A DNA stretch of 64,000 nucleotides from a virus. Its lineage: Duplodnaviria; Caudoviricetes. The DNA lies in the IMG/VR virus record IMGVR_UViG_3300044988_001028, positions 4,039 to 68,038 of that record. One strand, given 5' to 3'. The position numbers were made by a program, and so were the translations under genes. Numbering within the stretch: the stretch's first letter is position 1; every line of letters starts with the position of its first letter. This document shows, piece after piece, positions 1-64,000 of this stretch. The notes under the pieces are model-generated. The model saw only the letters and a program-made list of their open reading frames with translations, searched no databases and had not been told where the DNA came from.

Positions 1-2683
<2,683 letters not shown>

Positions 2684-2698
2684 TTATTTGCAATGATT

Positions 2699-3256
2699 TT
2701 AAGGTTTTATGGCAAATCCGAACATAAAAAGAGTTCTTGGTGTGTTTCCATGGCAAACATCCACACTATGATAAAGTTCAGTTACCAAGTAACACATCAT
2801 GTCGCCTTCATTTAAGTCATAGGTTTTATCTTCGACATGAATAGATCCACCACTTTCAGCTTTACTAGACAGAATATTACATCTCAATCCAACTAGTCCT
2901 TCACCAACACTTGGATCTTTGTGTCTGTAAACATCTCCATCGTTGTAAGTCACGCTAACCACAACACCGTCTTTTCCATGTCCTTCTATGACTGGAGAAA
3001 TTCCTACCAATGGAACCACTTGACGGATTCGATCTTGCAAGGTTTTAACTAGTTCTGGATAGTTTATATTTTGACTCATTCTGTTTGTGAGCCTTTTTTT
3101 TGTTGTGCTGAATTCTTTCTTATCCCAATCTCCAGTAATACCATCTACGAATTGACCTTCAGCAACAGCTTTTGCAGTCCAATCTTTTAGTATTTGAATT
3201 TCTTCAGAATTGATAAAGTTTCTTATAATCATTACATTTTCATCTTTTTCTATCAT
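2699..3256 (-). CDS. 2OG-Fe(II) oxygenase (prolyl-4-hydroxylase-like)
   Basis: HKD...H facial triad (YRHKD, LYHSV), GG motif and terminal R (TPRTLF). Start taken at MIEKDE (3256). Confidence 0.75.
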   Translation of the reverse strand: MIEKDENVMIIRNFINSEEIQILKDWTAKAVAEGQFVDGITGDWDKKEFSTTKKRLTNRMSQNINYPELVKTLQDRIRQVVPLVGISPVIEGHGKDGVVVSVTYNDGDVYRHKDPSVGEGLVGLRCNILSSKAESGGSIHVEDKTYDLNEGDMMCYLVTELYHSVDVCHGNTPRTLFMFGFAIKP

Positions 3257-3258
3257 TT

Positions 3259-3756
3259 TTACTGCCTTTTGTTTAAGTGTGGATAATCTATATATGGCGT
3301 TTTCTTTTTTAAGAAATCGCATAGTTTATCGAATTTTTCATCTTCTTTTAAATCTAGAATCAAAAGATCATCTTGTCTGTTTTTGAAATACTCTGAAACT
3401 TTCGAATGATGTCTGTGATACCCTTCAATGAATTTATCTTTATCAAAAATGAAAGACTTCCATAACATGAATCGAGTTTCTAATTGCCAAACAGGATCTG
3501 TGCTGGATCTATGAAGAGAAGCAGCACTTTCTATCCAAGAATCTATATCTCTGGTTGTTAGTATGAATTTAGATTCTGGATACAATAAATCTAAAAATTC
3601 GAACCTTGCAGCAACCGCTGTATCTGTGCTTGCATCAAAACTGTCTATTTCTTTATAAGACATTGGGCAATGAATAGCTGAATAACCAAGAACTTTCAAT
3701 GCTTCAGTTAAAGAAGTAGTTCCAGTTCTGGTTAGTCCTATGCCAAATACTTTCAT
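3259..3756 (-). CDS. Sulfotransferase-family (P-loop) protein
   Basis: KVFGIGLTRTGTTSL PAPS-binding loop; YPESKFILTTRD..W..S; KKTPYIDYPHLN. Confidence 0.8.
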   Translation of the reverse strand: MKVFGIGLTRTGTTSLTEALKVLGYSAIHCPMSYKEIDSFDASTDTAVAARFEFLDLLYPESKFILTTRDIDSWIESAASLHRSSTDPVWQLETRFMLWKSFIFDKDKFIEGYHRHHSKVSEYFKNRQDDLLILDLKEDEKFDKLCDFLKKKTPYIDYPHLNKRQ

Positions 3757-4280
3757 AGCTTGCTGAAAGCCTCACAATCATATGAATATGCTTGCTTGAT
3801 GAGATCTATCTGCTCTTGGCTTAAAGTTGGCATATCTCCATCTTCAGGTAAAGTAACAGTCACATCTAATCCAAGATATGTGCAGCAATCATTTAATCCC
3901 TTATCAGAATAAGGGAAATATTTAGCATTAACACAATCTAAAATTCCCATCTTTTTCAATGACATGAAATGTATGTTGTCAAGATTGTTCAAGCCTTCTT
4001 CAACAGAACAAGACAATCTCAAACATGAGTTTTTGAATCTTTCAACTGGATCTCTGACAATAACGGCAAATCCTAAGTTTAAACAGTCTGTTATGCTCAA
4101 GTCTTTGACCTCTGGAACATTTATGATGGGTTTCCATTCTGTTTCAGTATTCACAAAATCAGAATTGGCTTCTGGATAATTTTTTTTAATCAATTCTTTG
4201 AATATTACTTGTGATCCGCTTCTTGTAGCAAGAGCTAGACCTATGTTGTCCTTATGCCACATAAAACCTTTATTTGCCAT
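3753..4280 (-). CDS. Sulfotransferase-like protein
   Basis: ATRSGSQ and IVRDPVERFKN motifs; paralogous to the adjacent ORF. Confidence 0.55.
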   Translation of the reverse strand: MANKGFMWHKDNIGLALATRSGSQVIFKELIKKNYPEANSDFVNTETEWKPIINVPEVKDLSITDCLNLGFAVIVRDPVERFKNSCLRLSCSVEEGLNNLDNIHFMSLKKMGILDCVNAKYFPYSDKGLNDCCTYLGLDVTVTLPEDGDMPTLSQEQIDLIKQAYSYDCEAFSKL

Positions 4281-4803
4281 GATAGTTTTCCTTTATTTTT
4301 AAGTACAATTCATTATCGTTATGATATTTTTCAATGATCAATTTAATCTGATTATCGTTTAAAGATGGTTTTTTCTCATCTTTTTCTTCGTTGAGTTTAG
4401 GAACTGGAGTTTGAAGTCCGAGCCAATTCGCACATTCGTCAATTTGTTCTGGAAAAAGGAAATATTTTATTCTATCGTTTAAAAGACCCATGCTTTCCAT
4501 AGTCCAAAAATGAACTTCATCTTCGACCAATCCTTCTTCTACTGTTTTGTTTCGTCTTGCACATGCACTTCTGAATCTTTCGATTGGGTTTCTTACCATG
4601 CAGCATACTTCACATTCTGGAAGACCTAGTGTTAAATCATGCCCTTGCAAGTTCATGATTGGATGCCAAAGTTGTTCATTTAAAACTTCTGGTTTAAATT
4701 TAACATGGTCTTTAGGCAACATTAAATTCATCAAGGCATGACTTCCACTTCGTGTCACTAAAGCTAAAGCCTTATTGTTTATCAAAGAGCAAATGCCTCT
4801 CAT
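4270..4803 (-). CDS. Sulfotransferase-like protein
   Basis: VTRSGSH, MVRNPIERFRSA, C-terminal I.EKYH.D..LY pattern. Confidence 0.6.
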   Translation of the reverse strand: MRGICSLINNKALALVTRSGSHALMNLMLPKDHVKFKPEVLNEQLWHPIMNLQGHDLTLGLPECEVCCMVRNPIERFRSACARRNKTVEEGLVEDEVHFWTMESMGLLNDRIKYFLFPEQIDECANWLGLQTPVPKLNEEKDEKKPSLNDNQIKLIIEKYHNDNELYLKIKENYHGK

Positions 4804-6065
4804 GTTATAATCCCCATAAATTGAAGACCATAAACTTGTATTGTGTAGCCAGTACCACTTTTATTGCTAAATGTCGCACCGTTTTTTAGTTCCATTTTGT
4901 AATATCTATAAGATGCGGGAGAGGATATAGCATAGTTCACCAAGCTATTGTTGTTCGATATTCCAGTCCTATTATCTATTGATGTCCAAGTCGAATTGTT
5001 ACTGCTTCCGTACAGAGTCCACGCACCAGAATTAACATTACTATTAATCATATTGTAAGAACTTATTGTTACTGCCACTCCAAAATCAAGATAACCAGTA
5101 TCCGCTATTACTCCTGTTCCTGCCGTAAATGGACCCCAACTACTTTCAAAAAACTGACCCTCAAAGTAATCTTTAAATGGAGATACAGTACTAGTTCCGT
5201 TGGTAGGTACAATCCTATTCAGATATGGTTCGTTAGTTTTCCTTGATCTAATACTAAAATCTGAAAAAGCCTTCGGAAAGCTAGTCTTAAATGCTGTGCC
5301 AGCGGTTTCTGTCAATATAGTACCAGAACTATTTAAATACTTAAGGCTTGGAAATAGAGTATATCCACCATGAAGCTCACAAGAAGTTTCTGGGCTTTCG
5401 TAGCCCCATAGCTGGATTTCACCTATTTGAAAACCATTTACTAGTTCTACAACTCCGCTTTTAGTGTTACGAGTAGACCTTCCACCTTTTGTGATTATCA
5501 GTCTGTAAATCTTGTATGCAGATGCACCAGTTACGGTATATTCCGAATAAGAGCAGTTTTTCGCAAGCCTGTCTGTAGCATAAGGAAATCTACTTTGCGA
5601 AGATCTTGTGTCAATTGTTGTCCAATTAATTTGATCGTTGGAACCAGATAGAGTCCAGTCTTGTGGTGTCTCGTCAGCCATATTAGTGCTAACTGTGCCA
5701 TAATAAGAATTTGTGATTCCATATACATTTTCACCAAAAGAATTGTACATTCTATATTTCGTAATCACTACTGGAAGACCAAAGTTGAAATATGCTTTTT
5801 TGGTTGCAGTTGCTACTTCGGTGACATTTTTATAATGTGAATCCCAAGGATTTTGATATGGCAAGACACCAGTAAAAAGATCGTTTACATAACTATTACT
5901 CTTTGCAGTTCCATCAATTATACTGTAAGCACTAGCACTAATAATATCTACATTCCATATGGTATTATCGCTAGTAGTGAATTCATAGTATGGTCGGTAT
6001 TGCGAACTCACTTGCGTGTTGTCGTATGTTGTTCCACCTCCTACTAAAGCTCTTTCAGTCGGCAT
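4800..6065 (-). CDS. Tandem discoidin/F5-8 type C-like beta-sandwich protein (putative adhesin)
   Basis: Two copies of the WTL.GS.D...WT.ID.R...Y.YYR signature; paralogue of the C-terminal part of 6075..7406. Confidence 0.65.
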   Translation of the reverse strand: MPTERALVGGGTTYDNTQVSSQYRPYYEFTTSDNTIWNVDIISASAYSIIDGTAKSNSYVNDLFTGVLPYQNPWDSHYKNVTEVATATKKAYFNFGLPVVITKYRMYNSFGENVYGITNSYYGTVSTNMADETPQDWTLSGSNDQINWTTIDTRSSQSRFPYATDRLAKNCSYSEYTVTGASAYKIYRLIITKGGRSTRNTKSGVVELVNGFQIGEIQLWGYESPETSCELHGGYTLFPSLKYLNSSGTILTETAGTAFKTSFPKAFSDFSIRSRKTNEPYLNRIVPTNGTSTVSPFKDYFEGQFFESSWGPFTAGTGVIADTGYLDFGVAVTISSYNMINSNVNSGAWTLYGSSNNSTWTSIDNRTGISNNNSLVNYAISSPASYRYYKMELKNGATFSNKSGTGYTIQVYGLQFMGIIT

Positions 6066-6074
6066 AATTCACCT

Positions 6075-7405
6075 TTATGTTAAATATCCTTGTAGCTGTA
6101 TATCTCTTATTAGACCATAGAAGCCACCTCCAGACTTCTGGCTCGCAGTAGCCGAACTACCAAATATTGATATTCTGTAGTAAGAATATAAAGCTGGAGA
6201 AGCAATCGTAAAAGTAGCAGCAGAACCAACTGTTGCGAGTGTTCTTGTGTCTAATAATGTCCATGTTCCAAAAGTGTTCGCACCATAAACTCTAAATGAA
6301 TAAGTAGGAATAGCACCAAACACATTACTACTCCAAAGTTTATATGAAGTCAATGTGATAGGGTAATCAAATCCCAGATATCCCTCTTTCGTAGATCCAG
6401 CAGCAACAAAGAAAGCATTTGCGTTGTTTTTTGCAGTAGTCCATGCAGCTATACTATCAGTAAGGTTTAGAACAGTTCTCATGTTGAATGCGGAACTGAA
6501 TGGATCAGTATTCGTAACCACACCAGAACTTGTTAGATATTTCACAGTAGGGAGTAAGGTATTATATCCATGCAAAGCACATGGTGTTGTTGGGCTTTCA
6601 TATCCCCACAATTGTACTTCTCCGAGTTGAGTGTCATAACTACAATTACCACTCTTGCCACAATTCCAACCTGTTCTACCTCTTGCCGAGAGAACAAGTC
6701 TGTAAGATTTATAAGCTGCGGGTGATGATATCTCGAATTCCGAATAGCTGCTTGTTGCTGGATCATTTGTGCTGGCATAAGGCAACATCGCTTGGCTAGT
6801 TCTTGTATCGACTGTTGTCCAACTTATTTCATCGTTGCTGCCTTGCAATGACCATGCTTGCGGAGTTTGATTGCCTAAATCAGAATAATTTTGATAAACT
6901 CCAATATTAGCCATGAACCCATTCCACATTCTATATTTCGTTATGACTGTTGGAATTCTAAAATCAAAAATGAATGTCGGTAATGCTTTGCTCGAAACGG
7001 TATAGCTATAAGAACTATTCAAGGTGTTCTGTAGTGGGAGATAACCGTTTAAAATACAATTGTTAAGGTTGTTGTTTACAGATGTAAAATATTGTCTGTA
7101 ATCAGCATTTATGAATGTTGGATCATAAGTCACACCACCGCCAACTAAAGCTCTTGGTGTCGAATTAACACTTAATATCATCGTGTTTGGTGCTGCTGTC
7201 GTTGTGGTAGTTGTAGTCGTGGTTGTAGGTGCTGCTGTCGTAGTAGTTGTAGTCGTGGTTGTAGGTGCTGCTGTAGTTGTAGTTGTAGTTGTAGTCGTAG
7301 TTGTAGGTGCTGCTGTCGTAGTAGTTGTAGTCGTGGTAGTACCAGAGCTAGTAAAGGCTTTAAGCTGACCTTTCAAAATCATGCTTCCTAGTATTTTCAA
7401 TCCCA

Positions 7406-7406
<1 letters not shown>
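6075..7406 (-). CDS. Thr-rich (mucin-like) linker plus tandem discoidin-like domains; putative virion adhesin
   Basis: Start MGLKILG overlaps the upstream stop (TAATG). TTTTTTAAP repeats; WSLQGSND...WTTVDTR...YKSYRL. Confidence 0.65.
7186..7340 (-). repeat. Poly-Thr/AAP coding repeat
   Basis: Four (T)n-AAP units. Confidence 0.9.
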
Positions 7407-8563
<1,157 letters not shown>

Positions 8564-8566
8564 TCA

Positions 8567-8604
8567 AAAAAAAATCTTTTGCCTTTTACAGCAAAAGATT
8601 TTTT
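8567..8604. terminator. Intrinsic terminator (symmetric)
   Basis: AAAAAATCTTTTGC-cttttaca-GCAAAAGATTTTTT downstream of 8631..10904. Confidence 0.65.
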
Positions 8605-8630
8605 GGTTGCTTGATTAGAGCAAATTGAAA

Positions 8631-10934
<2,304 letters not shown>

Positions 10935-11007
10935 TTATCTCTATGTATTGGCTGTAAGCAAAACAATAAATTTGTTATCGGTGAAAATATGTAGTTCGGT
11001 GAAAAAT

Positions 11008-13225
<2,218 letters not shown>

Positions 13226-13229
13226 TAAT

Positions 13230-13754
13230 TTATATACCTATAATACAAAGTTTTTGGTTAATTGAACTCGCTATTGCATACAATCTATTAGTATTATCAA
13301 TAGAAATCGAAATGCTTTCTCCAGCGCTTAATTCAAATCCATTAGAGTTTGTTACACCAAAAATTCCTAAATATACAACTCCATTATTAGAGTCCATAGA
13401 TTTTATTGTTACTGATAATGATATTGCGTTATCTGAAAGTTGCGTTTCCGATGTTCCAATAATTTCTTGAAATACAATTACATTGCTTCTTCCAACTGTT
13501 TGATCTGAAGCGACTACAACTGGTATACTGTTTGCACTTGTCGATTGCCCTTTCCTAGCTTCTCTAACAACTAAACCAATGTCTCCATCATTTGGCAAAG
13601 TTCCTGTTGTGGTGACAACATCATCGGCACCTTCTCCAGTCACAACAACACGAGGTCTTTTTCTAACAAGCGGAGCAGCATCATAAGATACTGCTGTTTC
13701 ATCCATGACATCCCCGCCTATGCCGGGATTTAAAATTGTATAATCATCACTCAT
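13230..13754 (-). CDS. Hypothetical virion protein
   Basis: 174-aa ORF with GGAGG SD and CATAAATA late-type motif at 13773-13780; heads the fibre operon. Confidence 0.6.
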   Translation of the reverse strand: MSDDYTILNPGIGGDVMDETAVSYDAAPLVRKRPRVVVTGEGADDVVTTTGTLPNDGDIGLVVREARKGQSTSANSIPVVVASDQTVGRSNVIVFQEIIGTSETQLSDNAISLSVTIKSMDSNNGVVYLGIFGVTNSNGFELSAGESISISIDNTNRLYAIASSINQKLCIIGI

Positions 13755-13848
13755 ATTTTCTTCCTCCTTGGATATTTATGAAGCTTTTTTTAAAAACGAT
13801 ATTGAATAAATTGACTAAATATAAGAAAATATCTTTTTGGAGACAAAT

Positions 13849-15279
13849 ATGACCACTTTGCTGGTGATTGATAACGATTATTGTCAACTTTTAACAACCA
13901 ATCATAAAATCAAACAAACTTTGTGGGATTGTCTGCGTTTTCGTGAACGGAACTACTTTCATAGCAGACTGTATAAACAGCGACTTTGGGATGGTTACAC
14001 AGAATTTTTTAAAAAAGAAACAGGAAGATTTTTGACTGGTCTTATTCCAGAAGTTTCTGCTGCACTGAAGCATTTCGATATTGAATATGAAATTCAAGAT
14101 AATAGATCAGAATTTAAATTTTCAGAAAATTTAATTGAAGAAAATTTTCTCAATCAGTGGCTACCAAAAGGACTTGAACCAATAAAACTTCATGATTATC
14201 AAGTTGAACTTATAAGCCAAGCCATAAAGCATAAACGAGGAATTGTATTCGCACCTACTTCGGCTGGTAAGACTTTAATTCTTTTGGGCATATTAAAATC
14301 ATTGCCTCCAAAAACACCAACATTAATTCTTCAAAATCGTGTAGGTCTTGCAGAACAAAACTACGCTGAATTAAAAAAATGGGATATTCCTAATCTTGGA
14401 AGATTGTGGGGCGGTGTAATTGAGCCAAACATAGTAACTGTCGCCAGCGTAATGTCTGTAAAAAAAATAGATAAAGCTTTAAGTAGATTTAAAGTTCTTA
14501 TTGTTGATGAAATACATGACATGATGTCTAAAACTCCAATAGATGTATACAAAAAACTTAAAAGTACGAGCGTTAGAATTGCAATATCTGCAACGCCTTT
14601 CAAATTTGGAGAAAAAGATAAAGTTCAAAAACACCAAGTGAAAGGATATTTTGGACCTATATTGAAAATAAAATCATCTGTCAATGGAGTCCTTACCACG
14701 GCACAACTTCAAGAAAGAGGAATTTTATCTTCAAGTAATTGCAATTTTTATCCTATCAATGAGCCAAGTATTCCTTACGACATATATCTTGATGCAGTCA
14801 CAAGAGGCATTGCAGAAAATTTTTATTTCAATGACATAGTTACCAGACTTGCCAAAAAATGCAAAGGAAGGACATTGATTCTTGTTGATCGAATTGCACA
14901 TGGAGACATTCTAAACAAGATGATTCCAAATTCGTTATGGGTTCAAGGTAAAGATAATGCAGACACTAGGAAGGAAGTAATTCAACAGCTTCAAAAATCA
15001 AAAAAATCTTTGATTGCAATTGCGACACAACAAATATTCAATACTGGTATTAATGTTTTTATTCATTCGCTTATAAATGCTGCAGGTGGTCAAGCAGATC
15101 ATCAAATCATTCAAAGAATGGGTCGTGGGTTGAGAACTGCAAAAGATAAAGAAGAACTAAATTATTATGATTTTGTTTTTAATATCAATCCATATTTGTT
15201 AGAACATAGCAAGAAACGCATCAAAATTCTACGAGAACAAGGACACAATGTTGTGGTCAACGAAACGACAGATATATGA
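13849..15279 (+). CDS. uvsW: UvsW-like superfamily 2 DNA helicase
   Basis: LHDYQ Q-motif, APTSAGKT, VDEIH, SATP, TGIN, QRMGRGLR. Start after GGAG at 13849. Confidence 0.85.
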   Translation: MTTLLVIDNDYCQLLTTNHKIKQTLWDCLRFRERNYFHSRLYKQRLWDGYTEFFKKETGRFLTGLIPEVSAALKHFDIEYEIQDNRSEFKFSENLIEENFLNQWLPKGLEPIKLHDYQVELISQAIKHKRGIVFAPTSAGKTLILLGILKSLPPKTPTLILQNRVGLAEQNYAELKKWDIPNLGRLWGGVIEPNIVTVASVMSVKKIDKALSRFKVLIVDEIHDMMSKTPIDVYKKLKSTSVRIAISATPFKFGEKDKVQKHQVKGYFGPILKIKSSVNGVLTTAQLQERGILSSSNCNFYPINEPSIPYDIYLDAVTRGIAENFYFNDIVTRLAKKCKGRTLILVDRIAHGDILNKMIPNSLWVQGKDNADTRKEVIQQLQKSKKSLIAIATQQIFNTGINVFIHSLINAAGGQADHQIIQRMGRGLRTAKDKEELNYYDFVFNINPYLLEHSKKRIKILREQGHNVVVNETTDI

Positions 15280-15587
15280 TAATTCCAGAATTTGAAAAAG
15301 AATATTACGAAAGACAAATAGAATGTATGTCTGAAAGATACAAGAAAATATTTGCTTCGTTGAAAATAAATTGGACTAAATTTTACAAACTGATTTCTTC
15401 TAAATTGAACGAAAGTACATTTAGAATTTGGATATTCTTATGTGGATTGGAACCAATACTAAAAGAATGCAGAACAAAAAGCTCTAAAAAAGAAAAGCTT
15501 CAGTATTTGACAGAAACATCGAAGAAAAGAATCTACACAATAACAAAAGATGATGATAAAATTAAATTTTTCTTAAGGAACTTATGA
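15276..15587 (+). CDS. Hypothetical protein
   Basis: 103-aa ORF translationally coupled to its neighbours. Confidence 0.55.
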   Translation: MIIPEFEKEYYERQIECMSERYKKIFASLKINWTKFYKLISSKLNESTFRIWIFLCGLEPILKECRTKSSKKEKLQYLTETSKKRIYTITKDDDKIKFFLRNL

Positions 15588-16073
15588 ATGATTGAAATAG
15601 AAATTACTCAAGAAATGATCATTCGTGCCACAAAAAAATCATTGGAAATGGGAGAGATAAGAAACTCTATTACCAGTGGGATGGGAAATATAGCTGGCTT
15701 TATTGGAGAGCAAGTTGCAAATGAAGTTATAAAAGGAATTATAAATAACACTTATGATTATGACATTATTGAAGACAACATACTTTGGGATGTAAAAACC
15801 AAAAGATGCACATCTAGACCAAGACCACATTATGAATGTTCTATTGCAGCTTTAAACACACATCAAATATGCACAAAATATGCATTTGTTAGATTGGAAT
15901 TCAGTAATGATACATGGCATAAAGCTTACATCTTAGGATGGCTTGATAAAGATGAATATTATAAAAAAGCAAAATTTCTTAAAAAAGGAGATTTTGATCC
16001 AGACAATAATTTCACTGTAAAAGCAGACTGTTATAATGTTAAAATTTCAGATTTGAATCCTTTTGAAGTATGA
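15588..16073 (+). CDS. Putative PD-(D/E)XK nuclease-like phage protein
   Basis: GEQVA...YDYDII...WDVKTK pattern. Confidence 0.55.
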   Translation: MIEIEITQEMIIRATKKSLEMGEIRNSITSGMGNIAGFIGEQVANEVIKGIINNTYDYDIIEDNILWDVKTKRCTSRPRPHYECSIAALNTHQICTKYAFVRLEFSNDTWHKAYILGWLDKDEYYKKAKFLKKGDFDPDNNFTVKADCYNVKISDLNPFEV

Positions 16074-16349
16074 TCATTCAAATTTTTCTTCGCCATTTTC
16101 ATCTTCAAAATGAAGAACAATTCTTCCTAAAGTTGTTGTATACTTTCTAAAAACTTTAATTTTACCTGAGTGGATTTTTCTGTGACATAAACAGCAAACT
16201 GTTATTGTGTTCATTTCATGGTATTTTCCACCATCTTTTCCTTCAATTATACGATGCACATCTAGAAGATCATAATCGCTTTCTCGACAAAAATAACAAC
16301 TCTTGTCGGAAAGTTTTTTTATCTGTTTTTTGCTTTTTTTGCTTCGCAT
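16074..16349 (-). CDS. Small HNH endonuclease
   Basis: CYFC...LDVHRI...GGKY...N...CCLCHRKIH. Confidence 0.75.
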   Translation of the reverse strand: MRSKKSKKQIKKLSDKSCYFCRESDYDLLDVHRIIEGKDGGKYHEMNTITVCCLCHRKIHSGKIKVFRKYTTTLGRIVLHFEDENGEEKFE

Positions 16350-16385
16350 GCTAAATTATAAAGGTAAATGTTCATAAATAAAAAT

Positions 16386-17132
16386 ATGCAATTCAAAGAA
16401 TTTTTTAAATCTGATTCGAATCGTTATGATGCCTATGTTTCTAGGCTTGTTCGATGCACTCCAAAAGTTAAATTGGTAACTCTTTGTGAAAATAATTTTC
16501 CAATATACAGAGCCACCATTAATCCCGACAAATCAAAATCAATTTTTATAGTCGGTGGAATTCATGGTAATGAAATAGGTGGAATCACTGGAATTATCGA
16601 TTACTTATCAAGAGGTAAATTTCCCAAAGATATAACACTTGAGTTTTTTCCTATTCTAAATCCAACTGGATTTATATCCAATAACAGATTTACTGATGAG
16701 GGGAACGATTTGAATCGAGATATGTGTCATCGTATAAAACAACCAGAAGTTAAAAGTATTCTAGAATTGGCGAAGAAAATGAAGCCATCTTTATTCTGGA
16801 CACTACATGAAGATGAATCTACAGATGGTTTTTATTCTTACTACTCAGACGAAGATAAAAAACCTCTTTGGGATAAATGCGTAAGAGAAGCATCGTCTTA
16901 TTTTCCCATACTTGATGGAGAAATACATGGCGATAAATGCATTAATGGTTTGATATCTCATCCAAAAAAACAAAGAATAGAATCAGAGCCTAAACACAAA
17001 TGTTCTATTGAAAATGGAATTCACGACATGGGTTTTCCATATTTGACAACTGAGACACCCATGAAAAATGATTTAGCTAAAAGAACATTGTTTAATAGAA
17101 AGTTAATTGATATTATTGCACAATCTTATTGA
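16386..17132 (+). CDS. M14-family zinc carboxypeptidase / AstE-like deacylase
   Basis: GGIHGNE, LNPTG, DLNRD, TLHED, TTETP motifs. Start MQFKEFF lies 5 nt after CATAAATA. Confidence 0.8.
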   Translation: MQFKEFFKSDSNRYDAYVSRLVRCTPKVKLVTLCENNFPIYRATINPDKSKSIFIVGGIHGNEIGGITGIIDYLSRGKFPKDITLEFFPILNPTGFISNNRFTDEGNDLNRDMCHRIKQPEVKSILELAKKMKPSLFWTLHEDESTDGFYSYYSDEDKKPLWDKCVREASSYFPILDGEIHGDKCINGLISHPKKQRIESEPKHKCSIENGIHDMGFPYLTTETPMKNDLAKRTLFNRKLIDIIAQSY

Positions 17133-17398
17133 TATCCAGCCATTGTTTTTATAATATCAAGAACTGTGCCTTTATTATCGCTTTCAATTTTTTTACGAAT
17201 CAAATCTTTTGTTTTTGTAGGCAACAATTTATAAACTTCCAAATTTTCTAATTTAGCCATTAGATTTTGTTGATTTAAAGAATCTATTGGCGTAGATGCT
17301 CCTTTTTTTGTGTCTAAATTAAGAGAATTTAAAACAACATCTAAATAATCTTTTAATTTTTCTTGTTTTGCTTCAATCCAAACTTTAAATCGTTTCAT
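17126..17398 (-). CDS. Small hypothetical protein with capsid-targeting-like N-terminus
   Basis: MKRFKVWIE start; AAGGA SD. Confidence 0.6.
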   Translation of the reverse strand: MKRFKVWIEAKQEKLKDYLDVVLNSLNLDTKKGASTPIDSLNQQNLMAKLENLEVYKLLPTKTKDLIRKKIESDNKGTVLDIIKTMAGYQ

Positions 17399-17428
17399 TT
17401 TTATCCTTTTGTTAATCTATATATAATT

Positions 17429-18229
17429 ATGTATAGCTTCAAAAAATTTATCAGCTTAAAAGAATGGGCTGACTTTGGATTTGGTGAAAGATTAAAAAAA
17501 CCAGCTGGTGGAACTAAGCCATCTGAAGGCAATATGCCCATTAATACTATTAGTTCAAGCAAAATTATTTCAGAATTACTTTCTACACCAGAAATTGGAA
17601 ATTATATAGCAAACCCCAAATTTCAAAACCTTATAGAATGGGGCGATGAAGCTGGTGCATTGCAATTACAATTAACTCCTTTGGGTTCTTACAAGATTAT
17701 TGCTAGAAGAAAAGTTATTGATGCTGTTGGTGAAAGTGCTTGGATTTGCAAAAAAGTATTTCCTTTGGATGAAGGATATCATAATACAAGAGAAGAAATA
17801 TATGCTTCTGAAATCCACAATTATCTAGTTAATTTAAATGAACAGCTTATTGATTCTCCAAATGTTCAATTTGAAGGATTTGATAAATTATCTCTAAAAA
17901 TTTTTAACAATGTAAGAAAGGTATTTCCATCTTATTGTATGTTTCCAATTGGGATGTACAAGAAGAGTGAAAACTATCACAAATATGTTTTTGAATTTAG
18001 AGGACATGGCGTTGAAGCTCCTACTGGTGGTAGAGCAGAACAATTTAATATAGACTTATCGTGGAATCAAAAAAAAGGATTAATTCGTTGTTGGGGATAC
18101 AATATAGATTCAACAATAAGGCAACATTCATGGAAAGTTCAACCATCTGAATGGGATGAATATTTTGCTCCGACTCAAGATACAAAAGAAATTGTAGAAT
18201 CTATATCTAGAATATTCATGACATATTAG
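17429..18229 (+). CDS. Hypothetical protein with capsid-targeting-like N-terminus
   Basis: Start MYSFKKFISLKEW just after TATATATA. Confidence 0.65.
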   Translation: MYSFKKFISLKEWADFGFGERLKKPAGGTKPSEGNMPINTISSSKIISELLSTPEIGNYIANPKFQNLIEWGDEAGALQLQLTPLGSYKIIARRKVIDAVGESAWICKKVFPLDEGYHNTREEIYASEIHNYLVNLNEQLIDSPNVQFEGFDKLSLKIFNNVRKVFPSYCMFPIGMYKKSENYHKYVFEFRGHGVEAPTGGRAEQFNIDLSWNQKKGLIRCWGYNIDSTIRQHSWKVQPSEWDEYFAPTQDTKEIVESISRIFMTY

Positions 18230-18236
18230 GAGTCAA

Positions 18237-18683
18237 ATGAAAAATGTAATCAATATTTTTTTAGCATCTATATGTCTTGCTTTGATATTCTTAACAAGAA
18301 ACACTAATTCAAATAAAAGTGAAAATATATCTATAAATCAAACATCTAAAGATGTTGTCATTCAAAAAGATGACATTTATGAAAATGCGAAAAAAACAGC
18401 AAAAAAAGAAAACAAATCAATAATTCTTGTTTTTGGAGCAAATTGGTGTGTGTGGTGTCAAAAATTTGAGCATGATACATTAACTTCAAGTAGGTCAATT
18501 AGTGCTGTGGAATCTCATAATGCAATTATCGTTAAAATAAATGTTGATAAAAATCAAAGTACTGCAGGAAAATATGGAGTTAAATCCATACCTTGCACAA
18601 TTATTGTGGATAAAAATGAAAATGAAATTAAAAGAAAAGTAGGATATATGAATATTCGTGATTTTATATCTTGGCTTGATTAA
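18237..18683 (+). CDS. Thioredoxin-family protein with N-terminal signal/anchor
   Basis: FGANWCVWC CxxC, YGVKSIP cis-Pro loop, hydrophobic N-terminus. Confidence 0.85.
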   Translation: MKNVINIFLASICLALIFLTRNTNSNKSENISINQTSKDVVIQKDDIYENAKKTAKKENKSIILVFGANWCVWCQKFEHDTLTSSRSISAVESHNAIIVKINVDKNQSTAGKYGVKSIPCTIIVDKNENEIKRKVGYMNIRDFISWLD

Positions 18684-19375
18684 AATTCATATATGAATAA
18701 ATTTTTAAAATGCTCTAAAGTAGTATCATCTATACCAGTCTTATATAGTTGAATATCAAAATTCATCTTTTGCATCACACATTCTTTAGAAAGTTTTTCA
18801 AAGTATGGAGACAAAACTAAATAGTACGGAGATATTTTACCAAAATTAACATATCGGTATAACGATCCATCTTTTTCAAATTCTTTAAATTTTTCATAAG
18901 TTGGTTTATTTCCAAAATGTAAGTCAAAAAATTCTTTTGTTTTTTTAAGAGCCTCAATGATTTTGGGATTGTTAACTTTAGTTGTAGCGGTTTTTGACCT
19001 AATTTGAACAGTGGTATCATATTTCTTCTTCCATAATTTCCATCGTTTCCAAGCTTTATCTCCAACCAAACAATTAACTTCTATAAGTGGATGACCTTTA
19101 TCTAAACTTATATGTTTCAATATATCTAATTGCGCTCGAACATATAATGGATAATCGTCATCTCCTATAAATCCAGAAGTTTCACGAATTAGCTTATAGC
19201 AAACTTTAAACATTAAAGTTTTTCTTGGATCTCCTTTTCCAAATTTATTGTGATTATAACTTGGAAATATTTTTTTACTCATTTCCATCCATATTTGACA
19301 TACTTTCAAAGCTTTTACTTCTAATTCATCCATCTTGTATTTCTCAGCTAGTTTTTTTAAATCGATCATTATCAT
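18680..19375 (-). CDS. Hypothetical protein, possibly gp59-like helicase loader
   Basis: 231 aa, helical; C-terminal GKISPYYLVL loosely resembles the gp59 ISxET.V motif; replication-gene context. Confidence 0.4.
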   Translation of the reverse strand: MIMIDLKKLAEKYKMDELEVKALKVCQIWMEMSKKIFPSYNHNKFGKGDPRKTLMFKVCYKLIRETSGFIGDDDYPLYVRAQLDILKHISLDKGHPLIEVNCLVGDKAWKRWKLWKKKYDTTVQIRSKTATTKVNNPKIIEALKKTKEFFDLHFGNKPTYEKFKEFEKDGSLYRYVNFGKISPYYLVLSPYFEKLSKECVMQKMNFDIQLYKTGIDDTTLEHFKNLFIYEF

Positions 19376-19616
19376 ACCCTATAAATGAAATTTCTCAAGA
19401 TGGCATTTTATCTAGTTGAAAATTATCTTAGATTAAAGTATCATATCACAAATGAATGAAATTATTTTATTACTTTGGTTAGCATTGATTACGATAATCG
19501 TCATTTAAGTAATTGGAAAAATTCTTTCATTTTTATCAAAACAAGAATTAGATTAATCACATTCGTAGTTTTTTAAATGATTATTGAAAATGAAATTATT
19601 TTTTCAAAATAATCGA

Positions 19617-19645
19617 TTGCAATTTTATCTTACCTAAATTATAAT
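19617..19645 (+). promoter_or_regulatory. Sigma70-type promoter
   Basis: TTGCAA-17 nt-TATAAT. Confidence 0.7.
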
Positions 19646-19666
19646 AATCCTACTTGTCATAGAAAC

Positions 19667-19674
19667 TATAAATA
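19667..19674 (+). promoter_or_regulatory. T4-like late promoter
   Basis: Exact TATAAATA immediately before the structured segment. Confidence 0.55.
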
Positions 19675-19679
19675 ACTAA

Positions 19680-20095
19680 GACGGAAGCTTACTCTTCCCC
19701 TTTAGGTAATTGTTGAGGATACCCCAACGATAACTTACCGTGAAAAAAACTTGAGCAGCCCTGACGGGTAAGTCTTTGTAGTGAAAAACACGAATGGTGC
19801 AACGAGAACCATTGTTATGCTCGAAAAGCCAAGTCTTCCGCAGTTGTGTCAAAAATAGCCGACTCTCATTTTGCAGACAAGAAATGGGAACAACTGTGAG
19901 TTATATGGCTTCATTGGTATCAATTGTTCAAAACACAAGGAATCTTATGATGTTCATAAGAATTCATACTATGAGTTATCAGTTGAATCAAATGAATTAC
20001 GATATGTTTAAACACAGAAACAATTCAATTGATTATGTATGTAATTTCATTTAATTCATACATTAAACAGCAAGATAACTAAGTCGGCAACTCGG
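19680..20095 (+). ncRNA. Candidate structured non-coding RNA (unknown family)
   Basis: Many complementary pairs in an ORF-poor intergenic region downstream of two promoters (see findings). Confidence 0.5.
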
Positions 20096-20186
20096 TTTAC
20101 AATATAAAGATATAAAAATAGTAGAAAAATATTTTGTTACGACTTTTCTCTATTGATTTAAGTTCAAGCTATGGTAGATTTTATGT

Positions 20187-21581
20187 ATGAGTTCCATGCA
20201 TCCTAGTCAAATTGTTAAGCTGTTGTATGATCATGCAGCAACAGGGGCTGTTTACCTTTCAGCTACGGATGCTGTATTGGACTTTACGAGCAGAGAAAAG
20301 GCTAAAGAAGCCACGATATTTATTTGTTCTTCTTTTGGTTCGCATGAGATACCTTTGGATGGAGATTGGTCTGCAAGAATATTTTCCAAGGCTTTTTCTA
20401 ATTCTTTGTGTTGTGAAGGCAAAAAGATACTTGTTTGGAACTGGAAAGTCATAGCTTCGTTTTTGTTGGGAATGTATGGGATTACTATTGAATTTAAGGG
20501 AACACTCATTGATCTTAAGATTTTGGAAAGCTACACAGATACGAAGCTCGAAAAGCCAAAAACCATGATTGAATTCATGGGAAGATTGAAAAAGGTCATG
20601 TCTTCTGATAATTGGTCTAAAACACAAAAGATTTATAAGTCGGTTCATCTTCCCTTAGCTTTGGAAGTAGTTCCTTCGCTAGAAACGATTGGCATATTGA
20701 CAACCGAAAAGCTACATGCCTTTTATGACATAACTGGTCAAGAAAATGGAAGAATGCTTTGCTATAAGGCTCTCACAAGATCATTCGTTCCGCATGTCAT
20801 AAGTCCAGAACAGCGTGAATTATTGAAGCCTTTGGATTTTGATTCCGTATTTGTTTATATGGATTACAAAAGCATGGAAGTTAAAATGTTGGGTTGGTTG
20901 TCTGGTGATGAGGAAATAAATGGTTTGTGTGATAGCGAAGACATCTACAGAGTTGCTTATGAGAAAATTTTGAAAACTCCTTGTGATTCCGAAGACAAAA
21001 GATCATTATGTAAAAAAATATTTTTACCTGTCTTTTATGGTATGAGTGCTTATGGAATATCAGAGAAGTTTGGATTACCAATAAAAGTCGCAGAAGCAAT
21101 TGTTGACCGAATTAAAAATATATTTTTTAAAGCCTACAAGTGGATTGAAGATCACCAGAACAAAGCCGAAATCGATAAAAAAGTTGTGGATTATTGTGGC
21201 AAAATAAGGCATTTTCAAGATAAGTCTTATAGGGCTAGAAATTTTGCAGTTCAGTCTCCTTCTGCCATTTATTGTTTGTATCAATTGATTGGTCTTTACA
21301 AATCCTTGAATGGTATTGGGAGAATAGCTTATAATGTACATGACGGGTATATGATTTATGCAAACAGGGAAAAATTAAAAGAAGTTATTTTGGCTTCCCA
21401 TAAATCGTTGGTTTCAGAATGTAATTTATTTCCAAATTTGAGCATGAGCATTTCTTGCTCTGTTGGAAGAAAAATTACTGAGATGAAAACAATTAAACTG
21501 CCAAATAGGACTAAGAATGAAAAATCAAAAGAATCCGAAAAACATTTGCCAATCGTTTCCGATAACTCAATTGGAATATGA
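20187..21581 (+). CDS. Short family A DNA polymerase with degenerate 3'-5' exonuclease-like region
   Basis: Motif A YMDYKSMEVKMLGWLSGD, motif B RSLCKKIFLPVFYG, NFAVQS, motif C NVHDG. Confidence 0.8.
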   Translation: MSSMHPSQIVKLLYDHAATGAVYLSATDAVLDFTSREKAKEATIFICSSFGSHEIPLDGDWSARIFSKAFSNSLCCEGKKILVWNWKVIASFLLGMYGITIEFKGTLIDLKILESYTDTKLEKPKTMIEFMGRLKKVMSSDNWSKTQKIYKSVHLPLALEVVPSLETIGILTTEKLHAFYDITGQENGRMLCYKALTRSFVPHVISPEQRELLKPLDFDSVFVYMDYKSMEVKMLGWLSGDEEINGLCDSEDIYRVAYEKILKTPCDSEDKRSLCKKIFLPVFYGMSAYGISEKFGLPIKVAEAIVDRIKNIFFKAYKWIEDHQNKAEIDKKVVDYCGKIRHFQDKSYRARNFAVQSPSAIYCLYQLIGLYKSLNGIGRIAYNVHDGYMIYANREKLKEVILASHKSLVSECNLFPNLSMSISCSVGRKITEMKTIKLPNRTKNEKSKESEKHLPIVSDNSIGI

Positions 21582-22092
21582 TCATCTTACTAAGTGCTTT
21601 GGAAAGCTTTGTTATTACGCAGCACATCAATTGCAAAAGAAAAATTCAAAAAATAATTACACTGATGATTTTGAAGATATAAATCAAGAATTGCAATTGT
21701 CAATCATTCGTGCTGGATCTTATTATAAAAGACAGATATATATTGAGAAGTGTTTGGCTTCTGTAGATCAGCACAATATTGATGGCTTCATGAAGAAGAT
21801 AATAGTGAAGCTTCAAGATTTGTGGAGCAATAGAACTAGGCATGGTGCGAACAGACAGAAGTTTGGATACAAGCAGGAACGCATGCTTGATTTGATTGTG
21901 AAGTCTGTAGTTCCAAAGAAATTTAGACCAGATAGAAATGAACGATTGAAAATAGACACAAAATTTTCCACATACTGCAAAGCAATTGTTTGGAATGGGC
22001 AAAAAAGTATGGGCAAAAAAATAACAAGAGAGAAATCAATAAGATCGGGTCAGGTTTCTCTTTCTGAATATGATTATTTAAATGGCGAATAG
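21517..22092 (+). CDS. Sigma70 region-2-only sigma factor (gp55-like late sigma candidate)
   Basis: NYTDDFEDINQELQLSIIRA (region 2.2-like) and KFSTYCKAIVWN (region 2.3-like); no region 4. Confidence 0.55.
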   Translation: MKNQKNPKNICQSFPITQLEYDHLTKCFGKLCYYAAHQLQKKNSKNNYTDDFEDINQELQLSIIRAGSYYKRQIYIEKCLASVDQHNIDGFMKKIIVKLQDLWSNRTRHGANRQKFGYKQERMLDLIVKSVVPKKFRPDRNERLKIDTKFSTYCKAIVWNGQKSMGKKITREKSIRSGQVSLSEYDYLNGE

Positions 22093-22107
22093 CTATTATA
22101 AATCAAC

Positions 22108-22181
22108 GGAGTGGGGTATTAGGTTGCCGGGATAATATATATAATAATTTCAAAAGCCCAGTTTTGTAACCCCCCACTCCA
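22108..22181 (+). ncRNA. Small GC-rich stem-loop RNA or regulatory element
   Basis: GGAGTGGGG (22108-16) pairs with CCCCACTCC (22172-80); GGTTGC pairs with GTAACC; AT-rich loop. Confidence 0.4.
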
Positions 22182-22193
22182 TAATATAAAAAC

Positions 22194-23042
22194 ATGCGAA
22201 TAGTTTATATTGTAAATGAATTCTGGTTTTATCTTTCTATGGCAAGGTGCAGCCTAATAACCTTGCGTAAGCATAATCCTTCTATTCCAGTCGATGTTTT
22301 TTACATCAAAGATAATAACGAAAATAATCGTAATATTGGCGGACTGCTTCAATGTGCCGCTAAAATCCCACAGATCACCACAAATGAATTTATGGAGTTG
22401 TGTAATCGTTTGAATGTAAATGTTAAAGTAATAGACGACATTCAGATGGGTCAGGAGAAAGGTTATTGTTCCGCACAACGAAAGTTTTTAGTTAATGCAT
22501 CTGAAGAAAAAACATTGTTGTTGGATGCCGACACTTTTATCTTTGGTGATATATCACATCTTTTCAATTTGCTTGATGAGTATGATTTTGTTGCTGATAA
22601 GAATTGTTTTGGTGAAAGATATTCTATGACCTATAAATCTACGACTATGCGACCATTCAATAGTGGTGTGGTTTTGTGGAATAAAGGTTTGTTGAAAGAA
22701 TATGCAACAAAGGTTTTTGATTTATGCCTTGCACTCAAAGATAGAACGCATGAATTGGGTGATTGGTTGCACCAAGTTACTTCTGATAAGAATGAACCGC
22801 CACAAGGAAGGGAAGAACTTGCTTGTTCGATTTTTGTGCTTGATAAAAATTTAAAATACAAATATTTTACAAAGCAAGATGTGCAGACAAACAATTATTA
22901 TGGAGATTGTCTGATTTATCACACTTTGACGCAAAATTGGATGGATGGCTATTTTAGATTCAAGGATTTGATTGAAGGAACATCTTCTCCGCAAAAGAAG
23001 ATGAAACTATCGCTTTTAAAACCAAAAAGCACCTTTACTTAA
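22194..23042 (+). CDS. GT-A fold glycosyltransferase (GT8-like)
   Basis: SLITLRKHNP, LLLDADTFI DxD, PFNSGVVLW. Confidence 0.75.
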   Translation: MRIVYIVNEFWFYLSMARCSLITLRKHNPSIPVDVFYIKDNNENNRNIGGLLQCAAKIPQITTNEFMELCNRLNVNVKVIDDIQMGQEKGYCSAQRKFLVNASEEKTLLLDADTFIFGDISHLFNLLDEYDFVADKNCFGERYSMTYKSTTMRPFNSGVVLWNKGLLKEYATKVFDLCLALKDRTHELGDWLHQVTSDKNEPPQGREELACSIFVLDKNLKYKYFTKQDVQTNNYYGDCLIYHTLTQNWMDGYFRFKDLIEGTSSPQKKMKLSLLKPKSTFT

Positions 23043-23084
23043 ATTGTAAAATTTGGTAATCTCTGGAATCAAATAAAAACGGAG

Positions 23085-24611
23085 ATGTACATGCGAGAGT
23101 TGACACCAGAAGAACAATCCAAATTCGATTCTTTTTCCGATCCAGATAATATAAAAACAAATTTTGCATGGGATGATACATTTCAAAGAAGAATTCTTGG
23201 AATGTTGTTGATGGATCAGACTATGCTCATTCAAAGCATAGACAAATTAAAGCCCCATTATTTCAGCAATGAAGTTCATGTCACTATTACAAAAATATTA
23301 TTCAATTATTTTCAAGAAAAAAGAATTTCTCCTCACATGGCTGTTTTGAAGCAAGAGCTTTTAAATCACCTCAAAGAAAAAGATAATTCAGTTCAATTGT
23401 ATTATATTTCTGAACTTGAAGCCTTATATGACTACTATGTTCCCGGTATTGACACTCGTGAATATCTTTTGGAAAGAGTTACATATTTTGCAAGGGTACA
23501 AGCAATTAAAGTAGCATTTCATGAATGTTTGCAAAAGATGTCGGAAGCACCAGAAGACGAAAAAACATGGTCTTATGTTTATGAAAAAATGCGTGAGTCT
23601 ATGAGTGTGGATACGGACTACGAACCGGGATTAGAGTATTTTTTGAATATCGAAGAGATGTTCAGAAGAATGGAAGATCAATTTCAAGGCAAGGAAAGAT
23701 TCACTAGTGGTTTTCCTTCCATCGATGATGCCTTGACGAATGGTGGCTTATTTCCCGGACAGATTGCAGCTTGGATTGGTTTGCCGGGAACTGGAAAAAG
23801 TTTGGCACTAGTAAAGGCTGCTGTTGCAAATGTTCTTCTTGGTCACAAAGTTTTGTACATAACATTAGAAATGGATGAAGTTGGTATTGCTCAGAGATTT
23901 ACAAGTCAATTTGCAAAGATAGATATTAATCTTTTAAGAGAATCAAAAGAACAGATAAAAAAGACTATTGCCGAATTTGGAAAAGACAAAGATGATCAAA
24001 ATCTTTTTATATTAAAGCAATTTCCGGGTGGTTCTATAGATGTGAATGGAATTCGTGGATATTGTTCACGATTAGAGGCAATGGGATGGAAACCAGCATT
24101 GATTATTATAGATTATGTTGGTGAAATGAAAGATGATCCAACTGTGAAAAAGTATGAATCTGCTTATAGAATATTGAGAGATTTGCGTGGCTTTGGTGTC
24201 GAGAAACAACATTGCACATTAACTTGTGTGCAACCAAATCAAACCGCTGCAAAGTTAGAAATATCGCAATATATTGATGAATCAAATATCGGAACATCAT
24301 TTGATCAGTTTAAACCTTTGGATGGATTCTGGTCGATCAATCAACAAACTATTGAAAAAGATGCAGAGGTTGGTCGTGGATTTGTTATAAAACATAGAAA
24401 TGGAAAATCAAGATTCCCATTCAAGATGGCTTTTGATTTTTCGATGGGAACTTTGGACATTTACGAGATTAGTGTGGATACTTACAAGGAAAGGCTAACT
24501 AGGGTTCAAATGCAACGAAGCGAAGATATTGCTTTTGATACTTACTCTGTTGATAAGAAGAAGAAGAAAGTTACATCACCCAAAAACAGCGTCATAGATG
24601 CAGAGGAATAA
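23085..24611 (+). CDS. Replicative DnaB/gp41-like helicase
   Basis: SGFPSIDDAL..GG, GLPGTGKS, YITLEM, IIIDY, Q.N, KHRNG. Confidence 0.9.
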   Translation: MYMRELTPEEQSKFDSFSDPDNIKTNFAWDDTFQRRILGMLLMDQTMLIQSIDKLKPHYFSNEVHVTITKILFNYFQEKRISPHMAVLKQELLNHLKEKDNSVQLYYISELEALYDYYVPGIDTREYLLERVTYFARVQAIKVAFHECLQKMSEAPEDEKTWSYVYEKMRESMSVDTDYEPGLEYFLNIEEMFRRMEDQFQGKERFTSGFPSIDDALTNGGLFPGQIAAWIGLPGTGKSLALVKAAVANVLLGHKVLYITLEMDEVGIAQRFTSQFAKIDINLLRESKEQIKKTIAEFGKDKDDQNLFILKQFPGGSIDVNGIRGYCSRLEAMGWKPALIIIDYVGEMKDDPTVKKYESAYRILRDLRGFGVEKQHCTLTCVQPNQTAAKLEISQYIDESNIGTSFDQFKPLDGFWSINQQTIEKDAEVGRGFVIKHRNGKSRFPFKMAFDFSMGTLDIYEISVDTYKERLTRVQMQRSEDIAFDTYSVDKKKKKVTSPKNSVIDAEE

Positions 24612-24613
24612 AC

Positions 24614-25105
24614 ATGTCAGAAATACCGAGCGAAAAGATTAAGGTAATTGTAAATAATAAAGAAATAATTCTTGATCCAGATAATATGAAATTCAATGAA
24701 TTTACATTGAGCGAATATATGGATAAGGAATATGCTTGGATTGATTATTACGGAAAACAACTTGAAATGGCAAATAAAGAACTATCACTAGCCGAACTTG
24801 CCTATGAGACTAAATATAACGAAATATACATTTCAAATAAAGACCAAGGAGGCTCTGACACTTATTGCAAGGCTAAATCTCAATGCAATCAGGAATGTGT
24901 TGAGTTATTCGGAAAAGTTATAGAAAGAAAATCTGCGGTTGGATTTTTAAAAATGTATTTAAAAGCTTGGGATAAAAATCATGATAATGCACAAAATCGT
25001 GGACATACTTTGCGTAAGGAGTTGGACAAATTAAATAAGGACATATACGAAGGCAGAGATGGAAATGATGGATTGTGCAATGCCGAAGACATTTTAAAAC
25101 GGTGA
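24614..25105 (+). CDS. UvsY-like recombination mediator
   Basis: Helical 163 aa with a UvsY-like pattern (YYG...K...K...AWDK); T4-like context. Confidence 0.5.
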   Translation: MSEIPSEKIKVIVNNKEIILDPDNMKFNEFTLSEYMDKEYAWIDYYGKQLEMANKELSLAELAYETKYNEIYISNKDQGGSDTYCKAKSQCNQECVELFGKVIERKSAVGFLKMYLKAWDKNHDNAQNRGHTLRKELDKLNKDIYEGRDGNDGLCNAEDILKR

Positions 25106-25111
25106 ATGTAG

Positions 25112-25654
25112 ATGAAATATAATATTCGTTGGATGATAAAAGATGATATTGATTTGGTTGTAGAAATTGAAAAAGATTCTTTTTCTCAACCTTGGTGTCA
25201 TAAAGATTTCTTGGATTGTTTGAAAAATAGGGGCAACATTGGAAAGGTAATTATAGTTGATAATAATATAGTTGGCTTTATTTTGTACGAATTGATGCCT
25301 AAAGGATTTTATATTATCAACATAGCAATAAATCCAAATTATCGTAGGCGTGGTTATGCCAGAGCGATGGTGGATCAATTGATTGACAAGCTAGGCTCAG
25401 AATCTTGCAATCCAGAAGAAAAAGATAAACGAAATTATATAAATTCTTATATTTCCGAAGAAAGATTTCATGCCCATCTTTTTTTCAAGAGCATGGGATT
25501 TAAAGCTGTATCTATAGAAAAAGATTTTTTTAGAGATGACGAGGGAATCTTTGATGCGTATCATTTTTTGTATAAAACTAATTATTGCCAGCCACAAGAC
25601 GAATTTGCAAGTAATTTAATGGCTTATGATGCTGAAGATTGCGAAGGAATTTAA
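25112..25654 (+). CDS. rimI: RimI-like GNAT N-acetyltransferase
   Basis: IRWM...IEKDSFSQPW, NIAINPNYRRRGYA acetyl-CoA motif, FFKSMGF, DAY. Confidence 0.8.
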   Translation: MKYNIRWMIKDDIDLVVEIEKDSFSQPWCHKDFLDCLKNRGNIGKVIIVDNNIVGFILYELMPKGFYIINIAINPNYRRRGYARAMVDQLIDKLGSESCNPEEKDKRNYINSYISEERFHAHLFFKSMGFKAVSIEKDFFRDDEGIFDAYHFLYKTNYCQPQDEFASNLMAYDAEDCEGI

Positions 25655-26091
25655 TGATTTGGGATATTAGATTTTTAGATTTAGCTAAACACATTTCTCT
25701 TTGGAGCAAAGATCCATCAACCAAAGTTGGTGCTGTTATTTTTGATTCCGACAAAAGAATAGTTTCTATAGGTTACAATGGATTTCCAAAAGGTGTTTGT
25801 GATGATCCTCAAAGATATGATGATCGAGATATAAAGTATAAAATGGTAGTCCACGCAGAGGCTAATGCTATTTTATTTGCTCAAAGGAATTTGGATGGAT
25901 GTTCTATAGTTACATATCCATTTATGCCATGTTCTGGTTGTGCCTCTCTAATCATTCAAAGTGGAATTAAAAGATGCATAGCACCAAACTTATCAGAAGA
26001 ATTGGCGAAAAGATGGAAAGATTCCTGTGACATTTCCAGAACAATGTTCAAAGAAGCTGGTGTTGAGTTGTGTCTATATGATCATGAATAA
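25654..26091 (+). CDS. dCMP deaminase
   Basis: SKDPSTKVGA, GYNGFP, HAEANA, PCSGC. Confidence 0.92.
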   Translation: MIWDIRFLDLAKHISLWSKDPSTKVGAVIFDSDKRIVSIGYNGFPKGVCDDPQRYDDRDIKYKMVVHAEANAILFAQRNLDGCSIVTYPFMPCSGCASLIIQSGIKRCIAPNLSEELAKRWKDSCDISRTMFKEAGVELCLYDHE

Positions 26092-26093
26092 TT

Positions 26094-27206
26094 TCATTCA
26101 AAAGATTTAGCTTTTTGAAGAGCAGAAGCCATACTTTGATCCATGTCCAAATATTTATATTCTCCCAATCTTCCACCAAATGTTACATTGCTTGGTTTTA
26201 TTGATGAATATTTTTGATAAATTTCAGAATTTATTTTATTTCTAATTGGGTATAATGGGTCTGGATTTTCTTCATATGTTGCTGGAATGTCGTAGGTTAT
26301 TACGCTAGTGAAATCTTCTTTTTTACCAGCATAATGTTTGATAGACTCTCCGTGTTTGTAGAAGTGACGATGTTCTATGCTTCGAAGATATCGAACCGAT
26401 TCATCAACATGATTTATAACTGCATTTCCTTGTTGATCTCCAATAAATTCTTTTTTCTCAAATTTCATGGTGTTGTATTCAAGTTTCCCAAATTCAAAAT
26501 CAAAAAATTCATCTATTCGACCTGTATAGACAATCTGTTTTGCGAGACGCATTAGTTTTTCTTTTTGCTTTATAAAATCTACACCAACCTCAACATCAAT
26601 ACCATCAAGCATATTATAAATTAGATTTGTATATCCATTTTTTGGAATACCTTGAAATTTCGTAGTAAAATAATTTTCGTCATATGTAAGTCGAATAGGA
26701 AGTCTTTGAATTATTGATGTTGGAAGTTCTTTTGGTTCTCGCATATATTGTTTTTTTGTATATCCATAGAAGAATTTTTTATATATTTCTTCTCCAACCA
26801 TGGATAATGCCCATTCTTCAAAATTACTTGGATTTTCGCATGGAATTTTTTTTTCTTCTAATATTTTTTTTGCTTCAGCTGGAGTTTTTATTCCCCAAAG
26901 TTGTTGAAGTGTCATCAAATTGATTGGAAATGAATATATTTTTTCATTCGATAGAACTTTCGGTCTATTTATAAATGGAATAAATTCAGAAAAGTTATTG
27001 GCAAATTCCCATACCTCTTCGCTATGTGTGTGAAATACATGTGCGCCATAAGATGAAACATAGTAATCATCTTGAGGCATATCGTGTGCTGCCCCTGCAA
27101 TGTGTGGCTTTTTATCTAGAACTAAACATTTTTTTCCAAGGTCGGTAACCTTCCTTGCAAATGTCGATCCAAAAAATCCAGACCCAACAATAATAAAGTC
27201 GTACAT
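26094..27206 (-). CDS. glf: UDP-galactopyranose mutase
   Basis: MYDFIIVGSGFFG, YGAHVFHT, GRLGEYKYLDMD. Confidence 0.92.
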   Translation of the reverse strand: MYDFIIVGSGFFGSTFARKVTDLGKKCLVLDKKPHIAGAAHDMPQDDYYVSSYGAHVFHTHSEEVWEFANNFSEFIPFINRPKVLSNEKIYSFPINLMTLQQLWGIKTPAEAKKILEEKKIPCENPSNFEEWALSMVGEEIYKKFFYGYTKKQYMREPKELPTSIIQRLPIRLTYDENYFTTKFQGIPKNGYTNLIYNMLDGIDVEVGVDFIKQKEKLMRLAKQIVYTGRIDEFFDFEFGKLEYNTMKFEKKEFIGDQQGNAVINHVDESVRYLRSIEHRHFYKHGESIKHYAGKKEDFTSVITYDIPATYEENPDPLYPIRNKINSEIYQKYSSIKPSNVTFGGRLGEYKYLDMDQSMASALQKAKSFE

Positions 27207-27237
27207 AATATATCCGTGGTTAAAGCTATAATATTCT

Positions 27238-27864
27238 ATGCTTAATTTTGATATCATTCAAAAAGAAATTAAAGAGTTATTGAGAAAGAAACTTGTAAAC
27301 GGCAAGATACTCCTTCAAGATTGCAAATTAATTGATGAAAATTCTAGAAGAAGTCCTTCATATAGCGACCCGCTTTATGTTCCTTTTTATTATCATCTTG
27401 GCAAATTTATAAAGCCAAAGAGTGTATTATCTTTGAGTTTTAATTTGGGATTATTAGAGAAATGCTTTTTTATGTCTTGTTTAGAAACAGAGTATTTTCT
27501 TGCTTTTCATCAAACCGATGAAAATGTTTACTTTTCTAATCGTATGGGCTTTTATAATATTAGGCAGTCTTACAAAAAAGATTTCGATTTTTTCACAGGC
27601 AATATGAAAAATGATGATTTCCACGATAGAATCGGGAAGAGAAAATGGGATGCAATTTTTATAAATGAAGAAAAAAATTATGATTATATTCTCTATATGC
27701 TTGAAGTTTCATGGGAATATTTGTCCGATGATGGCTGTATTATTATTGACAATGCTTTGGATCTAAAACCTGTGAAACAAGCGTATTTGGCTTTTGCTGA
27801 TAGTGTTGGTGTAAAGCCAAATTTTTTTGAAACAAGATATGGAACTGGTATTTTGTTTAAGTAG
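27238..27864 (+). CDS. Class I SAM-methyltransferase-like protein (degenerate motif I)
   Basis: KPKSVL...G, WDAIFI, LSDDGCIIIDN, YGTGI. Confidence 0.5.
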   Translation: MLNFDIIQKEIKELLRKKLVNGKILLQDCKLIDENSRRSPSYSDPLYVPFYYHLGKFIKPKSVLSLSFNLGLLEKCFFMSCLETEYFLAFHQTDENVYFSNRMGFYNIRQSYKKDFDFFTGNMKNDDFHDRIGKRKWDAIFINEEKNYDYILYMLEVSWEYLSDDGCIIIDNALDLKPVKQAYLAFADSVGVKPNFFETRYGTGILFK

Positions 27865-27892
27865 TTACTTATTTAGTTCACTGGGGGTGCGT

Positions 27893-28618
27893 GTGGGCTA
27901 CGAAATTATTTATTCTTATCATGAAAAACAGGATGGGAATTACAACAAAGAAGAAACAAAAACCTTAAAGAAAAAGGTCGGAGATCCATTTGAAGATGTT
28001 TCTCTAGAAACATTAGCAAGTAGTGTCATGGGTCAATTGGCAAGAAGAGATATTTTTGTTATTGGTGTTGAAATATTTGAACTCGCTAAAAAGAAAATTA
28101 CTTTTAGAGAAGCTGATAATGGTGTGGTCATAAAGAACAAAAAATTCTTATTTGATCAGACTTCTGGAAATTTTATAACACAAGAAGTAGAGCCAGAAAA
28201 AAGCACCGCAGTAGTTCCATTGCAGGGGCAGAATACTCTTTATCCCCACGAACAATTGGCAAATTCAAAAAAAGAATTAACTGCAAGTGGGCAGTCAGGA
28301 AAAAGAATTGTAGACAATGTGGTGTTTTTCCCAGAACCACAAATGATTACCGAAGTAAGGAACAAGGGATATAGACTTACGGTGGATAAAAAGTATGCAG
28401 TTTATGGAAAGACTGGTTCTATACATGGTGAGATACTTACAATTATTGATGACACTAATCGGGAAATAAAAATAAGCGATAAGTTTTTTGTTCCCGGCAA
28501 TGTGAATCTTTTGGCGGATAATGAGTTGAATTTTTCTGAAACCCAAAAACAAAGGGAACATGGCAACCTTTATTGGGGCGGAGCAGTTGCTGATAATGTG
28601 CCTAACCTAAGAAAGTAG
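27893..28618 (+). CDS. Hypothetical protein
   Basis: Long ORF; probable GTG start after GGGGG. Confidence 0.6.
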   Translation: MGYEIIYSYHEKQDGNYNKEETKTLKKKVGDPFEDVSLETLASSVMGQLARRDIFVIGVEIFELAKKKITFREADNGVVIKNKKFLFDQTSGNFITQEVEPEKSTAVVPLQGQNTLYPHEQLANSKKELTASGQSGKRIVDNVVFFPEPQMITEVRNKGYRLTVDKKYAVYGKTGSIHGEILTIIDDTNREIKISDKFFVPGNVNLLADNELNFSETQKQREHGNLYWGGAVADNVPNLRK

Positions 28619-28619
28619 G

Positions 28620-29039
28620 ATGATCATGAAGAAAGAAGAAAAGATTGCAAAAAAGCGTAAAGAACGAGAAAAGAAGTCCAAAGCAAAAATTCTACTAAGG
28701 CGTGAAGCTATACGCAAAGATCGCAAGGAAGAATCCAAGAAATATATGCTTGAAAAATTAGTTCAGCCAAAACAAAATCCTATTATCAACATAAAAAAGA
28801 AAGATGAATCCATGGAAGATAGAGACGCAAAAATTAAAGAGCAGCTTTTGAAAAATCAACAAATCTTGAAAGCATTAGAGGAAGAATTTTTAAAAGAACG
28901 ACAAAACAGAGATGATCTCAATGGAGATTTGGAATCCAAAGGACACGGAAATTTGCAAGATAAACTCGCAGCAATGCACAAGGAAGTTGTTGAGTCAGAA
29001 GAGAAATTGCAGAATCCAGATTCGCCCATCAATATTTAA
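28620..29039 (+). CDS. Lys/Glu-rich coiled-coil hypothetical protein
   Basis: 139-aa charged ORF. Confidence 0.6.
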   Translation: MIMKKEEKIAKKRKEREKKSKAKILLRREAIRKDRKEESKKYMLEKLVQPKQNPIINIKKKDESMEDRDAKIKEQLLKNQQILKALEEEFLKERQNRDDLNGDLESKGHGNLQDKLAAMHKEVVESEEKLQNPDSPINI

Positions 29040-29113
29040 TTTTTAAAAGAATAGTTTTTTTTATAAATTAATCTTGCAATGAATTCTAGATAATGATACT
29101 AATAAACGAAGTC

Positions 29114-29136
29114 GGACAACGAGTTGTTCGTTGTCC
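29114..29136 (+). promoter_or_regulatory. Leader hairpin upstream of the ssDNA-binding protein gene
   Basis: GGACAACGA-gttgt-TCGTTGTCC followed by an unstructured A/U-rich tract and GAGG SD. Confidence 0.55.
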
Positions 29137-29169
29137 AAACTACTTAACTTTTTAACTACGAGGTGAACT

Positions 29170-30174
29170 ATGGGAATTGACTACGAACCACTAGACATTA
29201 ACGAAATCAAAGCAGAAGCTAAACGAGTTAGCTCAGAAAGCGGCGGAGGTCTTGACAACGAGTACCTTCAAAAGTTTGTGAAGATGCCAGATCGGGATGG
29301 ATTCGTAATGATGCGATTTCTTCCAAGAAAGAAAGGTCAGCGACTCTACTGTGCGACCAGAATCCACACGCTGACAAATCCCACGACCAATCAAAAGAAA
29401 ACCTATCATTGCCCTAGAGAGCTTTCCAAAAACGAAAAAGGTGTAGAATCTTGGCGTGGTGAATGTATTATTTGCAAGTACTATTCTGACTTGTGGCAGA
29501 AGTCCGAAGGTCTTTCTGGAAAAGAACAGGAAAACCTTCAGAATAAAGCACGAGAACTCAAACCTATAGAACGCTATTATTACAATGTAATTGTGCGTTC
29601 AGAGGTTGATCCGAAGAATAAAGCTACAGCAGCTAATGTTGGACCTAAGATTTATTCTTGTGGCAAGCAAGTTCATAGCAAGATTATGAGAGCTATAACT
29701 GGCGATGAAGCTGCAGGTGAAAAATCTTTAGGAGATATCACACATCCAAAAACAGGATGTGATTTTAGGCTTGTAAAGAAGGTTGTTAAAAGTGGGAATA
29801 GAGAGTATCCAAACTATGATTTTTCAAAGTTTGAAGAAGAATCTCCCGCTGGAACACCAGAAGAACTGGAGAATTGGTTCAGCAATCTTAACGATTTGTC
29901 TGCGTTGAGAAAACTGAAGACTTCCGAAGAAATCAAGCATGGTCTTCGTGTTCATACAGGTATGGTTGTTGAAGGTGATTCGGCTGGAGAACTCGATGAG
30001 TTTTATAGCAAGTCACCAGTTCAAGCTGCTGCAAAATCTGCAGAATCTGTAATAACTGGCTCTGATGTCATCAGAGAAGAAGTTCTTGTATCCAAGAAGG
30101 TTTCAAAGAGTGTTATTGGCGAAGATGAATCTCTTGCCGATGATGATTTCTTGAAGCAACTTGACGGAATCTAA
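29170..30174 (+). CDS. gp32-like single-stranded DNA-binding protein
   Basis: MRFLP, H...CP...C.IC zinc motif, YYYNVIVR, G.DF.L.K, YPNYD.SKF, acidic tail DDDFLKQL. Confidence 0.85.
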   Translation: MGIDYEPLDINEIKAEAKRVSSESGGGLDNEYLQKFVKMPDRDGFVMMRFLPRKKGQRLYCATRIHTLTNPTTNQKKTYHCPRELSKNEKGVESWRGECIICKYYSDLWQKSEGLSGKEQENLQNKARELKPIERYYYNVIVRSEVDPKNKATAANVGPKIYSCGKQVHSKIMRAITGDEAAGEKSLGDITHPKTGCDFRLVKKVVKSGNREYPNYDFSKFEEESPAGTPEELENWFSNLNDLSALRKLKTSEEIKHGLRVHTGMVVEGDSAGELDEFYSKSPVQAAAKSAESVITGSDVIREEVLVSKKVSKSVIGEDESLADDDFLKQLDGI

Positions 30175-30186
30175 ACAATCACTTTT

Positions 30187-30220
30187 AGCGTGAACGCATC
30201 TATGGGTGTGTTCACGCTTT
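30187..30220 (+). terminator. Stem-loop (terminator or processing site) between the gp32-like gene and uvsX
   Basis: AGCGTGAACGCATC-tatg-GGTGTGTTCACGCT then TT. Confidence 0.6.
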
Positions 30221-30252
30221 ATCATATTAAAATAATATACAAAGGAGATACT

Positions 30253-31461
30253 ATGGCTCGTAAAAAAGTCGATGAAGATAATTTCTTTCAAGATTTAGCA
30301 AATGAAACTGGTGGAGATATTGTTGCTGAAATTGATAGCGTTAAATATTTTGTGGATAGTGGAAATTTGGCAATCAATTATATTTGTAGTGGAAAGTTTA
30401 TGGGTGGTGGAGTTCCGGGCGGTAAGCTTACGGAAATTTATGGTCCTTCATCTAGTTCAAAATCTTTGATTGGAACAAATGTTTTGTTCGGTTGCCAGCG
30501 TTCTGGTGGAATTGCAATTTTGGAAGATTGTGAAAATTCTGCCAATAAAGAATTTATTCAACGAGCATCACATTGCGACTTGAATAAAATTGTCAGACAT
30601 ACTCCACAAGCATTGGAAGATGTCTTTTTGAAGATGTATAAATCCATTGAATTTGTTCGATCAAAAAGAAAAGAATGTCCGATTGCTATTGTTTATGACT
30701 CCATTGGCGTAAGTCCATCGGCTAGAGAGCTTAGAGAAGTTAATCTTCCAGAAAACGCTTCGAAAGCTGATTTCAAACGCATCGTTGGTGGGCATGAGCA
30801 ACCCGGAGAAAGAGCTAAGATTTGTTCTAGAGAATTCCGAAAATTGAACACAGTTATGGAAAAGAATGATGCTACTGTTGTCATTTTGAATCAGACTCGT
30901 TCAAAAATTGGTGTTCTTTATGGAAATCCAACGACAACTGCTGGTGGTGGTAATGCTTTGCCGTTCTATGCTTCGTGTCGATTAGAAACATCGACAATGA
31001 AGAAAATAGAATATAAAATTAGTGCAAAAAAAACCAAGATTCTTGGCATTAACATTCGTGTTAAAAATGTTAAAAATAAGACTCACACACCATTTATTTC
31101 AACAGAAAACATTCAATTGCTTTTTGAACACGGAATAAATCCTGTTAGTGGCTTATTATCTTGTTTGCTTGATGCAAATAGGGTTATTGCTAAGAGTGCT
31201 GGAAATTTCATCGTTGCAGAGCCTTATAGCAATGGCGAGGAAATTAAATTCAAAGCCTCCTTGGACAAGAATGAAATTCCTCTCGAAATTTTGCTCAAAT
31301 GCCCATCGATTATTGATGCAGCATCTGAACAAGATATAATTGATTATTTGGAGCCATTTAAAGCAGCTATGGAATTCCAGATTGGTGGTGATGTCATAGA
31401 AACAGACATAACCAATCAAGAAGGAATAGATGATGAAATTGATTCAGAGATAGAAGAATAA
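30253..31461 (+). CDS. uvsX: RecA/UvsX recombinase
   Basis: GGVPGGKLTEIYGPSSSSKS, DCENS, IVYDSI, ILNQTR, GGGNALPFYASCRL, VKNK. Start after GGAG at 30253. Confidence 0.9.
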   Translation: MARKKVDEDNFFQDLANETGGDIVAEIDSVKYFVDSGNLAINYICSGKFMGGGVPGGKLTEIYGPSSSSKSLIGTNVLFGCQRSGGIAILEDCENSANKEFIQRASHCDLNKIVRHTPQALEDVFLKMYKSIEFVRSKRKECPIAIVYDSIGVSPSARELREVNLPENASKADFKRIVGGHEQPGERAKICSREFRKLNTVMEKNDATVVILNQTRSKIGVLYGNPTTTAGGGNALPFYASCRLETSTMKKIEYKISAKKTKILGINIRVKNVKNKTHTPFISTENIQLLFEHGINPVSGLLSCLLDANRVIAKSAGNFIVAEPYSNGEEIKFKASLDKNEIPLEILLKCPSIIDAASEQDIIDYLEPFKAAMEFQIGGDVIETDITNQEGIDDEIDSEIEE

Positions 31462-31898
31462 TCAATTTTATATTTGGTTTTTCCAAGCCTCTTTAAAGTT
31501 TTTCCTATATTTTTGATGTAATTTTTTGCTTTTGTTATTTGGGAATAGATGTTTTTTTCATCTATTCCTTTTTTTTTGAATTTTGCAATTAATTTATTTG
31601 TGTCTATTTCTTTTTTGCTTTGAAGTGTTTTTATTATATGTGAAAATATTAAATTGCTTTGATTTGTTTCTTTTTTGTTCAAAGTTTCAATTGTTTTATA
31701 TTCAAATTCTTCTTGTTTGCGATTTGTGTCGCAAATTTCATTTGCCAATTGTTCTAGTGATAGAGAATTTTTACTCTCAGTGCTTATTATTGAAAGATCT
31801 GCGTTAAATGTCTTAGAAAATTCGATTAAACTACTCAAATTTTTTTTATTTGTAATAAATTTTCTTTTGTCCTTCAATTCAATCATCAAATAATTCAT
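31416..31898 (-). CDS. Hypothetical basic protein
   Basis: Start MNYLMIEL after AAGGAG; 3' end overlaps uvsX antisense by 46 nt. Confidence 0.55.
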   Translation of the reverse strand: MNYLMIELKDKRKFITNKKNLSSLIEFSKTFNADLSIISTESKNSLSLEQLANEICDTNRKQEEFEYKTIETLNKKETNQSNLIFSHIIKTLQSKKEIDTNKLIAKFKKKGIDEKNIYSQITKAKNYIKNIGKTLKRLGKTKYKIDYSSISESISSSIPS

Positions 31899-31965
31899 AG
31901 AAACTCCTTGATTTAATATTACTGTATTATAAAAGAGATGTCGTTGACTTGGCAATGAGGTGACC

Positions 31966-32961
31966 ATGAATAATTGTAATAATAAAAGGCGTTTTGGAGT
32001 TGAGTTGGAAATTAATGCCTTCGATGGCAGAAGTCGTCCATTTGATTATGAATTGGGAAATTTGCCAAAAGGAATTTTTTATGTTTCTTGGCTGGTTCAA
32101 AAAGTTGTCAAAGATAAGGTGTTTATTCAAAAGTGGGGAAATAATCACAATAATGATTCTTGGATTTTAAAGCCAGATAGTAGTTGTGGGATCGAAGTAT
32201 GCACACCAGTATTAAAGGGAATTGATGGAGTGAGAAAAGTATCTGCTGTTGTCGATGCTTTTAGCAATGACGGCAATATAAAAGCAGATGAAAGATGTTC
32301 GTTTCATGTTCATGTTGATGTTCATGACCTTTCTGTTGATCAAGTCGCTTCTGTAATTAGTTGGTGGATTAAATGCGAATATGTGTTTACAAACATGGTT
32401 CCAATTAAAAGAAAAAGAAATAGATATTGCCAGTTATTGTCTTTTTCCGACATTATCGATGAAGTTGAACGCCCACTCATTAGTTCTAATACACTTATAA
32501 ATTCAATTGGGATGCATAAATATTATTCGATTAATACATATCATTTCGTAAACAATAAAAGACAGACTATTGAATTTCGCATAATGGATGCATCTGCTTG
32601 TTTGAATTATTTTGATGCAAAAAATTACATTTTATTTCTTCTTCATTTTGTAAATATTACTTCCAAATTACCATTATTGAAAAATTATGAAAAAAATAAC
32701 CAAATGACTGGTTATGCTTGGTTAGATTTCAATAAAGTCATGGAATTGCTTGGATTTGATGATGATTCTAACTTATCGTCTGGTCTGAAAGAGGTAAAAG
32801 AATGGCTTTTTATGCGTATGAAGCAGAATGTATCATGTGAGATTGATGGGGTATTTGGTAATAATTTTAAATCTCATCAATATTATGATATTTTTCAATT
32901 AGAAAAAGGTTCAACTTCACTATTGAATAATAAATTTATAGAAGATAAGTTCTTGGATTAG
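31966..32961 (+). CDS. Putative amidoligase (COOH-NH2 ligase, Amidoligase_2-like)
   Basis: RFGVELEI, WILKPDSSCGIEVCTPVL, CSFHVHV, KYYSIN, TIEFR. Confidence 0.8.
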   Translation: MNNCNNKRRFGVELEINAFDGRSRPFDYELGNLPKGIFYVSWLVQKVVKDKVFIQKWGNNHNNDSWILKPDSSCGIEVCTPVLKGIDGVRKVSAVVDAFSNDGNIKADERCSFHVHVDVHDLSVDQVASVISWWIKCEYVFTNMVPIKRKRNRYCQLLSFSDIIDEVERPLISSNTLINSIGMHKYYSINTYHFVNNKRQTIEFRIMDASACLNYFDAKNYILFLLHFVNITSKLPLLKNYEKNNQMTGYAWLDFNKVMELLGFDDDSNLSSGLKEVKEWLFMRMKQNVSCEIDGVFGNNFKSHQYYDIFQLEKGSTSLLNNKFIEDKFLD

Positions 32962-32989
32962 GATATATACCTTCATAGAAGGTGAATAT

Positions 32990-33460
32990 ATGTCGGACAA
33001 CATCACAAAGATAAAAAGTTCGATTCAAGAATTAAAAAATCTCTCAAAGATTTTGATTCCATACAATTATCCCATTAAAAATTCAGAAGCTTACGAAGAA
33101 GATCTACTTATTTTTAAAAGTAGAAAATATGTCGTTGATGGATATTCTGTAGTAGCTCATTACCAAAGATGTGATTACGAACATTATTATATGGATGTTT
33201 TACAACTTTATGGTGACTATAGCACCTTTTTGCCGATTTCTGTTAATTGTAAGATTGCAAAGTTGTTTTTAGGAAATGATGAATTGTTTCTCATAGAGAC
33301 CTATAAGCAACAAAAAAAGATATACTGTTGGACAGTTTGTTTGAACAAGGAGGAGAGGGTGATTGAATCTCCAATTCGTAAAGATGGTGACTATACACAT
33401 CGTTTCTATGATGGGTTCAAATACTTTTATATTCCTCCTAGCAAAGTTTTTTTCATTTAA
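32990..33460 (+). CDS. Hypothetical protein
   Basis: 156-aa ORF with AAGGTG SD. Confidence 0.6.
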   Translation: MSDNITKIKSSIQELKNLSKILIPYNYPIKNSEAYEEDLLIFKSRKYVVDGYSVVAHYQRCDYEHYYMDVLQLYGDYSTFLPISVNCKIAKLFLGNDELFLIETYKQQKKIYCWTVCLNKEERVIESPIRKDGDYTHRFYDGFKYFYIPPSKVFFI

Positions 33461-33480
33461 AAATTTTACGAGGTGTAATC

Positions 33481-33780
33481 ATGAGTCAAAATAAAATACA
33501 ATCTATGATTGTAGAGCATCTTATGAGGCATGGGAAAATTGAATTACTTTTGCCGGACAATGTTACATTAGAAATAGGAATAACACAAGAAAATCAAAGA
33601 GGAAAATTTATAAAGAAAAATGACTATTGTTGGGTTATGGCATCACAAAATGATCGAACAGCATGTATTGATGCATTCAATTTAGGGCTTCGTTTTGCGG
33701 ATGATAAAAACGCCTTAATACTAGAAGACAGCTTCATCAATCAAGATGGAGACCATGTAAGAAGGCTAGATGTAGTTTAA
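33481..33780 (+). CDS. Hypothetical protein
   Basis: 99-aa ORF with GAGGTG SD. Confidence 0.6.
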   Translation: MSQNKIQSMIVEHLMRHGKIELLLPDNVTLEIGITQENQRGKFIKKNDYCWVMASQNDRTACIDAFNLGLRFADDKNALILEDSFINQDGDHVRRLDVV

Positions 33781-34115
33781 ATACAATCGTATATGTTGCC
33801 TAAAGTTTTGGAATGACTTAGAATTCCTGTAGATAGTAGGAACAACTCGGTAGTTCCTACGGCAACCTTGTTTTCTGCGAGTGGAACCAAAAAGTCTACC
33901 CATATAATGAATCCATTATTTGTAAGTTGGAATCTGGATATCATTATTTGTGTTCCTTTTTGTTTATATGATGTATTGGGAACAATGTCGAAATTATTTT
34001 TATGTTCTTGGACTAAATCATTGATTGTTTTCAATAATTTTGGAGCATCTAAGAACTCAGCCCATTTGGAGACTAGTAGTTCTTCAAACTTTTTTTGGTT
34101 AAAAATCTTTTCCAT
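33777..34115 (-). CDS. Hypothetical protein
   Basis: 112-aa ORF filling the gap between plus-strand genes. Confidence 0.55.
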   Translation of the reverse strand: MEKIFNQKKFEELLVSKWAEFLDAPKLLKTINDLVQEHKNNFDIVPNTSYKQKGTQIMISRFQLTNNGFIIWVDFLVPLAENKVAVGTTELFLLSTGILSHSKTLGNIYDCI

Positions 34116-34129
34116 ATCTGAGGTATAGT

Positions 34130-34384
34130 ATGAAAAATATCGATCATTTTTTAAAAGAATACTTTTATAGGCTTTCTGATGAGAATCTAAAAGTGCTTCA
34201 TAGTAGACTTCATTTTAGGTATCAAGGCGACATTCCAGAAGTCTTGAATTTTGTTGGAAATAACAAAGATCTTGACAGATGGCTTGGCGGAGCATCTGGA
34301 TGCTTTGATTTTTATGGCATGGTTGACACTATGCACGAAGCTGTAAATCGTGAATATCAAAAGAGATTTGATATTCACCGCTAA
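34130..34384 (+). CDS. Hypothetical protein
   Basis: 84-aa ORF with GAGG SD. Confidence 0.6.
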   Translation: MKNIDHFLKEYFYRLSDENLKVLHSRLHFRYQGDIPEVLNFVGNNKDLDRWLGGASGCFDFYGMVDTMHEAVNREYQKRFDIHR

Positions 34385-34436
34385 TAAATTTAATAGCAGA
34401 CAAGTCTAAATAATCATATCCAGACGATGGAGATAA

Positions 34437-34895
34437 ATGATTATTTGGACTTGTCCTATTTGTAAAACCGATGATTTGACATTGAGATATAGTTCTGGAA
34501 AAATGCGTACATGCAAAGATTGTCAGAAATATAAAAATATTCAAGCAAATTGTTCTGTCAAAAGAAAAAGAAAAAAAACTCCTCAAGTCGCTATCACTCA
34601 AGAAGAATTTCTCACATGGATAAAATCACATGTGAGAAAATGTTTTTATTGTGGTGTCACAGAAGCAGAACTTTTAAATTTATCAATATATTCACAAATT
34701 GGATTGTTAGTTGAATCATTGGGCGTAGATCGCATCGATAGCGATAAGGATTACACGCTTGATAATATCGTTCTTTGCTGTCTCGCATGCAATAAAGTAA
34801 AGAGCAATAGTTTTAGCCAAGAGGAAATGGGATCTTTGGGAAAGACCATTTCGCAAATTTGGCAAATTAGAAAAGAAAATAAAATCAATTTTTAA
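34437..34895 (+). CDS. Zinc-ribbon plus HNH-type endonuclease
   Basis: CPIC...CKDC; CFYCG...GVDRIDSDKDYTLDNIVLCCLACNKVKS. Confidence 0.75.
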   Translation: MIIWTCPICKTDDLTLRYSSGKMRTCKDCQKYKNIQANCSVKRKRKKTPQVAITQEEFLTWIKSHVRKCFYCGVTEAELLNLSIYSQIGLLVESLGVDRIDSDKDYTLDNIVLCCLACNKVKSNSFSQEEMGSLGKTISQIWQIRKENKINF

Positions 34896-34962
34896 ATGTT
34901 ATCTTTCCCAACAAAGCTGCTTTTGCTATCATGTGCAATTCAACCTTAAGAGAAATAATGTT

Positions 34963-36987
34963 ATGAGCGAATTGATTCAAATAATAGATCAGACCGATCT
35001 GGTTCCTTGTTCGAAATATCCATACGCAAAATGGGAATATGAAAATTTCAATCCAGTTCAAAGTAGAATTTTTGAAGTTTTTGAAAATGATGCTAATTTT
35101 TTGGTTTCCGCAAGAACTAGTGCCGGAAAAACTGTTATTGCTGAAATGTTTTTGGCTCAAGAAATTCGTAAGCGTGGTGGCAAAGGAATGTTTCTTGCAC
35201 CATTAAAAGCCTTGGCTCAAGAAAAAATAGACCAATGGACAGACTTGTCATATCATTTTCATGATTTGAATATTTCAATATGCACAGGCGATTATAGAAT
35301 TACCGAAAAAAGACAACAAGAATTGTCAAAATCAAATCTAATCATTATGACTTCAGAAATGCTCAACCATAGGGCAAGAAATATCAATTCTGAAAAAAGT
35401 GCTTATCTGAAAGAAATAGGAACTTTAGTAATTGATGAATCTCACCTTTTGACAGTTCCCGGAAGAGGCGAACATCTTGAGGTTGGATTGATGAAATTCA
35501 CTCAAATTAATCCAAATTGTCGGATTGTTCTTTTGTCTGCAACTATGCCAAATGTGAGTCAAATCGCAGAATGGTTATGTGAACTCAATAAAAAGAAAAC
35601 TTATATTTTGAATTCTGAGTATAGACCAGTGCCTTTAGGAATTCACTATGAAAACTACGATGATGAGCATTGTTATTCTTATGATATTGAAGAAAAGGCA
35701 AAGATTGACAAAGCTTTGGATATTATAAACGATTATCCCGATGATAAATTTTTGGTTTTTGCACACACAAAAAGAACTGGCGATTTGATAACTCGTACAT
35801 TGAAAGCTAATTCAATTGATTCAGAGTTTCATAATGCAGATTTGGATAAAGATAAAAGAATTGATTTAGAAAGAAGATTTAAGAAAAAAGATGGCTTGAG
35901 AATTATTGTTGCAACTCCAACTTTGGCTTGGGGAGTGAATACACCTGCTAGGCGTGTGATTATACTTGGAGTTCATCGTGGCAAGGATGAAGTAGAAACT
36001 TATAATGTGACTCAAATGGTCGGTAGATCAGGACGATTAGGAATTGATCCTCGTGGCGATGCTTATATCTTATTGCCAAACTCTAATGCAAAAAGACATC
36101 GTGACAGATTGAATACTCCACAGAATATTACTTCTAAACTTTTAGAGAAGCCAAGAAATCTCGCATTTCATTTGGTGAGTGAAATTCATCATAGATCAAT
36201 TGAAAATGTTGCAGATATTAAGAAGTGGTATGAAAGATCATTGGCTAGTTTTCAAGCAAGGAATCTTAATCAGACTTATATCAGCGAATTGCTTGTCGAA
36301 ATGATCGATAGAAAAATTGTTCATAACGATGATGGTAATTTGGAAGTTTCTAGTGTTGGAAAAATAGCAAGCATTTTTTATTACTCTCCGTTTGACATTG
36401 CTGATTACAGTAGAAATTTTTATTTTCTATTTAAGGAAAAAAAACAAAACTCTGATTTACATGTTGCTTTGGCTTTGGCAAAAATTGATACCAATAGAGC
36501 AAATATAGTCAACACTGCAGAAAAACAAGAAATGAGCTTGTTCGACAAAAGACTACAAAAAGATTTTTATTCAGAATATAAATTTTTAACAGAAGGAATC
36601 AAGAAATCTGCCTTTTGTTATTTCAATTTGTTGAATGGATCGTATGTAACGGCTTTGGCTGGATATCAAAGAAGTTTGCAAAGCGAATTTGAAAGAATAC
36701 AGCAGATATTGATTGCACTTGATTCTATGAGTGGGAAATGGGGTCAAGAGTCATTTTTAAGGGATTTGGGAAGTCGCATTAGACATGGAGTGCCAGCACA
36801 TCTTATAAATTTGTGTCAGTTGCCAAATGTAGGGAAAGTTAGAGCGACAAAGTTATATGATTTGGGATATAAAGATGTTGATTCTGTTGCCGAATTGGAT
36901 GATGCCAAATTGAAAAAAATATTGAATCTTAAAGAAGATTTGGTCAAAGAAATAAAAAGCGTTGCATTAAGACTTTCTGCGCTTTAA
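34963..36987 (+). CDS. Ski2/Hel308-like SF2 helicase with C-terminal HhH
   Basis: FNPVQS, ARTSAGKT, APLKALAQE, IDESH, LSATMPN, RPVPL, TPTLAWGVNTPA, QMVGRSGR.G.D..G, LPNVGKVRA. Confidence 0.9.
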   Translation: MSELIQIIDQTDLVPCSKYPYAKWEYENFNPVQSRIFEVFENDANFLVSARTSAGKTVIAEMFLAQEIRKRGGKGMFLAPLKALAQEKIDQWTDLSYHFHDLNISICTGDYRITEKRQQELSKSNLIIMTSEMLNHRARNINSEKSAYLKEIGTLVIDESHLLTVPGRGEHLEVGLMKFTQINPNCRIVLLSATMPNVSQIAEWLCELNKKKTYILNSEYRPVPLGIHYENYDDEHCYSYDIEEKAKIDKALDIINDYPDDKFLVFAHTKRTGDLITRTLKANSIDSEFHNADLDKDKRIDLERRFKKKDGLRIIVATPTLAWGVNTPARRVIILGVHRGKDEVETYNVTQMVGRSGRLGIDPRGDAYILLPNSNAKRHRDRLNTPQNITSKLLEKPRNLAFHLVSEIHHRSIENVADIKKWYERSLASFQARNLNQTYISELLVEMIDRKIVHNDDGNLEVSSVGKIASIFYYSPFDIADYSRNFYFLFKEKKQNSDLHVALALAKIDTNRANIVNTAEKQEMSLFDKRLQKDFYSEYKFLTEGIKKSAFCYFNLLNGSYVTALAGYQRSLQSEFERIQQILIALDSMSGKWGQESFLRDLGSRIRHGVPAHLINLCQLPNVGKVRATKLYDLGYKDVDSVAELDDAKLKKILNLKEDLVKEIKSVALRLSAL

Positions 36988-37737
36988 CCTGTTTACTCTT
37001 TCCATTAGCTTTGCTATGTTTAAATAGCCCTTTGCACCTTTTTTCACAGATCTAGCTCTAAAGAATACCTTTGCAGCAAGAAGGCTCTTTGGTGTGCATT
37101 GAGTGTCAATCCAGCAGGGTGTGCAACAATCTGCATTTATTCCTGTTGGCTCAAGTGAAACAACAATTGGATCTCCATCGGCAACAAATACGCTATCTTC
37201 TTCTTCTGTTATTGTTGTGCCATTTATTACTAGATCGAATTCGCAATCACCATCGATTTTTGTGGCAAATACAAAGCCATCACCAACCATTCTTAACGAC
37301 ACATCTGGATCAAAGTTTGTTTGCCCTTCTGTTCCATCTACTATTTCTATGCAACAGCTATCAACAGTTAATTGAATTTCTACCACTTCGCATGGCACTG
37401 AACAGCTTCCCCCAAGAGCAAAAACATAATTATCTGAATTTTTATTTGATTTTTTTTTAAATTTTGGAAAAGGTATGAGATGAGATCCAATGTTTATAGT
37501 TTCCCAATTTTCTTTTTCAAATAATTCTCTTAGTAATGGTGCCGGTTCTTCTGGCGGAGTTGGATCTTCGCATTTACATCCTTCGGGATAATCTACTTCG
37601 TCATAAGCTGGTCCTATTTCAAAAAAAAGACTAACACTAGTGCAGCATGGTGGTGGACAACATTTAGAATCTGAGCATGAGCAACCACAGACTGGATCTC
37701 CTGCAATACCATTTTTAAAAGGACCTTCACAAGCCAT
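36967..37737 (-). CDS. Cys-rich hypothetical protein
   Basis: 256 aa with clustered Cys (CGCSCSDSKCCPPPCC) and a basic C-terminus. Confidence 0.6.
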   Translation of the reverse strand: MACEGPFKNGIAGDPVCGCSCSDSKCCPPPCCTSVSLFFEIGPAYDEVDYPEGCKCEDPTPPEEPAPLLRELFEKENWETINIGSHLIPFPKFKKKSNKNSDNYVFALGGSCSVPCEVVEIQLTVDSCCIEIVDGTEGQTNFDPDVSLRMVGDGFVFATKIDGDCEFDLVINGTTITEEEDSVFVADGDPIVVSLEPTGINADCCTPCWIDTQCTPKSLLAAKVFFRARSVKKGAKGYLNIAKLMERVNRLKRRKS

Positions 37738-37740
37738 TAC

Positions 37741-38013
37741 TTATTGATTCTCTTGTTTTCCGAAGAAATTCTGTGGATATTCAATCTTAACAATGCCGTT
37801 TTCTTTTGTTGGATTGCCCTCCTTATCTTCTGTCCACCATCTGACTTGCTGAACTTCAATCCCAAGTTCATCCATATGACATCTATCATTTTTATCTACT
37901 GGCAGATGATGTTCAGTGCCATCAATTAGAACTGCAACTTTACATTCTTTTTTTTCATGATTGTAAAGCAAACAATTTTTACATATTGGTTCTATTTTTT
38001 TCATAGGTATCAT
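37741..38013 (-). CDS. Hypothetical protein (CxxC)
   Basis: CKNC...C...C. Confidence 0.55.
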   Translation of the reverse strand: MIPMKKIEPICKNCLLYNHEKKECKVAVLIDGTEHHLPVDKNDRCHMDELGIEVQQVRWWTEDKEGNPTKENGIVKIEYPQNFFGKQENQ

Positions 38014-38111
38014 AAGAAATTATAAGTGACAATTGGTTATAAAAAACAGACTTGGCTGTTGATAAAAATTTATAAATGATTTATGATTACTAAAACAACG
38101 AGGATTTCATT

Positions 38112-38744
38112 ATGAAAATTATTGGTTTTGCATCGCAATTAGCTATGGGAAAAGATACTGCAGCCGATTATTTGGCTATCGAACTTAACCGTGTTCAAAC
38201 TACAGGAACATGGGAAAGAGGAGCATTTGCAAACGCTGTAAAAGACACATTTTGCAGGGCGTTCAATGTCGATAGAGATTTTCTAGAAAAATGGAAAAGA
38301 ATTGATGATGCACCTCCCGGAATGAAAATGAATATCCGCAAGGCGTTACAATTCGTTGGTGATGGATTTCGTCAAATTGTAAGCGATATATGGATTGATA
38401 TAGCCTTAAGAGATAATGGCAAGCAACTTATTGTTTCTGATTGTCGATATATCAATGAGGCAAAAAACATTCGTGGTCGAGAAGGTATCAATGTTATCAT
38501 GTATCGTCCTAATTATTTCAATAATGATACCAATCCTTCAGAATCTCAAATAAAACCAATCATTGAATGGTGTTTAAAAACTCAAAAAGAAGGCGAAATC
38601 ATGCATAATGATCCAAATGCACCAGAGGGAAGCGAACTTTATGATTATTTTCTTATAAATGACAAAGAAATAGTCGATCTTCATTACAAAATTAGAGACC
38701 AATTAATTCCTTTTATTGAGAGGGCGTACAATGTCAGTAACTAA
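38112..38744 (+). CDS. Deoxynucleoside monophosphate kinase (gp1-like)
   Basis: KIIGF...GKDTAA, FA..VK, RKALQFVG, VSDCRYINE, SE. Confidence 0.85.
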   Translation: MKIIGFASQLAMGKDTAADYLAIELNRVQTTGTWERGAFANAVKDTFCRAFNVDRDFLEKWKRIDDAPPGMKMNIRKALQFVGDGFRQIVSDIWIDIALRDNGKQLIVSDCRYINEAKNIRGREGINVIMYRPNYFNNDTNPSESQIKPIIEWCLKTQKEGEIMHNDPNAPEGSELYDYFLINDKEIVDLHYKIRDQLIPFIERAYNVSN

Positions 38745-39099
38745 TTATACATTACATCCAAATATTATTGTTCCAAAGGGTTGGGGACATGAACAATGGA
38801 TATGTAATAACGAAAAATATTGTGGTAAGATTCTTTTTTTTAATCCAAAAAAGAAATGTTCTATCCATTATCATGCTATAAAGGATGAGGTTTTATTTAT
38901 TTTAGAAAATGATATAGAGATGTTATATGGATGGGGTGGAGAAGAATTAAAATCAATTATTTTAAAAGCAGGAATGTCTTTTCATATTCCTACTGGATTA
39001 AGACATCAAATGATAGCTGGAGAAAATGGAGCTAAAATTATAGAATTTTCTACGCATCATGAGGATAGTGATTCGATTAGATTGGAAAAAGGAGATTAG
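38731..39099 (+). CDS. Cupin (sugar isomerase-like)
   Basis: VPKGWGHE, SIHYHAIKDE, HIPTGLRH, EFSTHH. Confidence 0.8.
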   Translation: MSVTNYTLHPNIIVPKGWGHEQWICNNEKYCGKILFFNPKKKCSIHYHAIKDEVLFILENDIEMLYGWGGEELKSIILKAGMSFHIPTGLRHQMIAGENGAKIIEFSTHHEDSDSIRLEKGD

Positions 39100-39102
39100 A
39101 TT

Positions 39103-39774
39103 TTAAGACTTTGTTATCTCATCAACTCTTCTTTTAAGTTTTCCTATACCAACTTCCGTCATAACTACAAACTGCCAACCTCTTGCTTGGCAGTGATGTT
39201 GACATGCAGCCCACTTAGCGTGATTTTTTGGCAATTGCGTTTGATTGGCTGGCTTTATTTCCCATATTTCTACATGTCCATCCATAAAGTAAATACTAAG
39301 ATCCGGATTGTATTCGTGCTTTTCTCCTTCAAAAATATAATCAACTTTGAATGGTTCAACATCGTATTTTATAACTTCTGGCAAATATTCTAATTGTTCA
39401 TATACTTCTACTTCGTAGCCACTTCGATAATGCATTTCTTTTCTATTTTTTCCTGACATGAAATAACCTTCACGAAATTTTGGCTTTTGCTGCTTTAATT
39501 TTCCACTTTTTTTATCAATATCTTTCCAGATTGTTGCTCGCATTTGTCCTATCTTTGGAATATCTTTTTCATGCGGATGCTTTGATTTAAAATGTAGCCT
39601 TAGATCTCTGACTGGACAACCACATCTTTGTAGTGGGCATACAACATAATCACGACCAAGTTCGTGAGTATCCTTTATGTGTTTGCTATACTCGTCATAT
39701 TCGTAATAGGCTCTGCCACATACGAAACATTGATATTTGCGAACATGATTATTTTTTTGAAATGGCAATGTCAT
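39103..39774 (-). CDS. C2H2 zinc fingers plus TnsA-like endonuclease (T4 gp4 head-completion-like)
   Basis: CFVC...H...H, CP..C...H...H; YRSGYE, VEPF.V.Y, YNPD, WEIKP..Q, KW.A, F.VMTE. Confidence 0.75.
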   Translation of the reverse strand: MTLPFQKNNHVRKYQCFVCGRAYYEYDEYSKHIKDTHELGRDYVVCPLQRCGCPVRDLRLHFKSKHPHEKDIPKIGQMRATIWKDIDKKSGKLKQQKPKFREGYFMSGKNRKEMHYRSGYEVEVYEQLEYLPEVIKYDVEPFKVDYIFEGEKHEYNPDLSIYFMDGHVEIWEIKPANQTQLPKNHAKWAACQHHCQARGWQFVVMTEVGIGKLKRRVDEITKS

Positions 39775-40121
39775 TTAATTTTTTTGTGCAGAATTTTTTC
39801 TGCTTCATCTCTGTCTAAAATTTTAATTTTTTTCATTTCTTTCATATTGAACATTGATTCTGATTTTTCGTCATTGATACTTTTAACGATATTTATTGCA
39901 AGGACTCTAATTTCGTCTCGAACTCTTTTATCTTCTTTTTTGTCATTCATTGTGGCAAATGTCAATCTGCCATCTTCGTTTGCTCCATAGATATTGTCAC
40001 CTTTTTGAAAAAAGAAAATTAATTCATTTTCATCAAAAAAATTTTGAATCTTATCTTCCTTAAGAAGATATGTATCCCAAGTTGCCATGGTGTTTTTAAA
40101 ATTTTCTATATCGTTCATCAT
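39771..40121 (-). CDS. Hypothetical protein
   Basis: ORF directly after a minus-strand TATAAATA (40123-40130). Confidence 0.55.
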   Translation of the reverse strand: MMNDIENFKNTMATWDTYLLKEDKIQNFFDENELIFFFQKGDNIYGANEDGRLTFATMNDKKEDKRVRDEIRVLAINIVKSINDEKSESMFNMKEMKKIKILDRDEAEKILHKKIK

Positions 40122-40231
40122 ATATTTATATATCCACGCCATCCTAAAACAAAATTATTATGGAACAGTACAATAGTTTATTTTAATTAATTGTTTTTCA
40201 TAAGTTAGCGGGTAATATTATATATAGAAAT

Positions 40232-40708
40232 ATGAGCTTCGCAGGATTCAAAAAATATATTGAAGAAATGGACCCTTCTCCTGAGAAAAAATCAGAAGAT
40301 GAAGGCAGTGAATCTACGCCAGTTGGAAATGATTATATTGATACACTCGAAGATGAGTTTGGAATTAAATGGAAAGATTTATCTTCACTTTTGACTTCAG
40401 AGCCTTGGGTTGCAACTCATTTTATGATGGGCAAGCCAAATTATGAAATGTCATACAAAGCATCTTCTTGGGAAATCGATCCAGAATCAATTTCTAAAAA
40501 TGGAGCATATATTCGTTTAAAGCCAGACAAGAGAACGAGAAGTTTTCTTAAAAATGGAAGCCTTAATAGGGCTACACCAGATAAAAATAAATATTATTTA
40601 AGTCGTGACGAACTTGTAAAATTTTTGACAACCGCATGGGTTCCTGCACCACCACCAGCAGATGCAGGTGGTATGCCTCCAGATGCAGGTATGGGAGGGA
40701 TAACATGA
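40232..40708 (+). CDS. Hypothetical protein with capsid-targeting-like N-terminus
   Basis: MSFAGFKKYIEE, 5 nt after TATATATA. Confidence 0.65.
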   Translation: MSFAGFKKYIEEMDPSPEKKSEDEGSESTPVGNDYIDTLEDEFGIKWKDLSSLLTSEPWVATHFMMGKPNYEMSYKASSWEIDPESISKNGAYIRLKPDKRTRSFLKNGSLNRATPDKNKYYLSRDELVKFLTTAWVPAPPPADAGGMPPDAGMGGIT

Positions 40709-40905
40709 TATCGTTCAAAGAATGGTTGAAACAAAATGAAGTCGCAACAGCAGCAGCACCAGCTGCGGGTGGCGGAATGACATCGACTGGTGATGTGGCT
40801 GTTTATGCAAGACCTATTGGCATTGGAACAGTGACTAGAAAATCACCAAGTTTGATAACTGTTGATGATCTTGAGAAAAAAAAAAGAAAAAAAGTAAAAT
40901 TTTAA
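40705..40905 (+). CDS. Small protein with capsid-targeting-like N-terminus
   Basis: MISFKEWLKQNE; ATGA overlap; GGAGG SD. Confidence 0.65.
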   Translation: MISFKEWLKQNEVATAAAPAAGGGMTSTGDVAVYARPIGIGTVTRKSPSLITVDDLEKKKRKKVKF

Positions 40906-41034
40906 AAATGTTTCCTAATCTGCCAGATGTTGTCATGGGAGACATAGGTTGGTTCTAATTGCTATTCTCATTTCCCTTTATTTTTTCTATAATATAACTC
41001 ATAGAATAAGATTTAACTATTTTGGAGTTATCTC

Positions 41035-41919
41035 ATGCATGATGTTTTGACAAATGTTTCAGAAAAAACAATTAAATGCTTGGACAAGGGTCATGTGACG
41101 ATTCTTGATGTTATGCCAAGACTTGTTCCAGATGACAGGAAGACCGCAGATTATGCAATAGTTCAAGCTGCTAGAGTTTCTTATGGAGATGGAACTAAGA
41201 CCATTAATGAAGATAGAGGATTGATTCGTTACCTGCTTCGTCAGAAGCACACAACCCCATTCGAAATGATTGAAATAAAATTCAATGTGAAAATGCCCAT
41301 ATTCATAGCCAGACAAATGGTAAGGCATAGAACCGCTAACATTAATGAATACAGTGGAAGATATTCAATGATGAAGGATGAATTTTATAAGCCAGAAATT
41401 GAAAATGTGAGGCAACAATCATCAGTAAATAAACAAGGAAGTGGCGAATCAATAAATGAAGTTGATGCTTCTAACTTCATTGAAAAAATAGATTTTATCT
41501 GCAATCAATCATATGAGGAATACGAAAAAGCAATTCAAAATGGTGTGGCTAGAGAACAAGCCAGAATGCTCCTACCAGTCAATTTGTATACAGAGTGGTA
41601 TTGGAAAGTGGATCTGCATAATCTTTTGCATTTTTTAGCCTTGCGTTGCGATGCTCATGCCCAATGGGAGATTAGAGTGTTTGCAAATGCTATGCTAGAA
41701 CTTATCAAACCTATTGTTCCTTGGGCTGTTGAAGCTTGGGAGGACTATCATGAGCATCGTGGAGCGATTAGATTGACCAAATTGGAAGTAGATGCAATGG
41801 TCTCATCCTTGGGAGGAATATCTGTGAATTCTTTAAAAACAGATAATAAAAGGGAACAGGAAGAGTGGAAAACTAAAGCTGCAATGCTTGGCTTGTCTGT
41901 TAAAAATATAGAAAAATAA
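41035..41919 (+). CDS. thyX: Flavin-dependent thymidylate synthase
   Basis: AARVSY, HTTPFE, RQMVRHRTANINEYSGRY, AQWEIR. Confidence 0.95.
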   Translation: MHDVLTNVSEKTIKCLDKGHVTILDVMPRLVPDDRKTADYAIVQAARVSYGDGTKTINEDRGLIRYLLRQKHTTPFEMIEIKFNVKMPIFIARQMVRHRTANINEYSGRYSMMKDEFYKPEIENVRQQSSVNKQGSGESINEVDASNFIEKIDFICNQSYEEYEKAIQNGVAREQARMLLPVNLYTEWYWKVDLHNLLHFLALRCDAHAQWEIRVFANAMLELIKPIVPWAVEAWEDYHEHRGAIRLTKLEVDAMVSSLGGISVNSLKTDNKREQEEWKTKAAMLGLSVKNIEK

Positions 41920-41965
41920 ATTGTGTAACTCAAATAATAGCAACATCTATTATTGGGCTGCACAT

Positions 41966-43354
41966 ATGAAGAATATTATAGAATCAATTAATTCTAGCAA
42001 TTTAAAAATTGGAATCGTTGGAGATTCTATGTTGGACGAATATTTCAATGTAAATGTTCGAAAAATATCTCCAGAATTTCCAATTCCAGTAATGCATTCA
42101 GAGGAATGCATGCCAAGTGCAATTCTTCCGGGCGGAGCCGCTAATGTTGCATATCAGCTTAAAAATATAAATAAAAATACATTTCTATGTTCTTTCTTAG
42201 ATGATTCTGCGAATGAAATTTTACAAAAAAATAAAATTGATACATCATTATCGGTGAGTATAAGTCCTTATTTGGTTCCAAGAAAAAAAAGATTTTATAG
42301 TTCGGATTTTCCGACATATCGTTGGGATGTCGAGAAAAATAATTATGGCATGAACAAAGATGAATTGCAGGAGGCTTCTGAAAATCTTTGCAAAAAAATC
42401 ATGTCAAAAGATTTTGATGTTTTGATATTTTCTGATTACGACAAAGGATTATTCGCCAATTCAATTGTTTCTTCTTTGGCAGAAAAACATCCATGCTCCA
42501 TAAGGATTGTTGATCCAAAAAAAGATATTACAAAGTGGAAAGGATGCACACTCATAAAACCAAATACACAAGAAGCTTGTGCGATTACCAATGAAAAAGA
42601 AAAGCCTAAGCAAATTGATTCAATAATAAAACAAACTAATTGTAAGTCTGTAATTATAACTTCGGAAGGAAGTGGGTTTTTTGGATTTAATGAAAATTAC
42701 TTTGAATATAAGAATCCAAAATCAGACAAACAAGCCAATAGTGTTATTGGTGCAGGAGACTGTTTTATTGCATTTTTGGGATTATGCTTGGGCAACAACA
42801 TACCACTTGAAGAAGCTGCTGAATTCGCATTTTCTATGGGTTTAATTTATGTCACAGAAAAACACAACAAGCCATTAGATATCGACACAATTAAAAAAAC
42901 AGTTATTGGAAGTTCTTCCAAAATTGTTGATTACAAAAGATTTAAAAAAAGAGATTTTAAGTTGGTCGTTACAAATGGATGTTTTGATATTTTACATGCA
43001 GGGCATATAGAGAGTTTAGAATTTGCTAAAAAGCAAGGTGATAAACTTCTTGTTGCTGTCAATAGTGATGAGTCGGTTGGGAAGTTAAAGCCGGGTCGCC
43101 CTGTGAATAAAATTCAACATCGAATGCAAATGCTCGCTGCGTTAGAGTGTGTTGATTATGTCGCTTGTTTTGAAGAAGACACACCAATTGAAATTATCAA
43201 ACATTTAAATCCAGAGGTTTTGGTAAAAGGTCATGATTATATTGACAAGGAAGTAGTTGGCAGAGATTATGCTGGAAAGGTTGTTTTTGCTCCATTTGTC
43301 GATGGATTGTCAACAACAAATATAATCGATTCAATTGTCAGAAAAATAATTTAA
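41966..43354 (+). CDS. hldE: Bifunctional heptose-7-phosphate kinase / ADP-heptose synthase
   Basis: VGDSMLDEY..ISPE.P.PV, GGAANVA, SDYDKG, GAGD; TNGCFDILHAGH, NSDESV, STTNII. Confidence 0.92.
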   Translation: MKNIIESINSSNLKIGIVGDSMLDEYFNVNVRKISPEFPIPVMHSEECMPSAILPGGAANVAYQLKNINKNTFLCSFLDDSANEILQKNKIDTSLSVSISPYLVPRKKRFYSSDFPTYRWDVEKNNYGMNKDELQEASENLCKKIMSKDFDVLIFSDYDKGLFANSIVSSLAEKHPCSIRIVDPKKDITKWKGCTLIKPNTQEACAITNEKEKPKQIDSIIKQTNCKSVIITSEGSGFFGFNENYFEYKNPKSDKQANSVIGAGDCFIAFLGLCLGNNIPLEEAAEFAFSMGLIYVTEKHNKPLDIDTIKKTVIGSSSKIVDYKRFKKRDFKLVVTNGCFDILHAGHIESLEFAKKQGDKLLVAVNSDESVGKLKPGRPVNKIQHRMQMLAALECVDYVACFEEDTPIEIIKHLNPEVLVKGHDYIDKEVVGRDYAGKVVFAPFVDGLSTTNIIDSIVRKII

Positions 43355-43554
43355 TCACACAAACATTTGTTTTTACATTTGTCATTTTCGTGAGGACAAT
43401 TGCATTTTTTTTCACACACACACATGCCACATGTTTTATGATCATGTTTAATTTGATTTTTGACACCAGAAAGTTGTGAATACATTACGAAAATACTTAG
43501 AAAAAAACCAAAAATCATACCAAACAAAACTCTAGTTAAACAACATTTTTTCAT
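43351..43554 (-). CDS. Small membrane protein with Cys-rich tail
   Basis: MKKCCL, a hydrophobic segment, then C-rich end; AAGGA SD. Confidence 0.5.
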   Translation of the reverse strand: MKKCCLTRVLFGMIFGFFLSIFVMYSQLSGVKNQIKHDHKTCGMCVCEKKCNCPHENDKCKNKCLCD

Positions 43555-43595
43555 TTTATTCCTTTCTTCTATATATATGTTTATAAGGAGTAAAT

Positions 43596-43886
43596 ATGAA
43601 TTCATTCAAAAATTGGTTGAAAATTACAGAAGAGGGCGATTTTGATGCACAACTTTCTGGAGCCATCCAAGGAAAATCAGCGATGCTTTCTGCAGACCCA
43701 AAGATTGGGAACAATCCAAGTGCAATTGCCGACAAGATCATAAAAGACACAGAAGTTAAAAATCTAATGTTAAAATCTAAAAATCCAGTAACACTTAATC
43801 CAGCAGCATTACAAAAAACAATTAAGACTCAATTGGATGCTGCTCAAAAAGATCAGGGTAAAGCTACAGCTGGAGTTCTAAAATAA
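43596..43886 (+). CDS. Small protein with capsid-targeting-like N-terminus
   Basis: MNSFKNWLKITEE; AAGGAG SD. Confidence 0.65.
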   Translation: MNSFKNWLKITEEGDFDAQLSGAIQGKSAMLSADPKIGNNPSAIADKIIKDTEVKNLMLKSKNPVTLNPAALQKTIKTQLDAAQKDQGKATAGVLK

Positions 43887-43889
43887 TAA

Positions 43890-44045
43890 ATGAAAACTTT
43901 TCAGCAGTTTTTAAATGAGAAGATGTATGGCTTCAATTCTAGAGGGTCAAATTCTCCCACACAATTAATGTCTAAAAGTGTAAAGCCAGCAAAGCCAATT
44001 TTTAGTCTCTTTTCTCCTTTACACTTGAATAAAAAGAAAAAATAA
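43890..44045 (+). CDS. 51-aa basic protein with capsid-targeting-like N-terminus (below the ORF-track cutoff)
   Basis: MKTFQQFLNEKMYGFNSRGS...LNKKKK*. Confidence 0.6.
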   Translation: MKTFQQFLNEKMYGFNSRGSNSPTQLMSKSVKPAKPIFSLFSPLHLNKKKK

Positions 44046-44057
44046 CTCCATTAGATC

Positions 44058-44675
44058 ATGATAAGTTACACAGGTGAAAATCTAAGCGTTTTGATTTGTT
44101 GTTCGCATCTTTTGCATCATGATTGGATGACATTTCTTAGTTGGTATTCTTTCCAGCAAAATCTTCCAGATGCAAAAATTTCAATATTGTGTAATCGAAA
44201 AGATATGAAATTCAATTTATTTAATTGGACTAAGCGTCTTGGCGTTACATTTGAAATAACAAAGAATGATAATCCAATCTCTTGCTTGAACTATGCTCTT
44301 AAAAAATCTTATGTTAAATATCCCGTGCTTGTCATATCACCAGACATAATTTGCTTGCAAGAATTAGATGATGAAGAAAGCATTATCAGTTCAAAGCAAA
44401 ATTATAAAAAAGAAAATTGTTATATTTTGTATAACGAAGTTGATGATATTGTAAAAAATGAAAATTTATTTGCTAATGTCAAAGAAAATAAATTTTCTAG
44501 ATTTGTTTCATATTCTTCTGGGTGGGGGAACTTTAATACAGATTCATGGATAAATAAACTTGGGAATCCATTGAGTGTCTATTCCAAACATGACAATGTG
44601 ATGCTTACTATTAATGAAAGACGATTTTCAAATATATGGAAAGATGCATGTAATGTTTTCCATAGTGTTTGTTGA
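44058..44675 (+). CDS. Hypothetical protein (possibly degenerate GT-A fold)
   Basis: 205 aa; SWYSFQQNLPDA and VISPDII. Confidence 0.5.
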   Translation: MISYTGENLSVLICCSHLLHHDWMTFLSWYSFQQNLPDAKISILCNRKDMKFNLFNWTKRLGVTFEITKNDNPISCLNYALKKSYVKYPVLVISPDIICLQELDDEESIISSKQNYKKENCYILYNEVDDIVKNENLFANVKENKFSRFVSYSSGWGNFNTDSWINKLGNPLSVYSKHDNVMLTINERRFSNIWKDACNVFHSVC

Positions 44676-44684
44676 GGAGAAAAA

Positions 44685-44960
44685 ATGAAGCGATTTGATT
44701 ATTATGATGACGAAGAGAATGAAGACGAATCAAACGAACCTCCAATTTCACCGCAAGAATATAAAGAATTGATTGCAGAAGATCAAGCTTTACAGCAAGA
44801 AGGTGTCGAACTTACATATTTGGCTTTGAATCAAAAGTTAATTGCTAAATCTATAAAAGTCTGTGAAAAATCTTTCTTTTGGAAGTTTTATAGTTTGCAA
44901 ACTCAATTAAGCATGATCTCGAAGGTATATTTTCAGTTGCGAGATCTACAAGAAATTTAG
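44685..44960 (+). CDS. Hypothetical acidic protein
   Basis: GAGGAG SD; 91 aa. Confidence 0.55.
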   Translation: MKRFDYYDDEENEDESNEPPISPQEYKELIAEDQALQQEGVELTYLALNQKLIAKSIKVCEKSFFWKFYSLQTQLSMISKVYFQLRDLQEI

Positions 44961-44971
44961 GAATATATATC

Positions 44972-45319
44972 ATGCCAACATATGCGTTCGAATGCAAGAA
45001 ATGTACAAAAGTATGGGAAGAAGTAGCGGAATACGATAAAACTGGAAAATATTCAAAAGTTTCCTGCCCTAAATGTAAATCAAAATCCAAAAACAAATTA
45101 TTGACTACTTGTCGTTTTAGTTTCACAAATCCAGTAGGAACAGATGTTTGGAATAGTGAATCAAAAGGGCATGATTATCGACATAATTTCAATGTTGATC
45201 GTCCCGGCGGTGTCCGAGACCAAAGAAAAAATGCAAAAGAAAATAGCCATATGGGATCAGAACCATATAGTCCAATAAATGATATTGATAGTGATTCTTC
45301 ATGGGGCGAAATAAAATAA
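44972..45319 (+). CDS. FmdB-family zinc-ribbon protein
   Basis: MPTYAFECKKC...CPKC.S. Confidence 0.75.
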   Translation: MPTYAFECKKCTKVWEEVAEYDKTGKYSKVSCPKCKSKSKNKLLTTCRFSFTNPVGTDVWNSESKGHDYRHNFNVDRPGGVRDQRKNAKENSHMGSEPYSPINDIDSDSSWGEIK

Positions 45320-45402
45320 TCATTTATATGTCTTTTTTAATTTTGTGAACTCACCTTATAATAATGCAGATCTAATTAACTAGATTTTTATTGGAGATTT
45401 AA

Positions 45403-47475
45403 ATGGACGAACTTAAAAGATTCATAGGCAGATTCAATCAAAGCAAATTTAAAATTCTTAACGGAGAAATGTCATTTTCCGAATACATTGATCTGTGCTA
45501 TCAGCAACCAAGACTTGTTCGTAATTCTTGGCAAATGATTTACGACATGATTATGGAAAAGGGTTGTCATGCCGTTGAAGAATACAGAAAGACATACAAA
45601 CATTATAATTTTTTTGATAATCAGGAATGTCCAATCATTGGTCTGACACCAACTAAGGATTCTTTGGTTAAGTTCATCAAAGGTGCAGCTGGATATTTTG
45701 GTACTGAAAAAAGAATTCTTCTTTTGCACGGACCTGTAGGTAGCTCTAAATCTACAATCTGTAGATTGTTCAAGCGAGAATTGGAAAATTATTCCACAAC
45801 CGATGCTGGTGCTTGGTATACTTTCAAATGGATAAATCTTCCGACTGGACAAGATGGAATTTATGTCAAAGAAGAAGACGAATGCCCAATGCATGAGCAG
45901 CCACTTAAGTTGCTTCCTCCAGAAATTCGTAAACCTATTATGGATGATTTGAATCGAGTTCTTTCTGAGTCTGTATCTGCAGAAGAGAGAAATGAACTAT
46001 ATGCATTGAAGTGCGAGGGAGAGCTTGATCCAAGATGCAAGTTCTTTATGAAAGAACTTTTGATTAGGTATGATGGAGATCTCGAAAAAGTTCTCGAAAA
46101 ACATATTCGAGTAATTCGAAAAACATATAGCGAAGCAGATCGTGTTGGTATCGCCACATTCCAACCGAAAGATGAAAAAAATCAAGACTCTACAGAACTT
46201 ACAGGTGATATTAATTTTAGTCGTATCAGCACCTTTGGTTCCGACTCTGACCCAAGAAGTTTTAATTTTGACGGAGAATTTTGTGTCGGAAACAGGGGAA
46301 TTATAGAGTTTATAGAAGCTTTGAAGTTAGATCAAGCATTTTTATATGATCTCTTGGGAGCAAGCCAAGAGCAAAGTATTAAGCCGAAGAAGTTTGCACA
46401 AGTCTCTATTGATGAGGCAATATTTTGTCATACCAATAGCCCTGAATACGAAAGGCTTAGAAGCAATCAATATATGGAAGCGTTGCGTGACAGGACTGTA
46501 AAGATCGATGTTCCTTATACTCTTCGATGGGGCGAAGAACTTAAAATCTTGGAAAAAGATTATGGTGTAGATAGGGTCAAACAACATATCGCACCACACA
46601 CACTTGAAGTTGCTGCTCTATGGGCAGTTTTAACCAGACTTCATGATGATAAGGATGGTAAAATTTCCTTAGTCGAAAAGGCAGAGCTTTATGACGGCAA
46701 ACTTCTTTCTGGATGGACAGAAGAGCAAGTCAAAGAATTAAAGGATAGGTATCCTGATGAGGGTATGACCCGTGGTGTTTCAGTTCGTTATGTTCAAGAT
46801 AAGCTTTCAAACTGCCTAGCCAATAATCATGACTATGTAAATATGTTCATGGTTCTAAATGAGCTTCGTGAAGGTTTAGAAGGAAGTTCTTTGTTGAACA
46901 ATAAGGATGATGTTGGTCGATACATCACATGTATTGATTTAGTAGTTAAGAAGTTGACTGAAATTTTAAAAGCCGAAGTTCAGAAGGCTCTTGTTGGTGA
47001 TGAAGATGCGATTATTCGCCTTTGTGCTAATTACATTGATAATATCATGGCGTATATCAACAAAAGTAAGATTAAAGATCCAATCACAGGGCAAGATAGA
47101 AAGCCTGATGAAAGATTGATGCGAGCCATTGAATCTAAGATCGACATACCAGAACCGGGTGCTGATGATTTCCGTAGGCAGATAGCTGCTTTTATTGGCG
47201 ACCTTGCAATCAAGCACAAGCAATTTAGTTGGGATTCTAATCCAAAATTGAGAAAAGCTTTAGAAGCAAAGCTTTTTGAAGATGTAAAAGATACCATTAA
47301 GTTGTCCGCACTCAATGTTAGCGGAGCAACTGTGGTTGATAAGGATATTCAAGAAAAAATAGATGCGATTAAAACTCGCCTTATCAAACAGTATGGTTAT
47401 AACGAAAGATCTGCAACTGATGTTCTAGATTTTGTTGGATCTATATTTGCAAGAGGCGATCTAGCCGAGGAATAA
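45403..47475 (+). CDS. prkA: PrkA/YeaG AAA+ ATPase ('serine kinase')
   Basis: LLLHGPVGSSKST, CPMHEQPL, FQPKDEKNQDSTELTG, DPRSFNFDGE, EALRDR, HIAPHTLE. Confidence 0.95.
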   Translation: MDELKRFIGRFNQSKFKILNGEMSFSEYIDLCYQQPRLVRNSWQMIYDMIMEKGCHAVEEYRKTYKHYNFFDNQECPIIGLTPTKDSLVKFIKGAAGYFGTEKRILLLHGPVGSSKSTICRLFKRELENYSTTDAGAWYTFKWINLPTGQDGIYVKEEDECPMHEQPLKLLPPEIRKPIMDDLNRVLSESVSAEERNELYALKCEGELDPRCKFFMKELLIRYDGDLEKVLEKHIRVIRKTYSEADRVGIATFQPKDEKNQDSTELTGDINFSRISTFGSDSDPRSFNFDGEFCVGNRGIIEFIEALKLDQAFLYDLLGASQEQSIKPKKFAQVSIDEAIFCHTNSPEYERLRSNQYMEALRDRTVKIDVPYTLRWGEELKILEKDYGVDRVKQHIAPHTLEVAALWAVLTRLHDDKDGKISLVEKAELYDGKLLSGWTEEQVKELKDRYPDEGMTRGVSVRYVQDKLSNCLANNHDYVNMFMVLNELREGLEGSSLLNNKDDVGRYITCIDLVVKKLTEILKAEVQKALVGDEDAIIRLCANYIDNIMAYINKSKIKDPITGQDRKPDERLMRAIESKIDIPEPGADDFRRQIAAFIGDLAIKHKQFSWDSNPKLRKALEAKLFEDVKDTIKLSALNVSGATVVDKDIQEKIDAIKTRLIKQYGYNERSATDVLDFVGSIFARGDLAEE

Positions 47476-47481
47476 TAGAAC

Positions 47482-48678
47482 ATGTGTCCACGCAGAATTG
47501 AAGAAGATCATAAAGACTTTATAGATGTTGTCTCAGGCAAACTTCGTAAAGCACTTAAAAAGTTTATCAAATCTGGACAGATAGTAAAATCTCGTGGCAA
47601 ACGAGGTAAAATTTCTATCACAATTCCAAAAATTGATATTCCTCAAATTCTTTATGGTGATAACGGCAATGGCATCGGCAGAGGTAAAGGCAAGGATGGC
47701 GATGTTATTGATAAGGGCAAAAAAGGAAAAGGCAATGGAGCAACTCAGGATGAAGGTGAAGGAATCACCGTAAGTCTTGATTTGGAAACTGTATTGAAGT
47801 TCATGCAAGATGAACTGGAATTGCCAAATTTAAAGCCAAAAGTAAATGATACATTCGATGAAGTAAAAATCAAATATAATAATATATCTTTGGTTGGTCC
47901 CGAATCTTTGCGTCATAATAGAAGAACTTTTATCGAAGCTTTAAAAAGGCAATGTGCAGATGGAACTGCTAATAATTTTGAAATAGTTCCGGGTCTTAGC
48001 ATGCCTATGAAGACAATCAAGCCAATTAAGCGTGACAAGCGTTATAGGCAATACAAAGAAGTTAAAGTTCCTTCTAGCAATGCTTTGATCATTTATGCCC
48101 GTGATGGATCTGGATCGATGGATCAAGCTAAATGTGAGATCGTATCAGATATGGCTTGGTGGATTGATGTTTGGATTAGACAATTTTATAAAAGAGTTGA
48201 TCGACTTTTTGTGTGGCACGATTCTCTTGCCATGGAAGTAGATGAAGAAAAGTTTTATAACTACCGATATGGCGGAGGAACAACTTGTTCTTCTGCTTTG
48301 AAATTTATTCAAAAGCAATTTGAGAATAGATACCCTCCGCAAAAGTGGAACATTTATGTTTTTTACTTTACGGATGGAGATAATTGGGGCGATGATAATC
48401 AAGTATTTATCAACACATTAAAAGAATCATTTCCAGAAAAGGATATTAATTTAGTCGGGATCACACAAATTTTGCCTTATAACTATACCAATAGTGTTAA
48501 GTATCATGTCGATAAGGCATTGGAAACTGGAGAGCTTGATAAAAATAATATTCGTACCACCGAAATTAACTTTGGAAATGGAAATCCTAATGATTCGAAT
48601 ATGCGTGATGATGAAATTAGAAATAATCAAATTTTAGATGCAATTAAAAGTTTGATGGGTAATCAAAAATCAAAGTAA
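47482..48678 (+). CDS. yeaH: YeaH/YhbH (DUF444) vWA-domain protein
   Basis: LELPNLKPK, MIDAS DGSGSM, GGGTTCSSA, YFTDGDNW. Confidence 0.9.
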   Translation: MCPRRIEEDHKDFIDVVSGKLRKALKKFIKSGQIVKSRGKRGKISITIPKIDIPQILYGDNGNGIGRGKGKDGDVIDKGKKGKGNGATQDEGEGITVSLDLETVLKFMQDELELPNLKPKVNDTFDEVKIKYNNISLVGPESLRHNRRTFIEALKRQCADGTANNFEIVPGLSMPMKTIKPIKRDKRYRQYKEVKVPSSNALIIYARDGSGSMDQAKCEIVSDMAWWIDVWIRQFYKRVDRLFVWHDSLAMEVDEEKFYNYRYGGGTTCSSALKFIQKQFENRYPPQKWNIYVFYFTDGDNWGDDNQVFINTLKESFPEKDINLVGITQILPYNYTNSVKYHVDKALETGELDKNNIRTTEINFGNGNPNDSNMRDDEIRNNQILDAIKSLMGNQKSK

Positions 48679-48696
48679 AATTTAAGGATTTATAAG

Positions 48697-51600
48697 ATGT
48701 CTAATAAGTTCATGCATGGTTCTTCGCTTCTTATTGGCGACAACACAATTCCCGGAGTTCAGCTTCCAAAACAATTAAAAGAATATGCTCAAATAATTTT
48801 AAATGTTTGTAAAGATTGGGGTTTGGACTTTTATCCAACCGTAGTGCAACTTCTTACCTACGATGAAATCTCTGAAGTAGCAGCGTATGGTGGTTTTCCA
48901 GTACGATATCCACATTGGTCATTTGGCATGCAATATGAAGAATTGCAGCGTGGATATGAAAATCAAATGCACAAAATATATGAGATGGTTATCAATTGCT
49001 GTGAACTTGACGCTCCGGTTTTGACTAAGCGTGGTACAATTCTAGCTGGAGATGTGAAGGTAGGAGATCAAGTTATTGTTGGTAGTGAAACTAGGAATGT
49101 TGTCGCCATAAAAAAACAAAATTCTTCTCAAACCAAGAAAATTTTTCTTAAAGGTGGTCAGACATTAGTTTGTACGCCAAATCACAAGTGGCGTATACTT
49201 TCCGATAAAGGTTTGATCTGGAAAAAGACATCTGAAATTATTTCTGGTGACATTTTTGTAGGAACTGATTCTTATGAAAATAATTGGGATGCACCAAGTA
49301 TTGACTGGTCATCAAAACAAGTCATTGAATCAACAAGACCAAACATTAGACATTGTGTCAAAGAAATTTATCCGCCAAATCAGATTACTATGGAATTGGC
49401 AGAACTTCTTGGAATTTTGGTTGGAGATGGATCAGTAGGAGTAAAGTCGGCTGAAAATATGTTGACTGTTGCTGTTGGTAAAAAACATAGGTCATACGCA
49501 GAACATGTTGTATTTTTGTTTGAAAAGGTATTTGGAATCGGAGCAGATATTTACGAAAAGCCAAATTGTTTCAATGTAACATTATGCTCAAAAAACGCAG
49601 TTGATTTTGTTAATTCGATTGGTTTAAAGAAAGGCAACACATTTAAAGAAAAAGTAATTCCAGATATTATTTGGAAGTCTCCTCCTGCCTATAGATGTGC
49701 TTTTATTCGTGGTTTGTTCGATACTGATGGCTATGTGGTTAACCATGTTGGTTTTAGTTGCTACAATAAAAAATTGGCAGATGATGTTCAGATTATGCTT
49801 TCAGAAATGGGAATTCTTTCTAATTTAAAAACATTAAAAAATGGCAAGGGTAAAAAAGGTGATCAAAAATATATTAATGTTGTTAAAATTAAGGGAATTT
49901 GGGCTGAAAATAAATTTTACAATAGAATAGGTTTTGTGCTTAACTATAAGCAAGAATTACTTAAAAAATTACTTGATAGAAAATTTTGTCGTAATGGAGG
50001 TATGGAGTTGCCATATATTCAACAACAATTGATTATGTGGGCAAAAAATCTAAACATTACAACATATAACAACCATAGTCTTGGCTATTCAATTAAAATG
50101 TTCGAGAAACAAAAAGTTGGGATTAATTCTTTTTCTTCATTTGTACAAAGAGCAGAAAATCAAGGATTAAGTGTTCCAAATGAAATTAAAGATATTATTT
50201 CAAATCCTTTATTTGTTGTTGAGCATGTTGTTGATGGAGATGAGATCGAAACTGTTGATATTGCATTGGATCATGATGCTCATGATTTTATTGCATATGG
50301 ATTGATTACTCATAACACATCGCCATGTTACATCTATTGCTTAGATAGCAACACATTATTGGATCATCTGACTGTTATCGCTCACGCCACTGGTCATAAT
50401 GATTTCTTTAAAAATAATATTCACTTTTCTGCTACTGATACAAACATGTTGAACAACATGGCAAATCATAGTAGCCGTATTAAAAAATATATGGCTAGAT
50501 GGGGCAAGGAAAAGGTTACTGAATTTCTTGATTATTTACTTCGCATTGATACTTTGGTTGATGGAGCATCGGCTTGGCATCAAAAAGTTATCAAAGATAG
50601 AAATATTATTGATAAAAGAAATTATAGATTTCCAAAAAGACTTAAAGTTGATAGTGATCGATTTTATATGGATAATTACATCAACACAAAAGAGTTCAAA
50701 GAAAGAGAAAATGAAAAGGTAAAAGATAAGGATCTTGCAGAAGAACTTGGATTTTTTATAGAACCAGTTAAAGATATATTTGGATTTTTGCGTGATAATG
50801 CTCCACTTAAGCCTTGGCAACAAGATATCATGTCTATGATCTATGAAGAATCAATTTATTTTTTCCCACAGAGACAAACCAAAGTATTAAACGAAGGATG
50901 GGCTTGCGGACGAAAAGATTCTCTTGTATCTACAAATATGGGCATTTTGACATTAGGTGAAATTGTCGATAAAAAGTTGCCTGTTATGGTTTATGATGGT
51001 GAAAAATCTAGAAATGTTACAAATTGGTTCACTTTTGAAAATCGTGATGTTTATAGGATTGAAACTAGAAGAGGATATGTTTTTGAGGGTTCAAATAATC
51101 ATAGAATTATGGGTAATAATGATTGGGTTCGTCTTGATAAAATGAATGTAGGTGAAAAAGTTAAAATATCATTTTCAAATATTTGGACGAAAAAATATCA
51201 AAAAATCGATTATAAATTGCCCAATAAAAGGATAGAATTGAAGCAAATTTGTAAAAAAGCATCAGTGACTATGTCTCAAGTCGTTTATAGAAAATATCAT
51301 TATAAAGGTGAAGAAAAAAATGACAATTTAGACAAATTGCTCAAGCAATATGATGATCAGTCTATGACATGCATGAGAAATAAAAGGAAATGTATATCTT
51401 TGCCTTTTTTTATGGATGAAGAATTTGCTTCATTTGTTGGATATATGATTGGAGATGGTCATATATCTAAAAGCAAGAGAACTCTTGGCTTAACAACTGG
51501 AGATAAAGATCAAGCCGATAATTATATTCGTCTTACAAAGAAATTATTTAGTATAGATTGTAAATCTAGTTGGGATGACACATCTAAAAATGGTCGATAT

Positions 51601-52803
51601 AGAATTTCTGTAACTTCAAAAGAACTTGAAGAACTACTTGTTTATTTGGGAATGAAAACTGGAGTCTGTGCTAGGATTAAGCAAATACCAGAAATTATTC
51701 TTAAATCGCCCAAGAGTGTTATCGCTTCTTTTGTAAGATCGTATTTTGATTGTGATGGTTATGCGGGGAATGCTGGTGTCATTCTTTCCACCGCAAGCGA
51801 AGTTCTTTCCAGACAAATACAAAATGTTTTGTTGAATTTTTGCATATTATCAACAAGACGCAAACAAAAAGATTCTTGTTGGCATGTACGCATAACCGGA
51901 CAGGAAGCGGTAAAGTATTATGAGCAAATAGGTTTTGGATTATCTAGAAAACAGCAAAAGTTAAAGAAGTATATTGACAATCATAAATGGTTTATTGATC
52001 AAAAACTTGAAGATGAAATTGTTTCTATCGAAAAAATTGGAAAAGATACAGTGTATGACATTACAGTAGAAACAAGTCATCGATATTCGGCTTGTGGATT
52101 TATGAATCATAATAGTATGACTGACCATGTTATCATGGCAGAACAGGGTTATGTCGGCTTGGGTCAAAAGACTCATGATTCTGGAATCATTGAATACGCT
52201 GCACACAAGATGGGTGTTCTTGGTGGAAAATATAGCACCAATCCTTATAAGCTAGGATATAATCTTTTGTCCGATATTCGCAATCGTTGGGATAAAGGTC
52301 AATTCGGCAATGAATGGGATGATTGCACAAATTCTAGCAAGAAAGAAAAATGGGATACCAAGGCAATGCTTGGTAAGGAAAAAATATTTGAAGTTAGAAA
52401 GTATTACGATGATCTAACTTTAATACATGAATTTTTTACCGAGGATTTCTGTCGAGAACAAGAATACTTTGAACATAAGCGTTATCCAAGCGGAGAGACG
52501 ATTCTTGAAAGTCATGATTACAATAAGATAAAAAAATTGTTGATGGCTCGCCATGTAAATGGAGGACTGCCAGATATTCGTTTAACAGAGCCTAATTATC
52601 GTGGTAAGGGCTATCTGATGCTTGAGCATACATTTGAAGGCAGACCGCTTCATGAGCCTTATGTTCGAGATGTATTGGTTGGTCTAAGATTCATTTGGGG
52701 AAATGATGTTTTTCTTTCCACTAAAGGTCATGATGGTACTGATGTCGTATTCGAATGTTTCGATAATGATCCTGCTAATGTAAGAATTCGAGAAAAGAAA
52801 TAA
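48697..52803 (+). CDS. spoVR: SpoVR/YcgB family protein containing two inteins
   Basis: GGFPVRYPHWSFG, IYEMVIN|TSPCY, VIAHATGHNDFFKNN, TKVLNEGWA|S, NPYKLG; about 525 aa after removing the inteins. Confidence 0.92.
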   Translation: MSNKFMHGSSLLIGDNTIPGVQLPKQLKEYAQIILNVCKDWGLDFYPTVVQLLTYDEISEVAAYGGFPVRYPHWSFGMQYEELQRGYENQMHKIYEMVINCCELDAPVLTKRGTILAGDVKVGDQVIVGSETRNVVAIKKQNSSQTKKIFLKGGQTLVCTPNHKWRILSDKGLIWKKTSEIISGDIFVGTDSYENNWDAPSIDWSSKQVIESTRPNIRHCVKEIYPPNQITMELAELLGILVGDGSVGVKSAENMLTVAVGKKHRSYAEHVVFLFEKVFGIGADIYEKPNCFNVTLCSKNAVDFVNSIGLKKGNTFKEKVIPDIIWKSPPAYRCAFIRGLFDTDGYVVNHVGFSCYNKKLADDVQIMLSEMGILSNLKTLKNGKGKKGDQKYINVVKIKGIWAENKFYNRIGFVLNYKQELLKKLLDRKFCRNGGMELPYIQQQLIMWAKNLNITTYNNHSLGYSIKMFEKQKVGINSFSSFVQRAENQGLSVPNEIKDIISNPLFVVEHVVDGDEIETVDIALDHDAHDFIAYGLITHNTSPCYIYCLDSNTLLDHLTVIAHATGHNDFFKNNIHFSATDTNMLNNMANHSSRIKKYMARWGKEKVTEFLDYLLRIDTLVDGASAWHQKVIKDRNIIDKRNYRFPKRLKVDSDRFYMDNYINTKEFKERENEKVKDKDLAEELGFFIEPVKDIFGFLRDNAPLKPWQQDIMSMIYEESIYFFPQRQTKVLNEGWACGRKDSLVSTNMGILTLGEIVDKKLPVMVYDGEKSRNVTNWFTFENRDVYRIETRRGYVFEGSNNHRIMGNNDWVRLDKMNVGEKVKISFSNIWTKKYQKIDYKLPNKRIELKQICKKASVTMSQVVYRKYHYKGEEKNDNLDKLLKQYDDQSMTCMRNKRKCISLPFFMDEEFASFVGYMIGDGHISKSKRTLGLTTGDKDQADNYIRLTKKLFSIDCKSSWDDTSKNGRYRISVTSKELEELLVYLGMKTGVCARIKQIPEIILKSPKSVIASFVRSYFDCDGYAGNAGVILSTASEVLSRQIQNVLLNFCILSTRRKQKDSCWHVRITGQEAVKYYEQIGFGLSRKQQKLKKYIDNHKWFIDQKLEDEIVSIEKIGKDTVYDITVETSHRYSACGFMNHNSMTDHVIMAEQGYVGLGQKTHDSGIIEYAAHKMGVLGGKYSTNPYKLGYNLLSDIRNRWDKGQFGNEWDDCTNSSKKEKWDTKAMLGKEKIFEVRKYYDDLTLIHEFFTEDFCREQEYFEHKRYPSGETILESHDYNKIKKLLMARHVNGGLPDIRLTEPNYRGKGYLMLEHTFEGRPLHEPYVRDVLVGLRFIWGNDVFLSTKGHDGTDVVFECFDNDPANVRIREKK
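48997..50316 (+). mobile_element. Intein 1 (440 aa) with LAGLIDADG homing endonuclease
   Basis: Begins CCELDAPV; block B CTPNHK; LLGILVGDG and FIRGLFDTDG; ends ITHN before Thr. Confidence 0.9.
50905..52113 (+). mobile_element. Intein 2 (403 aa) with LAGLIDADG homing endonuclease
   Basis: Begins CGRKDSLV; GSNNHR; FVGYMIGDG and FVRSYFDCDG; VYDITV...MNHN before Ser. Confidence 0.9.
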
Positions 52804-52814
52804 AGGAAAAAATT

Positions 52815-53036
52815 ATGGATTGGCTATTATCAGATGAATTTGTCACTTTTTCTCAGCGAGTTTCTGAAATTCACAATGAGAAAAAACAGATTAAACAACA
52901 ATTAAAAGAGTATTATGAAAAAACACAGGTAAAATTAAAAGAACTTGAAGCTCAAGCTCAAGCTTTATCTGATGAATTTGAAAAATGGAAAAAAATACAG
53001 TCTGAAGAACCTACAAAGGCATCAATTAAGAAATAA
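52815..53036 (+). CDS. Small coiled-coil protein
   Basis: 73 aa; AAGGA SD. Confidence 0.6.
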   Translation: MDWLLSDEFVTFSQRVSEIHNEKKQIKQQLKEYYEKTQVKLKELEAQAQALSDEFEKWKKIQSEEPTKASIKK

Positions 53037-53079
53037 CTTTTAATTCTGCAGAACCGTCTAAAAGATTGAAATAATTGTG

Positions 53080-53108
53080 AAGCCTCCAACTAAATATATT
53101 GGAGGTTT
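53080..53108 (+). promoter_or_regulatory. SD-sequestering hairpin with a late-promoter motif in its loop
   Basis: AAGCCTCCAA-ctaaatata-TTGGAGGTTT, ATG at 53110. Confidence 0.7.
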
Positions 53109-53109
53109 T

Positions 53110-53898
53110 ATGAAATATTCAAGTCAAAGACTTACCTATCAATTCGTTCAAAGTTTCTTCTTAAAAAATGGTTGCAAATTATTAGAAGATACTTATATCA
53201 ATGCTCGCACACCAATGAGGTATCGTTGTTCTTGTGGAAACGAATCTAAAATTGTTTTTTATAGTTTCAAATCTGGCAATAGATGTAAAAATTGCGGTTC
53301 TCGCAAAATAAGCGAACGATTCTCTTATTCTCATGAAAAAATAAAATCTGAATTCGCAGCCGTTGGTTGTACGCTTTTGGATCAATACGAAAAGTCTTCC
53401 AAGAATATGCGATATATTTGTTCTTGTGGCAAAGAAGCAAAGATCTCTTGGAATAATTTCAGAACAGGTAAAAGATGTTGGGATTGCGGAATTGCCAAAC
53501 GATCTGGAGAAAATCATTATGAATGGGTTGATGATCGAGAGAAATTTAAAATGGACTTGATATTTCGACAGAGATCGTATAAATTATTGAGTATGAGTTT
53601 GGCGGTTACTGGCAGAGTAAAAAAGTCTAAAACTTCAGCTTTACTTGGCTATGATTATAAAGAATTGCAAAATCATATAATCAATCATGAGAATTATGAA
53701 AAGGTAAAAAATGGAAAGTGGCATATTGACCATATTTTCCCAATCAAGGCGTTTTCAGATCATAAGATTTGGGATTTGTCTTTGATCAATTGTTTGGAAA
53801 ATTTACGACCAATTTCAGCTTCTGAGAATTGTCGTAAAAATGCAAAGTACGATAAGCAAGAATTTTTAATTTGGCTTCAAACTAAACAAAGAGATTGA
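53110..53898 (+). CDS. Free-standing HNH homing endonuclease with repeated Zn-binding N-terminal modules
   Basis: Two C.CG...C..C repeats; WHIDHIFP...NLRPISASENCRKN. Confidence 0.8.
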   Translation: MKYSSQRLTYQFVQSFFLKNGCKLLEDTYINARTPMRYRCSCGNESKIVFYSFKSGNRCKNCGSRKISERFSYSHEKIKSEFAAVGCTLLDQYEKSSKNMRYICSCGKEAKISWNNFRTGKRCWDCGIAKRSGENHYEWVDDREKFKMDLIFRQRSYKLLSMSLAVTGRVKKSKTSALLGYDYKELQNHIINHENYEKVKNGKWHIDHIFPIKAFSDHKIWDLSLINCLENLRPISASENCRKNAKYDKQEFLIWLQTKQRD

Positions 53899-53925
53899 AC
53901 AATGACATTTACGAAAGGAGTAACA

Positions 53926-55288
53926 ATGAAGGTGGAGATTGTTGGTTTTGAACATCTCCACCTTCATTAGTTACTCCGACTTTTCCGTCCTCGATGGGCT
54001 TGGAACATGCGAAGAATATTCGGTTCGTGCTACAGAAATAAATCAAAATTTTCTTACAATTAGTGATCATGGCATGTTGGGAGCAGTTCCCAGACAAATC
54101 AAAGCATGCGAAAAGATATGTGATAAATATGGGAAAAATAAACTTTCTCCCATATTCGCTGCGGAACTTTATGTAAATAGATTGCAACCACAATCCTCTT
54201 CTTTGTCGGACATGCAAAAATTTTCTGAATCTCTCTCTCCAAGTGAATTATTGGAACTGAGAGCAAGTCCACACTTATTAGCCATAGCATATAATGAAAC
54301 TGGATATAAAAATCTTGTTCGTTTGACATCTTGGGGTTGGACGAAAGGATTTTATAGAAAGCCAAGAGTAAATTACGAACAACTTGAGAAGCATAAAGAA
54401 GGCTTATTTTTTACAAGTTGTTGCTATAACAGCGAAGTTGGCAGAGCATTTGATGCTGGCGGAGAAGAAGCTGGATTTCAAATGATAGAACGATACATTC
54501 AGATGTTTGGTAAAGAAAATTATCTGCTTGAAATTATGCTTTTAGATTTTGTTAAACAAAAACCTTATGACGCTTTTATTGTTAAAGCAAAGCAAAAATT
54601 TGGATTGAAGATTATTCTTACGCAAGATTGTCATTATTGCCGTAAAGAAGATAGTCACTTGCAAAGACTTATGTTGATGGTTCAGACCAACAGAACATTA
54701 AAAGAAATTCAAAGGGCAATGAAAGAAGATTCAATGCAGGATTTCTTCGAATTGCAGGATGCTAATCTATGGATGAAATCTGAGGAAGAACTTAATGAAA
54801 AGTGGCTGAGTGATTATAAAGATATTATTCCTTATGAAATTTTTTGCGAAGCTAAAAAGAATACAGTAGAGATTTGTCGTAAAGCAAAAGGTGTCGAATT
54901 AGATAGAAGTCTGAAACTACCTATATTTCCAGATTGTGACCAAAGGCTTAAGGATGAAGTCTTGAGAGGATTTAAACATCGTAATTTGCCAATGACTACA
55001 GAATATAAAAATAGAATAATTGAAGAGTTGAGCCTTATAACTCGCAAAGGTTTTAGTACATATTTTCTTATTCAAAAGATGATGACTGACGAAGCAAGAA
55101 AATGGTGTAGAGAAAATATCGGTGGTGATGGAACTCAAGCTGTAGGACCCGGAAGAGGAAGTGCTTGTGGATCTTTGGTTTGTTATTGCCTTGGAATCAC
55201 TGATGTCGATCCAGTATATGAAGGTCTTTTGTTTAGTCGATTCATGTCTGAGGCTAGAGGCGGTAGATCTATTTGTTTTGATTTGTAA
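53926..55288 (+). CDS. dnaE: DNA polymerase III alpha N-terminal part (PHP domain to first palm segment); interrupted at the 5' end, truncated at the 3' end
   Basis: MKVEIVGFEHLHLH then TAG; the next frame gives SDFSVLDG, ISDHG, AAELY, HLLAIAYNETGYKNL, GFYRKPR, TQDCHY, GPGRGSACGSLVCYCLGIT.VDP...LLFSRF and stops before PDID. Confidence 0.85.
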
Positions 55289-55340
55289 AAAAATATTTTT
55301 AAAAATCAAAAAAATAAAACAATAAAACTATATTAATTTT

Positions 55341-55760
55341 ATGGAAACTACAATCACTGTAGATCTCGGCACGATGCCAGATCTCATCTATATGATCATC
55401 AAGGATGAAACCTTATTCGCTGAACTAAAGGCGGAATTTCCAGATATTCTTGCCGACCTAACAACATTAAAAACCAACCCAAACTGCTCATGCAGAGGAA
55501 AGGTTGGCAAGTTTTTTTCCGACAAAGTAGCTGCTGATCCGAACATTTTGGAAAAGTACTACAAGGATAAAGCTGCGATAGTTAAAGAACTTGAAGCCAT
55601 TAAGCTAAAAAGAGTAAATAACGCAATTAATGGTAAGGTTTTCAAGGTGCAGCTTGGTGATGAAGCTTGGGCTAATTTCAACAAGACTATTACCGGAAAA
55701 ACTTTTAGAAGCTTCTCGGTTGTTCGAGAGTTCGATTATATGTGGGTTTATTTCCTATGA
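55341..55760 (+). CDS. Hypothetical protein
   Basis: 139 aa with NPNCSCR motif. Confidence 0.6.
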   Translation: METTITVDLGTMPDLIYMIIKDETLFAELKAEFPDILADLTTLKTNPNCSCRGKVGKFFSDKVAADPNILEKYYKDKAAIVKELEAIKLKRVNNAINGKVFKVQLGDEAWANFNKTITGKTFRSFSVVREFDYMWVYFL

Positions 55761-56044
55761 TATTTTTAATTTATCTAGTTGCATGTCTCGGTGTCGCATA
55801 CGCTTGGTCCGACACCGATGTTGCACGACCATTTAGAAACTTGGTAGCTAAGATACCATATGTTAATGTTCCAATGCTTTGCCATGAATGCAGCAGTTTT
55901 TGGTTTTCTTTAGGAATCTCATTTTTGCTCAATCCGGTAGGTGAACTATATGTTCCATTTGCTGGAAATCTGATTTCTGCCTTTTGTGGGTTTTTTGCAA
56001 ATCTTTTATTCGTTCGTAACCGATGGGTATCCTACAAAGAATAG
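55757..56044 (+). CDS. Small membrane protein (DUF1360-like CxxC)
   Basis: Hydrophobic helices, RPFR, LCHECSSFW. Confidence 0.55.
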   Translation: MIFLIYLVACLGVAYAWSDTDVARPFRNLVAKIPYVNVPMLCHECSSFWFSLGISFLLNPVGELYVPFAGNLISAFCGFFANLLFVRNRWVSYKE

Positions 56045-56063
56045 AAAAAATTCTAAATTAAAG

Positions 56064-56099
56064 AAAAAAAACAGGCTTGAAAATCAAGCCTGTTTTTTT
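56064..56099. terminator. Bidirectional intrinsic terminator
   Basis: AAAAAAACAGGCTTGA-aaa-TCAAGCCTGTTTTTTT between convergent genes. Confidence 0.85.
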
Positions 56100-59000
56100 A
56101 ACATGCATTATTATCTGCAGTTTTAACAGCACCAGTATAAGTCATTTGACCAGATGCTCTAGTGCTACCAATAATTGCCGACCCAGCATACCCACTTATA
56201 TTTATATTAAATGATGTTCCTGTTGGAATCGTAATTGATGCTAAGGTTGCTGCAACTCCTCCGGGTCCAATGTTTGAAACAGAACCACTGGCAAAAGTAG
56301 TTCCACCAACAGTGATTGTGAAATTAACACTTCTAGATCCAGCAGGAAGTTCATTTGGAAGATTTGAAAAATCACTTGCACATACGAAAGCACGGAAAAC
56401 TAATTTTACCGTTAGTGGAGGCAGATAACAAATTCCTTCTTCGCAAGTTTCGCCAGCTGGACATGCATTTCCGCAAGATCCACAATTAGATGAACTTGTT
56501 TCTGTATTTGCACAAACACCAGAGCAACAAGTTTCTCCAGCAGCACAAGCGTTTCCGCAAGTTCCGCAGTTTGCTTCATCTGTTTGAAGTGCTTTGCAGA
56601 CACCATCGCAACATGTGTAGCCAGCAGCACATACAGTTCCACAAGTTCCACAGTTAGCTTCATCTGTTTGTAATGCTTTGCAAACACCAGAACAACATGT
56701 GTAACCAGCAGCACAAGTGTTTCCACAAGTTCCACAGTTTGCTTCATCTGTTTGTACGGCTTTACAAACACCAGAGCAACATGTTTCGCCAACAGCACAT
56801 TCTATTCCGCAATCACCACAATTTAATTCATCCTCATATGTCGCTTTGCAAAAGCCGTTGCAACATGTTCCGCTACAAGAGCTTCCGCATGTTCCACAAT
56901 TGCTGAGATCGGTTGCTGTGTTTCTACAAACACCAGAACAACAGGTGTAGCCAGCAGCACACTCTATTCCGCAACCTCCACAACTAGCTTCATCTGTTTG
57001 TACGGCTGTGCAAATACCACCGCAACATTCTTGACCAGCAGCACATACAGTTCCACAATTTCCGCAATTTTCTTCATCTGTTTGTACTGATTTACAAACA
57101 CCAGAGCAACATTCTTGACCAGCACCACATATAGTTTCACATGTTCCGCAATTAGCTTCATCTGTTTGGAGTGCTTTACAAACACCAGAACAACATTCTT
57201 CGCCAGCACTACAAGCGTTACCGCAAGCTCCGCAATTAGCTTCATCTGTTTGAAGTGCTTTGCAGACACCATCGCAACACTCTTGACCAGCAGCACAAGC
57301 GTTACCACAAGTTCCGCAGTTTGCTTCGTCTGTTTGTACAATTTTACAAACACCACCACAACATAGTTCGCCAGCAGCACAAGCGTTGCCACATGTTCCG
57401 CAATTAGATTCATCTGTTTGTACTGATTTACAAACACCAGAGCAACACTCTTGACCAGCACCACATACAGTTTCACAAGTTCCGCAATTAGATTCATCTG
57501 TTTGTACTGATTTACAAACACCAGAACAACATAGTTCGCCAGCAGCACAAGCGTTACCACATGTTCCGCAATTAGATTCATCTGTTTGTACTGATTTACA
57601 AACACCAGAGCAACACTCTTGACCAGCACCACATACAGTTTCACAAGTTCCGCAATTAGATTCATCTGTTTGTACTGATTTACAAACACCAGAACAACAT
57701 AGTTCGCCAGCAGCACAAGCGTTACCACATGTTCCGCAGTTAGCTTCGTCTGTTTGTACTGATTTACAAACACCAGAACAACATTCTTCGCCAGCAGCAC
57801 AAGCGTTACCACAAGCTCCGCAATTAGATTCATCTGTTTGAAGTGCTTTACAAATACCAGAACAACATTCTTCGCCAGCAGCACAAGCGTTACCACAAGT
57901 TCCGCAATTAGATTCATCTGTTTGTAATGATTTGCAAACACCAGAGCAACATTCTTGACCAGCACAAGCGTTTCCGCAAGTTCCGCAATTAAATTCATCT
58001 GTTTGGAAAGAGCTAGTGGCAATACATGAGCCATTGCAACATTCTTGACCAGCACCACAAGCGTTCCCGCAACTTCCACAATTAGATTCATCTGTTTGGA
58101 AAGAGCTAGTGGCGATACATGATCCATTGCAACATTCTTCGCCAGCAGCACAAGCGTTTCCGCAGCTTCCGCAGTTGGAACTATCAGTTTGGAAAGAGCT
58201 AGTGGCAGTACATGAGCCAGAGCAACATGCAAAATCTGGCAGACTACAACAGGCAGTTCCTTCGCAACATTCTTCTCCCACGACACATTCTGGATCACAC
58301 CCTAGATGTTTGGGTGTGCATACACCATTTATACAATGCTCGTTAACAGTACAAATTATGCCACAATCGCCACAGTTATTTTTGTCAGCGCCCATTACTG
58401 GTATGCATAAGTTTTCAACTCCATCAAAGCAACATTTCGTTCCCGCAGCACAAGCATTGCCACAACTAATACAGTTTTCGTCTGTTCCAAGATCGGTGCA
58501 AGTTAGATTTGGAGGCGTACCACAACATCCCTGACCTTCGGTACATGCAGTAGGACAAGTTCCGCATTGGTTTTCGATACATACGCCAGAGCAACATGTT
58601 TCGCCAGCAGCACAAGTTACTCCGCAATCGCCGCAGTTAGATTCGTCATCGCCCATCACCTCTGTGCAATCACCATCACAACATTTTTCACCAGCATCAC
58701 ATGTTCTTCCGCACCCTCCGCAGTTGAATTCATCAGAAGGTGTGCAGTTATTGTTGCAACAGAGTGGTTCAAGGACAGTACATACTCTTCCGCATTGTCC
58801 GCAATCAGCTGGAGTGTTTAGAACTTTGCAGCTGCCATTGCAACATTCCGAAACTCCAGTGCATTTTATACCGCAACCGCCGCAATTGTCATTGTCTGTG
58901 TTGGTATTTTTACATGAGCTATTACAGCATGTCTCTCCTGCGGCACAAACATTTGGACATGATCCGCAATGATTTTCATCGGTTTTTGTGTTAACACATG

Positions 59001-62000
59001 TATCGTCTGGAAAATCTCCGCAACATGTAAATCCAGTAGCACATGATCCGCCACAAGGTGCGCATGGAGGAAAATGTTGAGATCCGTCTTCGTGTACAGT
59101 TGGACAACCACCAGTACACATGTTTCCTCCTAAGTGGGTATCATCACAACAACTATATTGATATGCTTCGCCCGGGTTATTCCACCATGCGTAGCATATT
59201 CCTCCCATTCCAAATGGAGCAGGGCATATGTAAGAACTAGGATTTTCATAGTCTAAATAAAAACATCCAGCACAAGGTCCTTCTCCAGAAGAGCAGGTTC
59301 CCTGCGAAGGGCAAGGATATCCGAATGTTTCTGCAAATGCTCCACTGCATCCCGGAAAGTTGCAGGAATCGTAGCATTCACAGGAAATTAATTCCCATTG
59401 CAATGCACCTACATTTCCTACTGCCTTATATGAGCAGCCACCATAGCAACTCTTCGCAGGTACAGCTGCTCCTGAAGAACCGACAGATCCGCATGAATCA
59501 TAAGTGCATGGTATGGTCGTTCGTTGACCCCATGAGGTTGGTGCAGATCCCAACAAACTAGCCTGTTGTGCTTCTGTCGGAAGCTTGCATGTTCCACATG
59601 GCACACATTCACCATCCTTGCACTTCGTAGTTGGTGCAGCTCCGGGTTCTGGACATTCAGTGCCATTATCTATTGGTGTTGAAACAGGAGGAAGTGGGTC
59701 GCCATTTCCATCTTCTCCCGGAGATAACATGGCTGTAGGCGTGTTGCACGGTTGGTTGCAACCACCGCAGTGGTTGTTGTCTGTCTGTGGGTTCACGGGA
59801 CCGGAAGTTGGAGGACCGACATCTCCATATTGATTAGGCGCTGGATATGTCGGGCAGCAAATTTGAGGATCGGCAACTCTGACACCACAAGCACCACAGT
59901 TGTCGTTGTCAGTCAAAAGGCTTACGATCTCGCCCTCGCAGCATTTCTCCTGCACTTGATCGGATGTGTCCGCTACATTTCCGCAACCACCACAGTTATT
60001 GTCGTCCGTGTTCGTGCTGGCAAGAATAAAAGTTGATTCGTCTGGCGCACCATCAACAACAACTACTTGCGGACAGCAAGATGTAGGGTTTGTCGCATTG
60101 TCGGGATCGGCTGTGTCGCCGCAACTCAAGCAATTTTCATTCGTGCCACTTGCCGTAGGAACTCCATCGCAACAAAGGTCTTCAGCCACGACTTCGCATC
60201 CGCCGCAGTTTCCCACATCGTCCATTACATCTATGCATGAACCATCGCAGCATTTCTCTGTTGCCGAACAAGCGTCACCACAACTAGCACAATCTGTTTC
60301 GGTTCTTGCTGTAGGAGTTCCATCACAGCAAAGATCTTCGGCTACGACTCCGCAACCACCGCAGTTCGCCACATCATCCATCACATCTATGCATGAACCA
60401 TCGCAGCATTTTTCTGTTGCCGAACAAGCGTCACCGCAATCGGAACAGTTGGTTTCGGTTCCTAGTTGGGTGCATTCGTCTACATTACAACACTTTTGTC
60501 CATCTGGACATGCGTTCGGACAAGGTCCACATGCGTTCGCTATGCATCCAGAAGCACCGCAGCATTTCTCGTCTGGAAAACACACAGGGTTACACAACGC
60601 ACAGTGTCCAGTTCCATCGCAGTATTGATCTCCGGTGCAACATGTTGCACTACTTCCAGAACCACAGCATTCTTTTCCCGGATCGCAACAATTAGGACCG
60701 CAGCAGGTTTGTCCAGCGGTACATTCGCATGTGGTGCATGCTCCATCTTCTCCGCAAAAATCGGTATCTGCACAACATCCATCATTACAGCAAACCTTGC
60801 AGCATGTCGTTCCTCCCTCGCAGCACGATTCGTCTTCGGCACATGGAGAAGGGCAACCTGTACAAACTCCGTCTTTGCAAGTCTCATCAGAGGCACAAGG
60901 ACCGCCACCACAACCACCGCAATTGGCACTGTCAGTTTGCGTGTCCACGCATTCCGTATTACAACAGGTCAATCCGTTTGGGCAAGGATTTGGATCGCAT
61001 TCACTTCCATCCCCGCTGCAACCGGCTGCACAGTTCTCTGCTCCGATGTAAGATCCTACTAGTGCTTGTGATACAGGGTCAAACGATGCTTTTGGTATAC
61101 AGTAAGTTGGCATATCTTGTCCTTCTATGGGTTTTACGCAATAATATATATCTCCAACACAGGCATATTTGTCATCAACGCAATATGTGTAATCTGGTTC
61201 TTTTCCGCAGGTACCAGAAAATCCAGTTCCGCCCGGCTCTTCATACAGAACCCATCCTCCGCCTACAGCATTGAAATAACAAGATCCTTCACAGCTTGCC
61301 GTGTTTCCAACGCATGAAGCCACGAAAGCGACATCGTCCGGTCCGGGGAATGGAGGCATTCCAGCTTCATATCCCTGACACTCGCATTCTGGTTCCGCAC
61401 AGTTTCCCAAGAAACATTTTGGAACTGTAAATGTGTCGCCGGGAGGTTCTTGACATACATTTCCACAACCACCGCAGTTTTCTGGATCAGTTTTTAGGTT
61501 TTTACACTGACCATTGCAGCACTGCCACAGATTGATCTGGTTGATCATTTGCGGACACTCGATTCCGCAACCTCCACAATTAGCTTCATCTGTTTGAGTG
61601 TCTTTGCAAACACCACCGCAGCACTCGCCAGAACAAGGAACTCCACAACCACCGCAATTGCTCTCGTCAGACCATATGTCGATGCATGAATTGTTGCAAC
61701 AAGCGGTTCCAGCTTCTAGACATGGAGGGTTGCATGCCAAGCAAACACCATTTACGCAAGAGTGTCCTCCGACACAAACAGTTCCGCAATTTCCGCAGTT
61801 GTTGTTGTCGGTTTGCGTGTTTGTGCAATTCGTGCCAAAGCAACAGGTGTTTTCGGCAGGGCAGCAATTGCCGTTGCAACAGGATGGATTGATGCCAGTG
61901 CAGACATTTCCGCAAGCTCCGCAATTGTTTACGGAAACTGCTAAAGGTCTGCATTCGCCATTGCAACATTGAATGTTGAGACCGGGATCGTTGCCACACA

Positions 62001-63831
62001 CAAAGTCGCAAGCTCCGCAATTTGTTCTATCCGATAACACATCCCTACATCTAGCAGTGCCATCGCAACACAATTGCCCTTCCACACATGCGGGAAGACA
62101 ACACCAATCGGCACACTCGCCATCACAGCACACTTGATCTTCTCCGCAGAAATTTCCACATTCTCCGCAGTGATTTGGATCATTCATCACATCCGAGCAG
62201 ACTTCTTCCCCTCCAAACATGCAGCATCGGTTGTTTCTTTCGGAGCCAAAAGTTCCGCAACATTCGCCATTGCAACAGACTTCTCCAACTTCATCACTCA
62301 CTCCGGGTGGTTCGCATATTGTTCCACAATCTCCGCAATTTTCGACATCAACCAATGTGTTTTTGCACTCACCATCACAGCAGTCTTGGTCGGGATCGCA
62401 TGGGGGAAAGCAACTGACGCATTCGTGGGTGACAACTTGACCATTTGTCGTTCCGTCTGCTGTCGGAGCTTCTTCTGGACAGTTGCATCCCTGTGGACAT
62501 GTTGAAGTCTGAGACCATGACCCACCTTCTGTTGGCGGAGGAGGGCATTCGCAAAAAGTGTCATATTGATAGGTGGAACACATATCATCTGGAATAAAAT
62601 CTGGATATGGCGTGTTGCAACCCGATGGACATATGTCTGTGGTATTCCATCCATCTGGAGTTGGAGGACATGGGTCTGGAGGAGTCCAATCCCAATGTAC
62701 AGGAATAGTGTCGCAAGTTTCTGGAAGGCACTGACCACATGGTTCGAGAGCTTCCGGTGGAGACCATATCTTATATTCGGCACCAAGACATGTTGGACGA
62801 CCTTGTAATTCTTCAGGTTGGCAACAAGTGGAATCTCCAGTCGAACAATTTTCGTCTGTTGGCACAAGACTAGTCAAGTAATAACCTAACTGAGCATTTC
62901 CATTACTAGGATCGTTAGCAAGGCAGGTGTAAGTTTTACAGCAACCAGTGAGAATGGGATCACCATTCCAAGTCCAAGAGCATTCATTCAACGCACAAGG
63001 GTCTTTACAAAGTCCATCCTTGCATATTTCGCCAAATGCACAAGCCCGTCCGCAAGCTCCGCAGTTCGATGTGTCGGAACCCATAACATCAATGCAAGAA
63101 CCAGAGCAGCAGCTTTCTGAAGGTTCACAAGTGATGCCACAACCACCGCAGTTCGTAGTATCTGTTTGAAACGATATTGTGAGTAAGCATTCTTCATTGC
63201 AGCATGTTTCATCATTTTCGCATACATTGTTGCATGTTCCGCAATGATTAGGATTGCCTATTACGCAAGTAAGGATGTCATCAACGAAACAACAAGAATC
63301 TGTTGTACAGCACTCGCCATTGCAGCAAATTGGCGTTGCTTCAGGGCAAACATTTCCGCAACTATTACAATTATTGCTGTCTTCATATATGTTTTTGCAT
63401 TCGCCAGCACAGCAGTCTTGATCTGGACCGCAAGCTATGGGGCAACCTCCACAATGGTCATGATTTGTTTGTGTGTCTACGCAAACATTGTCGCAGCATG
63501 TCTCTGAAGGTTCGCATGTGACCCCACCACAATTACAACAGGTTCCAGAGCATTCGACTTGAACTATACCTTCGCAGCATCCGACTAGGGTTGAATTAGA
63601 TCCTTCGAAGTCAGGATCGCATGGAGGGGGGTTTGTCGGCAATCCGGGAGGCGGAGAAGATGAGCATCCTTCTGGACAAGGAACAGTCAGAACCCATTGA
63701 ACATTGTCAAGTGGTCCGCCACATTTTCTCGGATCCCAAACTACAGCTTCATAAGAAGCAGAGTATCCGCAAGCTTTGTCGGCAAGTGCAAAAACTATAT
63801 CCCATTTTTCCACCAGTTTTGGATCTATCAT
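56098..63831 (-). CDS. Giant (2577 aa) Cys-rich repeat protein (Stig1-like C..D..NCG.CG..C..G..CC.G.C repeats)
   Basis: Dozens of 6-Cys repeats and a short beta-rich C-terminal domain; ATGA overlap with the upstream gene. Confidence 0.85.
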   Translation of the reverse strand: MIDPKLVEKWDIVFALADKACGYSASYEAVVWDPRKCGGPLDNVQWVLTVPCPEGCSSSPPPGLPTNPPPCDPDFEGSNSTLVGCCEGIVQVECSGTCCNCGGVTCEPSETCCDNVCVDTQTNHDHCGGCPIACGPDQDCCAGECKNIYEDSNNCNSCGNVCPEATPICCNGECCTTDSCCFVDDILTCVIGNPNHCGTCNNVCENDETCCNEECLLTISFQTDTTNCGGCGITCEPSESCCSGSCIDVMGSDTSNCGACGRACAFGEICKDGLCKDPCALNECSWTWNGDPILTGCCKTYTCLANDPSNGNAQLGYYLTSLVPTDENCSTGDSTCCQPEELQGRPTCLGAEYKIWSPPEALEPCGQCLPETCDTIPVHWDWTPPDPCPPTPDGWNTTDICPSGCNTPYPDFIPDDMCSTYQYDTFCECPPPPTEGGSWSQTSTCPQGCNCPEEAPTADGTTNGQVVTHECVSCFPPCDPDQDCCDGECKNTLVDVENCGDCGTICEPPGVSDEVGEVCCNGECCGTFGSERNNRCCMFGGEEVCSDVMNDPNHCGECGNFCGEDQVCCDGECADWCCLPACVEGQLCCDGTARCRDVLSDRTNCGACDFVCGNDPGLNIQCCNGECRPLAVSVNNCGACGNVCTGINPSCCNGNCCPAENTCCFGTNCTNTQTDNNNCGNCGTVCVGGHSCVNGVCLACNPPCLEAGTACCNNSCIDIWSDESNCGGCGVPCSGECCGGVCKDTQTDEANCGGCGIECPQMINQINLWQCCNGQCKNLKTDPENCGGCGNVCQEPPGDTFTVPKCFLGNCAEPECECQGYEAGMPPFPGPDDVAFVASCVGNTASCEGSCYFNAVGGGWVLYEEPGGTGFSGTCGKEPDYTYCVDDKYACVGDIYYCVKPIEGQDMPTYCIPKASFDPVSQALVGSYIGAENCAAGCSGDGSECDPNPCPNGLTCCNTECVDTQTDSANCGGCGGGPCASDETCKDGVCTGCPSPCAEDESCCEGGTTCCKVCCNDGCCADTDFCGEDGACTTCECTAGQTCCGPNCCDPGKECCGSGSSATCCTGDQYCDGTGHCALCNPVCFPDEKCCGASGCIANACGPCPNACPDGQKCCNVDECTQLGTETNCSDCGDACSATEKCCDGSCIDVMDDVANCGGCGVVAEDLCCDGTPTARTETDCASCGDACSATEKCCDGSCIDVMDDVGNCGGCEVVAEDLCCDGVPTASGTNENCLSCGDTADPDNATNPTSCCPQVVVVDGAPDESTFILASTNTDDNNCGGCGNVADTSDQVQEKCCEGEIVSLLTDNDNCGACGVRVADPQICCPTYPAPNQYGDVGPPTSGPVNPQTDNNHCGGCNQPCNTPTAMLSPGEDGNGDPLPPVSTPIDNGTECPEPGAAPTTKCKDGECVPCGTCKLPTEAQQASLLGSAPTSWGQRTTIPCTYDSCGSVGSSGAAVPAKSCYGGCSYKAVGNVGALQWELISCECYDSCNFPGCSGAFAETFGYPCPSQGTCSSGEGPCAGCFYLDYENPSSYICPAPFGMGGICYAWWNNPGEAYQYSCCDDTHLGGNMCTGGCPTVHEDGSQHFPPCAPCGGSCATGFTCCGDFPDDTCVNTKTDENHCGSCPNVCAAGETCCNSSCKNTNTDNDNCGGCGIKCTGVSECCNGSCKVLNTPADCGQCGRVCTVLEPLCCNNNCTPSDEFNCGGCGRTCDAGEKCCDGDCTEVMGDDESNCGDCGVTCAAGETCCSGVCIENQCGTCPTACTEGQGCCGTPPNLTCTDLGTDENCISCGNACAAGTKCCFDGVENLCIPVMGADKNNCGDCGIICTVNEHCINGVCTPKHLGCDPECVVGEECCEGTACCSLPDFACCSGSCTATSSFQTDSSNCGSCGNACAAGEECCNGSCIATSSFQTDESNCGSCGNACGAGQECCNGSCIATSSFQTDEFNCGTCGNACAGQECCSGVCKSLQTDESNCGTCGNACAAGEECCSGICKALQTDESNCGACGNACAAGEECCSGVCKSVQTDEANCGTCGNACAAGELCCSGVCKSVQTDESNCGTCETVCGAGQECCSGVCKSVQTDESNCGTCGNACAAGELCCSGVCKSVQTDESNCGTCETVCGAGQECCSGVCKSVQTDESNCGTCGNACAAGELCCGGVCKIVQTDEANCGTCGNACAAGQECCDGVCKALQTDEANCGACGNACSAGEECCSGVCKALQTDEANCGTCETICGAGQECCSGVCKSVQTDEENCGNCGTVCAAGQECCGGICTAVQTDEASCGGCGIECAAGYTCCSGVCRNTATDLSNCGTCGSSCSGTCCNGFCKATYEDELNCGDCGIECAVGETCCSGVCKAVQTDEANCGTCGNTCAAGYTCCSGVCKALQTDEANCGTCGTVCAAGYTCCDGVCKALQTDEANCGTCGNACAAGETCCSGVCANTETSSSNCGSCGNACPAGETCEEGICYLPPLTVKLVFRAFVCASDFSNLPNELPAGSRSVNFTITVGGTTFASGSVSNIGPGGVAATLASITIPTGTSFNINISGYAGSAIIGSTRASGQMTYTGAVKTADNNAC
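56440..58230 (-). repeat. 84-nt coding tandem array with 168-nt higher-order units
   Basis: tactgatttacaaacacc recurs at 57421, 57505 and 57589; alternating CGNACAAGELCC / CETVCGAGQECC units. Confidence 0.9.
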
Positions 63832-64000
63832 TTTGGTTCCACCTTTTCAGATGGGTTTTTGTTATGCACTTTCTGCGATGCCAATATTTGGTCTGGAATA
63901 ACCTTGAATCTCAACTTGTGAGACTTAAATATTTCGGCAACTTCATCTTTCTTGGATGGATCTATTTCCTTATTAGATACGATTTCTATGAAGTCGATTC
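63828..64000 (-). CDS. 3' end of a hypothetical gene entering from the right edge
   Basis: Open frame ...IDFIEIVSNKEIDPSKKDE...VEPK* whose stop overlaps the ATG at 63831. Confidence 0.55.
   Translation of the reverse strand, partial: IDFIEIVSNKEIDPSKKDEVAEIFKSHKLRFKVIPDQILASQKVHNKNPSEKVEPK

Follow-up and report, generated by a model that had tools for sequence, protein, structure and literature searches.

The 811-nt gap in front of the polymerase gene polA in the window (the whole 64,000-nt stretch of viral DNA analysed here) carries a structured non-coding RNA (ncRNA) of about 445 nt, which is the founding member of a new conserved family in huge freshwater phages. Covarying helices number at least 10 in this RNA, with four or more covarying pseudoknots or long-range helices in addition, and both of its ends, the 5' end (through PK1) and the 3' end (through PK2), are tied into internal loops. 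The placing of this RNA beside a polymerase suggests a role of RNA in, or its control of, DNA copying by giant freshwater phages. Few large natural RNAs are so dense in covarying helices and pseudoknots, and the earlier ones (ribozymes, OLE, GOLLD, ROOL and omega RNAs) each opened new biochemistry. The present RNA is specific to huge phages and at least as conserved as the adjoining polymerase, and its 29 distinct sequences, together with a covariance model that works and a secondary structure defined down to its pseudoknots, make it ready for structural and biochemical work.

Extent of the RNA and its promoter

The ORF-poor gap, originally put at about 810 nt, measures 811 nt (19376-20186) and is bounded by a minus-strand gene (18680-19375) and by polA (20187-21581). 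The local rise in GC reported with it was also recovered (0.42-0.47 at 19700-19900 vs. about 0.2-0.3 in the flanks). Alternative genetic codes (TAG read as Q, and table 4) were tried on the gap and set aside, as neither opened a long frame, and blastn of the gap against the phage GenBank collection gave no match. The limits of the RNA were drawn from conservation boundaries, covariation and matches to a covariance model of the 5' domain (R1).

19617-19645, + strand: RNA promoter, -35 TTGCAA (19617-22), 17-nt spacer, -10 TATAAT (19640-45), 10/12 consensus matches
19652-20098, + strand: whole structured ncRNA, about 445 nt
19652-19910, + strand: 5' domain of the RNA
19911-20098, + strand: 3' domain of the RNA
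19794-20054, + strand: 86-aa ORF within the RNA; not a gene, broken in L004
20187-21581, + strand: short family-A DNA polymerase PolA, 464 aa (Pfam PF00476, E 2e-19)

The size of about 400 nt given in the original prediction was too small for an otherwise correctly recognised ncRNA; homologues measure 431-451 nt in most cases and 561-562 nt in two. The TTGCAA-17-TATAAT promoter was recovered by a promoter scan at 19617-19645, and the predicted RNA start (about 19652) lies a few bases 3' of this sigma-70-type element. By eye, sigma-70-like -35/-10 pairs are found 5-8 nt 5' of where the conserved RNA sequence begins in most members, GC-rich ones included. Conservation relative to L004 sets in sharply at the -10 box, and the conserved part ends just past the PK2 tail. 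The second of the 'dual promoters' originally proposed had to be abandoned: TATAAATA (19668-75) is an unconserved sequence inside the RNA, 3' of the covarying 5' strand CUUGUC (19653-58). Minus-strand promoter-like sites in the scan fall at 19371-19622, upstream of the RNA, and none falls inside it.

Nested helices

The nested part of the structure is as follows (H2 stems were identified by eye in each lineage; H1, H3 and H4 by covariation).

19683-19698, + strand: H1 hairpin GGAAG-CUUACU-CUUCC, loop CUYNCU conserved
19705-19739, + strand: H2 hairpin GGUAA-UUGUUG/CAACGA-UUACC
19751-19824, + strand: H3 multi-helix junction closed by UUGAGCA/UGCUCGA, with hairpins H3a (19758-69), H3b (19781-91) and H3c (19793-19813)
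19827-19910, + strand: H4 domain, with outer AGCC/GGCU (19827-30/19907-10), middle CAGUUGU/ACAACUG (19841-47/19890-96) and inner UCUCAUUU/AAAUGGGA (19864-71/19882-89), the loop carrying the PK1 3' strand
19940-19965, + strand: variable hairpin GAAUCUUAUGA-UGU-UCAUAAG-A-AUUC, unconserved beyond a close relative
19986-20034, + strand: 3'-domain stem (19986-98/20022-34) with cap hairpin UGU-UUAAAC-ACA (20005-20016)
20074-20080, + strand: GAUAACU, in the second copy of a repeated motif (sequence reading)

Covariation in homologous loci, one of the checks proposed with the original prediction, was computed on 29 distinct sequences and gave compensatory changes in 52 of the 54 nested pairs. Nested cells are paired in 87.5% of cases vs. 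37-44% in slid controls, and none of 500 shuffles reaches the observed score. H1 is paired in 99-100% of cells with compensatory change in 5/5 pairs, and in a MAFFT alignment GGAAG/CTTCC is paired in all 55 cells with four stem variants. The pairing of CGGAAGCTT (19682-90) with AAGTCTTCCG (19831-40) proposed earlier thus fails, GGAAG pairing locally with CTTCC (19683-98) instead; the supposed partner AAGTCTTCCG is itself unconserved and reads AAGTAAGCC in other members. The junction TTGAGCA/TGCTCGA with its inner CCC/GGG, GTG/CAC and AATGGT/ACCATT stems (H3, helices 4-7; 90.5-100% of cells paired, compensatory change in 18/19 pairs) was confirmed by covariation, as was CAGTTGT/ACAACTG around TCTCATTT/AAATGGGA (H4, helices 8-10; 88.8-96.7% and 19/19). 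H2 is paired in 54-62% of cells in a region where the alignment is poor, and the GGTAA-TTGTTG/CAACGA-TTACC stem of the original prediction is counted as confirmed by covariation. Two loops have a further function in the fold, as GAUACC of H2 (19718-23) is the PK3 5' strand and the H3c loop GCAACGAGA holds the PK2 5' strand CGAG (19803-06).

In the 3' domain the TCTTATGA-tgt-TCATAAGA hairpin described earlier is present but is conserved only between the window and a close relative, in a variable region where L035 and L022 carry an insertion of about 110 nt. A UUAAAC-type hexaloop closed by a complementary 3-bp stem occurs in 19 of the 29 sequences, with eight different stem pairs. The direct repeat ATAACTAAG(A/T)CGG is present at 19672 and 20075 as described. 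GAUAACU can pair with AGUUAUC (19974-80) and, less well, with AGUUAU (19899-904), a helix that is tentative because its register varies among lineages.

Pseudoknots and long-range helices

Further pairings act over longer distances.

19653-19658, + strand: PK1 5' strand CUUGUC, at the extreme 5' end of the RNA; partner loop GACAAG (19876-19881)
19675-19682, + strand: PKa 5' strand AC-U-AAGAC; partner GUCUU-U-GU (19772-19779); crosses H3
19858-19863, + strand: H5 5' strand GCCGAC; partner GUCGGC (20083-20088); spans the 3' domain
19916-19921, + strand: PK3 3' strand GGUAUC; partner H2 loop GAUACC (19718-23)
20091-20094, + strand: PK2 3' strand CUCG, in the 3' tail of the RNA; partner CGAG in the H3c loop

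Pseudoknot cells are paired in 96.7% of cases vs. 31-49% in slid controls. PK1 has the compensatory variants CUCGUC/GACGAG, UGCUCU/GGAGCA, UCUCGU/ACGAGG, CUCAU/AUGAG, AUCGC/GCGAU and CUUGUCG/CGACAAG. The long-range pairing of GCCGACT with AGTCGGC seen in the original prediction is confirmed by covariation as H5 (GCCGAC, 19858-63, with GTCGGC, 20083-88), with GGCUGA/UCAGCC, UGCAGA/UCUGCA and GCUGAC/GUCAGC as variants. PK3 shows compensatory change in 3/6 pairs (AGUAUC/GAUACU, GUACC/GGUAC) and by eye reads GCGC/GCGC in GC-rich members. PK2 is invariant in close members and covaries in the wider family (CGAG/CUCG, CGGG/CCCG, CAAG/CUUG). PKa, whose 5' strand is the first copy of the repeated motif, was found by RNAalifold unprompted and is paired in 97.1% of cells (2 of 70 unpaired); it varies on one side only, with G.U kept in most changes.

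Strand and nature of the element

Folding was better than that of shuffled sequences on either strand (MFE z -3.52 for the + strand and -3.17 for the - strand, with 0/100 shuffles as good in both cases), which was another of the checks proposed. G.U cells outnumber A.C cells (118 vs. 31; without H2, 96 vs. 12), which identifies the + strand as the RNA strand, so that covariation and these counts together bear out the structured ncRNA on the + strand.

If the conserved element were instead acting as DNA (origin hairpins or a single-strand initiation site), the better-than-shuffled minus strand and a nearby GC-skew minimum would fit, and the existence of the 86-aa ORF would fit a small protein gene. 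Both readings are largely refuted and we regard them as very improbable: the excess of G.U over A.C restricts the pairing to the transcript of the + strand, the dedicated promoter is conserved, and substitutions are pairwise compensatory and not codon-like. The ORF, whose conservation as a protein would have spoken against the RNA, is split in L004, the closest relative, by two 1-nt indels into frames of 34 and 55 aa and has no Pfam or PHROG match.

Distribution and novelty of the family

Of the 60 loci of PolA relatives, 41 gave an R1 match, in every case upstream of PolA and on the + strand. In all 41 the RNA and PolA are adjacent on the same strand with never an intervening gene, so the tight link to an atypical PolA claimed earlier holds throughout the R1-positive loci. 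A search with a pattern built on the RNA only matched 27 viral contigs, every one of which was on the PolA list, and 11 of 12 pattern matches in metagenomes were true members. The RNA is single-copy, at one fixed site, in 6/6 large phage records. Adjacency persists while PolA identity drops as low as 35% and GC content varies between 0.34 and 0.55, and the gene upstream of the RNA varies while the RNA remains beside PolA. Nucleotide conservation of the 5' domain exceeded that of polA in 6/6 comparisons. The source records are IMG/VR virus records of 68-225 kb, estimated to be 9-52% complete. Genome contigs of cellular organisms gave no match in an exact-pattern search, from which diverged copies may escape.

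The family was not recognised when the original prediction was made, and the window indeed has no match at gathering thresholds to the 4227 models of Rfam 15, a set that includes group I/II introns, RNase P, tmRNA, 6S, SRP, GOLLD, ROOL, OLE and HEARO. With relaxed thresholds, 19350-20250 gave two chance matches only (E about 7-8), both outside the RNA, and the RNA regions of eight diverse homologous loci gave none at E up to 1. ARAGORN found no tRNA or tmRNA gene in the window. No description of the RNA was found in the literature, including the available portions of PMC10690425, PMC2864571 and PMC5737381; the first of these, in the part available, has about 8,500 candidates with a mean length of 67 nt, among which short fragments of the RNA could be present.

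The polymerase and its relatives

PolA aligns to residues 557-800 of Taq Pol I (palm and fingers). Its N-terminal 170 aa match no family, and the protein has no recognisable exonuclease domain. The polymerase motifs read DYKSMEV (A), FYGMSAYG (B) and VHDG (C), the HDG of motif C being invariant in 7/7 aligned homologues. Pfam found DNA_pol_A only in the polymerase and not the reverse transcriptase that characterises retrons and DRT systems. The RNA and PolA stand at the head of a replication gene cluster, a module that includes a DnaB-like helicase.

Introns are common in phage polymerase genes, and the size and pseudoknotted architecture of the RNA are like those of large ribozymes, while its 5' end, in pairing with an internal loop, is reminiscent of a guide sequence. 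A self-splicing intron of degenerate or unusual type, or another mobile ribozyme, is nevertheless hardly credible and largely refuted. The Rfam intron models are unmatched even at E up to 10 and the RNA keeps to its single site. Flanking exons are absent, with the promoter and unconserved A+T-rich DNA lying upstream, and homologues with and without the RNA alike have complete, collinear PolA N-termini.

Relatives of PolA whose loci lack the RNA (the L077 clade, L089, L106-109 and LR756511) are not obviously different as proteins, and HDG is retained in most of them (HDA in two), so the polymerase has no strict need of the RNA, a point against joint action of the two. At RNA-less loci R1 with filters off gave only junk (E at least 0.15), and the best E with an nhmmer profile of A9 was 0.33; R1 matched nowhere in the record of LR756511, a 595-kb phage with the best PolA match (32% identity).

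The slot upstream of PolA is occupied elsewhere by an AEP-primase-like ORF, an unrelated 387-aa ORF or an ORF-free conserved region of about 750 nt. The 387-aa ORF fills the slot in LR756511, and the AEP-primase match of the L106/L107 ORF is sub-threshold (PF22548, E 9e-5, 22.6 bits vs. a cut-off of 27). Replacement of a primase by the RNA was considered and kept as a lead only, the L106/L107 slot ORF being unrelated to that of LR756511; the absence of the L106/L107 ORF from the window's 68-kb record is uninformative. A 185-191-aa protein encoded downstream of polA was suspected to be a sigma-like factor. This was not upheld, as the protein belongs to no Pfam or PHROG family and Foldseek against the PDB returned nothing at E 0.001 or below; its AF2 model is all-helical (pLDDT 73.7).

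Expression and the spacer before polA

Between the RNA and polA lies a spacer of 78-161 nt whose sequence is not conserved among members. Two elements were noted in it in the window.

20115-20135, + strand: A+U-rich hairpin AAAAUA-GUAGAAAAA-UAUUUU, then a U-rich stretch (sequence reading)
20153-20180, + strand: promoter-like element TTGATT, 16-nt spacer, TG-n-TAGATT, ending 6 nt before the polA ATG

The hairpin may be a weak terminator or simply a piece of spacer; similar A+U hairpins can be read 3' of the RNA tail in other members, and the scan listed no terminator-like site between the RNA and polA, and no canonical terminator is present there. The element described earlier as polA's apparent own promoter has only 8/12 consensus matches, with a preceding TG, and was not listed by the promoter scan. 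By eye a -10-like hexamer lies 6-7 nt before the polA ATG in L006, L035, L038, L039 and L045, and in L085 and L104 an AGGAG ribosome-binding site stands in place of any promoter-like element.

Contigs from RNA libraries of two studies cover 19665-19858 at 100% identity; these contigs are of low depth and may come from DNA present in the libraries. Contigs of run X1 lie on the RNA and on the 5' part of polA and none bridges the two, a result which at this low coverage is not counted against co-transcription. No coverage of the stretch was found in runs X3 and X4, and the uncovered parts in X1 and X2 are no evidence of absence. Transcription may read through from the RNA into polA.

These observations bear on the main rival reading, that the RNA is a cis-acting 5' leader of polA or of the replication operon, co-transcribed with it and acting as a very large riboswitch or ribozyme, an autoregulatory operator to which the polymerase binds, or a 5' stabiliser. 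A precedent for autoregulation exists, as T4 gp43 represses its own mRNA. The RNA always immediately precedes polA, in the same orientation and 78-161 nt away from its start codon, and the missing canonical terminator, the members that have a normal ribosome-binding site but no promoter-like element before polA, and the X1 contigs on both RNA and polA are all as expected of a leader. Against this, 430-560 nt with at least four pseudoknots is far above the size of known cis-regulators, the conserved structure stops at the PK2 tail with an unconserved spacer where an expression platform would lie, and a promoter-like element adjoins the polA ATG in several members. No conserved expression platform (terminator/antiterminator or sequestration of the ribosome-binding site) was found next to the RNA; in the window the RNA tail could pair with GUUACGACU (20135-43), but L006 lacks this pairing, which was dropped. 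On balance we think a leader somewhat unlikely, and if it is one, no other cis-regulator of a replication gene would come near it in complexity.

Possible function

We favour, with a probability of about 40%, a discrete RNA molecule that works with the polymerase or the replisome near the origin. The RNA would be made as a stable, compactly folded molecule, more than an mRNA leader, and would act with PolA or the replisome as an origin-proximal initiator, primer or scaffold. Family-A polymerases extend RNA made by RNA polymerase at ColE1, T7 and mitochondrial origins. Strict linkage, the covarying fold, the sharp conservation limits with a promoter before PK1 and an unconserved spacer, the constraint on the 5' domain, the RNA-library contigs and nearness to a GC-skew minimum speak for this reading; the lack of a canonical terminator and a polA promoter that is weak and, in some members, missing speak against it. 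For the primer, template, scaffold or R-loop origin transcript suggested in the original prediction, the evidence is circumstantial: the nearby skew minimum, both RNA ends fixed in covarying pseudoknots, and a possible promoter-like element before the polA ATG. The RNA locus lies 0.2-5.9 kb from a cumulative GC-skew minimum in 4/4 records: in G003 the minimum falls within the RNA gene, in G004 (the global minimum) and G002 (a local minimum, 2.8th percentile) it is 3.5 kb upstream, and in the window 5.9 kb upstream. Gene orientation is a confounder of GC skew, and in 3/4 records the minimum is 3.5-5.9 kb off the RNA. Action together with the polymerase would make the RNA the first to be known as a cofactor for any DNA polymerase of family A and would give a handle on the start of replication in megaphages.

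A stronger form, which we consider doubtful, makes the RNA the obligate partner of an HDG polymerase without a recognisable exonuclease domain, serving as primer, template or scaffold at the origin. This would concern the first DNA synthesis in genomes of about 0.4-0.75 Mb and, if true, would amount to a retron- or telomerase-like logic in a family-A polymerase, for which we know of no description.

An 'ornate' phage RNA with a job unrelated to the polymerase (host takeover, or RNA-only assembly like that of ROOL or GOLLD), which merely shares an early origin-proximal block with PolA, also seems improbable. Large phage-borne RNAs of unknown function are on record (GOLLD and ROOL; PMC12286853, in the portion available), and the PolA relatives that lack the RNA, with unrelated items in the upstream slot in other lineages, would agree with such a job. 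The adjacency at 41/41 loci despite divergence of PolA and GC, with a changing upstream neighbour, argues against it.

Comparison with known systems

The favoured reading, joint action with the polymerase or replisome, has its closest parallels in ColE1 RNA II and the T7 and mitochondrial origin transcripts, which like the phage RNA are promoter-driven, a few hundred nt long and run in the leading-strand direction, with a presumed origin near and a family-A polymerase at hand. ColE1 RNA II needs a defined fold; that of the phage RNA is far more elaborate, with several covarying pseudoknots, and there is no sequence or model similarity to these transcripts. Retrons and DRT systems likewise have a structured ncRNA directly upstream of and co-oriented with a polymerase gene and strictly linked to it over wide divergence; there the ncRNA serves a reverse transcriptase as primer, template or scaffold. 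The phage partner, in contrast, is of family A, and its surroundings are a replication module that includes a DnaB-like helicase and not a defence island; no template or branch features were identified in the RNA.

OLE with OapA, and HEARO/omega RNA with IscB, are similar in being large (>300 nt), highly structured RNAs linked to one protein family, but differ in partner protein and host range (here, huge phages), and gave no Rfam match. GOLLD and ROOL share with the phage RNA a phage-borne location, a length of several hundred nt and many covarying helices and pseudoknots, a likeness of descriptive kind and not of homology. They are typically found near tRNA genes, whereas the phage RNA matches neither model, is tied to PolA and lies in a window without tRNA. 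The T4/RB69 gene 43 translational operator is likewise an RNA element that precedes the gene of a phage DNA polymerase; it is a hairpin of about 40 nt that overlaps the ribosome-binding site and is bound by the polymerase, whereas the phage RNA, at about 445 nt, ends about 90 nt before the polA start codon.

Genomic setting of the RNA gene

The window comprises bases 4039–68038 of a 68-kb IMG/VR virus record, which CheckV estimated to be ~9% complete, so it represents a small piece of a very large phage genome. Within its central part (~14–56 kb, ~33% GC) lies a + strand replication module.

Genes of the replication module
13837–15279, +, SNF2-type helicase
18237–18683, +, thioredoxin-like (thioredoxin-fold) protein, 148 aa
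20187–21581, +, short family-A polymerase (PolA)
21517–22092, +, 191-aa protein overlapping the end of polA
23085–24611, +, DnaB-like helicase
same module, +, glycosyltransferase-like protein

The RNA lies in a gap of 811 nt flanked by a minus-strand gene (18680–19375) and the polymerase gene. As the original prediction stated, the gap holds a promoter, TTGCAA-17-TATAAT at 19617–19645 (10 of 12 consensus positions match), followed by a GC-richer segment (up to 0.42–0.47 at 19700–19900). The region folds better than dinucleotide shuffles, with z-scores of −3.52 (+ strand) and −3.17 (− strand) and none of 100 shuffles equalling either strand. The 86-aa ORF in the gap is not conserved as a protein, since two single-base indels disrupt the copy in the nearest relative, and rereading the gap with TAG as Q or with table 4 opened no gene. 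Across lineages the order RNA, PolA, 185-aa protein, DnaB-like helicase is constant and the upstream neighbour changes. The A+T-rich lineages, together with three RNA-less loci (L106, L089 and L095), conserve the 231-aa protein encoded at 18680–19375 (−), divergent from the RNA; in GC-rich lineages other genes take its place. Neither Pfam nor PHROG assigns this protein to a family. Thioredoxin is the processivity factor of T7 DNA polymerase, a pairing that the thioredoxin-fold protein near a family-A polymerase recalls.

Secondary structure and covariation

Nested pairs were scored on a model-guided alignment of 29 distinct sequences from homologous loci. Standard pairs filled 87.5% of 1472 cells, against 37.4–44.2% when partners were slid by 1–3 columns; compensatory changes were found in 52 of the 54 pairs (415 cells), and the observed score was matched by none of 500 shuffles. 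Because this alignment was fitted to the model, plain MAFFT alignments were also checked, and in these every cell was paired in helix H1 and in H3a, H3b and H3c, the hairpins inside helix H3; RNAalifold gave double changes in 22 of 40 pairs. Helix H2, being variable in length, aligned poorly and was 54–62% paired. For pseudoknots and long-range helices the tally used 10 full-length sequences aligned with MAFFT, in which 96.7% of cells were paired compared with 31–49% in slid controls.

Pseudoknots and long-range helix (all + strand)
PK3, pseudoknot of H2 loop GAUACC with GGUAUC at 19916–21; three covarying pairs
H5, helix of GCCGAC with GUCGGC, 220 nt apart; two covarying pairs
PK1, pseudoknot of 5′ end CUUGUC with loop GACAAG; six or more compensatory variants across the wider family
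PKa, pseudoknot of AAGAC with GUCUU; one-sided variation in close members, a G.U pair retained in most changes
PK2, pseudoknot of loop CGAG with 3′ tail CUCG; three compensatory wider-family variants, CGAG/CUCG, CGGG/CCCG and CAAG/CUUG

In close members PK1 varies solely in G.U-compatible ways. A small hairpin with a conserved UUAAAC hexaloop and a covarying 3-bp stem is present in 19 of the 29 sequences. G.U plus U.G cells outnumber A.C plus C.A cells by 118 to 31 (96 to 12 without H2), so it is the + strand transcript, not its complement, on which the pairing works. Readings of the locus as an intron, a DNA-level element or a protein gene are for the most part excluded. Most of the stems originally listed are real and conserved across the family, and the direct repeat ATAACTAAG(A/T)CGG is present, its 5′ copy contributing to PKa and its 3′ copy to H5 and a tentative helix H6. 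Two details needed revision: the partner of GGAAG (19683–87) is a local CTTCC (19694–98) and not the segment at 19831–40, which is not conserved, and the supposed second promoter TATAAATA is internal to the RNA, lying downstream of the PK1 5′ strand, whose covarying partner is an internal loop. The RNA is real, on a stronger case than the original prediction could draw on.

Distribution of the family

A relative whose PolA is 73% identical to the window's (L004/L006) can be aligned to the window over a stretch that begins exactly at the −10 box and runs to ~20098; further upstream it has unrelated A+T-rich DNA with an extra ORF. Further members were sought with degenerate DNA patterns drawn from junctions and loops, which yielded 11 viral contigs and 12 metagenome stretches, 11 of the latter being true members; the twelfth (L055) is a chance pattern match in GC-rich coding DNA. 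R1, a covariance model covering 270 positions of the 5′ domain, was then run on 53 sources including ~30 chance-pattern control loci, and matched true members only (23 matches at E ≤ 4e-42; one junk match at E 0.96). Starting from the polymerase instead, a PolA alignment search gave 60 viral loci, in 41 of which R1 detected the RNA (E from 2e-90 to 8e-11), always on the + strand and upstream of PolA. A pattern built from the RNA alone retrieved 27 viral contigs, all 27 of them also in the PolA list, and had no match among 185,579 cellular genomes, each representing one species. Each of the six large records searched (120–225 kb, estimated 26–52% complete) has one copy of the RNA. These RNAs constitute a new, widespread family, large, pseudoknotted and + strand, which is specific to very large freshwater phages and shows strict linkage to an unusual family-A polymerase. 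No Rfam 15 model matched the window or eight diverse homologues, in keeping with the original view of an unrecognized family, ARAGORN found nothing in the window, and full-text literature searches, together with main-text passages of papers cataloguing candidate RNAs, gave no description of the RNA.

The 19 R1-negative loci fall into several sets. Three (L065, L069 and L101) include little or no upstream DNA; six form one clade (L075–78, L095 and L111), in which the position directly upstream of PolA is taken up by a different stretch of conserved DNA, ~750 nt long; the others are L106–109, L089 and L112–116. R1 likewise did not find the RNA in the 595-kb phage LR756511, whose PolA is 32% identical. 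The ~750-nt region has no ORFs (L077:1781–2500, L095 and L075; 91% identical among the three variants) and no similarity to the RNA family by covariance model or nhmmer; it may be another large RNA. In L106 (1169–2452) and L107 the same position holds a 427-aa ORF with a sub-threshold match to the archaeo-eukaryotic primase domain PF22548 (E 9e-5; 22.6 bits, the cut-off being 27), and in LR756511 an unrelated 387-aa ORF.

The neighbouring polymerase

The 464-aa PolA matches Pfam DNA_pol_A over residues 172–429 and aligns to Taq Pol I residues 557–800. Of its motifs, A and B are canonical and C is VHDG rather than the usual VHDE in all seven aligned homologues and most RNA-less relatives. The N-terminal 170 residues have no family match and contain a conserved (I/V)LDFT(D/S) motif. 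In GC-rich members PolA is as little as 35% identical to that of the window, and R1 scores there are still 179–215 bits; nucleotide conservation of the RNA 5′ domain exceeded that of polA in six of six comparisons. The downstream 185–191-aa protein (21517–22092, +) shows 64–87% identity where PolA shows 36–73% (L006, L038, L022, L039 and L045). It belongs to no Pfam or PHROG family; its AF2 model is predicted to be all-helical (pLDDT 73.7), and Foldseek with this model against PDB returned nothing at E ≤ 0.001.

Ends, promoters and expression

Judged by eye, sigma-70-like promoters lie 5–8 nt upstream of the PK1 strand in most members, GC-rich ones included, and in a subgroup without the PK1 loop the −10 box is displaced downstream. 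Conservation ends a few bases past the PK2 tail, and the spacer to polA (78–161 nt, usually starting with an A+U-rich hairpin) is not conserved. In the window and five other members (L006, L035, L038, L039 and L045) a −10-like hexamer ends 6–7 nt before the polA ATG, which would yield a leaderless mRNA; the window's promoter-like element matches the consensus at a mere 8 of 12 positions, and other members have instead an AGGAG ribosome-binding site. No canonical terminator was found between the RNA and polA. This, with the invariable adjacency of the two, favours the main rival to a discrete RNA, a leader of the polA operon acting in cis; against it stand the RNA's size and the lack of a conserved expression platform, and we consider it somewhat less likely than a discrete RNA. 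Contigs of 151 nt identical to 19708–19858 and 19665–19815 occur in two metatranscriptome runs from separate studies (lake water and freshwater), one of which also contains a 291-nt polA contig; these give a weak hint of expression and are uninformative on transcript ends.

Possible function

We give a probability of about 40% to the RNA being a discrete, stable molecule that would act with the polymerase or replisome, possibly as an origin-proximal initiator, primer or scaffold. This reading is favoured because the RNA's own promoter is conserved, because covarying pseudoknots lock both ends and conservation stops there, and because the spacer is not conserved and a separate polA promoter is possible; it also draws on a base rate, large RNAs encoded beside one protein family being usually complexed with that protein. 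The existence of PolA relatives without the RNA would allow an ornate RNA independent of the polymerase, which the strict linkage of the two leaves improbable. The position of the RNA relative to cumulative GC skew, although confounded by gene orientation, is consistent with an origin-proximal RNA: the global minimum falls within the RNA gene itself (189 nt in from the 5′ end) in one large record (G003), 3.5 kb upstream in another (G004) and 5.9 kb upstream in the window; G002 has a local minimum (2.8th percentile) 3.5 kb upstream; and transcription is directed away from the minimum in each of the four. The RNA resembles the origin primer transcripts of ColE1, T7 and mitochondria in context only, GOLLD, ROOL and OLE in size and ornateness only, and the ncRNA–polymerase pairs of retrons and DRTs in gene arrangement only, as the phage polymerase is not a reverse transcriptase.

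Other features of the window

The phage also encodes a PrkA-type kinase (690 aa, 45403–47475) and a SpoVR-like protein (1368 aa, 48697–52803) into which an intein with LAGLIDADG domains is inserted. On both sides of the 33%-GC core lie minus-strand blocks of 41–50% GC (2–13194 and 56098–63831), which encode three collagen-repeat proteins, one of them with RCC1 repeats as well, and a protein of 2577 aa consisting of 19 Stig1-like cysteine-rich repeats.

What the first reader, a model, noticed from the sequence alone, without database searches (positions are those of the whole stretch)
53917..53977. dnaE start interrupted by a 7-nt stop-containing insert within a ~26-bp hairpin: candidate ribosomal bypass or recoding switch
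Seen: SD GGAG (53917) and ATG (53926) give MKVEIVGFEHLHLH, then TAG (53968). Skipping exactly 7 nt (TAGTTAC) resumes TCC GAC TTT TCC GTC CTC GAT GGG, restoring the exact DnaE PHP consensus HLHLH-SDFSVLDG; a simple +1 shift would add two residues inside the metal motif. The segment folds as GGAGTAAC-AATGAAGGTGGAGAT-t-GTT paired with AAC-ATCTCCACCTTCATT-a-GTTACTCC, so the insert itself pairs with the SD-to-ATG region and extends the stem. Known: T4 gene 60 is decoded by hopping from a take-off codon followed by UAG in a hairpin. Inference: a programmed hop (CAU take-off, near-cognate UAC landing for tRNA-His), an RNA processing event or a template-switch on/off element controls this polymerase. 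The downstream 440 codons look undecayed, arguing against a long-dead pseudogene.
Basis: partly seen in the sequence, partly recalled or inferred. Interest (0 to 1): 0.85.

Follow-up and report, generated by a model that had tools for sequence, protein, structure and literature searches.

The report
Ribosome hop in phage polymerase gene
A lake phage's DNA polymerase gene is cut near its start by a stop codon plus four bases, and many relatives carry similar tiny cuts, nearly always beside a matching RNA hairpin, so ribosomes most likely hop over the cut, a very rare way of reading a gene.

Summary
ATG 53926 opens MKVEIVGFEHLHLH, TAG follows at 53968, and seven bases later TCC GAC TTT... continues SDFSVLDG in the +1 frame. 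A hairpin (53917-53977, -44.5 kcal/mol, z -7.2) covers the region.

It is neither an artefact nor a one-off mutation. Among 83 distinct 5' ends of related phage dnaE N-half genes, 39 are uninterrupted, 41 carry gaps of 5-56 nt and 3 carry group I introns, all within the HLHLH(S/T)DFSxLDG coding stretch.

- All 17 distinct short gap strings after HLHLH begin with a stop codon.
- Gap lengths of 5, 6, 8 and 9 nt occur among relatives 82-90% identical.
- The peptide upstream of the gap changes almost only synonymously.
- A 12-15 bp helix ending at the last codon before the gap is present in 26 of 26 such variants, with compensatory changes. It is absent from most uninterrupted genes.

In the window, an HNH endonuclease gene plus leader (911 nt) sits where an uninterrupted relative has 97 nt.

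Best reading (about 0.7): a programmed short translational hop, resembling a small T4 gene 60/mobA cassette. No protein or RNA evidence could be obtained. I found no published description.

The parts
53077..53898 (+). Free-standing HNH endonuclease-like gene (273 aa, stop TGA 53896-53898), 3 nt before the upstream ATG of dnaE ORF1
   Evidence: ORF and translation. It matches phrog_559 'HNH endonuclease' at E 3.2e-17 and phrog_1035 'endonuclease VII' at 3.7e-8, with no Pfam hit. It lies inside the 911-nt segment 53018-53928 that is replaced by 97 nt in the uninterrupted relative L058.
53902..53967 (+). ORF1 of dnaE, 22 codons from ATG 53902 (MTFTKGVT...) or 14 codons from ATG 53926 (MKVEIVGFEHLHLH). 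It encodes the first PHP strand with the His-x-His-x-His motif.
   Evidence: An in-frame upstream ATG lies 13-17 codons before the Phe codon in 15 of 15 post-HLHLH-gap rows, against 4 of 19 uninterrupted rows. Across 17 distinct interrupted sequences all 8 GFEHLHLH codons vary; 7 vary only synonymously and 1 is F/Y, while in the other two frames 0 of 7 codons vary only synonymously.
53914..53920 (+). AAAGGAG Shine-Dalgarno-like motif. It is either the ribosome-binding site for ATG 53926 or an internal motif if ORF1 starts at 53902. GGAG pairs with CTCC 53974-53977 at the base of the hairpin.
   Evidence: The motif is conserved in relatives that carry a gap.
53917..53977 (+). Hairpin. The 5' arm (SD-like motif, ATG 53926, codons for KVEI) pairs with the 3' arm (codons for HLHLH, the stop codon and the gap). 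The loop holds the GF codons.
   Evidence: Fold (-44.5 kcal/mol, z -7.2) and the 15-nt perfect core. In 14 distinct relatives with a gap, the 12 inner pairs are paired in 14 of 14 and 3 pairs show compensatory double changes. Cells paired, cells changed on both sides and the covariation score were reached by 0 of 500 shuffles; the count of pairs with a change on both sides was reached by 142 of 500. The same columns in 19 uninterrupted relatives are 53.8% paired, which is shuffle level.
53965..53967 (+). Proposed take-off codon CAT (His, last codon of ORF1)
   Evidence: The take-off codon is CAT or CAC in all post-HLHLH gaps.
53968..53974 (+). Untranslated 7-nt coding gap TAGTTAC. TAG (53968-53970) would sit in the A site at take-off. 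TAC (53972-53974) is the proposed near-cognate landing triplet for peptidyl-tRNA-His.
   Evidence: It aligns as a clean 7-nt insertion against three uninterrupted relatives. The 17 distinct gap strings in relatives all start with a stop codon, and 12 of 17 end in AY.
53975..55288 (+). ORF2 of the dnaE N-half, resuming at TCC (SDFSVLDG...). It holds the rest of the PHP domain and the start of the Pol III alpha domain and ends ...GGRSICFDL, stop at 55286-55288.
   Evidence: The PHP profile match starts at position 6 in this reading but at position 2 in the uninterrupted relatives P0007 and P0010. The family of 430-490 aa N-half proteins is shown. The C-terminal half is encoded by a separate 850-932 aa open frame in 5 of 5 larger related records and is not on this 68-kb record.

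Best explanation
The window comes from a large lake phage. The record is 68 kb and CheckV rates it 9% complete; one relative, a 381-kb record, is rated 79% complete. Its dnaE is a split gene, and the N-half carries a 7-nt coding gap after the His codon that completes the HLHLH metal motif of the PHP domain.

Proposed mechanism, step by step:
1. Ribosomes translate ORF1 (14 or 22 codons) and reach CAU with UAG in the A site.
2. Instead of terminating, the mRNA slips forward 7 nt while peptidyl-tRNA-His stays in the P site.
3. [quoted passage not shown]
4. Decoding resumes at UCC, giving one polypeptide with the junction HLHLH|SDFSVLDG. This junction is the same as in uninterrupted relatives.

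The stimulator is proposed to be the long hairpin whose 3' arm is the last 12-20 nt of ORF1. At take-off, its 5' arm has already left the ribosome, so each base of forward slippage lets one more base pair zip up behind the ribosome. That gives a pull forward and blocks backsliding.

Gap and hairpin are proposed to form one mobile cassette, which in this phage also holds the HNH gene and leader; most other interrupted relatives have lost or never had the HNH gene. The gap breaks a highly conserved DNA stretch that is probably the endonuclease's target, making the carrier immune. This mirrors the T4 gene 60 gap and MobA.

Shown here: the gap, its recurrence and variability, selection on ORF1, hairpin covariation, and the empty-site polymorphism. 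Inferred: the hop itself, its efficiency, the zipper role of the hairpin, and the endonuclease target.
For: (1) Recurrence. From 136 fetched loci (56, 80), 121 have both sequence anchors and give 83 distinct 5' regions. Of these, 39 are uninterrupted, 41 carry gaps of 5-56 nt and 3 carry group I introns (introns confirmed by Rfam at 90.7 and 102.4 bits). A further gap site was seen in L110.

(2) All 17 distinct short gap strings after HLHLH start with a stop codon (15 TAG, 2 TGA).

(3) Gap length is free: 5, 6, 7, 8 and 9 nt. L042 (5 nt) and L047 (8 nt) are 90.2% identical over 1333 nt. L046 (6) and L047 (8) are 82% identical, and L107 (9) and L046 (6) are 83.5% identical. No single frameshift size can serve all of these.

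(4) In the 8-nt variants the resume frame has a stop 9 codons upstream of SDFS and no ATG, GTG or TTG in between.

(5) The ORF1 frame is selected: 7 of 8 GFEHLHLH codons vary only synonymously across 17 distinct interrupted sequences, against 0 of 7 in the other frames.

(6) The spacing HLHLH-(S/T)D is invariant in 39 of 39 distinct uninterrupted relatives and in Taq Pol III alpha, 2hpi. The PHP profile loses its first positions without ORF1.

(7) Hairpin. A contiguous helix of 12-15 bp ends at the take-off codon in 26 of 26 distinct short post-HLHLH gaps. The median is 7 bp in 37 uninterrupted sequences, 2 of which reach 12 bp or more. Compensatory changes occur at 3 pairs; the covariation score and the count of doubly changed cells were reached by 0 of 500 shuffles, while uninterrupted relatives sit at shuffle level. 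For gaps two codons further downstream the helix shifts with the take-off site, with 11-19 bp in 6 of 6.

(8) Landing triplets. NAY follows take-off CAY in 12 of 17 strings. Exact matches are CAC..CAC (L073), CTT..CTT (L048) and TTT..TTT across 44 nt (L077). CTT|TAGCTA|CAC occurs in L110.

(9) Mobility. Presence or absence of an interruption needs at least 15 changes on a 54-row tree, 10 of them forced by well-supported branches. The window has 911 nt (HNH plus leader) where L058 has 97 nt. P0007 is 97% identical yet has an uninterrupted, different N-terminus.

(10) The standard code is in use: the 48 long ORFs end in TAA 30, TGA 13 and TAG 5 times, and the window holds no tRNA gene.

(11) Literature. 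A 5' stem-loop zipper 'motor' is the current model for gene 60 (PMC5009743, passages read; 10.1101/2024.12.09.627546, title, abstract and introduction part 1).
Against: There is no direct evidence for the product: no peptide, ribosome profile or RNA reads.

In this window take-off and landing are not matched: CAU against UAC matches at only two of three positions, or three with a first-position G.U. In relatives, 5 of 17 landing triplets are not NAY (CTT twice, GTC, TTT, CAA).

ORF1 is only 14-22 codons, so the long nascent-peptide signal that is essential in gene 60 cannot exist here, and a peptidyl-tRNA this short may be prone to drop-off.

No A-site stem-loop follows the take-off codon in the short gaps.

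The hairpin rule is weaker at the FSVL site: 6-7 contiguous bp, or 11 bp with a mismatch, in 3 variants. It is absent in L089 (5 bp). Two uninterrupted genes also have a long helix (for example L076).

An HNH gene or remnant is detectable upstream in only 10 of 44 distinct interrupted loci, and in 1 of 39 uninterrupted loci (L028, after I removed two spurious hits).

The 40/41-nt gaps in L021 and L010 lack an adjacent stop and end in an A6 run, so frameshifting there is not excluded.

The variants are related by descent, so the counts are not independent events.
Confidence: 0.7

Rival explanations
1. Conventional recoding that translates part of the gap. In this window that would be a +1 frameshift at CAU-UAG, reading AGU UAC and giving HLHLH-SY-SDFS. 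Relatives would need +2 or -1 shifts, or stop-codon readthrough.
For: 7 nt equals two codons plus one base, so a +1 shift at a stop codon (as in prfB) restores the frame. The product HLHSYSDFS would keep one H-x-H at the usual distance from SDFS. An A6 run ends the 40/41-nt gaps of L021 and L010.
Against: CAU cannot re-pair in the +1 frame (AUU), and no SD-like motif lies within 15 nt upstream. Relatives would need four different events (+1, +2 or -1, readthrough) within lineages 82-90% identical. The residues that would be inserted are not conserved, for example SY, VY, AN, VD, VL, AV, VN and GY (my translation of the gap strings), beside invariant flanks. Spacing is invariant in 39 of 39 uninterrupted relatives. 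Gaps of 44-47 nt with internal stops cannot be read through.
Confidence: 0.1
2. No recoding. ORF1 ends at TAG as a short leader peptide, and the polymerase N-half starts independently at TTG 53939 (as gene callers assumed) or further downstream. It would lack the first strand with the H-x-H motif, or would bind the ORF1 peptide non-covalently.
For: The collection's gene calls start at LNISTF.../LSVSNISTF... (P0006, P0009, P0011). An in-frame TTG exists in the 7-nt variants. A leader peptide plus hairpin is a common regulatory layout (general knowledge).
Against: The 8-nt variants have no start codon in the resume frame upstream of SDFS. In-frame gaps (6 and 9 nt) place a stop inside the only frame. 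The TTG lies in the hairpin loop without an SD. GFEHLHLH is kept by purifying selection in 17 distinct interrupted sequences, which a mere leader would not need. The PHP profile is truncated without it.
Confidence: 0.08
3. The 7 nt are removed or neutralised at the RNA or DNA level: an unknown splicing or editing step guided by the hairpin, or a heterogeneous population in which some genomes lack the insert.
For: The gap sits in a long helix with a bulged A at the stop codon. Self-splicing group I introns occupy the same coding stretch in relatives.
Against: No known mechanism excises 5-9 nt. The gaps show no conserved sequence beyond the stop codon. The same gap is present in an independent IMG/VR record (L049). 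RNA reads were not available to test this.
Confidence: 0.04
4. Dead gene or assembly error: the insert is an inactivating indel in a decaying polymerase gene.
For: A stop codon and a frame break 14 codons into a gene is what a pseudogene looks like. The nearest uninterrupted relative, L058, has an in-frame TAA elsewhere in the gene.
Against: The 449-aa downstream frame is intact and 97% identical to P0007. The interruption recurs in 41 distinct variants, always at the same motif, with a covarying hairpin. ORF1 remains under selection.
Confidence: 0.03

Closest known systems
T4 gene 60 translational bypass with the MobA homing-endonuclease cassette
   Same: In both, a phage DNA-metabolism gene is interrupted near the start of an ORF by a short non-coding gap. 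A stop codon directly follows the take-off codon. [quoted passage not shown] An HNH-type endonuclease gene lies immediately upstream, and the element has a patchy, mobile distribution. According to the introduction of 10.1101/2022.08.31.505936, the gene 60 gap protects the carrier from MobA nicking.
   Different: The gap here is 7 nt (5-9 nt in most relatives) rather than 50 nt. The host gene is dnaE (PHP motif), not topoisomerase II. ORF1 is 14-22 codons, so there is no room for the 46-codon nascent-peptide signal. There is no A-site take-off stem-loop. The helix's 3' arm runs right up to, and in this window through, the take-off codon and gap, rather than ending 9 nt before it. Take-off and landing codons are near-cognate rather than identical. 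The endonuclease gene sits upstream of the gene rather than splitting it. Homology to MobA or to the gene 60 cassette was not tested.
Synthetic 'stop-hops' in E. coli (matched codons flanking a stop; Weiss et al. 1987 as cited in PMC5009743, passages read; original paper not read)
   Same: Both are short-range hops of peptidyl-tRNA over a stop codon to a nearby similar codon, independent of frame. The relatives L048 (CTT TAA CTT) and L110 (CTT TAG CTA) have exactly this layout.
   Different: The synthetic cases were low-efficiency events in artificial constructs (efficiency recalled, not read here). The review states that no natural occurrences of in-frame stop hopping are known. Here the sites are natural, lie in an apparently essential gene, are conserved, and come with a dedicated hairpin.
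byp elements of Magnusiomyces capitatus mitochondria
   Same: Both are many short mobile inserts (27-55 nt there) that break reading frames and are bypassed. Take-off and landing often match at only two of three positions. The inserts are GC-rich and hairpin-like, resembling the 40-56 nt gaps of relatives such as L041, L077 and L010.
   Different: Those are mitochondrial, with an unused sense codon in the A site and, according to the review, little dependence on mRNA context. Here the setting is a phage using the bacterial code, a stop codon is in the A site, and an upstream helix is tightly linked to the gap.
prfB-type +1 programmed frameshift at a stop codon
   Same: A stop codon in the A site provokes a change of frame early in decoding.
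   Different: Here there is no slippery P-site codon and no SD 3 nt upstream. The displacement is 7 nt, and it varies from 5 to 9 nt among relatives.
Candidate bypass in Streptomyces phage terminase genes (mentioned in PMC5009743 and PMC10732093; only listing and passages seen)
   Same: Both are short coding gaps in a phage gene, proposed from sequence comparison.
   Different: That case relies on the rare UUA codon and is proposed to be regulatory. It has no stop codon, no endonuclease cassette and no start-region hairpin.

Membership tests
Programmed translational bypassing (gene 60 type) | One protein is encoded by two ORFs separated by a non-coding gap, judged against uninterrupted homologues | tested here: met
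   The 7 nt align as a clean insertion against L058, L004 and L061. 39 distinct uninterrupted relatives have zero extra bases.
Programmed translational bypassing (gene 60 type) | [quoted passage not shown] | tested here: met
   TAG is at 53968. 17 of 17 distinct short gap strings start with TAG or TGA. This does not hold for the 40/41-nt gaps of L008, L010 and L021.
Programmed translational bypassing (gene 60 type) | [quoted passage not shown] | tested here: inconclusive
   In the window CAT goes to TAC, matching at positions 2 and 3 only. Among relatives 12 of 17 are NAY. Exact matches occur in L073, L048 and L077. Five of 17 are non-NAY.
Programmed translational bypassing (gene 60 type) | A take-off stem-loop with the take-off codon in its 5' side, forming in the A site | tested here: not met
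   The fold shows no helix starting at the take-off codon. The codon lies in the 3' arm of an upstream hairpin.
Programmed translational bypassing (gene 60 type) | A 5' stem-loop that can form as mRNA exits the ribosome | tested here: met
   A helix of 12-15 bp ends at the take-off codon in 26 of 26 distinct variants, with covariation. Its function as a motor is inferred, not shown.
Programmed translational bypassing (gene 60 type) | A nascent-peptide signal in the exit tunnel | tested here: not met
   ORF1 has only 14 or 22 codons, which is too short for a gene 60-like signal. Any role for the conserved K-G-G/V/D residues could not be tested.
Programmed translational bypassing (gene 60 type) | A single polypeptide spanning the gap, demonstrated experimentally | not testable with these tools
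Free-standing homing endonuclease cassette (MobA-like) | An endonuclease ORF adjacent to the interrupted conserved gene | tested here: met
   ORF 53077-53898 matches phrog_559 HNH endonuclease at 3.2e-17.
Free-standing homing endonuclease cassette (MobA-like) | Occupied and empty sites among close relatives, with a patchy distribution | tested here: met
   911 nt in the window against 97 nt in L058. At least 15 state changes on the tree. An HNH gene or remnant lies upstream in 10 of 44 interrupted and 1 of 39 uninterrupted distinct loci (two spurious hits removed).
Free-standing homing endonuclease cassette (MobA-like) | The endonuclease cuts the uninterrupted target, and the gap confers immunity | not testable with these tools
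   This is inferred only from the gap lying in the most conserved coding stretch, which also hosts group I introns in relatives.
+1 programmed frameshift (prfB type) | A slippery P-site codon, an SD 3 nt upstream, and a fixed +1 displacement | tested here: not met
   CAT then TAG gives no +1 re-pairing, and no SD lies within 15 nt. The displacement varies from 5 to 9 nt in relatives.
DnaE (Pol III alpha) PHP domain | PHP and Pol III alpha profile matches, with an N-terminal H-x-H motif | tested here: met
   PF02811 at 7.4e-30 and PF07733 at 2.7e-24. The H-x-H motif is encoded only in ORF1: the profile match starts at position 6 without it and at position 2 in intact relatives.

The most novel reading that the evidence does not exclude
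These phages carry a previously undescribed class of natural, mobile 'micro coding gaps'. The class comprises 5-9 nt stop-hops at four or more positions, plus 40-56 nt hairpin gaps, all within one 40-nt conserved stretch of dnaE. They would be decoded efficiently because a dedicated long-range helix between the start of the ORF and the take-off site zips up behind the ribosome and drags the mRNA forward. That would be a minimal, nascent-peptide-independent bypass signal. Homing endonucleases would exploit it as a cheap way to destroy their own target site without killing the gene.
Probability: 0.5. Interest if true: 0.9.

Novelty: new variant of a known kind. Interest (0 to 1): 0.82.

Why it matters
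Programmed translational bypassing is known with certainty only from T4 gene 60 and its homologues and from Magnusiomyces mitochondria.

The 2016 review by Atkins and colleagues (PMC5009743, passages read) makes two relevant statements. Shorter-distance counterparts have 'long been presumed' to exist, and no natural occurrences of in-frame stop hopping are known.

This locus and its relatives would supply dozens of natural short hops, with built-in variation in four features:
- gap length;
- site within the gene;
- landing codon;
- helix sequence.

That amounts to a ready-made mutational series for testing the 'mRNA zipper' model of how ribosomes are driven across a gap. The system is far simpler than gene 60.

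It also matters for annotation. Gene callers mis-start or truncate these polymerase genes: many database entries begin at LNISTF..., MLDG... or MVEEY....

Finally, it bears on how homing endonucleases, introns and coding gaps compete for the same conserved target.

Tried and rejected
Read-level check. The look-up of sequencing runs listed 23 lake-water DNA runs holding all sampled words of 52800-56100. All are flagged as possible sources, so none counts as independent support. It also listed one RNA run (X24) with a share of 0.17. The RNA share is therefore no evidence of expression or of habitat.

Alternative genetic code. Rejected, because all three stop codons end long ORFs, the window has no tRNA gene, and a reassigned stop would not repair a 7-nt frame break.

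Intrinsic terminator. The scan of 52700-56200 lists no terminator-like site at 53917-53977.

Hairpin-bridged SD positioning the landing site. The summed distances from SD to helix and from helix to resume codon range from 7 to 17 nt across 15 variants. There is no conserved geometry, so I make no such claim.

Remnant of the HNH gene in L002/L003. BLASTP of P0002 against the 87-aa upstream frame gave nothing (E 2.5). Only about 30 nt of DNA similarity upstream of the leader is visible.

The repeat finder with a minimum length of 16 missed the hairpin, because its ungapped core is 15 nt.

The weak L20-leader match in L001 is below threshold and was ignored.

HNH counts. The script counted 11 of 44 and 2 of 39. 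Two of these hits (L056 and its duplicate L086, which count as one distinct region, and L072) match only the first 47 residues of a stop-to-stop segment. That part probably belongs to the preceding gene. I report 10 of 44 and 1 of 39.

Loci left out. Fifteen of 136 loci lacked one or both anchors and are outside the 83-region tally. Ten were inspected by eye: one new gap site (L110), one duplicate (L080) and eight uninterrupted. Five (L075, L092, L134-L136) start inside the gene.

Literature. Five searches found no paper describing a gap or bypass in dnaE or a phage polymerase. Its abstract says all cases are in topoisomerase genes.
Full report
WHAT IS THERE.
- GGAG at 53917 and ATG at 53926.
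- MKVEIVGFEHLHLH ending in CAT at 53965-53967.
- TAG at 53968, then TTAC.
- TCC GAC TTT TCC GTC CTC GAT GGG from 53975, reading SDFSVLDG in the +1 frame.

The resume frame continues as a 449-aa ORF to 55288. It has a PHP domain (7.4e-30) and the first 98 of 260 positions of the Pol III alpha profile (2.7e-24).

The segment 53917-53977 folds into a near-perfect hairpin. The energy is -44.5 kcal/mol in a 101-nt context, z -7.2, with 0 of 200 shuffles as stable. The ungapped core is 15 nt. The stop codon and the gap lie in the 3' arm, and the GGAG and the ATG lie in the 5' arm.

The window is the last 64 kb of a 68-kb IMG/VR virus record rated 9% complete. One relative is a 381-kb record rated 79% complete, so this is a very large lake phage.

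THE GENE IS A SPLIT dnaE, NOT A TRUNCATED ONE. A search of the protein collection returned 1016 relatives (E up to 0.001 among 5404 candidates). The best 120 are nearly all 400-490 aa and carry the same two Pfam domains. All end a few residues after ...EARGGRS. In 5 of 5 larger related records the finger domain of DnaE lies in a separate open frame of 850-932 aa a few kb away. It is not on this record.

THE INTERRUPTION RECURS IN MANY FORMS. The N-termini of the 120 relatives fall into three groups.
- Normal starts such as M..EIVGFEHLHLH(S/T)DFS.LDG.
- Odd starts that are the +1 or +2 reading of the same DNA (LNISTFISYSDFS..., MNIFTCTDHTDFS...).
- Calls truncated to MLDG..., MVEEY... or MLGAVPRQ....

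I fetched the DNA of 56 loci from viral contigs and 80 from metagenome contigs. Of these, 121 contain both a [FY]EHLHLH-type anchor and the LDG anchor, giving 83 distinct 5' regions.

| Extra bases between anchors | Distinct regions |
|---|---|
| 0 | 39 |
| 5 | 1 |
| 6 | 4 |
| 7 | 8 |
| 8 | 15 |
| 9 | 1 |
| 40-47 | 8 |
| 54-56 (two gaps) | 4 |
| 223-227 | 3 |

The 223-227 nt inserts are group I introns. Two of the three were scanned with Rfam (L031 at 90.7 bits and L051 at 102.4 bits). L137 was not scanned and is classed as an intron by size and position only.

The short gaps sit at several positions.
- After HLHLH: most cases, including this window.
- After HLHL: L110, CTT|TAGCTA|CAC.
- After FS.L: L039, L044 and L048.

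The longer hairpin-containing gaps sit after (S/T)D, after SDF or after FS.LL.

Every one of the 17 distinct short gap strings after HLHLH begins with a stop codon, 15 with TAG and 2 with TGA. A separate IMG/VR record (L049) has the same 7-nt gap as the window. The feature is therefore neither an assembly artefact nor a one-off mutation.

WHY THE UPSTREAM PEPTIDE MUST BE TRANSLATED AND JOINED.
- Across 17 distinct interrupted sequences all eight GFEHLHLH codons vary. Seven vary only synonymously and one is F/Y. In the two other frames none of seven codons varies only synonymously.
- The distance between HLHLH and (S/T)D never varies in the 39 uninterrupted regions.
- Taq Pol III alpha (2hpi) aligns FAHLHQHTQFSLLDG to this motif without a gap.
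- The PHP profile match begins at position 2 in the intact relatives P0007 and P0010, but at position 6 when the window's ORF is read from TTG 53939.
- In the 8-nt variants the resume frame has a stop nine codons upstream of SDFS with no start codon in between. In the 6- and 9-nt variants the stop is in frame. Independent initiation therefore cannot explain the family.

WHY A HOP RATHER THAN A FRAMESHIFT. Gap length is unconstrained. Lengths of 5, 6, 8 and 9 nt occur among relatives that are 82-90% identical at the DNA level (L042 against L047, 90.2% over 1333 nt), and 7 nt occurs in others. A frameshift model would need +1, +2 or -1 shifts and readthrough in close relatives. It would also insert non-conserved residues into an otherwise invariant motif.

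Most of the triplets just before the resume codon resemble the take-off codon.
- After CAY the triplet is NAY in 12 of 17 strings.
- It is exactly CAC in L073.
- Elsewhere the pairs are CTT..CTT (L048), CTC..CTT (L044), CTT..CTA (L039, L110) and TTT..TTT across 44 nt (L077).
- Exceptions exist: CTT twice, GTC, TTT and CAA.

In this window CAU to UAC matches at the second and third positions, with a possible G.U at the first. This last point is my inference from the standard tRNA-His anticodon.

THE HAIRPIN BELONGS TO THE GAP.
- In 26 of 26 distinct short post-HLHLH gaps, a contiguous helix of 12-15 bp ends at the take-off codon.
- In 37 uninterrupted regions the best helix at any of three equivalent positions has a median of 7 bp, and two reach 12 bp or more, for example L076.
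- On a gapless alignment of 14 distinct gap-bearing sequences the 12 inner pairs are formed in 14 of 14 rows. Three pairs show compensatory double changes (CG/AU 8:6, GC/AU 11:3, AU/GC 6:6 plus 2 GU). The covariation score and the count of doubly changed cells exceed all 500 shuffles; the count of pairs with a change on both sides does not (reached by 142 of 500).
- The same columns in 19 uninterrupted sequences are 53.8% paired, which is indistinguishable from shuffles.
- Where the gap lies two codons further on (L008, L010, L021, L041 and their copies), the helix shifts so that its 3' arm again ends at the take-off codon, with 11-19 bp in 6 of 6.
- At the FS.L site the helix is weaker: 5+6 bp around a mismatch, or 6-7 contiguous. 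In L089 it is absent.

A SECOND START. In 15 of 15 post-HLHLH gap rows an in-frame ATG lies 13-17 codons before the Phe codon. Here it is 53902, three bases after the HNH stop. It is usually preceded by an SD-like motif. Its distance varies only in whole codons. Only 4 of 19 uninterrupted rows have such an ATG. ORF1 may therefore be 22 codons (MTFTKGVT + MKVEIVGFEHLHLH), with AAAGGAG inside it. The real start cannot be decided from sequence.

MOBILE-CASSETTE CONTEXT. The ORF 53077-53898 matches phrog_559 'HNH endonuclease' (3.2e-17) and phrog_1035 'endonuclease VII'.

Against L058, the closest uninterrupted relative found (91% protein identity to P0007), homology runs over two blocks: 50500-53017 and 53929-56043. 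Between them, window 53018-53928 (911 nt, holding the HNH gene plus leader) stands where L058 has 97 nt. P0007, 97% identical overall, has a different and uninterrupted N-terminus.

On a tree of 54 N-half proteins, presence or absence of an interruption needs at least 15 changes, 10 of them forced by well-supported branches.

An HNH gene of this family, or a remnant of one, lies just upstream in 10 of 44 distinct interrupted loci. These include one with a group I intron. It lies upstream in 1 of 39 uninterrupted loci (two spurious hits removed). Most gap carriers therefore lack it, as in the 'hit and run' situation named by a section heading of the gene 60 preprint (outline; that section was not read).

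The gaps and introns all fall in about 40 nt encoding the most conserved motif. That is the kind of site homing endonucleases target (general knowledge). That the gap protects against this HNH is inference.

MECHANISM PROPOSED. With CAU in the P site and UAG in the A site, the last ~12 nt of ORF1 are inside the ribosome (footprint size recalled, not computed). The complementary 5' arm is already outside. After codon-anticodon dissociation, each base of forward movement adds a base pair to the helix.

This is the zipper 'motor' proposed for the 5' stem-loop of gene 60 (PMC5009743 passages; 10.1101/2024.12.09.627546 title, abstract and introduction part 1). Re-pairing at UAC and resumption at UCC would give the junction HLHLH|SDFSVLDG. 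The uninterrupted relative L004 encodes MKVEIVGFEHLHLHSDFSVLDGL contiguously.

UAG is the rarest ORF-ending stop codon in the window, ending 5 of 48 long ORFs. That is compatible with slow termination, but it is only suggestive.

COMPARISON AND NOVELTY. The closest system is the T4 gene 60/MobA cassette. Shared features are the stop after take-off, the 5' helix, the adjacent HNH gene and mobility. The differences are:
- gap length (7 nt against 50 nt);
- the lack of a nascent-peptide signal;
- the lack of an A-site stem-loop;
- near-cognate landing;
- helix geometry;
- the host gene.

The in-frame relatives match the synthetic 'stop-hop' design, for which the 2016 review says no natural occurrences are known. 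[quoted passage not shown]

Five full-text searches found nothing on dnaE. Supplements were closed and subscription journals are not covered. I therefore rate this a new variant of a known kind.

LIMITS.
- All evidence is comparative.
- The variants share ancestry, so counts are not independent.
- The role of the hairpin, the efficiency of the hop, the true start codon and the endonuclease's target are all inferred.

Noticed in passing
window 48697-52803 (+): A 1368-aa SpoVR-like protein carrying two inteins with LAGLIDADG homing-endonuclease domains (SpoVR 4.6e-93, LAGLIDADG_3 1e-36, Intein_splicing 8.4e-19). The homologous ORF in L058 is 931 aa, so it has fewer or smaller insertions. This is a second heavily invaded gene next to dnaE.
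   Followed up: partly
window 55260-55290, and 5 related records (G001-G005): dnaE is split family-wide after ...EARGGRS. The N-half ends ...ICFDL here. The C-half (finger domain) lies in a separate 850-932 aa open frame several kb away in 5 of 5 larger relatives, and is not on this record. No intein motif was seen at the break. How the halves associate is unknown.
   Followed up: partly
L031 2767-2992, L051 2769-2996 (also L032, L033, L133; L137 at another position): Small ORF-less group I introns (Rfam 90.7 and 102.4 bits) interrupt the same motif between FSL and LDG. L051 also has the HNH gene upstream. Introns, micro-gaps and hairpin gaps compete for one 40-nt stretch.
   Followed up: partly
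L056/L086, L087, L088, L096: These genes carry two gaps: 8 nt after HLHLH plus 46-48 nt (starting TAA or TGA, with a GC-rich hairpin) after FS.LL. Two bypass events would be needed within 30 codons.
   Followed up: partly
L010/L080 and L021: These 41- and 40-nt gaps have a covarying GC hairpin, no adjacent stop codon and a shared ...GCGCAAAAAAC end. The A6 run leaves frameshifting or slippage open as an alternative there.
   Followed up: no
L031 6703-7061: A full-length tmRNA gene (Rfam 112.1 bits) lies on a phage contig about 4 kb downstream of dnaE. A phage-encoded ribosome-rescue RNA next to genes that may stall ribosomes is curious.
   Followed up: no
L058 about 4605-4610: In the closest uninterrupted relative found, an in-frame TAA replaces a sense codon (EELG*IIRKGF against EELSLITRKGF here) inside the N-half. 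This could be a mutation, a sequencing error or another recoding site.
   Followed up: no
window 34399-34455: A 19-nt inverted repeat, 95% complementary. Its 3' arm begins with the ATG of ORF 34437..34895, so this is another hairpin that sequesters a start codon.
   Followed up: no
window 56065-56099: A perfect 16-bp hairpin flanked by A7 and T7 lies between the convergent genes (55742..56044 on + and 56098..63831 on -). It looks like a bidirectional intrinsic terminator.
   Followed up: no
L076 (and its copy L078): An uninterrupted dnaE start that nevertheless has the 15-bp start/HLHLH helix and a long N-terminal extension. It may be a cassette that lost its gap precisely, or a precursor state.
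   Followed up: no
window 56098-63831 (-): A 2577-aa ORF with higher G+C (0.42-0.49 against about 0.33 for the neighbourhood). It was not examined.
   Followed up: no
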